Source: Nemertoderma westbladi (taxonomy: Eukaryota > Animalia > Xenacoelomorpha). Taken from it: a stretch of DNA of 53,120 bases. The notes below the pieces were generated by a model, which ran no database searches, was not told where the DNA came from, and worked only from the letters and a program-made list of their open reading frames with translations. The stretch lies in contig JAUCBJ010003994.1 in the NCBI GenBank assembly GCA_032718475.1, forward strand, positions 1 to 53,120, read 5' to 3'. How positions within the stretch are numbered: the first letter of the stretch is position 1; every line of letters starts with the position of its first letter. Shown piece after piece: positions 1 through 53,120 of the stretch. The position numbers and the translations under genes are program-made.

Positions 1-725
1 AGGATCGGCATGCTGCGTTGCAGCTGCATTTTTAAGAATGCTGTGCCGGCTTGTCAACAAAATTGCACCGCCACAACTCCCTATCACCCATGACATTTGC
101 TAGATCATCCGCATCTTTAAGGCCAGTGTCCTTTAAGATGCGTCTCAAGAAAGTCATGGGCTGTCCACCATGCTTATTCACTCCATGAGGCTGCCAAAGT
201 ACAAGATTATGCACTGGCTGGTCCTCACGGCGAAAGCAATGTCCTGCAAAGCGGAGGCGATTTTGTTCTAGTGTCAAGCTTGGGGGAACCAATGAGACAC
301 CTCCAATGTTATATAGTGTCTGGTTGGAGATGTGTGCATTGTACTTGACACAATGAACCCGGCGTAGCATTCTTGTGAATGTGCCATCCAGAGATTTGGT
401 GTCCTCAGCAGTTAGAGCCCAGCATGGACTCCCATAGAGGAGTACTGGAACTACTGCTGCTCTAAATAATCGGACCTTAAGTTTCCGATTAATTCTCGGT
501 GACTTCCAAATCCTGGAAAGCCTATTCAAGGCTGCCCATGCCTTTCCTTACGTATTCGAAGGTCCTCACCTGACTTCCGGATCCATGATCCCAGGTAACA
601 GAAGTCGTCCACATGCTCAAGCATACCATCCTTTGAGCTTATGCTCATCCGATCAGAGACTTGCTGAGGACTTTCAAAGTTAACTGTCAGAATTTTGGTC
701 TTTCTGGAGTTAATAAAAAGACCTT
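1..725 (-). mobile_element. RTE-clade LINE 3' fragment (frameshifted RT C-terminal region)
   Basis: ORFs 526-822 and 32-529 carry RTE-type motifs (GLFINSRKTKIL, LEHVDDFCYLGS, VLLYGSPCW, RLRFAGHCFR, DRELWR). Same 3' sequence recurs at 10509. Upper boundary approximate. Confidence 0.85.
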
Positions 726-1661
726 TAAAGCTTTCCAGTTCGCTTCTTGAACTGGGTTCCAGCCGAAAACAATCCATTTCCAGAGATAAAATCCTGAAGA
801 TGGACAGAATTTCGGTTAACACTATTGCTATTTACATATTTACATATTATTATCTAGTTGTTGAATAAAAAGGTTGGGAACGATTCAATGTGCGATATTT
901 GAAATATTAGCATATTATCAACATTATGGAACGCAAAATTTAATTCCCACAACTACACTTTGACAGCTGAGCAACATTTCACTTCTTATTGTCAATTAGA
1001 GTTACGTACATTAAATAAAAAATAATGCATTAATTATTTTTTATCTGTAATCAGTCAGTTAGTGTAATATCAAGCTTTACATCATTTATATATCCTATCT
1101 ATAGGGCCTATTGTCATCGTTATAATACTGTCATCAACTCAGGCTAAGCGCAATTGTAATATAAAGGCTTAGTAGGTTTTGTATATCTGGGACGTTTACA
1201 ATAGCTGTTGGGTGAACAGACCGGAACAATTCCCCAATTTTCATAGAAGGCTTGTACGTACATTATATTGGTTGCTTCCAATATTTTTTTATTAGGCTAA
1301 CTGAGAATGTATTAGGTAGAAATAATAATTAGTAGTTTTATTTATCTAATACAGTAAGACCCCTTCCCACAATAAAAGTGATCTTTGGGGCCGTTTCCCA
1401 GGTTGCAGATAGTGATAACATTTCACACATCACACTAATCGTGATTGTAATTGTAATTGTGATTTGTTTGCCTCGGTGACTCCGACTGTATTACATTAGA
1501 TGGGAGGAAGTTAGTTTGTTTGGTTGATGCAAGTTATTCTTGGTTTGCATCTTCCAATCACATGTATTTCTTGGAGTCTGTTTAAGACATGTTCGTTTAA
1601 AGCCATTTTGATGGCGTTCTAGTAATTATTATAATATATATTATATTATATTATATTACAG

Positions 1662-1838
1662 ATGCTGGTGAATGGACGGATTGGACTAATGGTACGAACC
1701 TGTGTCCCAGTCACGATCAACCTGAAGAAACTCCGAAACATAGAAAATATAAGTTATGTGTGAAAACGAGATGGAGTGGTGGTTGTGATGGTATAGAAAT
1801 ACTCACAGCTTGCCCAGTTGATAAAATGGTATTTTATG
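1662..1838 (+). CDS. Host gene exon, thrombospondin type-1-like domain
   Basis: ttacAG acceptor, GTatgc donor, 177 nt, phase 1-1. Reads (D)AGEWTDWTNGTNLCPSHDQPEETPKHRKYKLCVKTRWSGGCDGIEILTACPVDKMVFY with WxxW and a TSP1-like Cys pattern. Confidence 0.7.
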
Positions 1839-2043
1839 GTATGCAGTATAACTACTTTAGTAAAGTATTCATATATGTATATTTCATACACCATATACTA
1901 CCAGATTTATTTTGCAGTTAATCTTGGTATGTTTTTTGATTTTTCAACTTTACAAGACATTTTTTCACACTTTGATGATTCCTATAACTCAAATGTTTTC
2001 AGTTGATATCTGTTGTGTATGTAAACTAGATATCACTCCAGGG

Positions 2044-4983
2044 GAATATACAGGCCTACTGGAGGTCAAACTAGGTTGGAGAGCGCTGAATATGCAGGCC
2101 TACTGGAGGACAAACTAGGTTGGAGAGCGCTGAATATACAGGCCTACTTGAGGTCACACTAAGATGGAGAGCGCTGAATATACAGGCCTACTTGAGTTCA
2201 AACTGAGATGGACAGCGCTGAATATGCAGGCTTACTGGAGGTCCAACTAGGATGGAGAGAGCTGAATATGCAGGCCTACTGGAGTTCAAACTAGATTGGA
2301 GAGCGCTGGATATGCAGGCCTACGGGAGGTCAAACTAGATTGGAGTGCACTGAATATGCAGGCCTACTGGAGGTCAAACTAGGATGGAGAGCGCTGAATA
2401 TACAGGCCTACTGGAGTTCAAACTAGGATGGAGAGCGCTGAATATACAGGCCTACTGCAGGTCAAACTAGGATGGAGAGCGCTGAATATGCAGGCCTACT
2501 GGAGGTCAAACTAGATTGGAGAGTACTGAATATGCAGGCCTACTGGAGGTCAAACTAGATTGGAGAGTACTGAATATACAGGCCTACTGGAGGTCAAACT
2601 AAATGGAGAGCGCTGAATATACAGGCCTACTGGAGGTCAAACTAGGATGGAGAGCGCTGAATATGCAGGCCTACTGGAGGTCAAACTAGATTGGAGAGTA
2701 CTGAATATGCAGGCCTACTGGAGGTCAAACTAGGATGGAGAGCGCTGAATATACAGGCCTACTGCAGGTCAAACTAGGATGGAGAGCGCTGAATATGCAG
2801 GCCTACTGGAGGTCAAACTAGATTGGAGAGTACTGAATATGCAGGCCTACTGGAGGTCAAACTAGATTGGAGAGTACTGAATATACAGGCCTACTGGAGG
2901 TCAAACTAAATGGAGAGCGCTGAATATACAGGCCTACTGGAGGTCAAACTAGGATGGAGAGCGCTGAATATGCAGGCCTACTGGAGTTCAAACTAGATTG
3001 GAGAGCGCTGAATATGCAGGCCTACTGGAGGTCAACCTAAATGGAGAGCGCTGGATATGCAGGCCTACTGGAGGTCAAACTAGGATGGAGAGCGCTGAAT
3101 ATACAGGCCTACTGGAGGTCAAACTAGGATGGAGAGCGCTGAATATGCAGGCCTACTGGAGGTCAAACTAGGATGGAGAGCGCTGAATATGCAGGCCTAC
3201 TGGAGGTCAAACTAGGATGGAGAGCGCTGAATATACAGGCCTACTGGAGGTCAAACTAGATTGGAGAGCGCTGAATATGCAGGCCTACCGGAGTTCAAAC
3301 TACATTGGAGAGCGCTTAATATACAGGCCTACTGGAGGTCAAACTAGGATGGAGAGCGCTGAATATACAGGCCTACTTGAGGTCAAACTAGGATGGAGAG
3401 CGCTGAATATACAGGCCTACTTGAGTTCAAACTGAGATGGACAGCGCTGAATATGCAGGCTTACTGGAGGTCAAACTAGGATGGAGAGAGCTGAATATGC
3501 AGGCCTACTGGAGTTCAAACTAGATTGGAGAGCGCTGGATATGCAGGCCTACGGGAGGTCAAACTAGATTGGAGAGCACTGAATATGCAGGCCTACTGGA
3601 GGTCAAACTAGGATGGAGAGCGCTGAATATACTGGCCTACTGGAGGTCAAACTAGGATGGAGAGCGCTGAATATGCAAGCCTACTGGAGATCAAACTAGG
3701 ATGGAGAGTGCTGAATATACAGGCCTACTGGAGGTCAAACTAGGATGGAGAGCGCTGAATATGCAGGCCTACTGGAGGTCAAACTAGATTGGAGAGTACT
3801 GAATATACAAGCCTACTGGAGGTCAAACTAAATGGAGAGCGCTGGATATGCAGGCCTACTGGAGGTCAAACTAAATGGAGAGCGCTGGATATGCAGGCCT
3901 ACTGGAGGTCAAACTAGGATGGAGAGCGCTGAATATACAGGCCTACTGGAGGTCAAACTAGGATGGAGAGCGCTGAATATGCAGGCCTACTGGAGGTCAA
4001 ACTAGGATGGAGAGCGCTGAATATGCAGGCCTACTGGAGGTCAAACTAGGATGGAGAGCGCTGAATATACAGGCCTACTGGAGGTCAAACTAGATTGGAG
4101 AGCGCTGAATATGCAGGCCTACCGGAGTTCAAACTACATTGGAGAGCGCTGAATATACAGGCCTACTGGAGGTCAAACTAGGATGGAGAGCGCTGAATAT
4201 ACAGGCCTACTGGAGGTCAAACTAGGATGGAGAGCGCTGAATATACAGGCCTACTGGAGGTCAAACTAGGATGGAGAGCGCTGAATATACAGGCCTACTG
4301 GAGGTCAAACTAGGATGGAGAGCGCTGAATATGCAGGCCTACTGTAGGACAAACTAGGATGGAGAGCGCTGAATATGCAGGCCTACTGGAGGTCAAACTA
4401 GGATGGAGAGCGCTGAATATGCAGGCGTACTGGAGGTCAAACTAGGATGGAGAGCGCTGAATATGCAGGCCTACTGGAGGTCAAACTAGGATGGAGAGCG
4501 CTGAATATGCAGGCCTACTGGAGTTCAAACTAGATTGGAGAGCACTGAATATGCAGGCCTACTAGAGGTCAACCTAAATGGAGAGCGCTGGATATGCAGG
4601 CCTACTGGAGGTCAAACTAGGATGGAGAGCGCTGAATATACAGGTCTACTGGAGGTCAAACTAGGATGGAGAGCGCTGAATATGCAGGCCTACTGGAGGT
4701 CAAACTAGGATGGAGAGCGCTGAATATACAGGCCTACTGGGGGTCAAACTAGATTGGAGAGCGCTGAATATACAGGCCTACTGAAGGTCAAACTATATTG
4801 GAGAGCGCTGAATATACAGGCCTACTGGAGGTCAAACTAGGATGGAGAGCGCTGAATATACAGGCCTACTAGAGGTCAAACTAGGATGGAGAGCGCTGAA
4901 TATGCAGGCCTACTGGAGGTCAAACTAGGATGGAGAGCGCTGAATATGCAGGCCTACTGGAGGTCAAACTAGGATGGAGAGCG
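2044..4983. repeat. 44-bp tandem satellite, about 67 copies
   Basis: Unit GAATAT(A/G)CAGGCCTACTGGAGGTCAAACTAG(GA/AT)TGGAGAGCGCT repeated head to tail. Confidence 0.98.
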
Positions 4984-6348
4984 CCTCCTTTTAAGTTCCC
5001 TCCACTTCCCCTACTCTACACTGACAGGAAGGCTAATATTTTTCCATGTGAAAGGAGGGATGATGCTAATTAGGGCAAACATTACCTACCTAATGTGGGG
5101 GGGGGGTTCTCATTTACTACTATAGTATCTGCTATATATTATTATATCAAGTTATCGAGTTGCTACTGTATGTCGTTCACATTAGTTTCTACGTAGATTT
5201 TTCTAGTTAGTATGTTCGTGTTCGTTCAAGTTAGGAATACAATATTTCATGACCCTTTCGTATATGGCATGCATTTTGTATTCATATTCAAATGTTTTTC
5301 TTTTTTCTCCTCTAAAAAATGTTTTTTCTCTGTTTTTATCTCAATGTTTTATTTTTCAATGCATTTCAGACATTTCTAAAATGTTTCCATTGTTAAAATT
5401 ATACATCTACTTGTGTTAAATAATCAGATTTCAGAGTGATAATGATTGGCAACAATAATTAATACTGTAATTCGGGTAAATTAATCGAAGACAGTGTAAA
5501 CACAGAAATTACTCTTTATAAGCCACTACTTTAAAATTACAATGTATGTAAACAGAACTTCAGTAAGTGTTTAATGAAACTATTAATATATAACAGGTGA
5601 TCAATATTATCTTAACCTGTAAATTAAATTAAATTAAATTAGACACACTGGTTTGGCCTTCAGTATCTAGGTCTACATTGTTGTACTGGATGGAAGTTTT
5701 CTGCAAAGTTTGTTAATGATTGAATTGAAGATATCAAGCAGGTTTAGTGAGATTCATATACAGTATATCTGATATATTGTAATAAATTTTAATATTAATA
5801 CTTTGCAAAATTTATTGCATTTAAATTGAATTGATCAGTAATGGTAAGCGATCTTTCAATCTATAAGTTTTACCGTTCTTCACTTCTGTTGTTGGTTTTT
5901 CGTTTCAGTTCCGCATTACTACTGACTTTATATGGTCTGCCTACTACTTATCCGCGCATTCCGTTATAAGAGCTACGGAATGCGGTTACAACAGTTGTTT
6001 TTCATCACAGTAAAACGCCAACCGTTACAAATGACATACCAACCGCTAACACTCGTGTATCCACAGCCTAATTTTCTACTCCTGGGAAAGCTGCCGAGCA
6101 CAAACCAAACTTCACTAACATAGTCTTGGGCAGGGTAGGAATTTCATACAAACATCCCGGTAATCTTTATCATATTGCTTGAAACAACTAGTTCAACTCA
6201 CCATTTTTAATTGCAATCAATGACATTCACAACTAGTTGTAGTACAACTCATCGTCATCGAAAGATTGCAAGAATTATCATTCACTATAGACCAATTATT
6301 GTTTACGTGTTCTTTATTTTATGATTAGTTGGGCAACAGCAGTATGGT

Positions 6349-6900
6349 ATGGAGCCCCTAAAGGGACATTTTGAAATCTAGAGCGCTCTGGATATTATTA
6401 AGAGCACACTAGATAATTATTAAGAGCACACTAGATAATTATTAAGAGCGCTCTTAATAATTATCTAGAGCGCATTAGATAATTCGTGATTTGATTGGTT
6501 GGACTGATTTAGTGGGAAGTTCAAAATGCCTGATCTCATCTATTCTTTACACCGGCAGACCGGTAACAGATTTATAATTAATTAGCGTACAGATACCACC
6601 CTAAGCCTTTACTTGACTTATGCATTAGAACTTCCCACCATATCACTCCAATCAATCAAATCACAAATTTTCTAGAGCGCTCTAGATAATTATTAAGAGC
6701 GCACTTGATAATTATTAAGAGCGCTCTTAATAATTATCAAGTGCGCTCTTAATAATTATCTAGAGAGCTCTAGATAATTATAAAGAGTGCTCTAGATAAT
6801 TATAAAGAGCGCTCTAGATAATTATTAAGAGCGCACTAGATAATAATTCTGATTTGATTGGTGGGACTGATTTGGTGGGAAGTTTAAATTGCTTAATCTG
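6349..6900. mobile_element. Non-autonomous element with 22-bp near-palindromic tandem repeats and internal inverted blocks
   Basis: CTAGATAATTATTAAGAGCGC(A/T) repeats. The block gatttgattgg...gggaagtt occurs at ~6489 and ~6851, and inverted at ~6625-6665. Superfamily not determined. Confidence 0.55.
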
Positions 6901-7771
6901 GAACTGCTGATTACGAAGTGCTTAACCCTTTATCTACCACAATTTCAAAATGGATGCCAAACAATGCCTATCATAATTATCATTTACTCTTTGCCCAAAT
7001 AGCCCAAAAAAATCAAAATTTTGATTTGGTGCCCCATGGCTTTCGAGATATAACTGGCTTTATAAGTCCATCTGGTAGACAATGACAAAATGTAGGAATG
7101 GTATATATATAAATGCTATACCAGTATTTGGCTATTGAATAAATAAGAAATTTGTCTTAAATCCAATCTTGTTTAAATCTACACAATTACAGAGGAGCCA
7201 CTATGAATCTTTATCACCCAAAGGGCACAGAACAGCTGTGGTGAGTGAGTATACTTGGTTCATCCAAGTTAACCTTAGATTAGAATGAGTGTGACCGACC
7301 ATACCAACAATACCACGATGTGATACTGTGCCTGGATTGGAAGGGCAAAGGCAACTTCGATCACCTTTTTCTGATGGCTGTCTCCTCCAACAGTTGGGTG
7401 TTACAGTGATTGCATCCTCTTTTCAGAGGGGATAATAGCATCAAGGATATATAACAATTTCAATGCATTGGATTCCAGTTGGTGGTATAGAGATCCTGGC
7501 GATCCTTCTGAGCGTATCACATTATGTCATTGATGGAAAAGGTGAGGCAGCCAGATGATATGTTGCAGGGACAACATTACATTGCACAGTAGAGAAAAAC
7601 TTCCTGTAACTGCAACCATCTGATGATCTGGTGGTTTTGAGTGGGAGCAGTGTTCCTCAACTAGGCCTATAGCATAACAAAGTCATCCACATAGTGATAG
7701 GTAGGTACAGTATGTTGTATGGGCCAGTGTTCAATAATTATATTGGCATAATCATCACCATACTTATATGG

Positions 7772-8245
7772 TACTACTACTACTATTGGCTTGCTGCAAT
7801 GCAGCTGCATTATATAGCTACCTGCTTTACATTACAGGGCAGTCAGCCCGCCTTGTCGCATTGGGGATATCGAGTGTTATGGTATTAACTGAGTCTATTC
7901 TAGTCACTCGGCTCAGGTTCACCAATGGCTTGGTTGGTCGGGATGGAGCATTATAGAGTAGTCACCAACTACAGAATCTTTCCTCCCTCGTAATCTGGCC
8001 TCCCTGATGACCCAGGGTTTGGGCCAGAAAGGTTATCAGGACAGGGACTAACAGAATTGCTGGCTATAGTACGGGTTTGGGGTGCTTTTTTGCTAGTCAG
8101 CTCTTGGGGCAAATACCACACCCTGGTTTGCCATTCCACAGGGTGGATGTCGCAGTTGAGTCAGATATGGAGCCCATCACCCATACCTACTCAGAAGCAC
8201 ATCACCCACCTGCAGCTATTCTGCTGGGCCATGCTCTTATACATG
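7772..8245 (-). mobile_element. Short non-coding retroposon sharing the RTE 3' tail
   Basis: Minus strand ends ...atgcagctgcattgcagcaagccaa(tag)n, similar to the RTE 3' end at 1-32 and 10498-10535, but the body has no RT similarity. 5' boundary approximate. Confidence 0.5.
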
Positions 8246-8264
8246 AAATAGTTTAAAATGTCTT

Positions 8265-8400
8265 TTAACCCTATTTGACTCGGGGGTGGGGGTCATTTGA
8301 GAATATTTTTTGTAATTCATATGGTGGGAAAAACCAAGATTTCGTGACCTTTCCTAAAATTTAAATTAACATAGCTATGTTCATTTTCGTGCTGTGGTCC
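8265..8400 (+). mobile_element. TTAA-CCCT terminus of a piggyBac-like non-autonomous element (end not defined)
   Basis: TTAACCCTATT followed by a G-run and tgac(c/t)tttcctaaaa; a related terminus is at 14925. No matching right end found. Confidence 0.4.
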
Positions 8401-10497
8401 CTTTCTTGCACCCATCTCCAGTATTTTGAGCTAAAATTTTCAAAAGTGTTAATGGCTCGCCTAAATTATTTTATGTATGGTACATAGCGGTTTTTTTAGA
8501 TGTTGATCACGATTATTGAACTCAAATATAACATTCGAGAAAATTTTTGGTAATTTTAAATGTGCCTCCTAGGGCAAGAAAAAACAAGCAGTCCAAATAT
8601 GATAATGGAAATCACCACCAAATCAAACTAATTTTATGCCATTAGGGGTTTTCCGGGATGCTGATCATGAATGGGACACTCATATCATATCATATCCGAT
8701 TCATTGGGGCATGTGCCAAAGTGAAGTGGCCCGAAAAATGCAATTAGCATATTTTGATGATGATAAATCAATAACAAATTAACCTGATTTGCTGGCATTA
8801 TTGGGTTTCTGCTTAGCTGAATTCGTATATGACACTAATCAAGTTTTTTACTGATTGATTGTGGTACTTTAAAATATGTGCCAAATTTGTATGAAAATTA
8901 CAAGTAGGGCAAATTGATAAAAATTAGATGTTTACACTTCCATAAAATATTTTTACAAGTTCTATCGTGATCAGCGACCTCAAAAACCTCTATAGCTTCA
9001 GAATTATCCTTCCAAACATAACATTTGTTAGTTTGAAATTTTTTAACTTGTACTTTTCATCTGTAAAAGTAAAGTAAAAAGTAAATTTGCTGTGATATCA
9101 TAAAAGACACTTTTTTATAGGCAAAATCGAAAAAAATTCCGCCTTCATGGGGATATCGACGGTGAGTTGAACTACTGTAGTTGTGTTTCAAAGTATTCAA
9201 GGTATTATTCAATGCTGACAACGAACTATTCTATTTCAGAGGTAGTGGGGTAGTTGATAGCGACGAACTGGTAGTAAACCCGTCCCGTAGCTTACTCCAA
9301 ATTTCACCTTTGATAATTTAGTATTTGGCTCATTATCTCCAGCTATTCCATCCAATAACTCACTTTTTTTTGTTACGGTTTTAATATAATTTGCTTGTTC
9401 CCAGTGAAGATTTTGTCCAGGGTCTTTTTAAGTTGTTTCTCAATATTATTGATCTTTTCTCTTATTGTTTCTCTGAAATAGCAACACTGTTGGCAGCGTC
9501 AGCAGCAATGATATTCCTTATTAATTGTAGCTTACTGTCCCGAGCTGTTGGAGTTTAGATTTACTCAGAAGATTCGTACCGTGTTGCTCTATAACCCCAA
9601 CAAAAGTCAACATTTTATTTTACTGGAAGACATTTTACTGGAAGATACTTGAACAGTATTTAGGGCTATCAGATACCTAAGTCTGGAAAACTTTAAATAA
9701 GCAAAGCTTTATTTAAATTGAAAGTTTTTGGGCAATGTTTACTCTAAATTGAGATAAGTCACCGGATACTACTTTTATTACATTCTTACTACTTTTTACT
9801 AGATTCTTTCTACTTTTTACTACATTCTTACTACTTTTCACTAGATTCTTACTACTTTTTACTATATTATTTTCAATACAAAAAATAACTATATAGTAAA
9901 TGGTTAACCATTAACCATTTACAATAATATTGTAGTATTTTTGCATCCCAGCCACTGTATTTGTAATTCAAATATCATCTGTGTTTTTATCAGTTTTTAT
10001 TGAAAATCTACCAGACGTTCATGGATTTCCTGGTGACCGACCACCTTATTGGAATTCCCAAACTATGTGAGTACGTCTATATACAAGGCTGCGGTAAAAA
10101 TCGTGAACTTTTGTTAATCTCTTAGCTTTTCACCAGAACCTGTTCACCCGTTTCACCATCTGAAGAAATATCCAAAATATTAGGGTAGTGTATATAGTGG
10201 AACATGTGTCTCCAAGGGGTCGAAATAAAAAAAAAGCGATCATTTTTAAAAAATAGAATTTTTCAAACATTGGTGAAGTACTTGAACTTCGGCCAATCCC
10301 TTAGATTTTCACAAGAAATGTCAGATTTGGCTATTTTATGAACTATCCATAATATTAGCTCAATCAATATAGTGGAACATGTGTCTCTGTTGAGTCGAAA
10401 TTTCGAAAAAAAATTGACTTTTTGAAGAAAAATCATTCTTTTTAATCATTTGCTTATTTCTTGATGTATCATTGCTATATCATTGCCTGCAATAACT

Positions 10498-10877
10498 CTA
10501 CTACTACTAGGATCGGCATGCTGCATTGCAGCTGTACTTTTAACAATGTTGTGCCGGCTTGTCAACAAAATTGCACCACTACAACTCGCTATCACCCATG
10601 ACATTTGCTAGATCATCTGCATCTGTCATCTGTCATCATCGGCCAGTGTCCTTTACGATGCGTCTCAAGAAAGTCATGGGCTGTCCACCATGCCTATTCA
10701 CTCCATAGGGCTGCCAAAGCACAATATTATGTACTGGCTGGTCCTAACGGTGAAAGCAATGTCTTGCAAACCGGAGGCGGTTCCGTTCAAGTGTCAAGCC
10801 AGGAGAGATTAATGTAACACCTCCAATGTTGTATAGAGTCTGATTGGTGATGTGTTCGTGTACTTGACACATGCACT
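10498..10877 (-). mobile_element. Second RTE LINE 3' fragment with (TAG)n tail
   Basis: Diverged copy of positions 1-~360, ending in ctactactactag on the + strand; lies within the hATm element. Confidence 0.88.
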
Positions 10878-13277
10878 GTGGGAATGGAAAAATACCTGCA
10901 AGTAATATGTTGAATCTCTCGAGCTTTCATAATTCCACTGTACCCAAGTTCTCTAACAAATTGCCGGGAATCATGGATCACAGCTATAAGTACTGTCTCG
11001 AGATAAGCAGAGTAAGCAAGCATTCGATTGGAGTACTGTATCAACAACTCTCTTGTGAATTGGGTCCAAGTATCGAGTCTATTTCACCAGGTAGAAGAAG
11101 TTTGATGTACCATCCTGGAGCAGGGATGAATGTTTTATAAGGAAAGAGATTGGTGCATAGACTTGGAATATATCTTACAAGTATGCAGAGTCCCAAATAT
11201 GTATCGATTGTGCTGATGTACAAACGACAAAGTCTGTTTGCAGTAGTGAGCCATCTTGCATGGGAAATCTGAACTGGCTCAGTTGCAGCCAAGGATTCTA
11301 AACAGGAACCTTCAATAAAGCTTAGAGATATCTTGTACATGAACTTTTGATCTGTACTAAGGTTTGATATAATTTCATCATCAAGATGATGAAAATTTGG
11401 AGACTCAATCTTTGCAAAGTCGACAACTGGTAACCTGCAAATTGATGGTTTTTTTAAAGTGTCCATCTCGACACTAAGGCCGCAGAAACAATTATACATG
11501 CTCTCATGACTAGCCGCATAAACTACTGTAACACCCTTCTCTATGGAGTCCCAAGCTACCAATTACAGAAACTCCAACAAGTACAAAACACAGCTGCTAG
11601 GTTGCTTACAGGTGTACACAAATACGACCTTATATCACCGACGTTGAAGTCCCTCCACTGGCTGCCTGTGCGCAAACGTGTAGAATTTAAAATACTGCTG
11701 ATAACGCACAAGGCCTTGGTCGGCCACGCTCCCAAATATATAATCGAAATGCTCCATAAAGTTAGTTGCGATCGCCTCCAAACTAGAAGTTGTAGCACAG
11801 TAAGTCTCGTCGAACCACGGTTCCAGTCCTACACTCTCGGGTGGCGGGCGTTAGAGGTATGCGACGCCCCGGCTGTGGAACAAACTACCGGCTTCGCTAT
11901 GTGATATCCAGTCTACGGCATCATTCAAAGGAAAACTAAAGACTCACCTGTTTACCCACCCACCTACAAAATAGACTCATTTTTAGCCGAACGTTTTTTT
12001 TTTAAAACTTTGTTTTTACTTTTCTTAATTATGTACTCTACGCGGTTTTCTTTTTATTTAAATTGACTAACCTAACTCTGATTAGCGCCATAGAATACTA
12101 CCGGTAATGTTGGCGCTATACAAATGATTAAATATTATTATTATTATTATTAAAGTCACCTGCTTGCCGATTGGACCTGTAAATGCTTTTGGACCAGATG
12201 TTGGTCCATCAATGGAGGTAAACAGGTGACGTGAGGCAGTTCATTAAGATGGAGCATGCAAATTGCCCAGTGCATTGGTTTGTTGGCAGATAAAATATTA
12301 GCAGAGCATCCAGAATTGGGTGTGATTATGTGCCAAGTACTCACCTCCAGGTTCACTGACTAGAACATAGTGTTCCTCTTTCTTTGTCTTGATATGGCCT
12401 TCTGCATAATCCTCACATACTTCGGTTTGATCTTTTTGTCCGTCAAAGTACAGTGATTGTAGGTTTGTTGTAGCTGAATTCTGGTTGAGGAGGTCCAGCT
12501 GTAAAGATTACCTCGCTCGTCTCATCTTGCTCGCATCAATGACACTGGACACATTGAAATGTAAACAGGCCTGGAGTGTGGCTGTGGCAATGGCAGCTGC
12601 CGCATGATTAGAGCTTCCGTAGAGGTCTGCCTCATGAGAAACTTTCTGCAGCTGACACCTGTTCTGTGATTGTTGCTTCAAAGAAGATGTGAATTATCTT
12701 GAAACTTGATCAGGGTCACCCCCATGATCTTCCATGTCAATCACATGATCAGTCTCTGAAAAAGGCATAAACTATGACTGACACCGCTCTAACTCACAAA
12801 TCCGACATTTCCATCCGCATCCAATTGTCTGTTCTCTATCTTCTTGTGCTTGACTAAGTCGATGCGATCTACTCCACCAATTGCCAATTGTCTCTTTCTA
12901 TGCTGATCAACTATAAACTGAGTTTCAGATTTAACTTGATTACTTCCCGAGATAACATCAAACAATCGATCACTTGTCTTCCTTCCACATGCTTATCAGC
13001 AACAATCTTGGATGGAAGTCCAAGATTGTTTGGCAATGGAAGTGAACATAAAAGTCTCCACAGTTGCCTTTGCGTACACTTCCATTATACCATGATCCAC
13101 TATTTCGGCTGTCTTTCATAGTTCAGGTTCCTGACATGTTCCACTGACTCGCTGCTGTTCAAGTTTCGTGAAAGTGAAAAACCTACAAACATCTCCAGTC
13201 GTTGGTAGCTGGTGGTGTGGCAATGGAACTGGATGGTCAAAGATAGCATCTGTTGCAGAACGAGTTGTTGCCATCAT
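10878..13277 (-). pseudogene. hAT (hATm-like) transposase pseudogene interrupted by an L2/CR1 insertion
   Basis: N-terminus MMATTRSATDAIFDHPVPLPHHQLPT; LYFDGQKDQT (first catalytic D, ~12425-12455); WAICMLHLNELP (CxxH); GPIGKQVTLKKPSICRLPVVDF rejoins across the LINE; SHARWLTTANRLCRLY. Stops and frameshifts present. Confidence 0.75.
11461..12150 (+). mobile_element. L2/CR1-group LINE, 5'-truncated
   Basis: IHALMTSRINYCNTLLYG, LQQVQNTAARLL, LHWLPVRKRVEFKILL; (ATT)n tail; TAAAGT duplicated at 11455-11460 and 12151-12156. Confidence 0.9.
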
Positions 13278-14590
13278 CTATGATTAATTCTACATGATAA
13301 ATTCTATTAATTCTCTATTATTTTCACAAGAAAATGACAGAACATTCTGAACAAATGAACTAGGCCGGCCTACTTTTATTATATTATATTCTTTATTTCA
13401 GATTACAGAAAATCTATAGATGTTTATAATAGTTATTGCACAAACACAAATGGTATAAAGATATATGTAATTATCGAATTATAATAAAAATATAGGGTTT
13501 TGCAATTCGCTTATTCTGTATATGTGACGCATACTATTATTCACTGCATGTAAAATGTTGTTATTAGTAATGTTAATCCGATTAAATAAACTTGTTTAAA
13601 TTATACTTGTTTATAAACCTACTGTTACCAGTATTTAGTTATTCGCCTGCACTGACAGACAGCGAGCGAATTGATCCAGTTTAGAGATATTCTAGAATGG
13701 CAAAAGACATTGTTACCGTGGATACTAACTAAGACTGACTTAATTATTTATCAATCCACACTAATTTGTTTTGCAGCTTTGATAGTAAATTTTTGCTGAG
13801 TAATCCAATTTAGTAAATTTGGAGTAGTAGTAGTCGTCCATTTCTTTTTATTTGTAGGATAATATGAGGTTGCTCCTATAACAATTACCCTCTCCACTCC
13901 ATTTTTAGTATATTAAAGAAAGCAGTTTAGAGAAACAGATTTTGTTTTCGCAACATCTATCTGGCAGTCACTATTAAAGAGATATTTGGACTCAATCATT
14001 TGTTGAGAATCCACCAACTCGATCATCTTTTTTCAACTTTCCCTGTCACACTTTACAGTAGGGTGTAAAGTAAAATAGTATTTGATTGAAGGCTCCTCTA
14101 TCTACTATAGGGTGTGGTAAACAAGAATGAGATAGTCTCATTAATAAATTAATAATATATTAATAAAACTGATTTTTCAAATACTCGATTTATCTCAAAA
14201 AATCGATTTTTTTCTCGAAATTTCGACCCCCTGAGAGATTGCTCTAATATTTTCGATACTCTATAAAATAGCAAAATCTGACATTTCTATTGAAAATCTA
14301 AGGGATTGGCCGAAGTTCAAGTTCATGTTCGTTTTTGTTTTCGAAATTTCAACCCCCGGGACACATGTTCCACTATATACACTGCCCTAATATTTTGGAT
14401 ATTTCATTTATTACATTTTTTATTTTCATACATTACACATTTCTGGTGAAAAGCTAAGAGATTGGTAAAAGTTCATGATTTTCACAGCACCCTAATATAC
14501 ATAGAGTATAAGTGTTGTCAAGAATATAATTAATAGTAGCTCTTATAAAAACTTTACTAATGAATGCACTATTGTTTGTTAATACTCTAG

Positions 14591-14713
14591 ATGATGATGA
14601 ATGTTTAATAAACACTCACAATTGCCATAACAACGCTATCTGTATGAATACTGATGGTTCATTCAATTGTACTTGTAAAGTTGGATACGAGGGAGATGGA
14701 GTGAACTGTAAAG
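14591..14713 (+). CDS. Host gene exon, calcium-binding EGF domain
   Basis: ctctAG acceptor, GTaata donor, 123 nt, phase 1-1. Reads (D)[40 protein letters not shown], the classic 6-Cys cbEGF pattern. Confidence 0.95.
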
Positions 14714-14924
14714 GTAATATTACTTAATCACCTGTGTGTTTTTAGATGAAACTGTCTTCTATTTTGTTGTTTGTATATAAAGGAAAAAGTTTCTACTATT
14801 TGAATTTAGAGAAGAATTCAACGAAATAACTTCTGGTACAGCTATTTGAGTAATTACAATGATGAAGACTCACACTATCATCAGAATCTATAACAAACCA
14901 ATTTGAAGTGTTATAAGCTGTCCT

Positions 14925-15060
14925 TTAACCCTATTAAACCCGGGGGGGGGGGGGGGGGGGGGTCAATATCACCCACCCGTGTTTTTTTTGTTATAACTCT
15001 GAAACAAACGTAGTTGGGAATCTGAAATTTTATGACTTTTCCTAAAAGTAGTTGTAGGCA
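14925..15060 (+). mobile_element. TTAA-CCCT terminus, piggyBac-like non-autonomous fragment
   Basis: TTAACCCTATTAAACCC, G-run, tgacttttcctaaaa; related to 8265. Confidence 0.4.
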
Positions 15061-15179
15061 TATATCAAATATCTGGCTGTGTACCGGTATAACTGCTGAA
15101 CTACAGAACTTTAGAGCTATTACGTATTAACTGGATATATAATGACAATAATGCTAAATTCCTAGGGTGGATTGAGTAA

Positions 15180-16849
15180 TAAAGAATGTAAGAGAGTGAT
15201 GAAGGATGCGTTGGAGAGTTCCAACGATGACAACGACAAAGTCACAGATGGAGAAGCAGTGGAAGACAGGAAGGAAACTATCCATAGTTTATGTGCATTG
15301 AGTAAAGAAACAGCTACTTTAACAAAACAATCTGCAACCTAGGTTAACAAATTAAGCAGCATTGTAGCAAAGCTGGATGCTATTGAGACCAACCAATCTT
15401 TTATTGCGAAAAATATGATGAGGTAATGCCAATTGTTGGCGGAATCGTAGCTGAGAACAAGTCTCTTGGGCCAAGGTTGGAGTATGGTAAATTGATTGTT
15501 GCCCTTGATGAATTTAGTTATCAACAAAGTTCCTGATTCTGTCCCCGACTACTAGCTTCACAAACTCTTCAGTAATATCGGTACAGTAATGGCTTGGGGG
15601 AATATCTATGGGAAATGGAAATATACCCCGTTGTTTTTGTATCGCACCTCGCTGCTACAATACTCGGAGCTAGCCATATAGCACCAAACCAATGTGAAAC
15701 CCATGCCAGACTGGTCCTTTGCGAGTTTAAGAATATGGAATTCCTCGATATATTTATAATGGAACGATCTGACTATTTAGATCTCTCTACTGTTATCACC
15801 AGTGCTACTGAAACCTCTAAGCTATATTTGCAGAAGCACCTGTCGCCTTATAACAGTTTTAACAGTGTACCAAAGTTTTAAAAGGATCAGGGGTATCGGG
15901 TATCTCTATCTGTGGATTCCCAATGGTTCGGTTTGTCTCTGTAATAGAAGCCAAATCTCGAGTTATTAAAGTTATAACTACCGACCAATTTAAACAACTG
16001 GCATTACCAGCACCACATCTTACCATACCGGGTAGTCAGGTATTGCTCTAGTAACCAGTACTCTAGAATATGAAAACTACTTTATTTTACTATCATATCA
16101 TAATTCATTTTTTTCTTCACATCTAAAGCTGCTATGTTTGTGAAACTTTCATCTCAGAATCTGTTCCATTTGCAATCACTATTTTCATCTTCCTTGCTCA
16201 TTACTTTGCGACCCTGAATTTACATCCATTAATCGCAGTCATTGGAACTGTTCTTTCTGCTTCAGCATTATTTTTCCATTTAATATGGTGAATGTTCGAG
16301 ATTTGGATACCTGTAGTAAAATCTTGAAATTAAACATGAATGTAGTACTCTGTTAATCTTTTCCTTTTCGTATTATTTTGACGTGAGAAACTAAATAAGT
16401 ATGTTGAAAATGGATGCTTAGCACCCTTTCAATTTTTCACGTAAACATACGTAGCCTTATTACACACTTTTTAATTAACTTTTTCTTTTCTTATCAACTC
16501 CAATTCTTGTGACATTCTTGCTTTCTCTGAAACTTACACTTAGAATGATTATTGTGAAAATCTTCATTGCTATTCTTGGGAAAAAGGGAAATGGTTGTTG
16601 TCCTTCAAAGAGTATTGATTCAAATATCAACATAAAAACTGATGCCAAAGACATTGCAAATGTATTCAAAGATTTATTTTCAAATATTTTGAAATATAAA
16701 TTGGCCTCTACCATTAAACAGCCTTTAAATTCCCGATGCCCCATATCTTACATTCCATCTTCTAATATGAACTCATTTGTATTGATGGAAACAAGTATCG
16801 TAAAAATACTGTACAATAATATATATTTAATTTCTGAGAAAAAGTCTTC
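15180..16849 (+). pseudogene. Highly degenerate CR1-group LINE remnant (ORF1/ORF2 pieces)
   Basis: KTDAKDIANVFKDLFSNI...LASTI...NSFVL resembles the linker between endonuclease and RT; coiled-coil-like piece near 15300-15420. Boundaries approximate. Confidence 0.45.
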
Positions 16850-16852
16850 TTA

Positions 16853-17043
16853 GGCCGCGTTCACACTACTGAGTCAAAGTCAAAGTCAAAAGACAAAATG
16901 TAAAACATAATCACAGGAAATTAAATATTTTCTAGAATGCCCTTATGTATTATATTGGGCCTACATAATGTATTATTATTTATTATTGCTAGCTAGCTGT
17001 ATTTATTTTCTTTTGACTTTGACTCGGTAGTGTGAACGCGGCC
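16853..17043. mobile_element. PIF/Harbinger-type MITE
   Basis: TIR GGCCGCGTTCACACTAC / GTAGTGTGAACGCGGCC with TTA on both flanks. Confidence 0.9.
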
Positions 17044-17746
17044 TTACGATTTTTGAGAATTTTTGGGAATTTTTATTTAACTTTTGGGAATTTTTATATG
17101 GCTTTTAATACAACTTTTGGAAATTTTATATATAACTTTTGAGAACTTTTATACAACTTTTTCTAACGAAAATGCTGCTTTAGATATCCCACTGTAATTA
17201 CCTGTAATCATATCTCAAAGTTGACTGGGTCATTTTTAAATTAAGACACATACTACCTTTATTTGTCTTAACATCGATATATTTCAGTCTTGTTCACCAT
17301 AAACTAACTTATGGATAGAAATAAGGGGTGATACAGTATATTACTGTAGTAAACGTAGACAAATATAGGTAAAGTTCCCGGTTTAGCGATTGTAAAGTTC
17401 CCGGTTGCCATGGTAACCGAGAATAGATATAGAATATAGAATAGAGATATAGAATATAGAATAGGTCAATGAATTCTCCATAGTCGATATAGTGGGGGTA
17501 GGAGTTAGTTTCATTTAGGGATGTCCCGGAATTCCAGTGGTTTTTGCCCGATTCCGGTACCGGCCGGAATTGCCGGAATGGGGTCAATTCCGGCCGGAAT
17601 TTTACCGGAATTACAAAGTTCATATCTAGATTAATAGTTGCAATTAGTTTGTTAAATTATTATCAACATTTATATATCTTTTAAACATTATTACCAATTA
17701 GTTTAAGATACTTTTCAACACTTGCAAAAAAGTATAGAAATAAAGT

Positions 17747-17919
17747 TTTTTTCGACCGTTAGAGCTAACATTTAAGGTTGAAAGGCATAGATGCCCCCTG
17801 GTTAGCCCCTTCAAACCATTCGTGCCGAATCGAAAACTGCCTTGGCCCACATGCAGGGATCGAACCCACGACCTCCAGATAGATTGGAAATCAATGCAAC
17901 CACTACACCAGGTGGAACC
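17747..17919 (-). mobile_element. tRNA-derived SINE
   Basis: Minus strand has A-box TGGTGTAGTGG and B-box GGTTCGATCCC, then a non-tRNA body and a short A-run. Confidence 0.65.
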
Positions 17920-18155
17920 TAACTAACCTATGTAACGAAGGAAAATTCACAGCCACCCTGTTTATTACAGTGATTTCAGTCTTGATGAAACACATTTCCA
18001 AAAAAATTTCACCTGGTAATCAAACTAAAATGGTCCCACCATCTGCTACACCACCTACTGTAGTATTCATATACAATTAAAAATAACCCTTTTAATTTAC
18101 ATTAACTAATTAAACCCTTTGCCCTTCTGAAGATATTTTATGAAATGCATCATTA

Positions 18156-18214
18156 GGCCCGTGCTCCACTGGTAAGTCGTAAGTCGCACGAAGTCGGACG
18201 AAGGAGCACGGGCC
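18156..18214. mobile_element. 59-bp Harbinger-like micro-MITE
   Basis: 12-bp TIR GGCCCGTGCTCC / GGAGCACGGGCC; flanks TTA and TTC. Confidence 0.55.
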
Positions 18215-19389
18215 TTCACGAGTGGTTTTTCCAACTTGCTTGCTTATTACAATTTGCTTATAAAATGGTGTTTTTTAGATTCATTTTACATTATTTTACA
18301 TTGATTTTTTACATTATTTTACATCGATTTTATATTATTTTACTTTGAATTAATTATTGAATAATATGATAATTATAGGAGGCTAAATAAATTGCTAACC
18401 TTGTAAAGTCAGCAATGAAACTCGATTAACGATTAACACAATTACAATTACTACTTTAACCTAAAACTAATATAAATATAAAACGTTATTACAACACGTA
18501 CAGGTCCTGCGAGTGGTCGTTAGTTCAGTCCTGCGTCGTAGGTGCTGCATAATATAGTAGTTTGATTATATTTATAGCAACAATTTCTTACCATAAATCT
18601 ATTTATTCCCAGCAAAAATTAAACTGTAACATGTACAATTGGACTCGTTTATTGTTTTGGTTCGAATAACATGTCACTGTAACCTGCTCCTTTCCCTTAA
18701 CGGCACCAGGATATTGCACAAAGGATCTAATGACGCGAAACCATAGGTTTTAGGTTAACGTACTGTAAGTTTTTAGGTATGAGTCTAAATGCAAAAAACC
18801 TAACTTTTGGCCAAGGTTGTCGATTTTAGAAAAATAATTATATTGAATTCTCTGTCGCTCAATGCCGAAGAACCACCCCGTCCCCATAATAGGCCATAAC
18901 GGCCCAGGCCATTATCCACTCCACCCACCTTAATTACCCCCAAGGTTGTGATTCATCTCATTAGCAAACTTAGCTTTAGAAATTAAAAAAATTCATTTGT
19001 TTCACAAAGAATTATAAAATTTCTTGGGACATTTAGTGTATTTCACCAATTATAGAAAATATTCATGCCGGAATATTCCGTCATGTTGAATTCCGGTTCC
19101 GGTTCCGGCCGGAATCAAAATATCGATTCCGGGACATCCCTAGTTTCATTGCCTCAAATCTAATAGAACTATTTTGAATGTCGGTTGCAATGGAAACGGG
19201 ATTTGTAAGAGTTGCCCAAGGGTGTGAGGGCAACACCCTCCTTAATATCGTTTAATAGGGTCTAGAGGTCATAAAAACGTAAAAAAATTTTCTGCGGACA
19301 CAATTGCACGCTTCACCTAAAATCAGGCATTTGACCACTGGACTATATATACAACAATATACCATTTAATCCATTTCATAATCATTTAT

Positions 19390-21930
19390 TAATCCAGTCC
19401 CTGGCCTTAAGTCCCGTAGGAATTTCGAGGTGGACGCCGTTTCTCACTTGAACTGGGTTTGGGGTCCAAAAATGAAGAAAAAAAATTGGGTAGACTTTTA
19501 GGTTCCTGGGCCTAAGTTTTTTATGACGTCATTTTATGACGTCATAAATATACAAATATTCATCTGTGTCCTCATCACTTTTCCAAATCAAGAGTACAAA
19601 TGATAATTATTATTTAGCTGTTACCAGAGTTAACCAATTATAACGGTTTTACGATGCTCCAATTCATCATAAACCGATCGAAGCGAGTTATAAAGAAACG
19701 AGGGCACAGTAAAATAGTTATATTGATATGATCACTGAGTGAATTTATTAAGAAATGTTAAATAATGTTAATTAAATGCTATGAATTATAAAATGTTCTT
19801 ATTATGGAATATTTTCGCACTCCATTTCAAAATTGCTTTTGCAAAATGATGTGCAAGAAACGATATCTTTCCGGCATCTGCATCGCATAGTATTGCACTT
19901 CTTGCAGAAGCAAGTAATCGTCGCCCATTTAGGTAGTTCATTATTCCAAGGATCGGGCATGATTGATGAGTCATTCTCATTAATAGACCATCCATAATCT
20001 GTTGGTTCTAGGTTGGGCGAGTTACTATTTAATACTGATGTACACAAATAAACATTGTAGAAGGCGCGCAACAAATGACCCTGCAATGAATGACTTGAAC
20101 AAGGAAGGTTTAATAAGTTTGGAGCACCTTCTTGTCTATCGATTTCGGATCGAAGACTGTCAAACGTTTTACTAGTCGATCGTGGCTTTATGACCTTAAC
20201 CAAATATTGCTCTGCATGTTTGAATGATTCTTTATTAGGTGGGAAACATCGCCCGAAGTTCTTTAAATAGAGTTCTGGGTGCACCTTTAGGGCTGCCCTT
20301 TTGGTGCCTATTTTGCTAGTAACATCAGATCCAGTGAGGTAATGACATGCAAGTATAGCCTCACTAATAGGACCGATCTGTTCCACAAGTCGATGAATTG
20401 GGATAAGTTCTGTTGACGTTTTTCTCATCCATAACTCTGACAAACCATTCTCGTGAAAAGTGTTGTAGAAATGGATGAGCAGCACCAACACATCGGTATC
20501 ATTTGAGAGCACGATGATTCTTTCAGATCCATCTTTAACCGCGTTCAAAATATGCGGAATGAGACGCAGGTCTGCTTCTTCAATGTTGAACTTCTCCAGA
20601 CCCTCGATCGCTCCTCCACTGTTCGCTTTTAGAATTACTCCAGGTATAGATTCATCTTCGCAAACTACACCACTTAAGATAGTGTCCCACGGTTGGTTTT
20701 CCAACACACCCAATATGAATCCTTTAAGCGCATCTTGTAACAACACTTTATTTTCTCCTGATGCCCAAAACCTATCTATCTGAACTGGAATCATCACATC
20801 AGGAGTAATGGAGGTGAGTGATAGTTGTTGAACTGAAGATCGTCTTTCTCTCTCTGCATTTTTGATCGATGATGGTAGGTAACTGTCAAAAACGTAATCA
20901 ACGCTTCGAAAATTTCACGAAATGTTCCCTTTCCCTTAAGTGGTATTCTGCGAAGTTGATTCATAACATCAACAACAAGACTTGTTTTTAGTGCGGTGTC
21001 TTTTTCAAAATTCATGTCTACACTTTCCATCATTCTCATTAACTCAGAAATTAAACTGGATTTCATTGGCTTAGTTGTAGCACCATGACTATCAATCAAA
21101 GACGATGGTGTGATATCGAAACTAAGGATCTCTTCCATTTCCATTCCTTTCCTTAGCGATATCAACTGACCTTTGCGATTGCAACAGTTCTTTGATAGAA
21201 TTTTTATGTTGTTGTTTTGAGCATTGATCCCCGATTGTTGTACTTTGAAAAGTAGGAAGATTTTGTCTATGTATGGTAGCTGATAGAGGCTTGTAGCACT
21301 TGATAAATCTTTCATAATGAAAGGAGGAATAGACATTGTCTGCCAGGGTCAAAAAGTTAAGTAGCTTTTCGGAAGTTGATGGTGGTACAATTTCGTTTGT
21401 TAATAAATTATGAAGTTTAACCTCACCTCCATTAATATAGGGATTTTCTTTGCATTCGATATACTGCACCATTTTTGCTATACTTAAATCCATCTCGTTT
21501 CTGAGGTTTCCACTTAACTCATGATGTATCTGCAGTTCATAATCGACTTGTCTAACATTAAGTAGTGCTTGCACTGCTTGTCGAATTGAAAGAACCTCAT
21601 GATAGACCAGGTTCCATTCTGCAATATAGTCTTTTCGCTTAGATTGACCAATAATTCCACCACTTGACTTTTGAGATCTATTTATTGTCTGTTCCAGAGC
21701 CATATCGACACCAACCGCATTAAACTTCCCTTTAGTTCTCCGTACAACAAAATGGCCTTTCATGAACTGATCATAAACCTCAGGATGTGATTTATCAAGA
21801 TTCAGCATTTGCTGAAGAAATAATGATCCCCACCTTAAGTAATTTATTCTGTCAAATATATGAAAAACAGGAATAACTTGCTTCATTGTTTCCAGATATA
21901 GTTTCATTGACATTGGAGTTGTCTCATTAG
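19390..21930 (-). mobile_element. Academ DNA transposon, 3' half
   Basis: Contains the Academ-type ORF remnant; putative terminus taatccagtc at 19390; 5'-truncated near the C-run at ~21931. Confidence 0.7.
19802..21915 (-). pseudogene. Academ transposase C-terminus, XPG/FEN-like nuclease and Cys-rich finger (frameshifted)
   Basis: NYLRW...HPEVYDQFMKGHFVVRRT...DMALEQTINRSQKSSGGIIG; EEADLR, SNDTDVLVLL, GSDVTS; terminal CFCKKC..RCRC...C..FC. Confidence 0.8.
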
Positions 21931-22362
21931 TCCCCCCCCCCAAGCTTGCATTAATTAGGTCGCAGAATCTGATGTGCGAATTTCGCGAATTCCGCAAATG
22001 CCATGAATTTTGCAAATGTCAAAAATGTTGGCATTACAAGACCTTGGGTACACATAGACCAGACATTATTTACCAGCTAGTTTTTTTTACAATGATAATA
22101 TAAATTATTATTACATGACAGAAAATGTTCTAGAACATGTTAGATATCAATTAAGAAAAATATCAATTAAGGTTCTGGAACACATTTTTTTGTTCTAGAA
22201 ATTTTTTTTGAAAAAATTAAATAGTACAGGGAACGTTATACACAACCCATTAAAAAAAAATTTTGAATAAAAAATATATATAATTTATCTTATTTACTTT
22301 ACTCTATTTTTTAAAATAAAAAAATATAAATATTTACTAGCTACCCTGAGAAGATGCAGTTA

Positions 22363-23283
22363 CACCATGTCCCAGAATATAGTGTCGTAATTCAGTAACA
22401 CCCTCCCCCCCCTAATTTTTCTACAAATCTTAATGAGATTGCATGAAATTTGAAACAGAGATAGTTTCACCTCCCGACCACTGACTGGGTGAGCCAGAGT
22501 TTTATTTTTGCTTTCAATCTTTAGCTACAAGCGTTTAAAAGAAGTATCTCCAGCGATATAACACCAGTTACACCGGAGTTATTATTCTACCTTATAGCTA
22601 GCTGTTTGTTGGTACCAATGGAAAGCTGGCCATGCAAGGATTCCAAATATCTAACACAATTTGAATTTCGTTAAAAAATAGCTGAGATATGAGCGTTCAA
22701 ATGTTGCATGGTTTTGCAACGACGCGAGGCTATTTTACTCTATTTAATAAATGCATCATAGTCTGGAATATATTGTATATCCAAATACGTAGCTGGGCAA
22801 CGGTGCATTACATCTTTAATCATACTATTATGTAGCTATTCATACATTTAAAAAATGTTCCAGAATATGGTTTATTTATTAATAGAATAAAATAGCCTCG
22901 TGTCATTGCAAAACCATGCAACATTTGAACGCTCATATCTCAGCTATTTTTTAACGAAATTCAAATTGTGTTAGATATTTGGAATCCTTGCATGGCCAGC
23001 TTTCCATTGGTACCAACAAACAGCTATAAGGTAGAAGAATAACTGCGGTGTAACTGGTGCAATATCGGCGGAGATACTTTTTTTAAACGCTTAAGATTAG
23101 TATTAGTTAGAAGTAGCTAAAGATTGAAAGCAAAAATACAAATTCTGGCTCACCCAGTCAGTGGTCGGGAGGTGAAACTATCTCTGTTTCAAATTTCATG
23201 CAATCTCATTAAGATTTGTAGAAAAATTAGGGGGGGGGGGGGTGTGTCACTGAATTACGACACTATATTCTAGGACATGGGCG
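22363..23283. mobile_element. Foldback MITE with ~390-bp inverted arms, TA-flanked (Tc1/mariner-like)
   Basis: 22361-~22750 is the near-exact reverse complement of ~22880-23285; TA at both outer ends. Confidence 0.85.
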
Positions 23284-23652
23284 TAAGCAAGTCGGAAATC
23301 ATCAATCAAATGTAAATTCCATCAACAATGTTTGCCTATGGTCTGAAGGGAAGTGTTATTTACCTATAGTCAGATCCCACTCTGTAACTTGGCAATTGCT
23401 CAAATTCATTCAGCTGAATGGCACAGTAGATTAAACTAAAGTAAATTTCCTCAACAATATTTGCCTATGGTCTGAAGGGAAGTCTGACAGTGAGTTATCT
23501 TAGCCACTAAATGCCATTCACCTAACAAAAACATTTTGAATACCACAGTAGTGTGTAATGATAATTAAAGGTCGTACGCGTCATCCTGACTAACAGGGGC
23601 TTATTATATATATATATAAAAAATAAATAAACAGGTAAGCAATAGAGTCTTA

Positions 23653-24829
23653 CAGTCCCTATCTCATTCTGAATATTATTTCTCAAACTGGGTATCATTT
23701 CTCAAACCTTTTACTAATGATAGTCAACGGAGAATTTCAGTAGGTAAGACTGGGGTAAGAGTTGAGAAATCAGAAAGATGCAGCCAGCTCAATCTAACTC
23801 AAACTAGAGTCTGGCGCCATGGTTTGAGTTAGGTTGACTTCCAACTGTGCCATACTCAGCATTACTCTTCCTGTACGGGATGGATAATTACTCTGGTTGA
23901 GTGAGGCACCACATGGGGAAGGGGCCTCTGTCTGCTGCTTGGCCGACCGGTAAGCTGGGCAGGCCGGCTTGCGTGTGTCTCATAAAAGACATGTCAATCA
24001 CGCAGTTCCTTTGTGGGCTTTACTAAATGTATGTTGTTAACTAAACCACACTGGCTCGGTCTGTTTGTAGAGAAAGTTTTAATTATGGGAATATTGTTGG
24101 GGGAAATTGGTGCTCTGTTGTCTGTCTGTTTGATGGCAATTGGTGCCTTACAAGACATATCAGTTTAAAAATATAATGGTTAATTAAGAATTATTAGTAC
24201 ATAGGGGACCTCGCACCAACCCACTACCCCCCCCCCCCCCCCCCCCCCCCCTCTCATAAATATGGCCCTGTCTATAATTACAGAGGTTTCCTTTGACCCC
24301 TTTGCCCGGGATACCCACACCCGGATGTATTGCGAATAATTGTGTTGACGATGTAATAGATAATTAAACATTAGTAAATCATTAGTAAAACATTAAAGTT
24401 AAACATTAGAAACATTCAACAACATTGACGATGTAATACTAACAGAAAATGTAATAAAAAATTAATAAATCTTCAGTTTAATAATTTAGCATATAATTTT
24501 TTTATTCTGAAATTTAAAAATAAATTGAGTCACTGAGTCTGCAAGTTAATTCTCGCTGTCTACCGGAGTTAATTACACACAAACAAATCAAGTTTAGGGA
24601 ATGTTATAACAGCAGGAGACCATCAATTACCCGTAGGCAGAGTATAACAGAAGCGAGTGGACCATTAAACACAGACAGCTTGTTGTATGAATGCTACGCA
24701 GTGCACAATGGGGGGTTACGCGAGTTTGAGTTGGGTTTGAGTAAACCAGACAGGTTTGAGTTAGTAAGAGTGAGGTAAGAGAAAAGGTACCCTGTTTGAG
24801 AAACAGTATCTAGAATGAGATACGGACTG
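23653..24829. mobile_element. Non-autonomous DNA transposon with TA TSD (Tc1/mariner-like)
   Basis: TIR CAGTCC(C/G)TATCTCATTCT; TA duplicated; the empty site gagtctTAcacccc is visible in the second repeat unit at ~25547-25560. Confidence 0.9.
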
Positions 24830-25161
24830 TACACCCCACAAAACAATAAAAAAAACATAGAATCATGACATTACGCCCAAAATAGTACTCGGCCCTCGGG
24901 CCATCGACAAACCCCAAACAATACAAACACAAAAACATGACATAAACAAAAAACAACAAACAAAAATCAAATATATTAAATATGCTCAACATACAGGTAT
25001 GTCTCGCACCCTAACCCTAAGCCTAACCGCCATTCACTAAATGATACCGGTATTATACTGCACAAAAGCTAAGCCTATATTCTATAAGAAAATATATGAC
25101 ATTTTGTCACCGCAAAAGGGGTAGAACTAGGGCAAAAAATAATTAATTTTATCAAAAATAT

Positions 25162-25228
25162 GATGCGTTTCGGTCGGTGTCTGAGACCCAGTACGCGGTA
25201 ATCTCCGACACCTCATCAGCTGGACAAA
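25162..25228 (-). ncRNA. Hammerhead ribozyme-like motif, copy 1 (degenerate)
   Basis: Minus strand: CTGATGA-GGTGTC...GACACC-gacc-GAAAC-GCATC. Confidence 0.6.
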
Positions 25229-25884
25229 GGATCACCCAAGGCCTATATTTATTGCACCAATGACCTACTACAATCACACCAAACTCTTTTATCACTCGCC
25301 CAAACAGACATCATACCGCAGAAAAATGAAACCAATATGGTAAGTGACTATGCTACCCACAGAAAGACTGGTACGCAGCTAGAGCACACATACACAGTAC
25401 AAAAAATTTGTAGATTTTAATAACTTGCAGCGATGTCGCAAATTCTGCTCTACTTCATGAAATGATAATTAAAGGTCGTACGCGACATCCTGACTAACAG
25501 GGGCTTATTATATATATATAAAAAATAAATAAACAGGTAAGCAATAGAGTCTTACACCCCACAAAACAATAAAAAAAACATAGAATCAGGACATTACGTC
25601 CAAAATAGTACTTGGCCCTCAGGCCATCAACAAACCCCAAACAATACAAACACAAAAACACGACATAAACAAAAAACAACAAACAAAAATCAAATATATT
25701 AAATATGCTCAACATACAGGTATGTCTCGCACCCTAACCCTAAGCCTAACCGCCATACACTGAATGATACCGGTATTATACTGCACAAAAGCTAAGCCTA
25801 TATTCTATACGAAAATATATGACATTTTGTCACCGCAAAAGGGGTAGAACTAGGGCAAAAAATAATTAATTTTATCAAAAATAT

Positions 25885-25948
25885 GGTTGCGCTTCTGTGT
25901 CTGAGACCCAGTACGCGGTAATCTCCGACACCTCATCAGCTGGACAAA
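25885..25948 (-). ncRNA. Hammerhead ribozyme-like motif, copy 2 (degenerate)
   Basis: Minus strand: CTGATGA-GGTGTC...GACACA-GAAG-CGCAAC; GAAA box mutated. Confidence 0.45.
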
Positions 25949-25969
25949 GGTTTACCCAAGGCCTATCTT

Positions 25970-28915
25970 TGGGGTTTGCCCCCTTAGGTATTTATTGCTG
26001 GTTACTGTTATATATTATTGGTTGGGTTTCCCCTTAGGTATTTCTTACCAGTTACTGTACTAGATTATTGGTTGGGTTCCCCCCTAGGTATTTATTACAG
26101 GTTACTGTTCTAGATTATTGGTTGGATTGGTGGTTGCCTTAGCCATTTCTTACCGGTTACTGTACTAGATTATTGGTTGGGTTGCCCCCTTAGCTATTTA
26201 TTACCAGTTACTGTACAAGATTATTGGTTGGGTTGGTTGCCTTAGCCATTTCTTACCGGATTACTGTACTAGATTATTGGTTGGGGTTCCCCCATAGGTA
26301 TTTATTACCGGTTACTGTACTAGATTTTTGGTTGGGTTTCCCCCTTAGGCATTTATTACCAGTTACTGTACTAGATTATTGGTTGGGTTGGTTGCCTTAG
26401 CCATTTCTTACCGGTTACTGTACTAGATTATTGGTTGGGGTTCCCCCCATAGGTATTTATTACCGGTTACTGTACTAGATTATTGGTTGGGTTTCCCCCT
26501 TAGGTATTTCTTACCAGTTACTGTACTAGATTATTGGTTGGGTTGGCTGCCTTAGCCATTTCTTACCGATTACTGTACTAGATTATTGGTTGGGTTTCCC
26601 CCTTAGGTATTTATTACCGGTTACTGTACTAGAGTATTGGTTGGTTTGCCCCATAAGGTATTTATTGCTGGTTACTGTTATATATTATTGGTGGGGTTCC
26701 CCTTAGGTATTTATTACCGGTTACTGTTCTAGATTATTGGTTGGGTTGCCCCCTTAGGTTATTTCTTACCAGTTACTGTACTAGATTATTGGTTGGGTTG
26801 CCCCCTTAGCTATTTATTACCAGTTACTGTACTAGATTATTGGTTGGGTTGGTTGCCTTAGCCATTTCTTACCGGTTACTGTACTAGATTATTGGTTGGG
26901 TTTCCCCCTTAGGTATTTATTACCGGTTACTGTACTAGAGTATTGGTTGGTTTGCCCCATAAGGTATTTATTGCTGGTTACTGTTATATATTATTGGTGG
27001 GGTTCCCCTTAGGTATTTATTACCGGTTACTGTACTAGATTATTGGTTGGGTTTCCCCCTTAGGTATTTATTACCGGTTACTGTTCTAGATTATTGGTTG
27101 GGTTGGTTGCCTTAGCCATTTCTTACCGGTTATTGTTCTAGATTATTGGTTGGGTTTCCCCCTTAGGTAATTATTACCGGTTACTTTACTAGATTATTGG
27201 TTGGGTTGCCCCCTTAGCTATTTATTACCGGTTACTGTACTAGATTATTGGTTGGGTTTCCCCCTTAGGCATTTATTACCGGTTACTGCACTAGAGTATT
27301 GGTTGGTTTGCCCCCTAGGTATTTATTACTGGTTACTGTTCTAGAGTATTGGTTGGTTTGCCCCCATAGGTATTTATTGCTGGTTACTGTTCTAGAGTAT
27401 TGGTTGGTTTGCCCCCATAGGTATTTATTGCTGGTTACTGTTATATATTATTGGTTGGGTTCCCCTTAGGTATTTATTACCGGTTACTGTACTAGATTAT
27501 TGGTTGGGTTCCCCCTTAGGTATTTATTACTAGTTACTGTACTAGATTATTGGTTGGGTTGCCCCCTTAGTTATTTCTTACCGGTTACTGTACTAGATTA
27601 TTGGTTGGGTTTCCCCCTTAGGTATTTATTACACGGTTACTGTACTAGATTATTGGTTGGGTTTCCCCATAGGTATTTATTACCGGTTACTGTACTAGAT
27701 TATTGGTTGGGTTTCCCCTTAGGTATTTATTACCGGTTACTGTACTAGATTATTGGTTGGGTTGCCCCCTTAGGTATTTATTACCGGTTACTCTACTAGA
27801 TTATTGGTTGGGTTTGCCCCTTAGGTATTTATTACTAGTTACTGTACTAGATTATTGGTTGGGTTGCCCCCTTAGGTATTTATTACCAGTTACTGTACTA
27901 TATTATTGGTTGGGTTTCCCCCTTAGTTATTTATTACCGGTTACTGTACTATATTATTGGTTGGGTTTCCCCCTTAGTTATTTATTACCGGTTACTGTAC
28001 TAGAGTATTGGTTGGTTTGCCCCATAAGGTATTTATTGCTGGTTACTGTTATATATTATTGGTGGGGTTCCCCTTAGGTATTTATTACCGGTTACTGTAT
28101 TAGATTATTGGTTGGGTTTCCCCCTTAGGTATTTATTACCGGTTACTGTTCTAGATTATTGGTTGGGTTGGTTGCCTTAGCCATTTCTTACCGGTTATTG
28201 TTCTAGAGTATTGGTTGGTTTGCCCCCATAGGTATTTGTTGCTGGTTACTGTTCTAGAGTATTGGTTGGTTTGCCCCCATAGGTATTTATTGCTGGTTAC
28301 TGTTATATATTATTGGTTGGGTTCCCCTTAGGTATTTATTACCGGTTACTGTACTAGATTATTGGTTGGGTTCCCCCTTAGGTATTTATTACAAGTTACT
28401 GTACTAGATTATTGGTTGGGTTGCCCCCTTAGTTATTTATTACCGGTTACTGCACTAGATTATTGGTTGGGTTGCCCCCTTAGGTATTTATTACCGGTTA
28501 CTCTACTAGATTATTGGTTGGGTTTCCCCCTTAGGTATTTATTACCGGTTACTGTACTATATTATTGGTTGGGTTTCCCCCTTAGTTATTTATTACCGGT
28601 TACTGTACTAGATTATTGGTTGGGTTGCCCCCTTAGGTATTTATTACCGGTTAATGTACTAGATTATTGGTTGGGTTTCCCCCTTAGGTATTTATTACCG
28701 GTTACTGTACTATATTATTGGTTGGGTTTCCCCCTTAGTTATTTATTACCGGTTACTGTACTAGATTATTGGTTGGGTTTCCCCCTTAGGTATTTATTAC
28801 CAGTTACTGTACTATATTATTGGTTGGGTTGGTTGCCTTAGCCATTTCTTACCGGATTACTGTACTATATTATTGGTTGGGTTTTCCCCTTAGGTATTTA
28901 TTACCGGTTACTGTA
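25970..28915. repeat. 51-bp tandem satellite, left arm
   Basis: Unit GGTTACTGTACTAGATTATTGGTTGGGTTTCCCCCTTAGGTATTTATTACC plus a 52-bp variant (...GGTTGCCTTAGCCATTTCTTACC). Confidence 0.98.
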
Positions 28916-29478
28916 TGTGACGGGATCCACCCAGGATCCCAGTTTATCCGGTTTCTAAACTACGCGTCGTCCCCGCCGTGTGTATGTGAAAAGGTGGAAA
29001 CAGTTATTGATCGTTGTATACAGTTCCAGGGTATAATAGTATAAGACAATAGTTGAATAATATAAGTGTACCGGTAAAATGATATGCAATGGTGACTGGA
29101 CAGAGATGACGGTATTTAGAGTTCCGGTACCGTCCTAACTAACTGACTTACTATAAGTGAATGAAATGATTACTGTATTGATAATATATATTGCACGGTT
29201 GGCCGCGTTGTACTACTCAACCGATGCCTCCCCCCCCCATTGGCTAATAACCCTGTTGTCGCCCTTTGCCTCCCCTGGAGGGTTTCCCTTCGCCCCTGTT
29301 GCTCTCTCTCTCTCAGGGGTGTAACCCCTGACCCCTGTTGTGCGTATGTCCTTTGGGGGTTTTCTTGTCCCCACTTTATTGGGGTGATACGAGGTTGATA
29401 TTGGATATCAACCTCGTGTTCCCAATATTGCTTAAAGCTCGCTTTGTGGGCTGGCTAGCGGAATTGAATACGGTAACA
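28916..29478 (-). repeat. 3' LTR (563 bp)
   Basis: tgtgacggg...ggtaaca; direct repeat of 41964-42534. Confidence 0.97.
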
Positions 29479-29487
29479 CTCCCCCCC
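29479..29487 (-). promoter_or_regulatory. Polypurine tract
   Basis: Minus strand GGGGGGGAG directly before the TGT of the 3' LTR. Confidence 0.9.
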
Positions 29488-30178
29488 ATGCTATCTTCCC
29501 GGTAGGAAGATAGCATCCACCTTTAGTGCGCTATAATTCCGCTGGATCTCGACCTAGTATCGAGTGTGGGGTGGAACTATTTTTTTGGAGCCGGTTTTCC
29601 AGACTGCCCCCTATGGGTATGATATCGCTACCCTGTTTACCTGGCGTCCCGTGTCGGGCCGATCATGTGCTCCTCTCACACGACTTTTGTTTCCCCAACA
29701 CTTTCGCCACTCTAACTCCACTCTATTCTCACCCTGACTCTCGCTACTTCTCCTCACTTCCGCTCTAACTTTCTGACTTCCCTGTCCCTCACTCAGCCTC
29801 TTGTTCCTCCCCCCCCACACTTGAATTGCACTCACACTCTCTCCGCACTCCGCACTATCGCTCCATTGCTCGACCCCTCTTTGGCTAACTTACTCATCTC
29901 TGACGAGTCTCACCCCCCTCTCCTGTGCCGTCGCACTCAGGAAATGTGAAGTCATCTAGTGTCTCGTTCGTCATAGTCAGTCATCCCCCGGTCCAGTAGC
30001 TAATTGGAAAAAGGTTGAGTGACTATAGTACCTACTTCGATTATATTTTGCTAAACTAATAATGATTACTACGTACGTACCTACTAATTGCACTTTTCAA
30101 TTATTTAAATTACTTAAATTTATACTTAGGAGTTCGCACGTCTAGCGTGGTGCCTTCCAGGCATGTTACTCCGAAGTC

Positions 30179-32427
30179 CTAGCTCGTTCCACCAGCCTTT
30201 GGGAACCACCTCAAGTCTTTCCCTTTGTCGTCCCCCTCCCTGGGTCGTTTCCTGGTCACTGCCGCTCCTCTGGTCTTCTCTGCTTTCTGGCTTCTGACTC
30301 TCGCCGCCACCTCCTTACTGATCCCGGTCGTCGACTCCTTGGGTGCCGGTGTTATTAGCTCCCGGTATCGCTTCACGGGTGGCCCCTCCGAGTGGCCCTG
30401 TTGTCTCCCCCTGGTGGCGTCTCATAGGATCATCTTCATTGCCCGCGGCACATGCTCCGCCAAGAAATCCCTAAACTCTCCTCTACTCTGTGGCGTCCAC
30501 CTATCCAAATACCTCTGCGTATTTATCACTCCGGCATATGATGCCGCCGTCGCCACTTCCTGGTAGGTAAACGGAAGCCTCCGTTTGATAATCTCCATGT
30601 GAGCCTCCTGATTGATGTTAAAGAAGCCCCACCGGAACTCCTGGGCCTTCATACGTTGCAGAGTCATCGCCCCGACGTCGGCCCATTCCTCGAAGATCCT
30701 AAACTTCTCTTCGTCGTCCATCCAGTCACACTGGCGTCCGTAATGTCCCCGAAAGTTACACTTCGTACATCGGTTATGCAACCGTGGACACGCCCCCATC
30801 CTGTGGCTCGACTCGCGGCAATAGAGACAACTAGTCCCTTTCTGGAACCGGTACAAACAGCTCCTTTCCTGGTGGGTCTGTCTCCCACAGTAGTCACAGC
30901 CGAGCACCAATGTCTCCCGCCCCACGTCGTCTTTCGTCCCAAGCGATCTCCGCGGTCTGTGGAGTCGCTGGTAAGCGAACTTCCGGACGTTAGTGTCCCT
31001 ATCTACGTCAATCTCCTCGCCCCTCTCGGGCATCGTCTCCCCGAATACTACCCGTGGTGCCGTCCCTGGTTGCTCGCCCAACCTGATAGTGCTCCCCGCG
31101 AAATCCATCGCCGGCTCCTCGTGCACCCAGGGCCACTTGCCGGGTCTATCCCAGAAGGCCCTCGCCCCACTGGCCGTCACCACCCTCCCGCCAACCCAGT
31201 CTGTGTCTGAGTGGCCGATCCTCCCGATGGGCGGCATCTCTCCGAACTCGTCGTCGTCCTCGTCCTCCTCTGGGAGTGGCTCCAACCCCGGTATCCCGGT
31301 GGACCCACTATGTCCCTTCCCGCCCGTAGCTCTCCATCCCTCTAGCTCCCCTAGCCTCCTTAGCGGCTGGTCGCCCTCGGCGCCCGCTGGTATGGGCGTC
31401 GCTTGCAATCCCGACGTCGACTGTTTCGGTGACCCCACTGTCCATCCCAATTCTCGCCATAGAGACTCCCCCGAACTCCCTGATGAAGTCCAACAAAGTT
31501 CGTCCAAGCCCGCCTGTTCCTCGAAGCCGTAGCTATCATTATCCAGTCCTCCTGTAGGATATATCGCTTCTGATATACCTTTATAGCTCCTCTCCGGAAT
31601 TGATATACCTCTTGTCTCCCTGGCCTCGCTCCCCACTTCAGCGAGTTCGCCAAGTCTGCTCTGTACTCCTCTCTGAACTTGCCCCAGTCCATCGGTTTGT
31701 GACACACGAGCCCCATTAACTGGCCCATCGCCACTGCCCCGCAATGTCCTGTGTTCTCTACTAGTCCCAATCCGTCCGGCGCTGTCATAGCCATGTAGAC
31801 CGTCTGCATATCCAGAAGGTTGGGGGTGTCCGGACCGATGATTCTCTCCGCGTCGTCGCGAATCGCCGATCCCACTTTCGTCGTTGACTTCTCTCTCACT
31901 AGTGCTTGCACCGCCTTCGGCAACCGGTTTAACTTCGGCCCATCCTTCTTTCCATACATTCCTAGATCGAATAGGAATATATCCCCATTTGGCGCGGCCA
32001 AATGTAGGAGTATGGTTCTGGCTGATGCCGCCGATCCTCTCCTCGAACCCTCCTCGTCTTCCATGGTCCCCTCATCGTCCAGGACCATATACCCTTCTCT
32101 GCTGACGGACTCTACGAACCTCTTCCAATCCTTCTTCGGTGGATCCCTTGCGTACTTCGGAATCCCGAACTTCGCTTCGTCTCCTTTTATCACGTAGTGG
32201 AAATGCTCGAAGATCGCGTTGTCCAGCGACGGCGTCCCGTAGGTCCCGACCAGCCGCTGTTCGTGCACCTCCCTGAAATGGTCCTGTAGCGCTCGCGCTG
32301 CGTGACCCCTCTTTAACCGTTCGTAGTATCCCCTCGTTCTCTCTTCCGGATGCCTCTTGGTGAAATCCACCAGTATCTCCTTTCCTCCTAGCTCCGCCAT
32401 TCTCTTTCGCACAAGTTTGCTTGCCAT
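30179..32427 (-). CDS. Extra ORF (frameshifted): DEDDy 3'-5' exonuclease (WRN/EXD2-like), linker, 3x CCHC zinc knuckle, basic tail
   Basis: ExoI VLDDEG; LLHLAAPNGDIFLFDL; ExoII LPKAVQALV...KVGSAIRDDAERI; ExoIII-like YQKRYILQED. Knuckles CDYCGRQTHQERSC, CLYCRESSHRMGAC, CTKCNFRGHYGRQC. Pieces lie in ORFs 31360-32430, 31308-31496, 30422-31744 and 30179-30376; their fusion is inferred. Confidence 0.8.
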
Positions 32428-32934
32428 CACTCGGTCGCTCGATCACTTTTTGCCCGATCACTCACCCGTTGGGTGGTGCCTTACCAAGGCGCAATAGGGT
32501 GAGTGATAGGTTAAGGTGGTTTATCTCAGTTCTATGGCCTATCTCCCTCTGGATTACTAAGTTAATTAGCCTATTTACACTGCTTGATATCTGTAGCTAC
32601 CAAATTGTACCTAAATTGTAAATTTGTCAGTTACTTTTATTATGTTCCAGAATTTTCTTGCTACTGTTACCATAATTTGTCAATTTCTTAGCCCTATCCT
32701 ATTTTAATATTTTTAATCTAATTCAATCCTACTATCGTGCTGCTACTTACTATTGCCTATGGATTATTCTATTTCATAATCCACATTCTGGCCTATTCTG
32801 TGGGCTTGTGCAGTACAACAGTATGCATCGCGTGGCCTACACGATTTATCCAGCTGTACTCATATGCCCCCCTCTCGCTACTAACTAGTAACTAATGTCT
32901 ATACTATATATATATCCCTCTACCTCTTACTCTT

Positions 32935-33350
32935 ACTAGCCGGTACTACGTACCCTCTTACTAACTTCTAACTCTCTCTAACTAACTAACTAATCGGTAC
33001 TGCGTACCCTCTTACTAACTCTTACTCCACTAACTGACTAACTGGTATTACGTACCCTCTTACTAACCTCTAACTCCATTAACTAACTAACGGTACTACG
33101 TACCCTCTTACTAACCTCTAACTCTCTCCAACTTACTAACGGTACTAAACCTCTTACTAAACTCTAACTTCTGCCTACTGACGGTACTACATACCCTCTT
33201 ACTAACTAACTTCTGCCTACTGACAGTACTACGTACCCTCTTACTAACTTCTGCCTACTGACGGTACTACGTACCCTCTTACTAACTAACTTCTGCCTAC
33301 TGACGGTACTACGTACCCTCTTACTAACTAACTTCTGCCTACTACTGCGT
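32935..33350. repeat. Internal tandem repeats between pol and the extra ORF (about 9 units of 40-55 bp)
   Basis: Core GGTACTACGTACCCTCTTACTAAC with variable spacers. Confidence 0.9.
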
Positions 33351-33496
33351 ACCTATTATGTACTATTCTAAGACTTTCTCTTCTTATTATTTTTTTTTAT
33401 TTTTATTTTTACTGTGTGGAAAGGGCGTCTCGCCCTCAATCCCACCCCCTCAGTCCAAAACTTGGACGACTAAACTCCACTAAAATCCACACTAGT

Positions 33497-36400
33497 TCAA
33501 GGTGCCCCCTCTAGTAGACAGCATTTCCCTACAGCCCTCCTGTAGGTCTTTCTGTCTTTCGCACCTATCTTTCCACCTATTCGCACTTCTACCGATCGGA
33601 CTCTTCCGTCCTCATCGGAGTAAGTGCCCACAACTCTCGCCAACCGCCATTGGTTGTTGATGATGGTATCGTCCGTGACGATCACCAGATCACCCTCCTT
33701 TAACTCTCTGTTCGTGTTCCTCCACTTACTTCTTCTGTGTAGTGTGGGCAGATATTCCTCGACCCACCTCCTCCAGTACTCTGCGCTTATCGCCTTAGCG
33801 ACTTTCCAACTCTGGCGGGAGTGTATGTCATCTAGGTCTACACCCCGCATGTCGATTGTCGCTGGCCTTTCCATTAGAAGGTGACTGCGCGTCAGCACGT
33901 CTATTGACTCAGGGTCATCATTCTCTGGATATAGCTGTCTGTTATTAATGATACCCTCACACTTTGCCAGTACTGTCCTTAGTACGTCCTCTGTAACCAT
34001 GTGGGTGTTCATCAGCTTCGTCATCAGACGTTTCGAACTACCCACTAATCTCTCGACGTATCCTAGGGTATGCGGAGCATACGGCGTCCTCCTCTCCCAC
34101 TTTACTTGTCGCCTTCTCATGGCCGCCCTGACTTCCTCCCCTTCCAGGATATCCAAGGCCTCTGCCATCTCGTTCTCCGCCCCCACAAAGTTGGTCCCGC
34201 TGTCAGAATACATTACTGCGATCGTCCCACCTTTGTGGTCTCTAAATCTTTCTAAAGCATTAATGAATGCTGATGCGGTTGCATCTTGGGCGAGTTCTAT
34301 TCCTACCGCCCGCGTGTTGTTACATACGAAGATGATACCGTAGCGTTTCTCCGTGTGCCGCATCACCTTAATCTTTATCGGCCCGAACATATCCACACCG
34401 CAATGCGTAAATGGCGGGTCGTGCTGTCTTACTCTACTGGCCGGTAGTGGCGTCATTTCCTGTATGGCCCGTTCCTTCTTCGCTCGTCGGCAGCTCTGGC
34501 ACTGCCCCACTACCGCCTTTACCTTCTTCCTCAACTGTTTGACCCAAAAGGTCCTCCGTATCTCCGTGAGGGTTCGGTTGGTGCCCCCGTGCAATATTGA
34601 TTTGTGGGAGTCCCACATAATCTGGTGGACTATCGGCGATCCTGTGGGGATGATGATGGGCTTCGGTGGTACGACGATACTGTTGTTGTATCCCACCCGA
34701 GAGTTCATTACTAGGATCCCGTCGTCATTAAGTTGTGGTGACAGCGTGATCAGCTCGCTGTCCCGCCGGAGATGCTGTTGTTTACCGACGCGTTCCACCT
34801 CGTCGCCGTAGTTCTTCCTCTGCTCATAGCGGATGACTGCTTTGGCCGCTCCTTCCAGATCTATTGTCATTCTAATCTTCAAGTCTTTGCCAACTCCCTT
34901 GAGGAAATTCCCGAAGGCTCTCCAGTACGCCACTAACTTCTTGGTCTTGTACCAACTAGAACTGTAGCTAAGGAGTTTATCCGTCGGGTTATCGCACAGT
35001 TCTCCTGGTTTTGGTTGCACGCCCTTAATCTCCCTCACCATCTGGGAGTATATCTCCTCTCCCTCTGAATCTCCCTCTTCTCCTTCTGACACCACTTCTC
35101 CTGAGCCCGGGTCCACCTTTCTCATCGGCGGCCAGGCCTCCCTATCGCTCAGAAACTGTGGCCCGTGTTGCCACAATACTTCCTTCTTCAAGAAAGTGTG
35201 ACATACCACGCCCCTCGATAACAAGTCCGCTGGGTTCTCGTCCGTTGGGCAGTAGTGCCACCTTTCTAGTTCTGTGGTCGCCCTTATTTCGTCCACTCTA
35301 TTTGCGACGAATATACGGTATCTCGTCCTTTCATTGTGTAGCCAACCGAGCACTACCATGGAATCCGTCCAGTAGTGTGTTTCCACTATGTTGGGAATAG
35401 CGTCCACTAAGTAGGCTGTGGCCCTAACTCCTAATCTCGCAGCTGTCAACTCAAGTTTCGGAACTGATGCTGAGTCTGGTGGCGTCGACTTCGCTTTACT
35501 GAATGCGAGTCTGGGCTTGTGAGCCCCCTCTCGTTGTACTAAGTAGAGTGCCGCTCCATATGCCTCTAATGACGCATCGGAGAACATATGTAGATCCAGA
35601 TTCGTCATGTCCCCATCCGGGAAATATACACGTGGCATGCTGTATGTTCCCATCTGCTCTAAACTCTCTGTCCACTTGTTCCACTGCTTACTAATCTCTT
35701 CTGGGACCTCTGTGTCCCACTCATCCTTTAATTTGTATACTCTCTTGAGTATCTGTTTCCCCGTGACTAGTAATGGGGATGCTAGGCCTAGGGGATCGTA
35801 TATCCTCGCTATGTATGACACATAGCCCCTCTTTGTGTGGATACCTTCTCCCTCCTGACTCAATTGGTATTTTAACTCGTCTGTCTCTCTGTTCCACACG
35901 ATTCCCAGTGCCTTCTGTTGAGACTCCATCCTCTTGTTCGCCATGTCCTGCCCCTTGGCTGTTGTGGGATTATCCATGGTCGATCCTGGTCTCTCATCTT
36001 TTATCGCCTCGATAAATTCCTTCGAACTGGATTGGAATTTGGTTAGGTTGAAGCCGGATCCTTTAAGGATGTCGCGAACCTCGCGCCCTATGTCCAGTAG
36101 CTCCTTAACCGTATTTCCAGACTCCATCCCGTCGTCTACGTAGAAGCCGTGTCGAATCATATCGACGGCTCTAGTACTGTATTTATCTTCCTTTCCCTTT
36201 ACTGTGTCTCTTACAGCCATAGTCGTCGTAAACGAAGACGACTTGGCTCCCATATTCTGTACTATCATCTTATACATTGGTATGGTCGACGGTTCCTCAT
36301 CGCCGTCGTACCATAGGAAGCGTTGGCTGTCGCTATCCTCTTTCGTTACACGGACTTGGTTGAACATGCCTTCGATGTCGCAGGTGAAAGCGTGTTTGCC

Positions 36401-36745
36401 ATTCCTGAATCTGAGTAGGACCTCGATCCCTGAGTTGTAGATGTTGGGACCCTCCAGCAGATAATCGTTTAGGCATTTCCCGTTGGTCTTGGCTGATGCG
36501 TCAACTACCATCCGCAGTTTACCTTTCTTCGGGTCTATAGCCACGTGGAGTGGCAGGTAATAGGTCCTGTCCGTGTTTGGCTCGTCGACCGGTAACTCCA
36601 CGGCCCATCCTTTCTCGACATATTTTCTAATTGTCTTGTGGATGTACTCATTCTTTTCGGGGCTCCGTTTTAACATCTGCTTTAACTTGCGAAGCCTCGT
36701 AAGTACCATCCCTTTGTTGTCGGGTAACGGTAGCTTCGGTAGCTT
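33497..36745 (-). CDS. pol: BEL/Pao Pol: reverse transcriptase, RNase H, integrase
   Basis: YYLPLH, LRMVVDAS, CDIEGMFNQV, FYVDD; LHMFSDAS, PKLEL, YWTDS, NPADLLSRG; HHCC, GVDMFGP, SDSGTNF, ERLVG; C-terminal YWRRWVEEYLPTL. Open for 1070 aa. Confidence 0.97.
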   Translation of the reverse strand, partial: KLPKLPLPDNKGMVLTRLRKLKQMLKRSPEKNEYIHKTIRKYVEKGWAVELPVDEPNTDRTYYLPLHVAIDPKKGKLRMVVDASAKTNGKCLNDYLLEGPNIYNSGIEVLLRFRNGKHAFTCDIEGMFNQVRVTKEDSDSQRFLWYDGDEEPSTIPMYKMIVQNMGAKSSSFTTTMAVRDTVKGKEDKYSTRAVDMIRHGFYVDDGMESGNTVKELLDIGREVRDILKGSGFNLTKFQSSSKEFIEAIKDERPGSTMDNPTTAKGQDMANKRMESQQKALGIVWNRETDELKYQLSQEGEGIHTKRGYVSYIARIYDPLGLASPLLVTGKQILKRVYKLKDEWDTEVPEEISKQWNKWTESLEQMGTYSMPRVYFPDGDMTNLDLHMFSDASLEAYGAALYLVQREGAHKPRLAFSKAKSTPPDSASVPKLELTAARLGVRATAYLVDAIPNIVETHYWTDSMVVLGWLHNERTRYRIFVANRVDEIRATTELERWHYCPTDENPADLLSRGVVCHTFLKKEVLWQHGPQFLSDREAWPPMRKVDPGSGEVVSEGEEGDSEGEEIYSQMVREIKGVQPKPGELCDNPTDKLLSYSSSWYKTKKLVAYWRAFGNFLKGVGKDLKIRMTIDLEGAAKAVIRYEQRKNYGDEVERVGKQQHLRRDSELITLSPQLNDDGILVMNSRVGYNNSIVVPPKPIIIPTGSPIVHQIMWDSHKSILHGGTNRTLTEIRRTFWVKQLRKKVKAVVGQCQSCRRAKKERAIQEMTPLPASRVRQHDPPFTHCGVDMFGPIKIKVMRHTEKRYGIIFVCNNTRAVGIELAQDATASAFINALERFRDHKGGTIAVMYSDSGTNFVGAENEMAEALDILEGEEVRAAMRRRQVKWERRTPYAPHTLGYVERLVGSSKRLMTKLMNTHMVTEDVLRTVLAKCEGIINNRQLYPENDDPESIDVLTRSHLLMERPATIDMRGVDLDDIHSRQSWKVAKAISAEYWRRWVEEYLPTLHRRSKWRNTNRELKEGDLVIVTDDTIINNQWRLARVVGTYSDEDGRVRSVEVRIGGKIGAKDRKTYRRAVGKCCLLEGAP

Positions 36746-38765
36746 TCATACCATCCCTATGGTATACCGCCCCTCATCGCATGTCATCGATTCCTTTACA
36801 CTTTGTAAAGCCTGCTTGTCTTCTACCGAGGTTCCAACCCCGGTCTCCTTTAATCCCTCAAAATCCTGCCTGAGCAGTCTCCTGAGCTGCTCCTCTGCTC
36901 CCTCATCCCCCATTTCTCGCATAGTTCCCGCGAACATGCATCCTGATGTCTCCGACATCCTAAATGGTATCTTACTCTTGATTGGGCCACTCAGTGTCCA
37001 CCCGAATGGTGTCAATATCGCCACCGGGTCACATTGCCTGTCTTCGCCGAAGACCGTTTGCATTCTCTCGTGGGCCGTCGGGCAGTCCATTCCTACTATG
37101 ATGGATACCTTCCTAACATCCACCTCTGGGATTGAGAAGTCGATACTGTCCAGGAATCTGTATTGTTCGACCTCGATGTTGGTTGGCCGCCTGGCGTTAA
37201 TATTTATCGACTCTATCACCTGGATGGGGTCGATGGTCGCCCCATAATCGCATCCCGGTGCTACCGCTGCTATCGCGCACCGTCCAGTTCTCATCTCCAG
37301 AACCTCATCTTTGCTGGATATGGTTGTTACCGCCATTCTACTTGGCCTCGTTCTCAATCCTATCTCTTCAGCCACCCAATCCTCAACTAAGGTGAAGGCT
37401 GCACCACTGTCGACCAGCATCAGTGTGGTTACTGATCGGTTGCCTTTGCCGATTATCCTTACTGGTACTACCCCTAATAGTACCGTCCCTCTCTTTTTTG
37501 CTACTACGGTGCTTGTTGCCATCGTTTGTCCTTTACTCTGACCGAACTTAATTGGCGTTTCTCTGCATTGTCTAGCCCTGTGTCCACTCATCACACATTG
37601 CGAGCAGATCTCATTTCTCGCCGCGTATTCTACCTGATCTTCTCTGGGTAGCACCTGCCAGTACCTGCAGTTCATGGTCCGATGAAGCGCATTTGAATGT
37701 AGCTGGCATTTGCTCTTTGGATCGTAGCCATCCTTATACAGTGCATTGTGTATCGCAGTTGCATTTGTACCAAAGTCCTTACTGTTCTTATTGTTTGGAT
37801 TCGGCCTACTGGGCGTACTGGGGTTATGTTTGTCCATGTTGTTATTTTTCCCCTGTCCGCTCCATGATGTCGTCTTACCCCCGGCTACCTGTGGACTGGT
37901 AGTCCCCTGCGTTGCTGCGTACGGCAGTGACTGTCTGAGCTTTGGCAATGCGCCGACGCGTTATGCTCTGGTTTCGGCCTTTGGTAATCGGTCTTTGATC
38001 CCTTTCCCAGGCTATCCTCGCTGTAGACTGGGTCCGTTATAAGTTCAGCTTCATAGTTTAAGAAGCTCGACATCTCTTCTAAACCCGGTTCCGCACCCTT
38101 CCTATCTCGAGTGGAGAAAGCGATTTTCCTCCACTTATTGCGCAGCCACATCAGAAGTGCCTGGGCTATCGTAGTGATGTTGTTGGACGCATTGAGTTCG
38201 TATGGCGCATCCAATGTCTTTAGCACAATTAGCGCCTTCTCGACTTTGTAAGCAAATGTCTTTATGCTAACGGGGTTATCCTGTAGGCCACCCGATGTTA
38301 TACCTTCAGGGTCTGCCGGATGATCTTGGCCGGGTGCCCGTATTCCCTGTCTAACGCCCGCCATGCCGTCGTGAAGCCACCCTCGATACCCTGGTATTGC
38401 CTCACGATGTCGTATGCTGGGCCCCCTGTATATACTTGCAGATACTTTAGGCACTCCGCCTGCGTCAAATTTTTTGTTAATATTTCGTTACTATACATGC
38501 GCCGAAACTGTAGGTATTCTTCCGGCCTACTCCCATCGAATTTGAATGGTTCCACGGGTGGTAACTCGATCCTTGTTTTTAGTGCATCGATTAACGTGGC
38601 CATCCCCATCGCTTGCGCTTCCAATGGGTTCGATGGATGCTGCATAGGTTCTCCCGTTGGGTGCGGTCCGTTCGTCCTGTTTGCCGCTTTTCTCTGACTT
38701 GGATATATCATAGGGGGTAGCGGCCCCCTCAATATTTCTGTGTCGCATGATCTATTCTCGTCCAA
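36746..38765 (-). CDS. gag: BEL/Pao Gag core, zinc knuckles and aspartic protease (frameshifted)
   Basis: PFKFDG..EEYLQF...YLQVYTGGPA...AWRALDREYG (DUF1759-like); CQLH...H...C and CSQCVMSGHRARQC; LVDSGA; TPFGWTLSGP. Confidence 0.9.
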
Positions 38766-41700
38766 GGGGTTCGATGTTCTTACTCCTACTGAGGTATATT
38801 GTTGATATTGTGATGGGGGAATGTCACCCTGCCCCCCCCCCCCCCCCCCCCACCGGTATGTTTGGTACTGGGGTTGATGTTAATATATTGGAGCCCATGC
38901 ATCTATCCGCAATAATCCCCCCTTCCCCTGGGTATATGTTATGTCCTTGCATGCTGTAGTCATACTGCTGTGCTGGTACCGGTATAGGCCTATCTACTTC
39001 TGGCCTCCTTGCCGGTATATACTCCGTGACTTCCGGGTTTAATCCCGCTGTTCGCGCTATCCTATCGCCTATATTATCTCCCTCAGCATAGCCTATGGTA
39101 TGTGCAGTAAGGCCTACAGTATGTCCTGCAGTCTGTATGTGTCGCTCGGGATCGAAGTTTATCCTTCTCGAATAATCCTCGATAATTAATTAATAATCCC
39201 CGACCCTCGGATAATTCTCAATCGGTAGGTATATCCCGTCGGGAAGTTTCTCTTCGACCCCCTCTACTGCTTTCGTTCTCGTGCCGGTACATCCCGTACC
39301 CCTTTCTCTGCGCGCAATACAAGAAAGTCAGGTCGCGTTCCTCCGGGGCGACGGCAATCTCCCGAAGTTCGACCCCGCTGACTCTCCGTCTCCACCTCTA
39401 CTACCGACGGCTCGCTATCCGTCCTCGCTCTCCTGTCATTCGCGGCGACACTTTTTCTACTCTCTTCTCTTCTTCTCTTTTCAGTGCAGTATTCCGGCTC
39501 GTGAGATCTCTCGTCGACCTCCCGGTTAAACTCCACTGTTCTTCTTCCCTCTTCTGATTGGGCTCGACGCTTCGTCCGCCCTCTCGTGACGTCAACCTGC
39601 CTCTCTCTGCTCGACTGCACGCCGCTGGGGATACTCGCAATCCCCCTATCACTCTCCGTCGCCGGGTGTTGCGGTTTACCTATCTCGGCCCGCGCATTAT
39701 CCGTCGACGCCTGTGGGACACTCTCTGCCCCCCCCCCTTTTCGCCGCTAACTCGCTGTTGTGGGGCTCCTATAGCCCCCCCCCCCCCCCACTCGCCACAT
39801 CTAACTTCACTATCTCTTACTTCGCTACTATACCCCTCTCTAGCCGACACATCAACCCTACTGCGGCTGGGTCTATTCACCCCCGCCTCTCCCTCTGCTA
39901 CTGTGTGGCCTACCAGGCCCTCTACTTCCTGCCTACTAACTACGTGGCCTACCAGGCCCTCGCTAGGTTTACCCAACCCAGCCACTCCCTGCCTACTAAC
40001 TACGTGGCCTACCAGGCCCTCTCCGGGTTGGCTCAACCCCGCCACTTCCGGCCTACTAACTAAGTGGCCTACCAGGCCCTCTTCGGGTTGGCTCAACACC
40101 GCAACTTCCTGCCTACTAACTGCACGGCCTACCAGGCCCTCATCTGCCGGGTTATACATGTCTGATACGTTCACGTTAATAGCACCACTAATATTGTCAT
40201 TGGTTAGATCAATTAAATCCTCTAACTCGATTAAGTTACTTTGTGCGCCCAAATTAGAAACGGAATTATTTTGCTCGTTCGAAATAAGATTATTTGAATT
40301 ATTTTGTAAATTCAGACTTATATTTAAATTATTTGAATTATTTTGTAAATTCGGACTTAGATTTAAATTATTTGAATTATTTTCTACATTAATATTAGAA
40401 TCACTCGGATTTAAATTACTACTGTCGGGCAAAATATTATTTCCTGCAATGAAAGTTTGATTAGAATTATCTAGTACGGTACTATTAATATTAACGTTGT
40501 CTACTGTATCATTATTATTACCCCCCCCCCCCCCCCCCCGCCCGTACGGTTACACCAGTCTCGGGTCTGTCGTGCGGTCCCTGTAAGTGGGGTATTAATA
40601 AATGTTTCTTCGACCCTTGGCTCCTCGAAAGCACTCGAGCCAGCGTCACTCTCTGACAGCCTCATCTGGGCCATTCTTAGTCTGCGCTTCTGTTTGGTTT
40701 GGTACTGAATAAGCCCCCCTAGGCAGGCATGTAAACCATCCCGCACACGCTTCCCCTATGCTGCTCTCTCCCGACTCTCCCGCGCGCTCTGCTCGGCCAA
40801 ATCCCTCTCTCTCTCAACTCTCTCCATTCGTTTCGCCTCCCTTGCCACCTCACGCTCTTTACATTCTGCCTCGCGCTCTTTTCGTTCTGCCTCGCGCTCT
40901 TTACGTTCACACTCCTCTCTCGCCTCACGCCCTTCTTGTTCCTTCCTCCCTATTTCCTCACACTCCCTAAAGCTTCTTGTGGCTTTCTCAGCCCTCTCTC
41001 CGGTCTCTCTAACCAGTTCCATTTCTTTCTCTAATAGCACTCTCCCCTCCTCTAACTGTCTCTCTACTTCTCTCTGGTCTTGCGCTATCAGATCAAGATG
41101 ACACGCCGCATTTATTTCCCTCACCCGTCTTTCTTTTACGGAGGATGTAGCAGACTTATCGGTTATGACGGATTCCCTCCGCCTTCCCGTCCTACTAACC
41201 CCCCCCCCCTTTTTCCGGAACTTTCTCCGACCGACGAGACCGAATCCTCGGGGTTAACCTCGGATTCGCCCTCCTGCGGTTTCCTCCAACCCACTAATTT
41301 TATTCCCCGGGCATCGACTAAGTATGGCCCTACGTACACTATGCTAGGTTCCATACCCCTACATTCCCATAGTTCAAACAGTTCGGTGGCAACCCCTCTC
41401 GCTCTCTCGCTGGCTAGTTCTCCCTGCCCAAAACGCTTTAGATAGTCAAAGTGTTCGTTCGACTCACCTAGTCTTTTCTTCAAGTTTACATCATTTATCT
41501 GGGCCCCCTCTTTGGCCTCCTTAAGTAGTTTCCGGGTCGCGTTGTAGGCCCGTCGAAGTTGATAGCTGACCCCGACGTCCTCGTCGCCGACATCTCCTCT
41601 ATCTCTCCGGGTCCGGCGTCGTACCGGCGGCCCCACCGTCGCCGTTCCGGTGGGCCGTCCATCGCCCTCGGCCTGTGGCTGGCCGGCGACACTGGCACGT

Positions 41701-41895
41701 CGACCGCCGTCGTGTGTCGACTCGTCTCTCTCTCCTCCCGACTCACCCTCTAGTTGTAGACGGCTCCCCTCGCATTGGATCACCGGGTCACCCGTTGGCG
41801 ATGGGTCCGGTGTCGTGGGCCTATACCGTCGTGTCGCGGATCGTTAGATCGCTGTCCGGGGTCCGCGGCGGTGTCGTTTCTCCCGTTTGACTCAT
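38766..41895 (-). pseudogene. Long low-complexity N-terminal extension of Gag (fragmented)
   Basis: First ATG after the 5' LTR at 41895 (MSQTGETTPP); Glu/Arg coiled coil 40756-41124; Asn-rich 13-aa repeats; 20-aa EGLVGHVVSRQEV repeats. Several breaks lie near G homopolymers. Confidence 0.6.
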
Positions 41896-41954
41896 TTCTC
41901 TGGTAGCTGGCAGTCAGTTTGGATTCAATTACTGTCTTAGGATGGCAGCTCGGT

Positions 41955-41963
41955 TCTAAATAC
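41955..41963 (-). promoter_or_regulatory. Non-tRNA primer-binding position (GTATTTAGA)
   Basis: Directly follows the CA end of the 5' LTR, lacks TGG, and is complementary to LTR 42169-42177. Confidence 0.65.
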
Positions 41964-42534
41964 TGTGACGGGATCTACCCAGGATCCCGGTTTATCCGGT
42001 TTCTAAACTACGCGTCGTCCCCGCCGTGTGTATGTGAAAAGGTGAAACAGTTATTGATCGTTGTATACAGTTCCAGGGTATAATAGTATAAGACAAGATA
42101 AGACAATAGTTGAATAATATAAGTGTACCGGTAAAATGATATGCAATGATGACTGGACGGAGATGACGGTATTTAGAGTTCCGGTACTGTCCTAACTAAC
42201 TGACTTACTATAAGTGAATGAAATGATTACTGTATTGATAATATATATTGCACGGTTGGCCGCGTTGTACTACTCAACCGATGCCTCCCCCCCCCATTGG
42301 CTAATAACCCTGTTGTCGCCCTTTGCCTCCCCTGGAGGGTTTCCCTTCGACCCTGTTGCTCTCTCTCTCTCAGGGGTGTAACCCCTGACCCCTGTTGTGC
42401 GTATGTCCTCTGGGGTTTTCTTGTCCCCACTTTATTGGGGTGTTACGAGGTTGATATTGGATATCAACCTCGTGTTCCCAATATTGCTTAAAGCTCGCTT
42501 TGTGGGCTGGCTAGCGGAATTGAATACGCTAACA
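41964..42534 (-). repeat. 5' LTR (571 bp)
   Basis: Direct repeat of 28916-29478; by eye about 10 substitutions and a few small indels. Confidence 0.97.
42216..42248 (-). promoter_or_regulatory. Putative LTR core promoter (TATA box and initiator)
   Basis: Minus strand TATATATT with Inr-like TCATTC about 28 nt downstream; CCAAT about 55 nt upstream. Confidence 0.5.
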
Positions 42535-45500
42535 CTGTACTAGATTATTGGTTGGGTTTTCCCCTTAGTTATTTAAAACTGGTTACTGTTCTAGTTTATT
42601 GGTTGGGTTGGCTGCCTTAGCCATTTCTTACCTGTTAATGTTCTAGATTATTGGTTGGGTTTTCCCCTTAGGTATTTATTACCGGTTACTGTACTAGATT
42701 ATTGGTTGGGTTTTCCCCTTAGTTATTTAAAACTGGTTACTGTACTAGATTATCGGTTGGGTTTCCCCCTTAGGTATTTATTACCAGTTACTGTACTAGA
42801 TTATTGGTTGGGTTGCCCCATTAGCTATTTATTACCAGTTACTGTAATAGATTATTGGTTGGGTTGGCTGCCTTAGCCATTTCTTACCGGTTATTTTTCT
42901 AGATTATTGGTTTGGTTTTCCCCTTAGGTATTTATTACCGGTTACTGTACTAGATTATTGGTTGGGTTTTCCCCTTAGTTATTTAAAACTGGTTACTGTA
43001 CTAGATTATTGGTTGGGTTTTCCCCTTAGTTATTTAAAACTGGTTACTGTACTAGATTATTGGTTGGGTTGGCTGCCTTAGCCATTTCTTACCTGTTAAT
43101 GTTCTAGATTATTGGTTGGGTTTTCCCCTTAGGTATTTATTACCGGTTACTGTACTAGATTATTGGTTGGGTTTTTTTCCCCTTAGGTATTTATTACTGG
43201 TTACTGTACTAGATTATTGGTTGGGTTGGCTGCCTTAGCCATTTCTTACCGGTTACTGTACTAGATTATTGGTTGGGTTTTCCCCTTAGGTATTTATTAC
43301 CGGTTACTGTACTATATTATTGGTTGGGTTCCCCCCTTAGGTATTTATTACCGGTTACTGTACTAGATTATTGGATGGGTTTTCCCCTTAGGTATTTATT
43401 ACCGGTTACTGTACTATATTATTGGTTGGGTTCCCCCCTTAGGTATTTATTACCGGTTACTGTACTAGATTATTGGATGGGTTTTCCCCTTAGGTATTTA
43501 TTACCGGTTACTGTACTATATTAATGGTTGGGTTCCCCCCTTAGGTATTTATTACCGGTTACTGTACTAGATTATTGGATGGGTTTTCCCCTTAGGTATT
43601 TATTACCGGTTACTGTACTATATTAATGGTTGGGTTCCCCCCTTAGGTATTTATTACCGGTTACTGTACTAGATTATTGGATGGGTTTTCCCCTTAGGTA
43701 TTTATTACCGGTTACTGTACTATATTAATGGTTGGGTTCCCCCCTTAGGTATTTATTACCGGTTACTGTACTAGATTATTGGATGGGTTTTCCCCTTAGG
43801 TATTTATTACCGGTTACTGTACTAGATTATTGGTTGGGTTTTCCCCTTAGGTATTTATTACTGGTTACTGTACTAGATTATTGGTTGGGTTGGCTGCCTT
43901 AGCCATTTCTTACCGGTTACTGTACTAGATTATTGGTTGGGTTTTCCCCTTAGGTATTTATTACCGGTTACTGTACTAGATTATTGGATGGGTTTTCCCC
44001 TTAGGTATTTATTACCGGTTACTGTACTAGATTATTGGTTGGGTTTTCCCCTTAGGTATTTATTACCGGTTACTGTACTAGATTATTGGATGGGTTTTCC
44101 CCTTAGGTATTTATTACCGGTTACTGTACTAGATTATTGGTTGGGTTTTCCCCTTAGGTATTTATTACCGGTTACTGTACTATATTAATGGTTGGGTTCC
44201 CCCCTTAGGTATTTATTACCGGTTACTGTACTAGATTATTGGATGGGTTTTCCCCTTAGGTATTTATTACCGGTTACTGTACTAGATTATTGGTTGGGTT
44301 TTCCCCTTAGGTATTTATTACTGGTTACTGTACTAGATTATTGGTTGGGTTGGCTGCCTTAGCCATTTCTTACCGGTTACTGTACTAGATTATTGGTTGG
44401 GTTTTCCCCTTAGGTATTTATTACCGGTTACTGTACTAGATTATTGGTTGGGTTTTCCCCTTAGGTATTTATTACCGGTTACTGTACTAGATTATTGGTT
44501 GGGTTGGCTGCCTTAGCCATTTCTTACCGGTTACTGTACTAGATTATTGGTTGGGTTTTCCCCTTAGGTATTTATTACCGGTTACTGTACTAGATTATTG
44601 GTTGGGTTTTCCCCTTAGGTATTTATTACCGGTTACTGTACTAGATTATTGGTTGGGTTTTCCCCTTAGGTATTTATTACCGGTTACTGTACTATATTAA
44701 TGGTTGGGTTTTCCCCTTAGGTATTTATTACCGGTTACTGTACTAGATTATTGGTTGGGTTTTCCCCTTAGGTATTTATTACTGGTTACTGTACTAGATT
44801 ATTGGTTGGGTTGGCTGCCTTAGCCATTTCTTACCGGTTACTGTACTAGATTATTGGTTGGGTTTTCCCCTTAGGTATTTATTACCGGTTACTGTACTAG
44901 ATTATTGGTTGGGTTTTCCCCTTAGGTATTTATTACCGGTTACTGTACTAGATTATTGGTTGGGTTGGCTGCCTTAGCCATTTCTTACCGGTTACTGTAC
45001 TAGATTATTGGTTGGGTTTTCCCCTTAGGTATTTATTACCGGTTACTGTACTAGATTATTGGTTGGGTTTTCCCCTTAGGTATTTATTACCGGTTACTGT
45101 ACTAGATTATTGGTTGGGTTTTCCCCTTAGGTATTTATTACCGGTTACTGTACTAGATTATTGGTTGGGTTTTCCCCTTAGGTATTTATTACCGGTTACT
45201 GTACTAGATTATTGGTTGGGTTGGCTGCCTTAGCCATTTCTTACCGGTTACTGTACTAGATTATTGGTTGGGTTTTCCCCTTAGGTATTTATTACCGGTT
45301 ACTGTACTAGATTATTGGTTGGGTTTTCCCCTTAGGTATTTATTACCGGTTACTGTACTAGATTATTGGATGGGTTTTCCCCTTAGGTATTTATTACCGG
45401 TTACTGTACTAGATTATTGGTTGGGTTTTCCCCTTAGGTATTTATTACTGGTTACTGTACTAGATTATTGGTTGGGTTGGCTGCCTTAGCCATTTCTTAC

Positions 45501-46520
45501 CGGTTACTGTACTAGATTATTGGTTGGGTTTTCCCCTTAGGTATTTATTACCGGTTACTGTACTAGATTATTGGATGGGTTTTCCCCTTAGGTATTTATT
45601 ACCGGTTACTGTACTAGATTATTGGTTGGGTTTTCCCCTTAGGTATTTATTACCGGTTACTGTACTAGATTATTGGATGGGTTTTCCCCTTAGGTATTTA
45701 TTACCGGTTACTGTACTAGATTATTGGTTGGGTTTTCCCCTTAGGTATTTATTACCGGTTACTGTACTATATTAATGGTTGGGTTCCCCCCTTAGGTATT
45801 TATTACCGGTTACTGTACTAGATTATTGGATGGGTTTTCCCCTTAGGTATTTATTACCGGTTACTGTACTAGATTATTGGTTGGGTTTTCCCCTTAGGTA
45901 TTTATTACTGGTTACTGTACTAGATTATTGGTTGGGTTGGCTGCCTTAGCCATTTCTTACCGGTTACTGTACTAGATTATTGGTTGGGTTTTCCCCTTAG
46001 GTATTTATTACCGGTTACTGTACTAGATTATTGGTTGGGTTTTCCCCTTAGGTATTTATTACCGGTTACTGTACTAGATTATTGGTTGGGTTGGCTGCCT
46101 TAGCCATTTCTTACCGGTTACTGTACTAGATTATTGGTTGGGTTTTCCCCTTAGGTATTTATTACCGGTTACTGTACTAGATTATTGGTTGGGTTTTCCC
46201 CTTAGGTATTTATTACCGGTTACTGTACTAGATTATTGGTTGGGTTTTCCCCTTAGGTATTTATTACCGGTTACTGTACTAGATTATTGGTTGGGTTGGC
46301 TGCCTTAGCCATTTCTTACCGGTTATTGTTCTAGATTATTGGTTGGGTTTTCCCCTTAGGTATTTATTACCGGTTACTGTACTAGATTATTGGTTGGGTT
46401 TTCCCCTTAGGTATTTATTACCGGTTACTGTACTAGATTATTGGTTGGGTTTTCCCCTTAGGTATTTATTACCGGTTACTGTACTAGATTATTGGTTGGG
46501 TTTTCCCCTTAGTTATTTAT
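42535..46520. repeat. 51-bp tandem satellite, right arm
   Basis: Same unit as the left arm; resumes in register at ctgta-ctagattattgg. Confidence 0.98.
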
Positions 46521-46560
46521 AGCATCTCAATGCAGCACACCGATTATAGTAGTAGTTGTA
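46521..46560 (+). mobile_element. Very short RTE 3'-tail fragment
   Basis: caatgcagcacaccgattatagtagtag resembles the RTE end caatgcagcatgccgatcctagtagtag. Confidence 0.5.
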
Positions 46561-47016
46561 GTATTGCAGCATGCAAATCGCAGATTTCATGATGGGGGCA
46601 ATCTGTGGCATATATTTTTTTGTTAATCCAACATATAGTTCTTGACAATTCATTTACAATACTACATGTACTATATTCTTACAAACTGTATAGTCACATA
46701 ACAATCGAAAACACATAATTATCAAGATATGCAATCATATGATCATAAGATTTAATAATCCATTATAAGACTCTTACTTTTTAGCAATATTTATCGCCAT
46801 TTATTAATTATTATGACAATGTATGACAATAAAGTTAATTAAAATAGTTAATAGTTTTAATTAACTTTATCTTATTCCTGAAGATTATTTTTGTATGAAA
46901 TGTTTTTTGCATGTTATGTAATTTTTAAATTCTGTTGACAAAATTAATAAACTTTAACTAAGTTATAATTTTTATAAAACAGTGGATATATTATATATTA
47001 TTATAATCATTTGTAG

Positions 47017-47682
47017 AACAATGTTCTGCCTCGGCTTACTGGCGATTAAACATAGAATATGGAGCGAAGGACATGATGGGAAATCAAAATGGGACCATCA
47101 AAGGAAGTCCATCATTTGGTCTTGGACCCACGGGAATTGATAACCAGGCAATGAATTTCCATAACGGATATGTTTCTGTTCAACATGGTATAGAGTTACT
47201 AACCGAAACGTTTACTATGGTAGCTTTTGTAAAACCTGCAGGAATCGGTCCAATATTTGAATTTGGAAATGTAGCTGCCATTGGCTCACACCTTTGGTTG
47301 AAACCTAATGCTGAATCGTTATACTATGATGCTAGAAATGGCGTATCAACCTGGCTTAAAATGACAGATGCTACAGAGATTGGGGAATGGTATATGGTGG
47401 CTGTTGTTGTCAATGCATTGGACAAAAAGGTGATGTTGTACAGTCGGAAAGTAGGAAATGATGACCATCAGAAGATGGAGTTTGATACACTATCAACAGC
47501 TAGAGGTACAGCAGATACTAAGAACACTCTGAATATTGGGAAACGGGAAGGCAGTGGCGTGAATGTGTTTAAAGGCTATATTGCTCATGCTCGTTATTAT
47601 ACCTGTAATGTATCTGAGATTCGTATGGAACAAATTTATGATGAAAGTATTCAGCTTGAGATACAAGAAGCATCAGACATAG
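47017..47682 (+). CDS. Host gene exon, LamG/concanavalin A-like domain
   Basis: ttgtAG acceptor, GTtagt donor, 666 nt, phase 1-1. AYWRLN...AKDMMGNQNG...GPTG...FTMVAFVKP...GEWYMVAVV...LNIG...FKGYIAHARYY matches the Laminin_G_3 pattern. Confidence 0.88.
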
Positions 47683-48452
47683 GTTAGTTACACACATAAA
47701 TGCTATAAAAATTCGCAATATGATTATGAATTTATTCTTTATTCCAAGCCTGAGTTTAAACGGTATTCCTTTGTCACAACCAGTCACTAATTTAAAAGTC
47801 ATTTGTTTGTCTCATATGTCATCAGAACACCTTTGGTGAAGAATAAGGCTCTGATATACACAATACAACGTATTAGGGTTGGTGCACGAAAAAATTGTTG
47901 GGCTATTCAATTGAATAAGGCGTAACAAGGTGCCCTGAAGTGGCGGGGTGTGTTTTTTTTGTAAAGACAGGACGAAATGGTCGAAATGGCCACGTCATCA
48001 GTGAAATGCCATTTCAAAATATACAGTATAATCTCAGAATAGAGTGACCGACCAATCAGCATTCAAATCTCAGAATAGAGTGACCGACCAATCAGCATTC
48101 AGATTCAGACCATATAAAAGGCTTCACTATCAGACTTTAGGATTCATTCGTGTTCTACTTCAGCATCAATCTCACAAATTTGGTTATTGGGTTTTCCTTA
48201 CATTCAGACATTCGGTACTTATTCAAATTCAGCCATTTCCTGCTTTCAGAACATTGAGACATTACTTCAGAATTCCACACAGTTTCCCTCCACATATGCA
48301 GCCTTCTTAGATAGATACATATTATTATTAGATAGGTATTCATTATTCAGTTATTCAAGTATTCAATCAATCCTCAATAGGCTTATGGCTTACCTCAGTA
48401 TTGATGAATGATGAATCTGAATATAGCATTAGCAATGAAACGATACAATTGT

Positions 48453-50672
48453 TGTGGAGCGAGCGACGAAAGTAAGCGAGCTTAGCATACAGGTACCACT
48501 AACTCAATCGGTGTGTCTGTGGGGCGAGCCACGAAGTGAGTGAGCCTTAGCGTAGTGGTACCATTAATCAACCTGTGGGGCGAGCCACGAAATGAGTGAG
48601 CCTTAGCGTAGGGGTACCATTAATCAACCTGTCATTCTGTCGTTCTGTCGCTTTTTTTGCGGTGTTCAATTTTGAACGTTAATAACTCGATCAATCCTCA
48701 ATAAAATGTAACCAAACTTGGTACACAAATAGTCTGTCAAAAGTTTAGAAATTTTCCAAGTTGAATTTGCTTGGGGCCTTCGTGCAGCACCAGTGTAACT
48801 GTCTTACAGTTATAATAAATTTATTTATCCAAAATTATAACGCTTGACATCAGCAGGTTGCTAGGAGACTAAATCAGCTGGGTTTCTAGCAAATTACGAA
48901 ATTACAGTACTGCAGTAATACCATTGTGGCCTGTCTGCCTGTACCGGTACTATACTCAATGTCAATCCCTGAATCAGGAATCCTGCAATCAGACAATACA
49001 GCAATACTGCAATACCATATTGTATTTGGTGTTTTACGGTACTGGCTGACTGGTACCGCGATACCAGTGCAGTGATTATAGATCACGTATACTGGTACAG
49101 GACAGGCCTAATTCTGTAGGCCCTGACTGCCTAATTAGCCATGCTATGCACTGCAGTGCGGACTCCGGAGTGCTGGACTGCGGTCCTGAATTAGATTAGA
49201 GGGTCCGTTGGCGCCGTACCGCCCTACTACTGTCAGACTGTAGAACCGGACTGGGAACTGATAGCAACTGCCAACTACAGAACTACTGGTACAGTACCGG
49301 TACTGAACTACGACAGCACTATACCGCATTTCTACGCTCCTGTCAGCGACGGAAGAAAATGAATTTCTTCGTTTGCGGTTTCTACTCTTGTTAACGGTTA
49401 AATATGTTAATTAAAGACTATATATTGGTATGACCGATGGCACCGGCAACTGGTATAATCAGATGTAGATGTACATACCAATCTGCCAATACAACAATAG
49501 CAATAGGCCTACCCCTACCAACCATCCATCGACTCTGCAACTGCAACAATGGAAGTTATGCGGACTAACCAGCTGACCGGCATTCTAAGATCAGGTACCC
49601 ACTACCATAGTCTACCCAGCTGCCCAGAAAAGTGTTGGAATTGAAATCAAACAACTCACCACCAAGGCCGCCTCTGTCTGTTGACCTCGACTTTCGGTAT
49701 CGCTGCCGCTACGGGCAAACTGGACTAACCGTAACCGAGGATGAAATAATCCGGTTTTTTAATCTCACTCTGCCATCACCCAGTGCCCGGCGGTGTTGAA
49801 ATTGACACGCATTGTACAAGCAGTAGGCCTATTGCTCCGAGTTTCCGGCTGGTCGGGTGCAACTACTGCATCTACATTGCCACACTATAACTCGGGCTCA
49901 TGAGGAATGAGTGCTGCGTAGACTATATTCCTATAAACCAAAACCATACCTGGCTTCGTCTATTGAACGCATTATAAAGATCGTCAGTCTTCGTTTAGGA
50001 AAGATATTTAAATACAAAACAGGACGAGCACAATGAGACTTATAATGAAGACGAGTACTGTGTTGACTATTATTATTATATAAACCACCTGGCTTCACAT
50101 ATTGAACGCATCCCTTGTTATTATTATTATGAAGATCGTCAGCGTGCATTTAAGAAATATATTTAAATACAAAACAGGACGAACTCAACGAGGCTTATAA
50201 TGAAGACGAGTACTGCGTTTATTATATTCCTATAAACCACATGGCTTCGCATATTGAACGTGCGATTGGAAATAAGTTTGTGCTACTCTTCCGCCCCGTC
50301 AGCCCGTGGGTGGTAGATGTCGCGGTTATGTATTGATTGGTGGGAAGGGGAGGGGGGGGGGGGGGGGGGGTGCATATTAAAAGGGCTGAACACGTACTGT
50401 CCCCCTTTCTTTGATTGATTGGCGGTGTGGTTAAATTTCTCAAATACTGATTTTGTGATACAGTCGCTCAATTTTTATTTGTATCTCATAACTGGGCCTC
50501 GTGCTGCGCGAAGGCCCCACGAACGTGTCGTTCTGTCGCTTTTTTTTGCAGTGTTCAATTTTAAACGTTAATAACTCAGCCAATCTTCGATGAAATCTAT
50601 CCAAACTTGGTACACCTGTTGTTTGGCAAAAGTTTAGAAATTTTCCAAGTTGAATTTTCGTGTGGCCTTCGA
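48453..50672. mobile_element. Non-autonomous element, possibly Helentron/HINE-like
   Basis: ~50-bp tandem subrepeats 48453-48632; block 48636-48783 repeated at 50526-50672; 18-bp inverted repeat 48773-48790 / 50501-50518; ~150-bp internal repeats 49900-50280. Confidence 0.45.
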
Positions 50673-51694
50673 GAAGCTAAGATAATAGCAATTAATTAGT
50701 TAATTAAATTGATTACGGTAAAAACAGCACTTTCAACCTGCCTTTTAAAGGAAATTCATTATTTTACAGTATAAGATTTAAATAATTATACTTAAAAATT
50801 ATACAGATGTAATCCACATACCCCATTCTATTATAGTTTTTAATTAGTTCAAGTGATTTGCTTTAATAATTGTGTCTTTAATTGATCTAAAGTATTAAAA
50901 CGGCATAAAAAATTGATACTCATTAAACACTGCTCATTTATTGGTTAACATCCAAGTTGGCTCGGTGCTGGTACACAGGATTGGATGGATGTGTGTGTAG
51001 AACAGCCAGTTGCTCTTCAATGGGAATGCGAATGTAGGTAACCACATGTGTACAGGCAGGTAGACAGATTGGCCATAGCTAGCTAACCAGATGGAAATCT
51101 GAATTCCCTACTATTCAGTCTACTATCGCCACCTTCAAGGCAGAACCCCCTAAGTCGATTTTTGTAGTTCTGAGATAATCAATAAAAACTGTTTATTTTT
51201 TAGATGGGATTCTCATTACTGTCAAGCAATACAATAACAACAATAAATAATAACATATTAATCTGACCAAACCAATAATCTCTGTTATTACCAATTGAGG
51301 GAAAGGATCAGGTTACAGAGATGGTTTTTCTAACCAAAACAATAAACGATGTTGTGGGAGACATGAACATGACATGAAGGGGAGACAGGAATGGGGGGGG
51401 GGTGTAACATGAATGGTGGGGGTAGGAGGTAAATTGAAAATATGGGGGTATAACAGCCGGGGGGGGGGGGGGCGTAGCAGCAAAACAGGCAGCTGAACAA
51501 CGTAACCAAACGTGCTTTCAATTAATTTCCATCTAATTAGGTAAATGGAATGTATACAAAGCGGCGCTTCTTTGATCGAAGCTCACGTTCCCATGGTAGT
51601 ATTTTTTCAGTATATCAGTTTATCACTTATTATCTGATCGTCTGATGGCAAGCATCACCATCGCTCATATTAATATCCATTGGCAAGCATTCAC

Positions 51695-52325
51695 CCCTAT
51701 TAATGTTTGTGCCCCTGATTAATGTGTGTCCCTCATTAATGTTTGTGTCCCTCATTAATGTTTGTGTACCTCATTAATGTTTGTGTCCCTCATTAATGTT
51801 TGTGTCCCTCATTAATGATTGTATCCCTCATTAATGTTTGTGTCCCTCATTAATTAATTGTGTCCCTCATAAATGTTTGTGTCCCTCATTAATGTTTGTC
51901 TCCCTGATTACTGTGTGTTCCTTATTAATGCTTGTGTCCCTCGTTAATGTCTGTGCCCCTTATTAATGTGTGTCCCTCATTAATGTGTGTCCCACATTAA
52001 TGTTTGTGTCCCTCGTTAATGTTTGTGCCCCTTATTAATGTGTGTCCCTCATTCAATGTGTGTCCATCATTAATATGTGTCCCTCATTAATGTTTGTGAC
52101 CCTGATTAATATCTGTGTCCCTTATTAATGTATGTGCCCTTGATTAATGTGTGTCCCTAATTAATGTTTTTGTCCCTTATTAATGTTTGTACCACTTAAT
52201 TAATGTGTGTCCCTGATTAATGTTTGTACCACTTAATGTGTGTCCCTGATTAATGTTTGTGTCCCTGATAAATGTTTGTATCCCTGATTAATGTTTGTGT
52301 TCCCTCCTCAATAATGTTTGTGTCA
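51695..52325. repeat. 17-19-bp minisatellite
   Basis: Unit CATTAATGTTTGTGTCCCT, about 33 copies. Confidence 0.95.
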
Positions 52326-52899
52326 TGGCCGCAGTACAAACCAGTATATGAATGAGAAATTACGGTGATTTAAGGGGTTTTACAGGTTGTTATTTCTGAT
52401 TTAAGGGGTTTTGCCAGGTAGACTGAATTTCATATACTTGAATTTACGGTGTTTTGCAAGCCAATTATTGACTTGTGGGGTTCTGCCTCGAAGTGGGCAT
52501 CAGTTACGGGGAACAGTCTTTGGCTTATAACTCAAAAATGGCTGGTAGAAAAGCTTCGGGGTTCTGCCAAACGAAAAAGCCGATATAGAATTACCCAAAA
52601 AGTCAAAAACATGAAAATCGAAAAAAATTTACTTAGGGGGTTCTGCCTTGAAGATGACGATTTATTATGTTATTGTGTGTTAGACAGATCTCATTTAATA
52701 AATGTCAGTCAATAACATTTTACCACTGCAGAAGGCATATATCCATACTTGTTTTTCCTCATAACTATTAGGCTTATTATTTTTTGATGGGATTTCTGTG
52801 TAGTTGAATTGTCTAAGTTTTTACACTGAGGAATTAACAGAGGGTACTGGTATTAAATTAATTATTTGAATATCATTACTGCATCCACTGCATTTAGTA

Positions 52900-53120
52900 C
52901 TGCGTTCTGCGTTGATTATATCATACCTGGCTTCGCATATTGAATGCATCGATAGTTATAAAGATTGTCAGTCTGCGTTTAGGAAATATATTAGGATGAG
53001 CGCAACGACGCTTATAATAATTAAGACGAGTACGACGTTGATTATATTCCTATACACCACCTGGCTTTGCATATTAAACGTGCGATTGGAAATAAGTTCG
53101 TTCTACCCTTCCGTGGGTCG
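52900..53120 (+). repeat. Dispersed copy of the ~150-bp repeat at 49900-50290
   Basis: Shares cctggcttcgcatattgaa, aagacgagtac and cgattggaaataagtt. Confidence 0.8.

Follow-up and report, generated by a model that had tools for sequence, protein, structure and literature searches.

DEDDy exonucleases have been described as third open reading frames (ORF3) in the Juno and Vesta LTR elements of bdelloid rotifers and in Athena/Terminon elements, where the available sections of the describing paper give the motif as DEED (Rodriguez, Kenefick, & Arkhipova, 2017; PMC5408684). The rotifer ORF3 case is cited, in the accessible parts of each paper, by PMC6431247, PMC6338049, and PMC5718144. DNA transposons that carry exonucleases include Dada (DEDDy; PMC3706591) and KolobokD (DEDDh; PMC9587614), according to the portions of these two papers that are available. 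For the family Belpaoviridae, an env-like gene is the sole third gene given (PMC8742986), and the main text of the 2011 survey of BEL/Pao elements does not contain the word exonuclease (0 occurrences; PMC3118150). In this study, we describe a BEL/Pao element from Nemertoderma westbladi (contig JAUCBJ010003994.1, positions 1 to 53,120; the whole of this stretch of DNA is referred to as the window) that carries an exonuclease-like frame, ORF3a, overlapped over its entire length by a longer zinc knuckle frame, ORF3b. The explanation that we prefer, and to which we give an even chance, is that these are two overlapping genes in the env position, one for an EXD2/WRN-like nuclease and the other for a triple-knuckle protein of ~760 codons.

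The locus resembles the rotifer ORF3 in that a probable DEDDy/DnaQ-like ORF of putative function, without a transmembrane segment, lies behind pol, where env would be (PMC5408684, available sections). It differs in its motif, which reads D-E-D-E in ORF3a instead of DEED, the two having been compared by description only (PMC5408684, same sections). Moreover, neither knuckles nor an overlapping frame are described for the rotifer ORF3 in those sections (PMC5408684), whereas both occur in the BEL/Pao element reported here. If ORF3a has the predicted fold, it shares with Dada and KolobokD a transposon-borne, DnaQ-like 3′-5′ exonuclease that has been proposed to act on the element's own intermediates; however, as far as the available portions of the two papers describe them, Dada and KolobokD are cut-and-paste DNA elements, and in Dada the domain lies inside the transposase (PMC3706591, PMC9587614). 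An initial annotation of this DNA, made from its letters alone, knew of no BEL lineage with such an architecture. This holds for the BEL host, which we did not find in the literature, but not for the exonuclease, since DEDDy ORF3s of LTR elements have been in print since 2017 (PMC5408684, available sections). What is new, then, is the BEL host, the WRN/EXD-like type of the domain, and the long overlapping knuckle frame; exonuclease ORF3s themselves were already known. Our search of the open literature (Repbase and subscription journals being outside its scope) found neither a BEL element with an exonuclease ORF3 nor an overprinted accessory gene in a retrotransposon.

The host element is BEL/Pao, a placement that follows from its Pfam domains (DUF1759, aspartyl protease, Pao peptidase A17, integrase zinc finger, and DUF5641) and that, together with the LTRs and the target site duplication, confirms the initial annotation. 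The Pfam models lie along the element in the order PF03564, PF13650, PF05380, PF17921, PF18701, that is, gag followed by PR-RT-RH-IN with BEL-specific domains, and the matches within pol are strong (E 2e-42 for PF05380, 8e-24 for PF18701, and 5e-12 for PF17921). The LTR pair differs by 9 mismatches over 561 aligned columns, with 14 further gap columns, and a 5-bp duplication, CTGTA, flanks the element at 28911-28915 and 42535-42539; the insertion site is a 51-bp satellite. As in the Belpaoviridae described in the accessible parts of PMC8742986 and PMC3118150, there are LTRs, the PR-RT-RH-IN order, Pao Pfam domains, a polypurine tract, and a position for a third gene, though the length of 13.6 kb exceeds the 4.2-10 kb usual for BEL/Pao. 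The window copy is decayed or imperfectly assembled. Its gag, for which ATG 41894 is the inferred start, is split into several frames, the splits falling near the long G runs of the gag-protease region (at 41209, 40539, 39789, 39737, and 38851), and a stop parts the protease from RT. The features of the element are collected in the table.

Table. Features of the BEL/Pao element and of its env-position region (window coordinates)
Feature	Position	Strand	Details
Complete LTR retrotransposon	42534-28916	minus	13.6 kb
5′ LTR	41964..42534	(-)	571 bp, TG...CA
gag-protease region	36749..41894	(-)	several frames in window copy; DUF1759, gag knuckles, aspartyl protease DSGA
pol	33497..36745	(-)	RT (YVDD), RNase H / Pao peptidase A17 model, integrase, DUF5641; 1082 codons open
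Predicted hairpin	32454..32510	(-)	directly upstream of the exonuclease ATG; spans two splice-donor-like motifs (32484, 32465)
ORF3b	30179..32461	(-)	-1 frame, 760 codons, overlaps the whole of ORF3a
ORF3a	31360..32427	(-)	ATG 32427 to stop 31360; 355 aa; probable DnaQ/DEDDy-like exonuclease domain at ~residues 99-300
ExoI, D117-x-E119 (L-D117-D-E119)	32071..32079	(-)	aligns to D-x-E of RNase D and PolA-type domains
ExoII, D192	31852..31854	(-)	paired by hhalign with the ExoII Asp of RNase D
ExoIII-like, Q286-K-R-Y289-I-L-Q-E293-D-W	31543..31572	(-)	by eye against RNase D Q-C-E-Y-A-A-A-D-V-W
Acidic patch EEDEDDDE	31247..31270	(-)	in ORF3b
Three CX2CX4HX4C zinc knuckles	30728..30898	(-)	starts 30898, 30829, 30769; all exact
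Basic tail	30179..30421	(-)	80 aa, 20 K/R and 10 D/E; behind a copy-specific stop
12-bp perfect hairpin, then G-rich polypurine tract	29481..29516	(-)	adjoins the 3′ LTR
3′ LTR	28916..29480	(-)	565 bp, TG...CA

ORF3a very probably has the DnaQ/DEDDy fold. Its top match in the ESM Atlas is annotated as Werner syndrome-like exonuclease (score 0.94, 175 shared features, on a background in which shuffled proteins score 0.9 in 4-10% of cases), PF01612 is present in 38% of the members of the top cluster, and the family matches were concordant in 10/10 cases, the top family being the one predicted in advance. For profile comparisons, we used a set of 30 bacterial PF01612 loci and the E. coli RNase D. 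With hmmsearch --max and profiles built from 31 and 17 sequences, 1 and 3 of 1000 shuffles, respectively, were as good as ORF3a at low bit scores, and home-built profiles ranked ORF3a first or second among the 49 ORFs of the window. The hhalign score against 21 bacterial PF01612 domains was 23.9, whereas shuffles averaged 12.9 and reached at most 22.1 (0/150 as good); this alignment places ExoI and ExoII in register, with a probability of just 6.6%, and ends before ExoIII. In global mode, hhalign gave no usable alignment, and 34/150 shuffles were as good.

Structure prediction, a check that had been proposed for this locus, points the same way when guided by family sequences. An AlphaFold model guided by 15 family rows reached a pLDDT of 67.6 and matched DnaQ-fold structures at Z 11-12 (rmsd 3.3-4.1, 157-179 residues aligned), a comparison that the guidance by family rows makes partly circular. 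The unguided, single-sequence model had a pLDDT of 32, and a fold search from it is meaningless. When the guided model was submitted to Foldseek, EXD2 was the top match (E 8e-5), and Egalitarian, a plant protein, Exd1, and RICE1 came next. None of these five was among the sequences that guided the model, which were bacterial. As to the subgroup, the top rows of both the Atlas and Foldseek favor WRN/EXD over Rrp6, RNase D, or PolA, and the VIA rows were tied across subgroups. The proposal that this is a DEDDy-like domain of the WRN/EXD type is supported by the Atlas score, by the absence of an equally good shuffle in hhalign, and by the rank of EXD2 in Foldseek.

Sequence searches were far less productive. 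The exonuclease had 0 matches in Pfam, NCBIfam, or PHROG, even at E 10; the comparison with PF01612 and zf-CCHC that had been suggested at the outset thus gave no Pfam match for the exonuclease and, for the knuckles, a weak match only, to zf-CCHC_4 (E 0.058). HMMER against 1.84 billion representatives found no true homolog of the exonuclease; its two matches were TPR proteins that matched a short stretch and are not homologs. Three word-seeded homolog searches, two with the exonuclease and one with the knuckle region, were empty, and loci L001, L003, and L004 were dropped as seed-driven chance matches. No relative of the exonuclease or of pol was found on viral contigs and no relatives among plasmids and phages, and PDB sequences held no match to the exonuclease. 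In its predicted fold and in ExoI and ExoII, ORF3a resembles the cellular PF01612 group (EXD2, WRN-exo, Egalitarian, EXD1, and Nibbler). It departs from that group in its identity of <20%, in the lack of an HMM match, in the replaced ExoIII Asp, in an N-terminal extension of ~100 aa of no known family, and in its retroelement setting.

ExoI had been called intact. This holds for its D-x-E, and the Asp of ExoII, D192, is likewise present, but for the catalytic site as a whole the word would be overstated, because ExoIII is non-canonical. Instead of Y-x3-D, the alignment by eye against RNase D reads Y289-x3-E293, with Glu at the position of Asp, and the MAFFT alignment puts Y275-x3-R279 there. 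The ExoI residues, numbered D118/E120 in the initial annotation, are D117/E119 when counted from ATG 32427, and they fall on invariant D/E alignment columns. Judged by its motifs, the domain is best classed as DEDDy-like and not as a canonical DEDDy member, and whether it would be catalytically active is predicted to be about evenly balanced, since Glu stands in ExoIII where Asp belongs. Independently of the question of frames, it could plausibly be a catalytically weak or dead RNA-binding adaptor with a DEDDy fold, comparable to Egalitarian or EXD1, although we lean slightly away from this. The replacement of the ExoIII Asp by Glu (or by Arg in the MAFFT alignment) and the Foldseek matches that come after EXD2, with Egalitarian, Exd1, and a complex that contains I-factor retrotransposon RNA among them, speak in its favor, and EXD1 is characterized as an inactive, RNA-binding DEDD derivative in the available sections of PMC5408684. 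However, the D and E of ExoI and the D of ExoII are kept, Glu remains a carboxylate, and the neighbouring D294 could serve in its place.

The exonuclease and knuckle region lies on the sense strand of the element between pol and the 3′ LTR, the env position, as had been recognized from the start. Neither of its frames contains a transmembrane segment (maximum 19-residue hydropathy of 1.21 in the exonuclease frame and 0.49 in the knuckle frame), and an env-like reading of the third gene was dropped. The three CX2CX4HX4C knuckles of ORF3b are exact, as first reported, and even one such knuckle arises in just 2/20,000 residue shuffles; the ESM Atlas neighbours of this part are CCHC proteins, with scores of 0.88 or less. 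The frame of the knuckles is exactly -1 relative to that of the exonuclease and has no ATG before 31237. In the window copy it is interrupted by two stops, at 32074-32072 and 30424-30422, the second of which follows the last knuckle by ~100 residues. The basic tail that had been noticed behind the knuckles is present with its 20 K/R in 80 aa, but it is separated from them by the stop at 30424-30422. This stop looks private to the window copy, because every sister contig that covers position 30422 differs from the window there. The proportion of disorder-promoting residues is 0.64-0.71 in the overlapping -1 frame and 0.52 in the exonuclease. With overprinted viral genes, the region shares a putative gene in a second frame, open over an older one, and a disorder-rich composition.

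The accessory region is a family component common to sister copies. The stretch was present, whole or in part, in five sequencing runs from three studies; sister contigs, which are short and range in identity from over 99% to under 90%, cover the region in 30/30 bins for X1 and X3 and in 27/30 for X5, and single sister contigs run across both of its ends, reaching the spacer on one side and the 3′ UTR on the other. Nor do terminal inverted repeats bound the region. A nested insertion, or absence from sister copies, either of which had been put forward as a way in which the initial annotation might fail, is contradicted by the lack of such repeats and by the coverage in X1, X3, and X5, and a nested DNA transposon was accordingly dropped. 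The region is apparently under selection. In a count based on 39 of 40 variable sites (position 30422 omitted), the 40 being a tool-chosen sample out of 419, and with sub-region frame boundaries that were set after looking, the exonuclease frame was degenerate at 10/15 variable sites between 31540 and 32427 (expected 0.37, p 0.019), the -1 frame at only 2/15 of the same sites, and the pol control gave 10/13. The signal was weak in the knuckle ORF (6/11, p 0.16). Sites 31450, 31459, and 31495 remain degenerate in the exonuclease frame, and the degeneracy switches from the exonuclease to the knuckle frame near 31450-31440, a boundary that is placed by few sites.

The openness of the -1 frame above the exonuclease is unusual. 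Across the 355 exonuclease codons this frame has 1 stop compared to 10.6 expected (0/20,000 synonymous shuffles), and in the conservative interval 32427-31540 it has 1 compared to 6.6 (P 0.0014), figures that come from one copy and were tested post hoc among about a dozen frame tests. Both halves are low (1 vs 4.7 in the 5′ half, P 0.005; 0 vs 2.3 in the other). The +1 frame over the exonuclease is normal, with 18 stops for 17.9 expected, and so are the -1-frame controls in pol (50 vs 47.8), the protease (23 vs 19.8), the knuckle ORF (15 vs 12.4), and two gag pieces; 158 pol windows of 296 codons have 9 stops or more. The depletion is specific to stop-forming junctions (1/69, compared to 15/81 for other T|A or T|G junctions; Fisher p 0.0004; pol p 0.79), and a conservative version of the test gave 1/58 vs 10/68 (p 0.009). 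From the LTR divergence, ~0.7 new -1-frame stops would be expected in the window copy, and 2 were seen (P 0.17).

The initial annotation took the exonuclease and the knuckles to be a single protein of ~750 aa. This could not be upheld for the window copy, in which the two are in different frames, nor did the sister contigs provide a frame-shifting indel. It might be argued that such a protein exists in the family and that a frameshift private to the window copy broke it shortly behind ExoIII, given that this copy has several gag frame breaks and the private stop at 30422. Of the contig pieces shown, the fewest bridge 31535-31545, a spot directly behind ExoIII, and since the contigs are also short, a frame-shifting indel may have been missed; single low-depth contigs do carry larger deletions in the overlap, some of them not multiples of three. 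However, the indel table for 30150-32480 (9 rows, complete) lists between 30279 and 32428 just a 3-nt and a 12-nt indel, in one X5 contig, and no 1-2 nt indel at a share of 10% or more, and the same method picked up 1-nt indels in gag. A broken fusion also leaves unexplained why stops are so few in the -1 frame upstream of 31540, and it does not fit the three sites downstream of that point at which the exonuclease frame continues to be degenerate. We therefore consider a single protein unlikely.

A splice, or a programmed shift of ribosomes into the -1 frame, late in the overlap could also join the exonuclease to the knuckles, so that the two frames would be the family state and yield a short and a long product. 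The exact -1 relation of the knuckle frame, its lack of an upstream ATG, and the switch of degeneracy are in keeping with such a fusion, which we nevertheless hold to be distinctly unlikely. No canonical slippery heptamer (X XXY YYZ) occurs in 31300-32120, and none of six relaxed candidates has a significant downstream fold where tested, the fold downstream of G TTA AAC at 31933 having a z of +1.31. No strong splice acceptor pattern was found either, and a late shift has no need for an open 5′ half of the -1 frame.

Returning to two overlapping genes, we picture the following arrangement. The exonuclease may derive from a cellular gene of the EXD/WRN type that was captured by the element, with a later extension of the knuckle frame over it, by overprinting. 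The N-terminal arm of ORF3b, probably disordered, would then overlie the exonuclease gene, while its C-terminal half would hold the CCHC knuckles and the basic tail. One subgenomic RNA would yield both proteins, the -1 frame being entered by a non-AUG start, a splice, or an early shift as candidate routes. Inside the particle, the knuckle protein would bind the element's own RNA, and it is possible, although we suggest it tentatively, that the nuclease domain binds or trims intermediates of element RNA or cDNA at their 3′ ends. That the whole forms a dual-coding BEL/Pao cassette, in which a captured, EXD2/WRN-like D-E-D-E nuclease is overprinted over its whole length (~1 kb) and co-expressed with the knuckle protein as a nuclease-plus-targeting pair, is to our mind a prospect only just short of even. 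If true, Belpaoviridae would gain their first enzymatic third gene of a non-env kind, and retrotransposons one of the rare genes that are overprinted throughout.

The nuclease might alternatively suppress small-RNA silencing by trimming or degrading piRNAs or siRNAs, with the knuckle protein providing the targeting. Nibbler, Exd1, and RICE1, which are cellular relatives that act in small-RNA pathways, are among the structural matches of the guided model, and diverged copies of the family are numerous (5,889 contigs in X1). By analogy this role is conceivable but improbable. Against it, small RNAs still cover those rotifer elements that have a DEDDy ORF3, and copy number shows no clear relation to this, in the available sections of PMC5408684. 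That the region is a captured host fragment carried as neutral cargo, its -1 frame being open by chance, is very improbable: homologs were not found, the statistics come from a single copy, and the ORF3s sequenced in PMC5408684 vary near-neutrally within genomes according to its available sections, but the degenerate-site bias, the short indels, all in-frame inside the region, the stop depletion, and the three exact knuckles stand against it.

With this element, putative exonuclease ORF3s reach a second LTR superfamily beyond the rotifer elements, which suggests that retrotransposons gain 3′-5′ exonuclease domains repeatedly and for a common reason. The multi-copy family permits tests of selection for which the rotifer families had too few copies. 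Should the -1 frame be translated, the element would offer an uncommon example of overprinting among retrotransposon genes, and an annotation based on one consensus ORF would miss the overlap.

Two predicted RNA structures accompany the region. A comparison with Rfam gave no notable match. The hairpin upstream of the exonuclease ATG has a z of -2.85 for 32445-32520 and of -1.70 in a wider window. The perfect hairpin beside the 3′ LTR, next to the G-rich polypurine tract at 29487-29481, has a fold z of -3.37, with 0/200 shuffles as good.

The accessory region of the BEL/Pao element, which carries the exonuclease-like and zinc-knuckle ORFs, is not uniformly retained among sister copies. In some of the short contigs representing these copies in sequencing runs X1 and X5, 0.5-1.5 kb is skipped within window 30441-32348, indicating that internally deleted copies of the accessory region exist.

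Toward the 3' LTR, a perfect 12-bp inverted repeat (29488-29516) is found immediately upstream of the element's G-rich polypurine tract, and its fold scored z -3.37 against shuffles. This hairpin may act as a packaging signal or as a plus-strand priming signal. At the opposite end of the element, the low-complexity coding stretch that follows the 5' LTR (Table) gave no match in a Pfam search; it is either an upstream ORF in its own right or the N-terminal part of a gag that would be very long. The element itself has integrated into an array of a 51-bp satellite, with approximately 58 copies flanking it on one side (25976-28915) and approximately 78 on the other (42534-46520).

Repeats and coding features in the window
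Feature	Position	Strand	Remarks
44-bp satellite	2044-4984		67 copies, 92% matches
Matching inverted arms, several	10080-14499		~3.8-4.3 kb apart
Three overlapping ORFs	19802-22018	-	S-N-D-T-D-V motif, C-terminal Cys cluster
Nested inverted repeat, 0.9 kb	22365-23280		beside the three ORFs
Tandem repeat array, 38-54 bp units	32981-33343		AT-rich spacer separating pol from accessory region
60-bp in-frame tandem repeat	39924-40141		3.6 copies, within gag region
Long low-complexity, coiled-coil-like coding stretch	40756-41894	-	directly after 5' LTR
ORF with Laminin_G_3/ConA-like lectin domain	47007-47687	+	Pfam E 2e-6

Outside the element, the three overlapping ORFs likewise had no match in a Pfam search, and they resemble a broken transposon-type nuclease gene. 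The lectin-domain ORF is possibly a host exon, and the inverted arms are possibly the remnant of a DNA transposon.

What the first reader, a model, noticed from the sequence alone, without database searches (positions are those of the whole stretch)
41912..42219. No tRNA PBS: the leader pairs with the predicted 5' end of its own RNA (Tf1-like self-priming)
Seen: the 5' LTR is followed by GTATTTAGA, not TGG. Three colinear leader blocks are reverse complements of LTR blocks just downstream of the putative TATA/Inr: 41955-41963 with 42169-42177 (9 bp), 41937-41942 with 42190-42195 (6 bp), and 41912-41919 with 42198-42205 (8 bp). The 9-bp duplex ends flush with the LTR terminus. Known: S. pombe Tf1 primes minus-strand synthesis with its own cleaved 5' end. 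Inference: cutting after ...UCUAAAUAC would leave a ~50-nt RNA primer positioned to copy U5, an unusual mechanism for a BEL/Pao element.
Basis: partly seen in the sequence, partly recalled or inferred. Interest (0 to 1): 0.8.

Follow-up and report, generated by a model that had tools for sequence, protein, structure and literature searches.

The report
Self-priming BEL/Pao retrotransposon leader
This BEL/Pao jumping gene has no tRNA landing site; the sequence in that position matches a stretch of its own terminal repeat, as in most scorable relatives (often only across an intron's splice junction), so it likely starts copying itself with a piece of its own RNA rather than a host tRNA.

Summary
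Observation confirmed. A 13.6-kb BEL/Pao element (LTRs 42534-41964 and 29478-28916, 5-bp TSD) has GTATTTAGA, not TGG, after its 5' LTR; this is the exact reverse complement of 42177-42169 (24 of 10,000 shuffles), and the longer imperfect duplex also beats chance (15 of 2,000). Relatives supply the covariation: of 10 elements whose LTR end is fixed by two copies, 9 have a 9-12-nt complement in their own LTR, each with a different sequence; 0 of 90 swaps reach 10; the one tRNA-type element has none. In 20 non-duplicate loci the complement exists only across a canonical GT-AG intron inside the LTR. The window's element is an intron-less, long-branch case. Against: its equilibrium fold pairs the primer block with a U5 near-copy of the PBS (PBS pairing probability 0.02); start site, cleavage and priming are untested. 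Best reading: priming by element-derived RNA ending ...AC, in cis (Tf1-like) or in trans. Not found in nine literature searches; ICTV describes the family as tRNA-primed. This scan already reported the same thing in at least three other genomes.

The parts
41964..42534 (-). 5' LTR, 571 nt, TG...CA
   Evidence: 9 substitutions in 561 aligned bases against the 3' LTR plus 3 indels
28916..29478 (-). 3' LTR, 563 nt
42535..42539 (-). target-site duplication TACAG (second copy 28911-28915); element sits in a 51-bp tandem array
29479..29487 (-). polypurine tract just before the 3' LTR
41955..41963 (-). primer-binding position, GTATTTAGA, flush with the LTR end; no TGG
42169..42177 (-). LTR block complementary to the PBS; predicted 3' end of the primer (…AC at 42169)
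   Evidence: role inferred
42181..42205 (-). further LTR blocks (42181-83, 42186-89, 42190-95, 42198-205) that can extend the duplex
41912..41953 (-). leader partners of those blocks (41951-53, 41946-49, 41937-42, 41912-19)
41996..42025 (-). U5 near-copy of the PBS (42011-41996) and the adjoining strand (42025-42013) that pair with 42184-42156 in the equilibrium fold
42216..42300 (-). predicted promoter: CCAAT 42300, TATATA 42247, Inr-like TCATTC with +1 near 42219
   Evidence: motifs listed and seen; function predicted only
42050..42055 (-). AATAAC, the only poly(A)-like hexamer scored between the primer block and the U5 near-copy; the only AATAAA is at 42436, upstream of the predicted promoter
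37885..38879 (-). gag remnant (DUF1759), broken into several frames
36746..37960 (-). ORF with Cys/His motif and aspartic protease, ends in a stop
33497..36745 (-). pol ORF, 1082 aa: RT, Peptidase_A17 (PF05380), integrase H2C2, DUF5641

Best explanation
The element is a BEL/Pao LTR retrotransposon whose primer-binding position is complementary to its own LTR, and it likely primes minus-strand DNA synthesis with its own 5' RNA, which is predicted to fold back onto that site and be cut after ...UCUAAAUAC (42169). Shown: LTR ends, absence of TGG, the complement, its significance, and family-specific complements in relatives, mostly across a GT-AG intron of the LTR. Inferred: transcription starts near 42219; Gag or RT resolves the competing R:U5 helix; RNase H (as in Tf1) or another nuclease frees a 3'-OH; RT copies U5 and the rest of R and jumps to the 3' R; the PBS is re-copied from the primer in each cycle (recalled for Tf1, no call), which would explain why each family's PBS tracks its own LTR, even its splice junction. 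This copy represents the intron-less form with a long (~45-nt) imperfect helix.
For: Flush 9-bp complement, 24 of 10,000 shuffles; extended duplex, 15 of 2,000. Ten elements with LTR ends fixed independently by two copies: 9 have own-LTR complements of 9-12 nt; swaps reach 9 in 3 of 90 and 10 in 0 of 90; the tRNA-type element L064 scores 4. Twenty non-duplicate loci: after the 4-7 bases that follow the acceptor, the PBS continues to match the exon end before the donor for 3-10 more bases (mean 5.85), against mean 0.7 into the unspliced intron end and 0.59 for swapped donors. With equal, liberal search freedom 26 of 28 selected loci reach 10 or more against 43 of 756 swaps. The PBS differs between families after a conserved GT (AT in 3 of 28), which one fixed host primer cannot explain. 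A[AT]TAAA lies 12-99 nt downstream of the acceptor in 15 of 20, leaving R for strand transfer. In 4 of 7 intron-less relatives the duplex is the dominant fold (0.93-0.98).
Against: In this copy the PBS duplex has probability 0.02; R:U5 pairing dominates in 28 of 30 fold settings; 3 of 7 intron-less relatives also fold otherwise. The perfect core is 9 bp, under the 10-bp rule used by Neumann et al. and shorter than Tf1's 11. The predicted start is ~40 nt upstream of the core, unlike Tf1; TATA-like motifs were found before the donor in only 2 of 20 relatives. No canonical poly(A) signal lies downstream of the block; AATAAA is at 42436. Other copies in the host vary at 42171, 42172 and 42174 (23-81% of contig depth) and matching changes were listed in the U5 partners (42005, 42007), not in the poorly covered PBS (unphased, 6 rows hidden). 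The window's RT is on a long branch with weak support (0.69/0.43), so transfer of the relatives' evidence is by analogy. The extended helix is significant in only 1 of 8 intron-less relatives.
Confidence: 0.6

Rival explanations
1. The primer is element-derived but acts in trans: a short transcript that ends at the 5'-LTR poly(A) site (spliced, in intron-bearing families), or a solo-LTR transcript, anneals to the PBS of an unspliced genomic RNA and is cut or trimmed back to ...AC; the U5 near-copy keeps the genome's own R block out of the way.
For: Explains why introns persist in both LTR copies although the primer needs splicing; a short R transcript would lack the U5 competitor that defeats the cis duplex; R block with leader -30.6 vs with U5 -17.6 kcal/mol as isolated duplexes; the LTR is very abundant in the host's contigs; this element carries an extra ORF that looks like a WRN-type 3'-5' exonuclease (Atlas 0.95).
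Against: No RNA evidence; a U5 near-copy is above chance in only 6 of 27 relatives; the exonuclease-like ORF has no match in any of the 79 loci and could not be confirmed by Pfam, PDB sequence search or folding; the tested precedent (Tf1) acts in cis.
Confidence: 0.22
2. The complement is a structural or regulatory helix (packaging, dimerisation, translation switch) and priming uses a host RNA such as an internal tRNA fragment.
For: The R block has two alternative partners, which looks like a switch; half-tRNA priming is known in copia lineages; the host's tRNAs could not be searched.
Against: The PBS sequence changes from family to family and always follows the element's own LTR, even across splice junctions; the helix ends at or within 0-6 nt of the LTR terminus, where a primer must end; Rfam finds nothing in 41850-42300 (weak for so short a match).
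Confidence: 0.12
3. In this element the match is chance or a relic of local duplication, and a tRNA PBS has been lost or decayed in this copy.
For: AT-rich 9-mer; the copy is broken in gag and protease frames; U5 also resembles the PBS, so local duplication has occurred.
Against: p about 0.002-0.007 for the core and 0.008 for the extension; LTRs only 1.6% diverged; the same GT-start, self-complementary design in 9 of 10 independently bounded elements.
Confidence: 0.06

Closest known systems
Tf1/Tf2 (S. pombe), Tj1 (S. japonicus) and the Tf1/sushi and Tcn1 chromoviruses (Ty3/gypsy)
   Same: PBS complementary to the element's own 5' LTR RNA instead of a tRNA; in Tf1 the first 11 bases pair and RNase H cuts between bases 11 and 12 (PMC7175516, PMC4600332, PMC6317226; passages read).
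   Different: Different superfamily (BEL/Pao); 9-bp core plus ~45-nt imperfect extension; predicted start ~40 nt upstream of the core; strong U5 competitor; in most scorable relatives the primer is split by an intron; nothing tested biochemically.
TAR lineage of Ty1/copia (Houba, Osr-1)
   Same: Self-priming predicted from LTR-PBS complementarity outside the gypsy group (PMC6317226, passages).
   Different: Plant copia elements; no splice-junction primer mentioned in the passages read.
Belpaoviridae / BEL-Pao as described by ICTV (PMC8742986, whole text read)
   Same: LTRs, PPT, gag-pol with PR-RT-RH-IN order, extra 3' ORF position.
   Different: ICTV gives an 18-nt PBS for tRNA-Arg or tRNA-Gly and a 4-10 kb genome; this element has no tRNA PBS and is 13.6 kb.
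Fungal GalEa copia and bivalve biv-TRIM elements without a PBS (PMC6934838, passages)
   Same: No canonical PBS; a hairpin near the LTR end was proposed to take part in priming.
   Different: Their inverted repeats lie within the internal region, not between PBS position and LTR.

Membership tests
BEL/Pao (Belpaoviridae) | Pol of the BEL/Pao type (PF05380, DUF5641) with PR-RT-RH-IN order; gag DUF1759 | tested here: met
   best database relatives all carry PF05380, 35-39% identity
BEL/Pao (Belpaoviridae) | TG...CA LTRs, PPT, target-site duplication (5 bp typical: recalled) | tested here: met
BEL/Pao (Belpaoviridae) | tRNA-Arg/Gly PBS (ICTV description; a described trait, while the grouping itself rests on Pol phylogeny - my reading) | tested here: not met
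   met by 1 (L064) of the 10 two-copy elements
BEL/Pao (Belpaoviridae) | triple Cys-His box in Gag | tested here: inconclusive
   one Cys/His cluster visible; gag is broken and was not read through
Suzu / Sinbad / Sailor clades of BEL/Pao | RT-RNase H clusters with named reference elements | not testable with these tools
   no named references available; tree of 91 sequences has no true outgroup and places the window's RT on a long, weakly supported branch
Tf1/sushi self-priming group | Ty3/gypsy chromovirus Pol | tested here: not met
   BEL/Pao domains; so it works like Tf1 but is not a member
Tf1/sushi self-priming group | at least 10 bp of LTR complement starting 0-5 nt after the LTR (operational rule in PMC6317226) | tested here: not met
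   9 perfect bp here; met by 8 of the other 9 two-copy elements when splicing is allowed
Tf1/sushi self-priming group | complementary block at the mapped 5' end of the transcript | not testable with these tools
   only promoter motifs
Tf1/sushi self-priming group | RNase H-dependent cut that frees the primer 3' end | not testable with these tools
   needs biochemistry
Splice-junction self-primer subtype (seen in relatives) | GT-AG intron whose junction lies inside the PBS complement | tested here: not met
   no spliced match for the window; met by 23 of 79 loci

The most novel reading that the evidence does not exclude
A large aquatic branch of BEL/Pao retrotransposons has abandoned tRNA priming for a self-made primer that the host spliceosome assembles from an intron inside the LTR, making splicing a switch for reverse transcription; the primer may even be a separate short spliced RNA acting in trans, and this window's intron-less lineage replaces the junction by a long R-leader helix, a U5 decoy and possibly a captured 3'-5' exonuclease that trims the primer.
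Probability: 0.3. Interest if true: 0.92.

Novelty: new variant of a known kind. Interest (0 to 1): 0.76.

Why it matters
The ICTV profile states that Belpaoviridae are primed by host tRNA and that replication is poorly understood. If this holds, a widespread branch in fish, echinoderms, cnidarians, molluscs and crustaceans primes itself, a third independent occurrence of self-priming after Tf1/sushi and TAR copia, and in most scorable families the primer is made by splicing, which ties reverse transcription to the spliceosome. It would explain why PBS-based LTR finders miss these elements, would put them beyond tRNA-fragment silencing, and gives direct tests (junction reads, 3' ends at ...AC, RNA-linked strong-stop DNA).

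Tried and rejected
No whole genome is held, so host tRNAs and other full-length copies could not be searched; ARAGORN finds no tRNA in the window; Rfam finds nothing in 41850-42300. Viral contigs gave no relatives. Sequencing runs: no RNA holder listed; four DNA contig sets from at most two samples were laid; contigs are too short to phase R with PBS, and coverage falls in the leader, so within-family R:PBS covariation stayed untested. An intron junction inside the window's own primer block was sought and not found. A general U5 decoy was tested and is above chance in only 6 of 27 relatives. 'Start site at the duplex, 30 nt after TATA' fits only 1-2 of 20 relatives. Whole-region folding energy is not unusual (z = -0.84). 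46 of 79 loci were not scored, mostly because the contig lacks the LTR end or one half of the LTR; a tRNA-like PBS pattern (recalled motifs) hit only L064. For the extra ORF: PDB sequence search 0 hits, Pfam none, representative search 2 unrelated TPR proteins, single-sequence fold pLDDT 31.5, not used. One 3'-LTR duplex was off by one base and was redone.

Full report
The element. On the minus strand, 42534-41964 and 29478-28916 are two LTRs (571 and 563 nt, TG...CA; 9 substitutions in 561 aligned bases, three indels), flanked by a TACAG duplication and preceded at the 3' side by a purine tract. Internal ORFs match DUF1759, aspartic protease, RT, Peptidase_A17, integrase H2C2 and DUF5641, so this is a BEL/Pao element; gag and protease frames are broken, the pol ORF is open for 1082 aa. 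The 120 listed protein relatives are 35-39% identical; those with names come from fish, echinoderms, cnidarians, a snail and a barnacle.

The observation. The three blocks are exact and the 9-bp one is flush with the LTR end. A flush 9-nt complement occurs in 24 of 10,000 shuffled LTRs. Given that core, the longer duplex (-30.6 kcal/mol) is reached by 15 of 2,000 leader shuffles; the 3' LTR copy pairs slightly better (-33.8). Over 30 combinations of start, end and temperature the PBS helix exceeded 0.2 in 2.

Relatives. An alignment of the window's Pol with 62 of the 120 listed hits fetched 79 loci from metagenome contigs. In nine the LTR 3' end is fixed by two copies, independent of any pairing. 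With the window these ten form the clean test: nine have a complement of 9-12 nt in their own LTR, starting 0-4 nt after the LTR end, each with a different sequence; the tenth (L064) has a TGG tRNA-type PBS and scores 4. Leader-LTR swaps under the same rules reach 9 in 3 of 90 and 10 in none. In five of the nine the full match exists only if a GT-AG intron of 77-186 nt is removed from the LTR. I noticed this, before consulting the scan's notes.

Across all 79 loci, 23 show the splice-junction type (20 after removing three duplicates; two of the 20 were found by eye), 9 show a contiguous 9-12-nt match (8 after one duplicate), 1 is tRNA-type and 46 were not scored, mostly because they are truncated. 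For the 20, donors are GTAAGT-like and acceptors pyrimidine-rich YAG; 4-7 primer bases follow the acceptor and 3-10 more (mean 5.85) precede the donor, against 0.7 into the unspliced intron end and 0.59 for other loci's donors (4 or more in 8 of 380). Donors were chosen for best match, so the fair control is: with equal freedom 26 of 28 selected loci reach 10 or more, against 43 of 756 swaps, some between families that share a PBS. The 28 were selected for matching; the swap rate (5.7%) predicts only a few such hits among the 79. Some of the 20 share a PBS (L008/L037/L049; L028/L048), so independent cases are fewer. In an RT-RNase H tree of 91 sequences, spliced and contiguous types are interspersed, and the window lies on a long branch among them with weak support; the root (L064) is arbitrary.

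Within the host family. Four DNA contig sets from at most two samples show the LTR at very high depth and variants inside the R block at 42171, 42172 and 42174; similar-frequency changes occur at the U5 partners, while the PBS is thinly covered and unphased. Loose ends suggest that some related LTRs continue with other letters after the same GT, but these rest on few contigs. So covariation is shown between families, not within this one.

Mechanism. A primer must end where the LTR ends; the PBS varies by family and follows the family's own LTR RNA, even its splice junction; hence the primer is most likely element RNA ending ...AC (about 0.8 overall). In cis, as in Tf1, where the first 11 bases pair with the PBS and RNase H cuts after base 11 (PMC7175516, passages), the 5' end folds back and is cut at 42169; with a start near 42219 the primer would be about 51 nt (0.6). 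In trans, a short R transcript primes an unspliced genomic RNA, which would account for intron retention and for the U5 competitor (0.22); the scan note e1-7468529 on priming by a polyadenylated end prompted me to weigh this. That the Tf1 primer is retained and re-templates the PBS is recalled, not from a call. Start site, cut, nuclease and splicing are all untested.

Literature. ICTV (PMC8742986, whole text) gives tRNA-Arg/Gly priming for Belpaoviridae. Term searches in the Sinbad paper (PMC554778), de la Chaux and Wagner (PMC3118150) and the mollusc survey (PMC6238403) found no PBS or tRNA statement. Self-priming is described for Tf1/sushi, Tj1, Tcn1 and TAR copia (PMC4600332, PMC6317226, PMC6934838, PMC3601003; passages). 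PMC4558846 and PMC10886601 (passages) held nothing relevant. Nine searches (listings only) returned no paper whose title or abstract opening reports self-priming or a spliced primer in BEL/Pao. Subscription papers, Repbase Reports, GyDB and supplements were not seen and could hold such a remark. The scan's own notes list six findings with all search words in at least three other genomes, several with the splice-junction reading; they are unchecked AI notes and I did not test their DNA.

Verdict. Real feature; works like Tf1 self-priming but in BEL/Pao, with a splice-built primer in most scorable relatives and an intron-less, long-helix form here. New variant of a known kind; interest 0.76.

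Noticed in passing
window 31360-32442 and 30422-32071 (minus strand): Extra ORFs between pol and the 3' LTR. The first resembles a WRN-type DEDDy 3'-5' exonuclease (ESM Atlas 0.95, 186 of 256 shared features, PF01612 on 38% of that cluster's members); the second ends in three CCHC-like knuckles. Not confirmed by Pfam, PDB or folding; no match in the 79 related loci.
   Followed up: partly
window 42203-42208 (minus strand): A perfect donor motif GTAAGT sits just upstream of the pairing blocks; splicing from it would remove the primer block rather than build it. No evidence of use.
   Followed up: no
window 42426-42441 (minus strand): The LTR's only AATAAA lies in predicted U3, in the loop of a short G/C stem; it would have to be read through in the 3' LTR.
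   Followed up: no
window 42172/42007 and 42174/42005: In host contigs the R-block variants and their U5 partners change at similar frequencies (59-81% vs 45-58%; 23-34% vs 20-26%), hinting at R:U5 covariation; unphased.
   Followed up: partly
window about 25900-28915 and from 42535 onward: The element is inserted in a 51-bp tandem array; other arrays of 44, 22 and 19 bp occur in the window.
   Followed up: no
L025 1066-1170; L027 122-170: Leaders with tandem repeats of the PBS-like sequence.
   Followed up: no
window 19802-22018 (minus strand): Three overlapping ORFs of 184-370 aa; the two scanned had no Pfam match.
   Followed up: no
window 22365-23280, 10080-14499, 51125-52661: Long inverted-repeat pairs, probably MITE or DNA-transposon remnants.
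   Followed up: no
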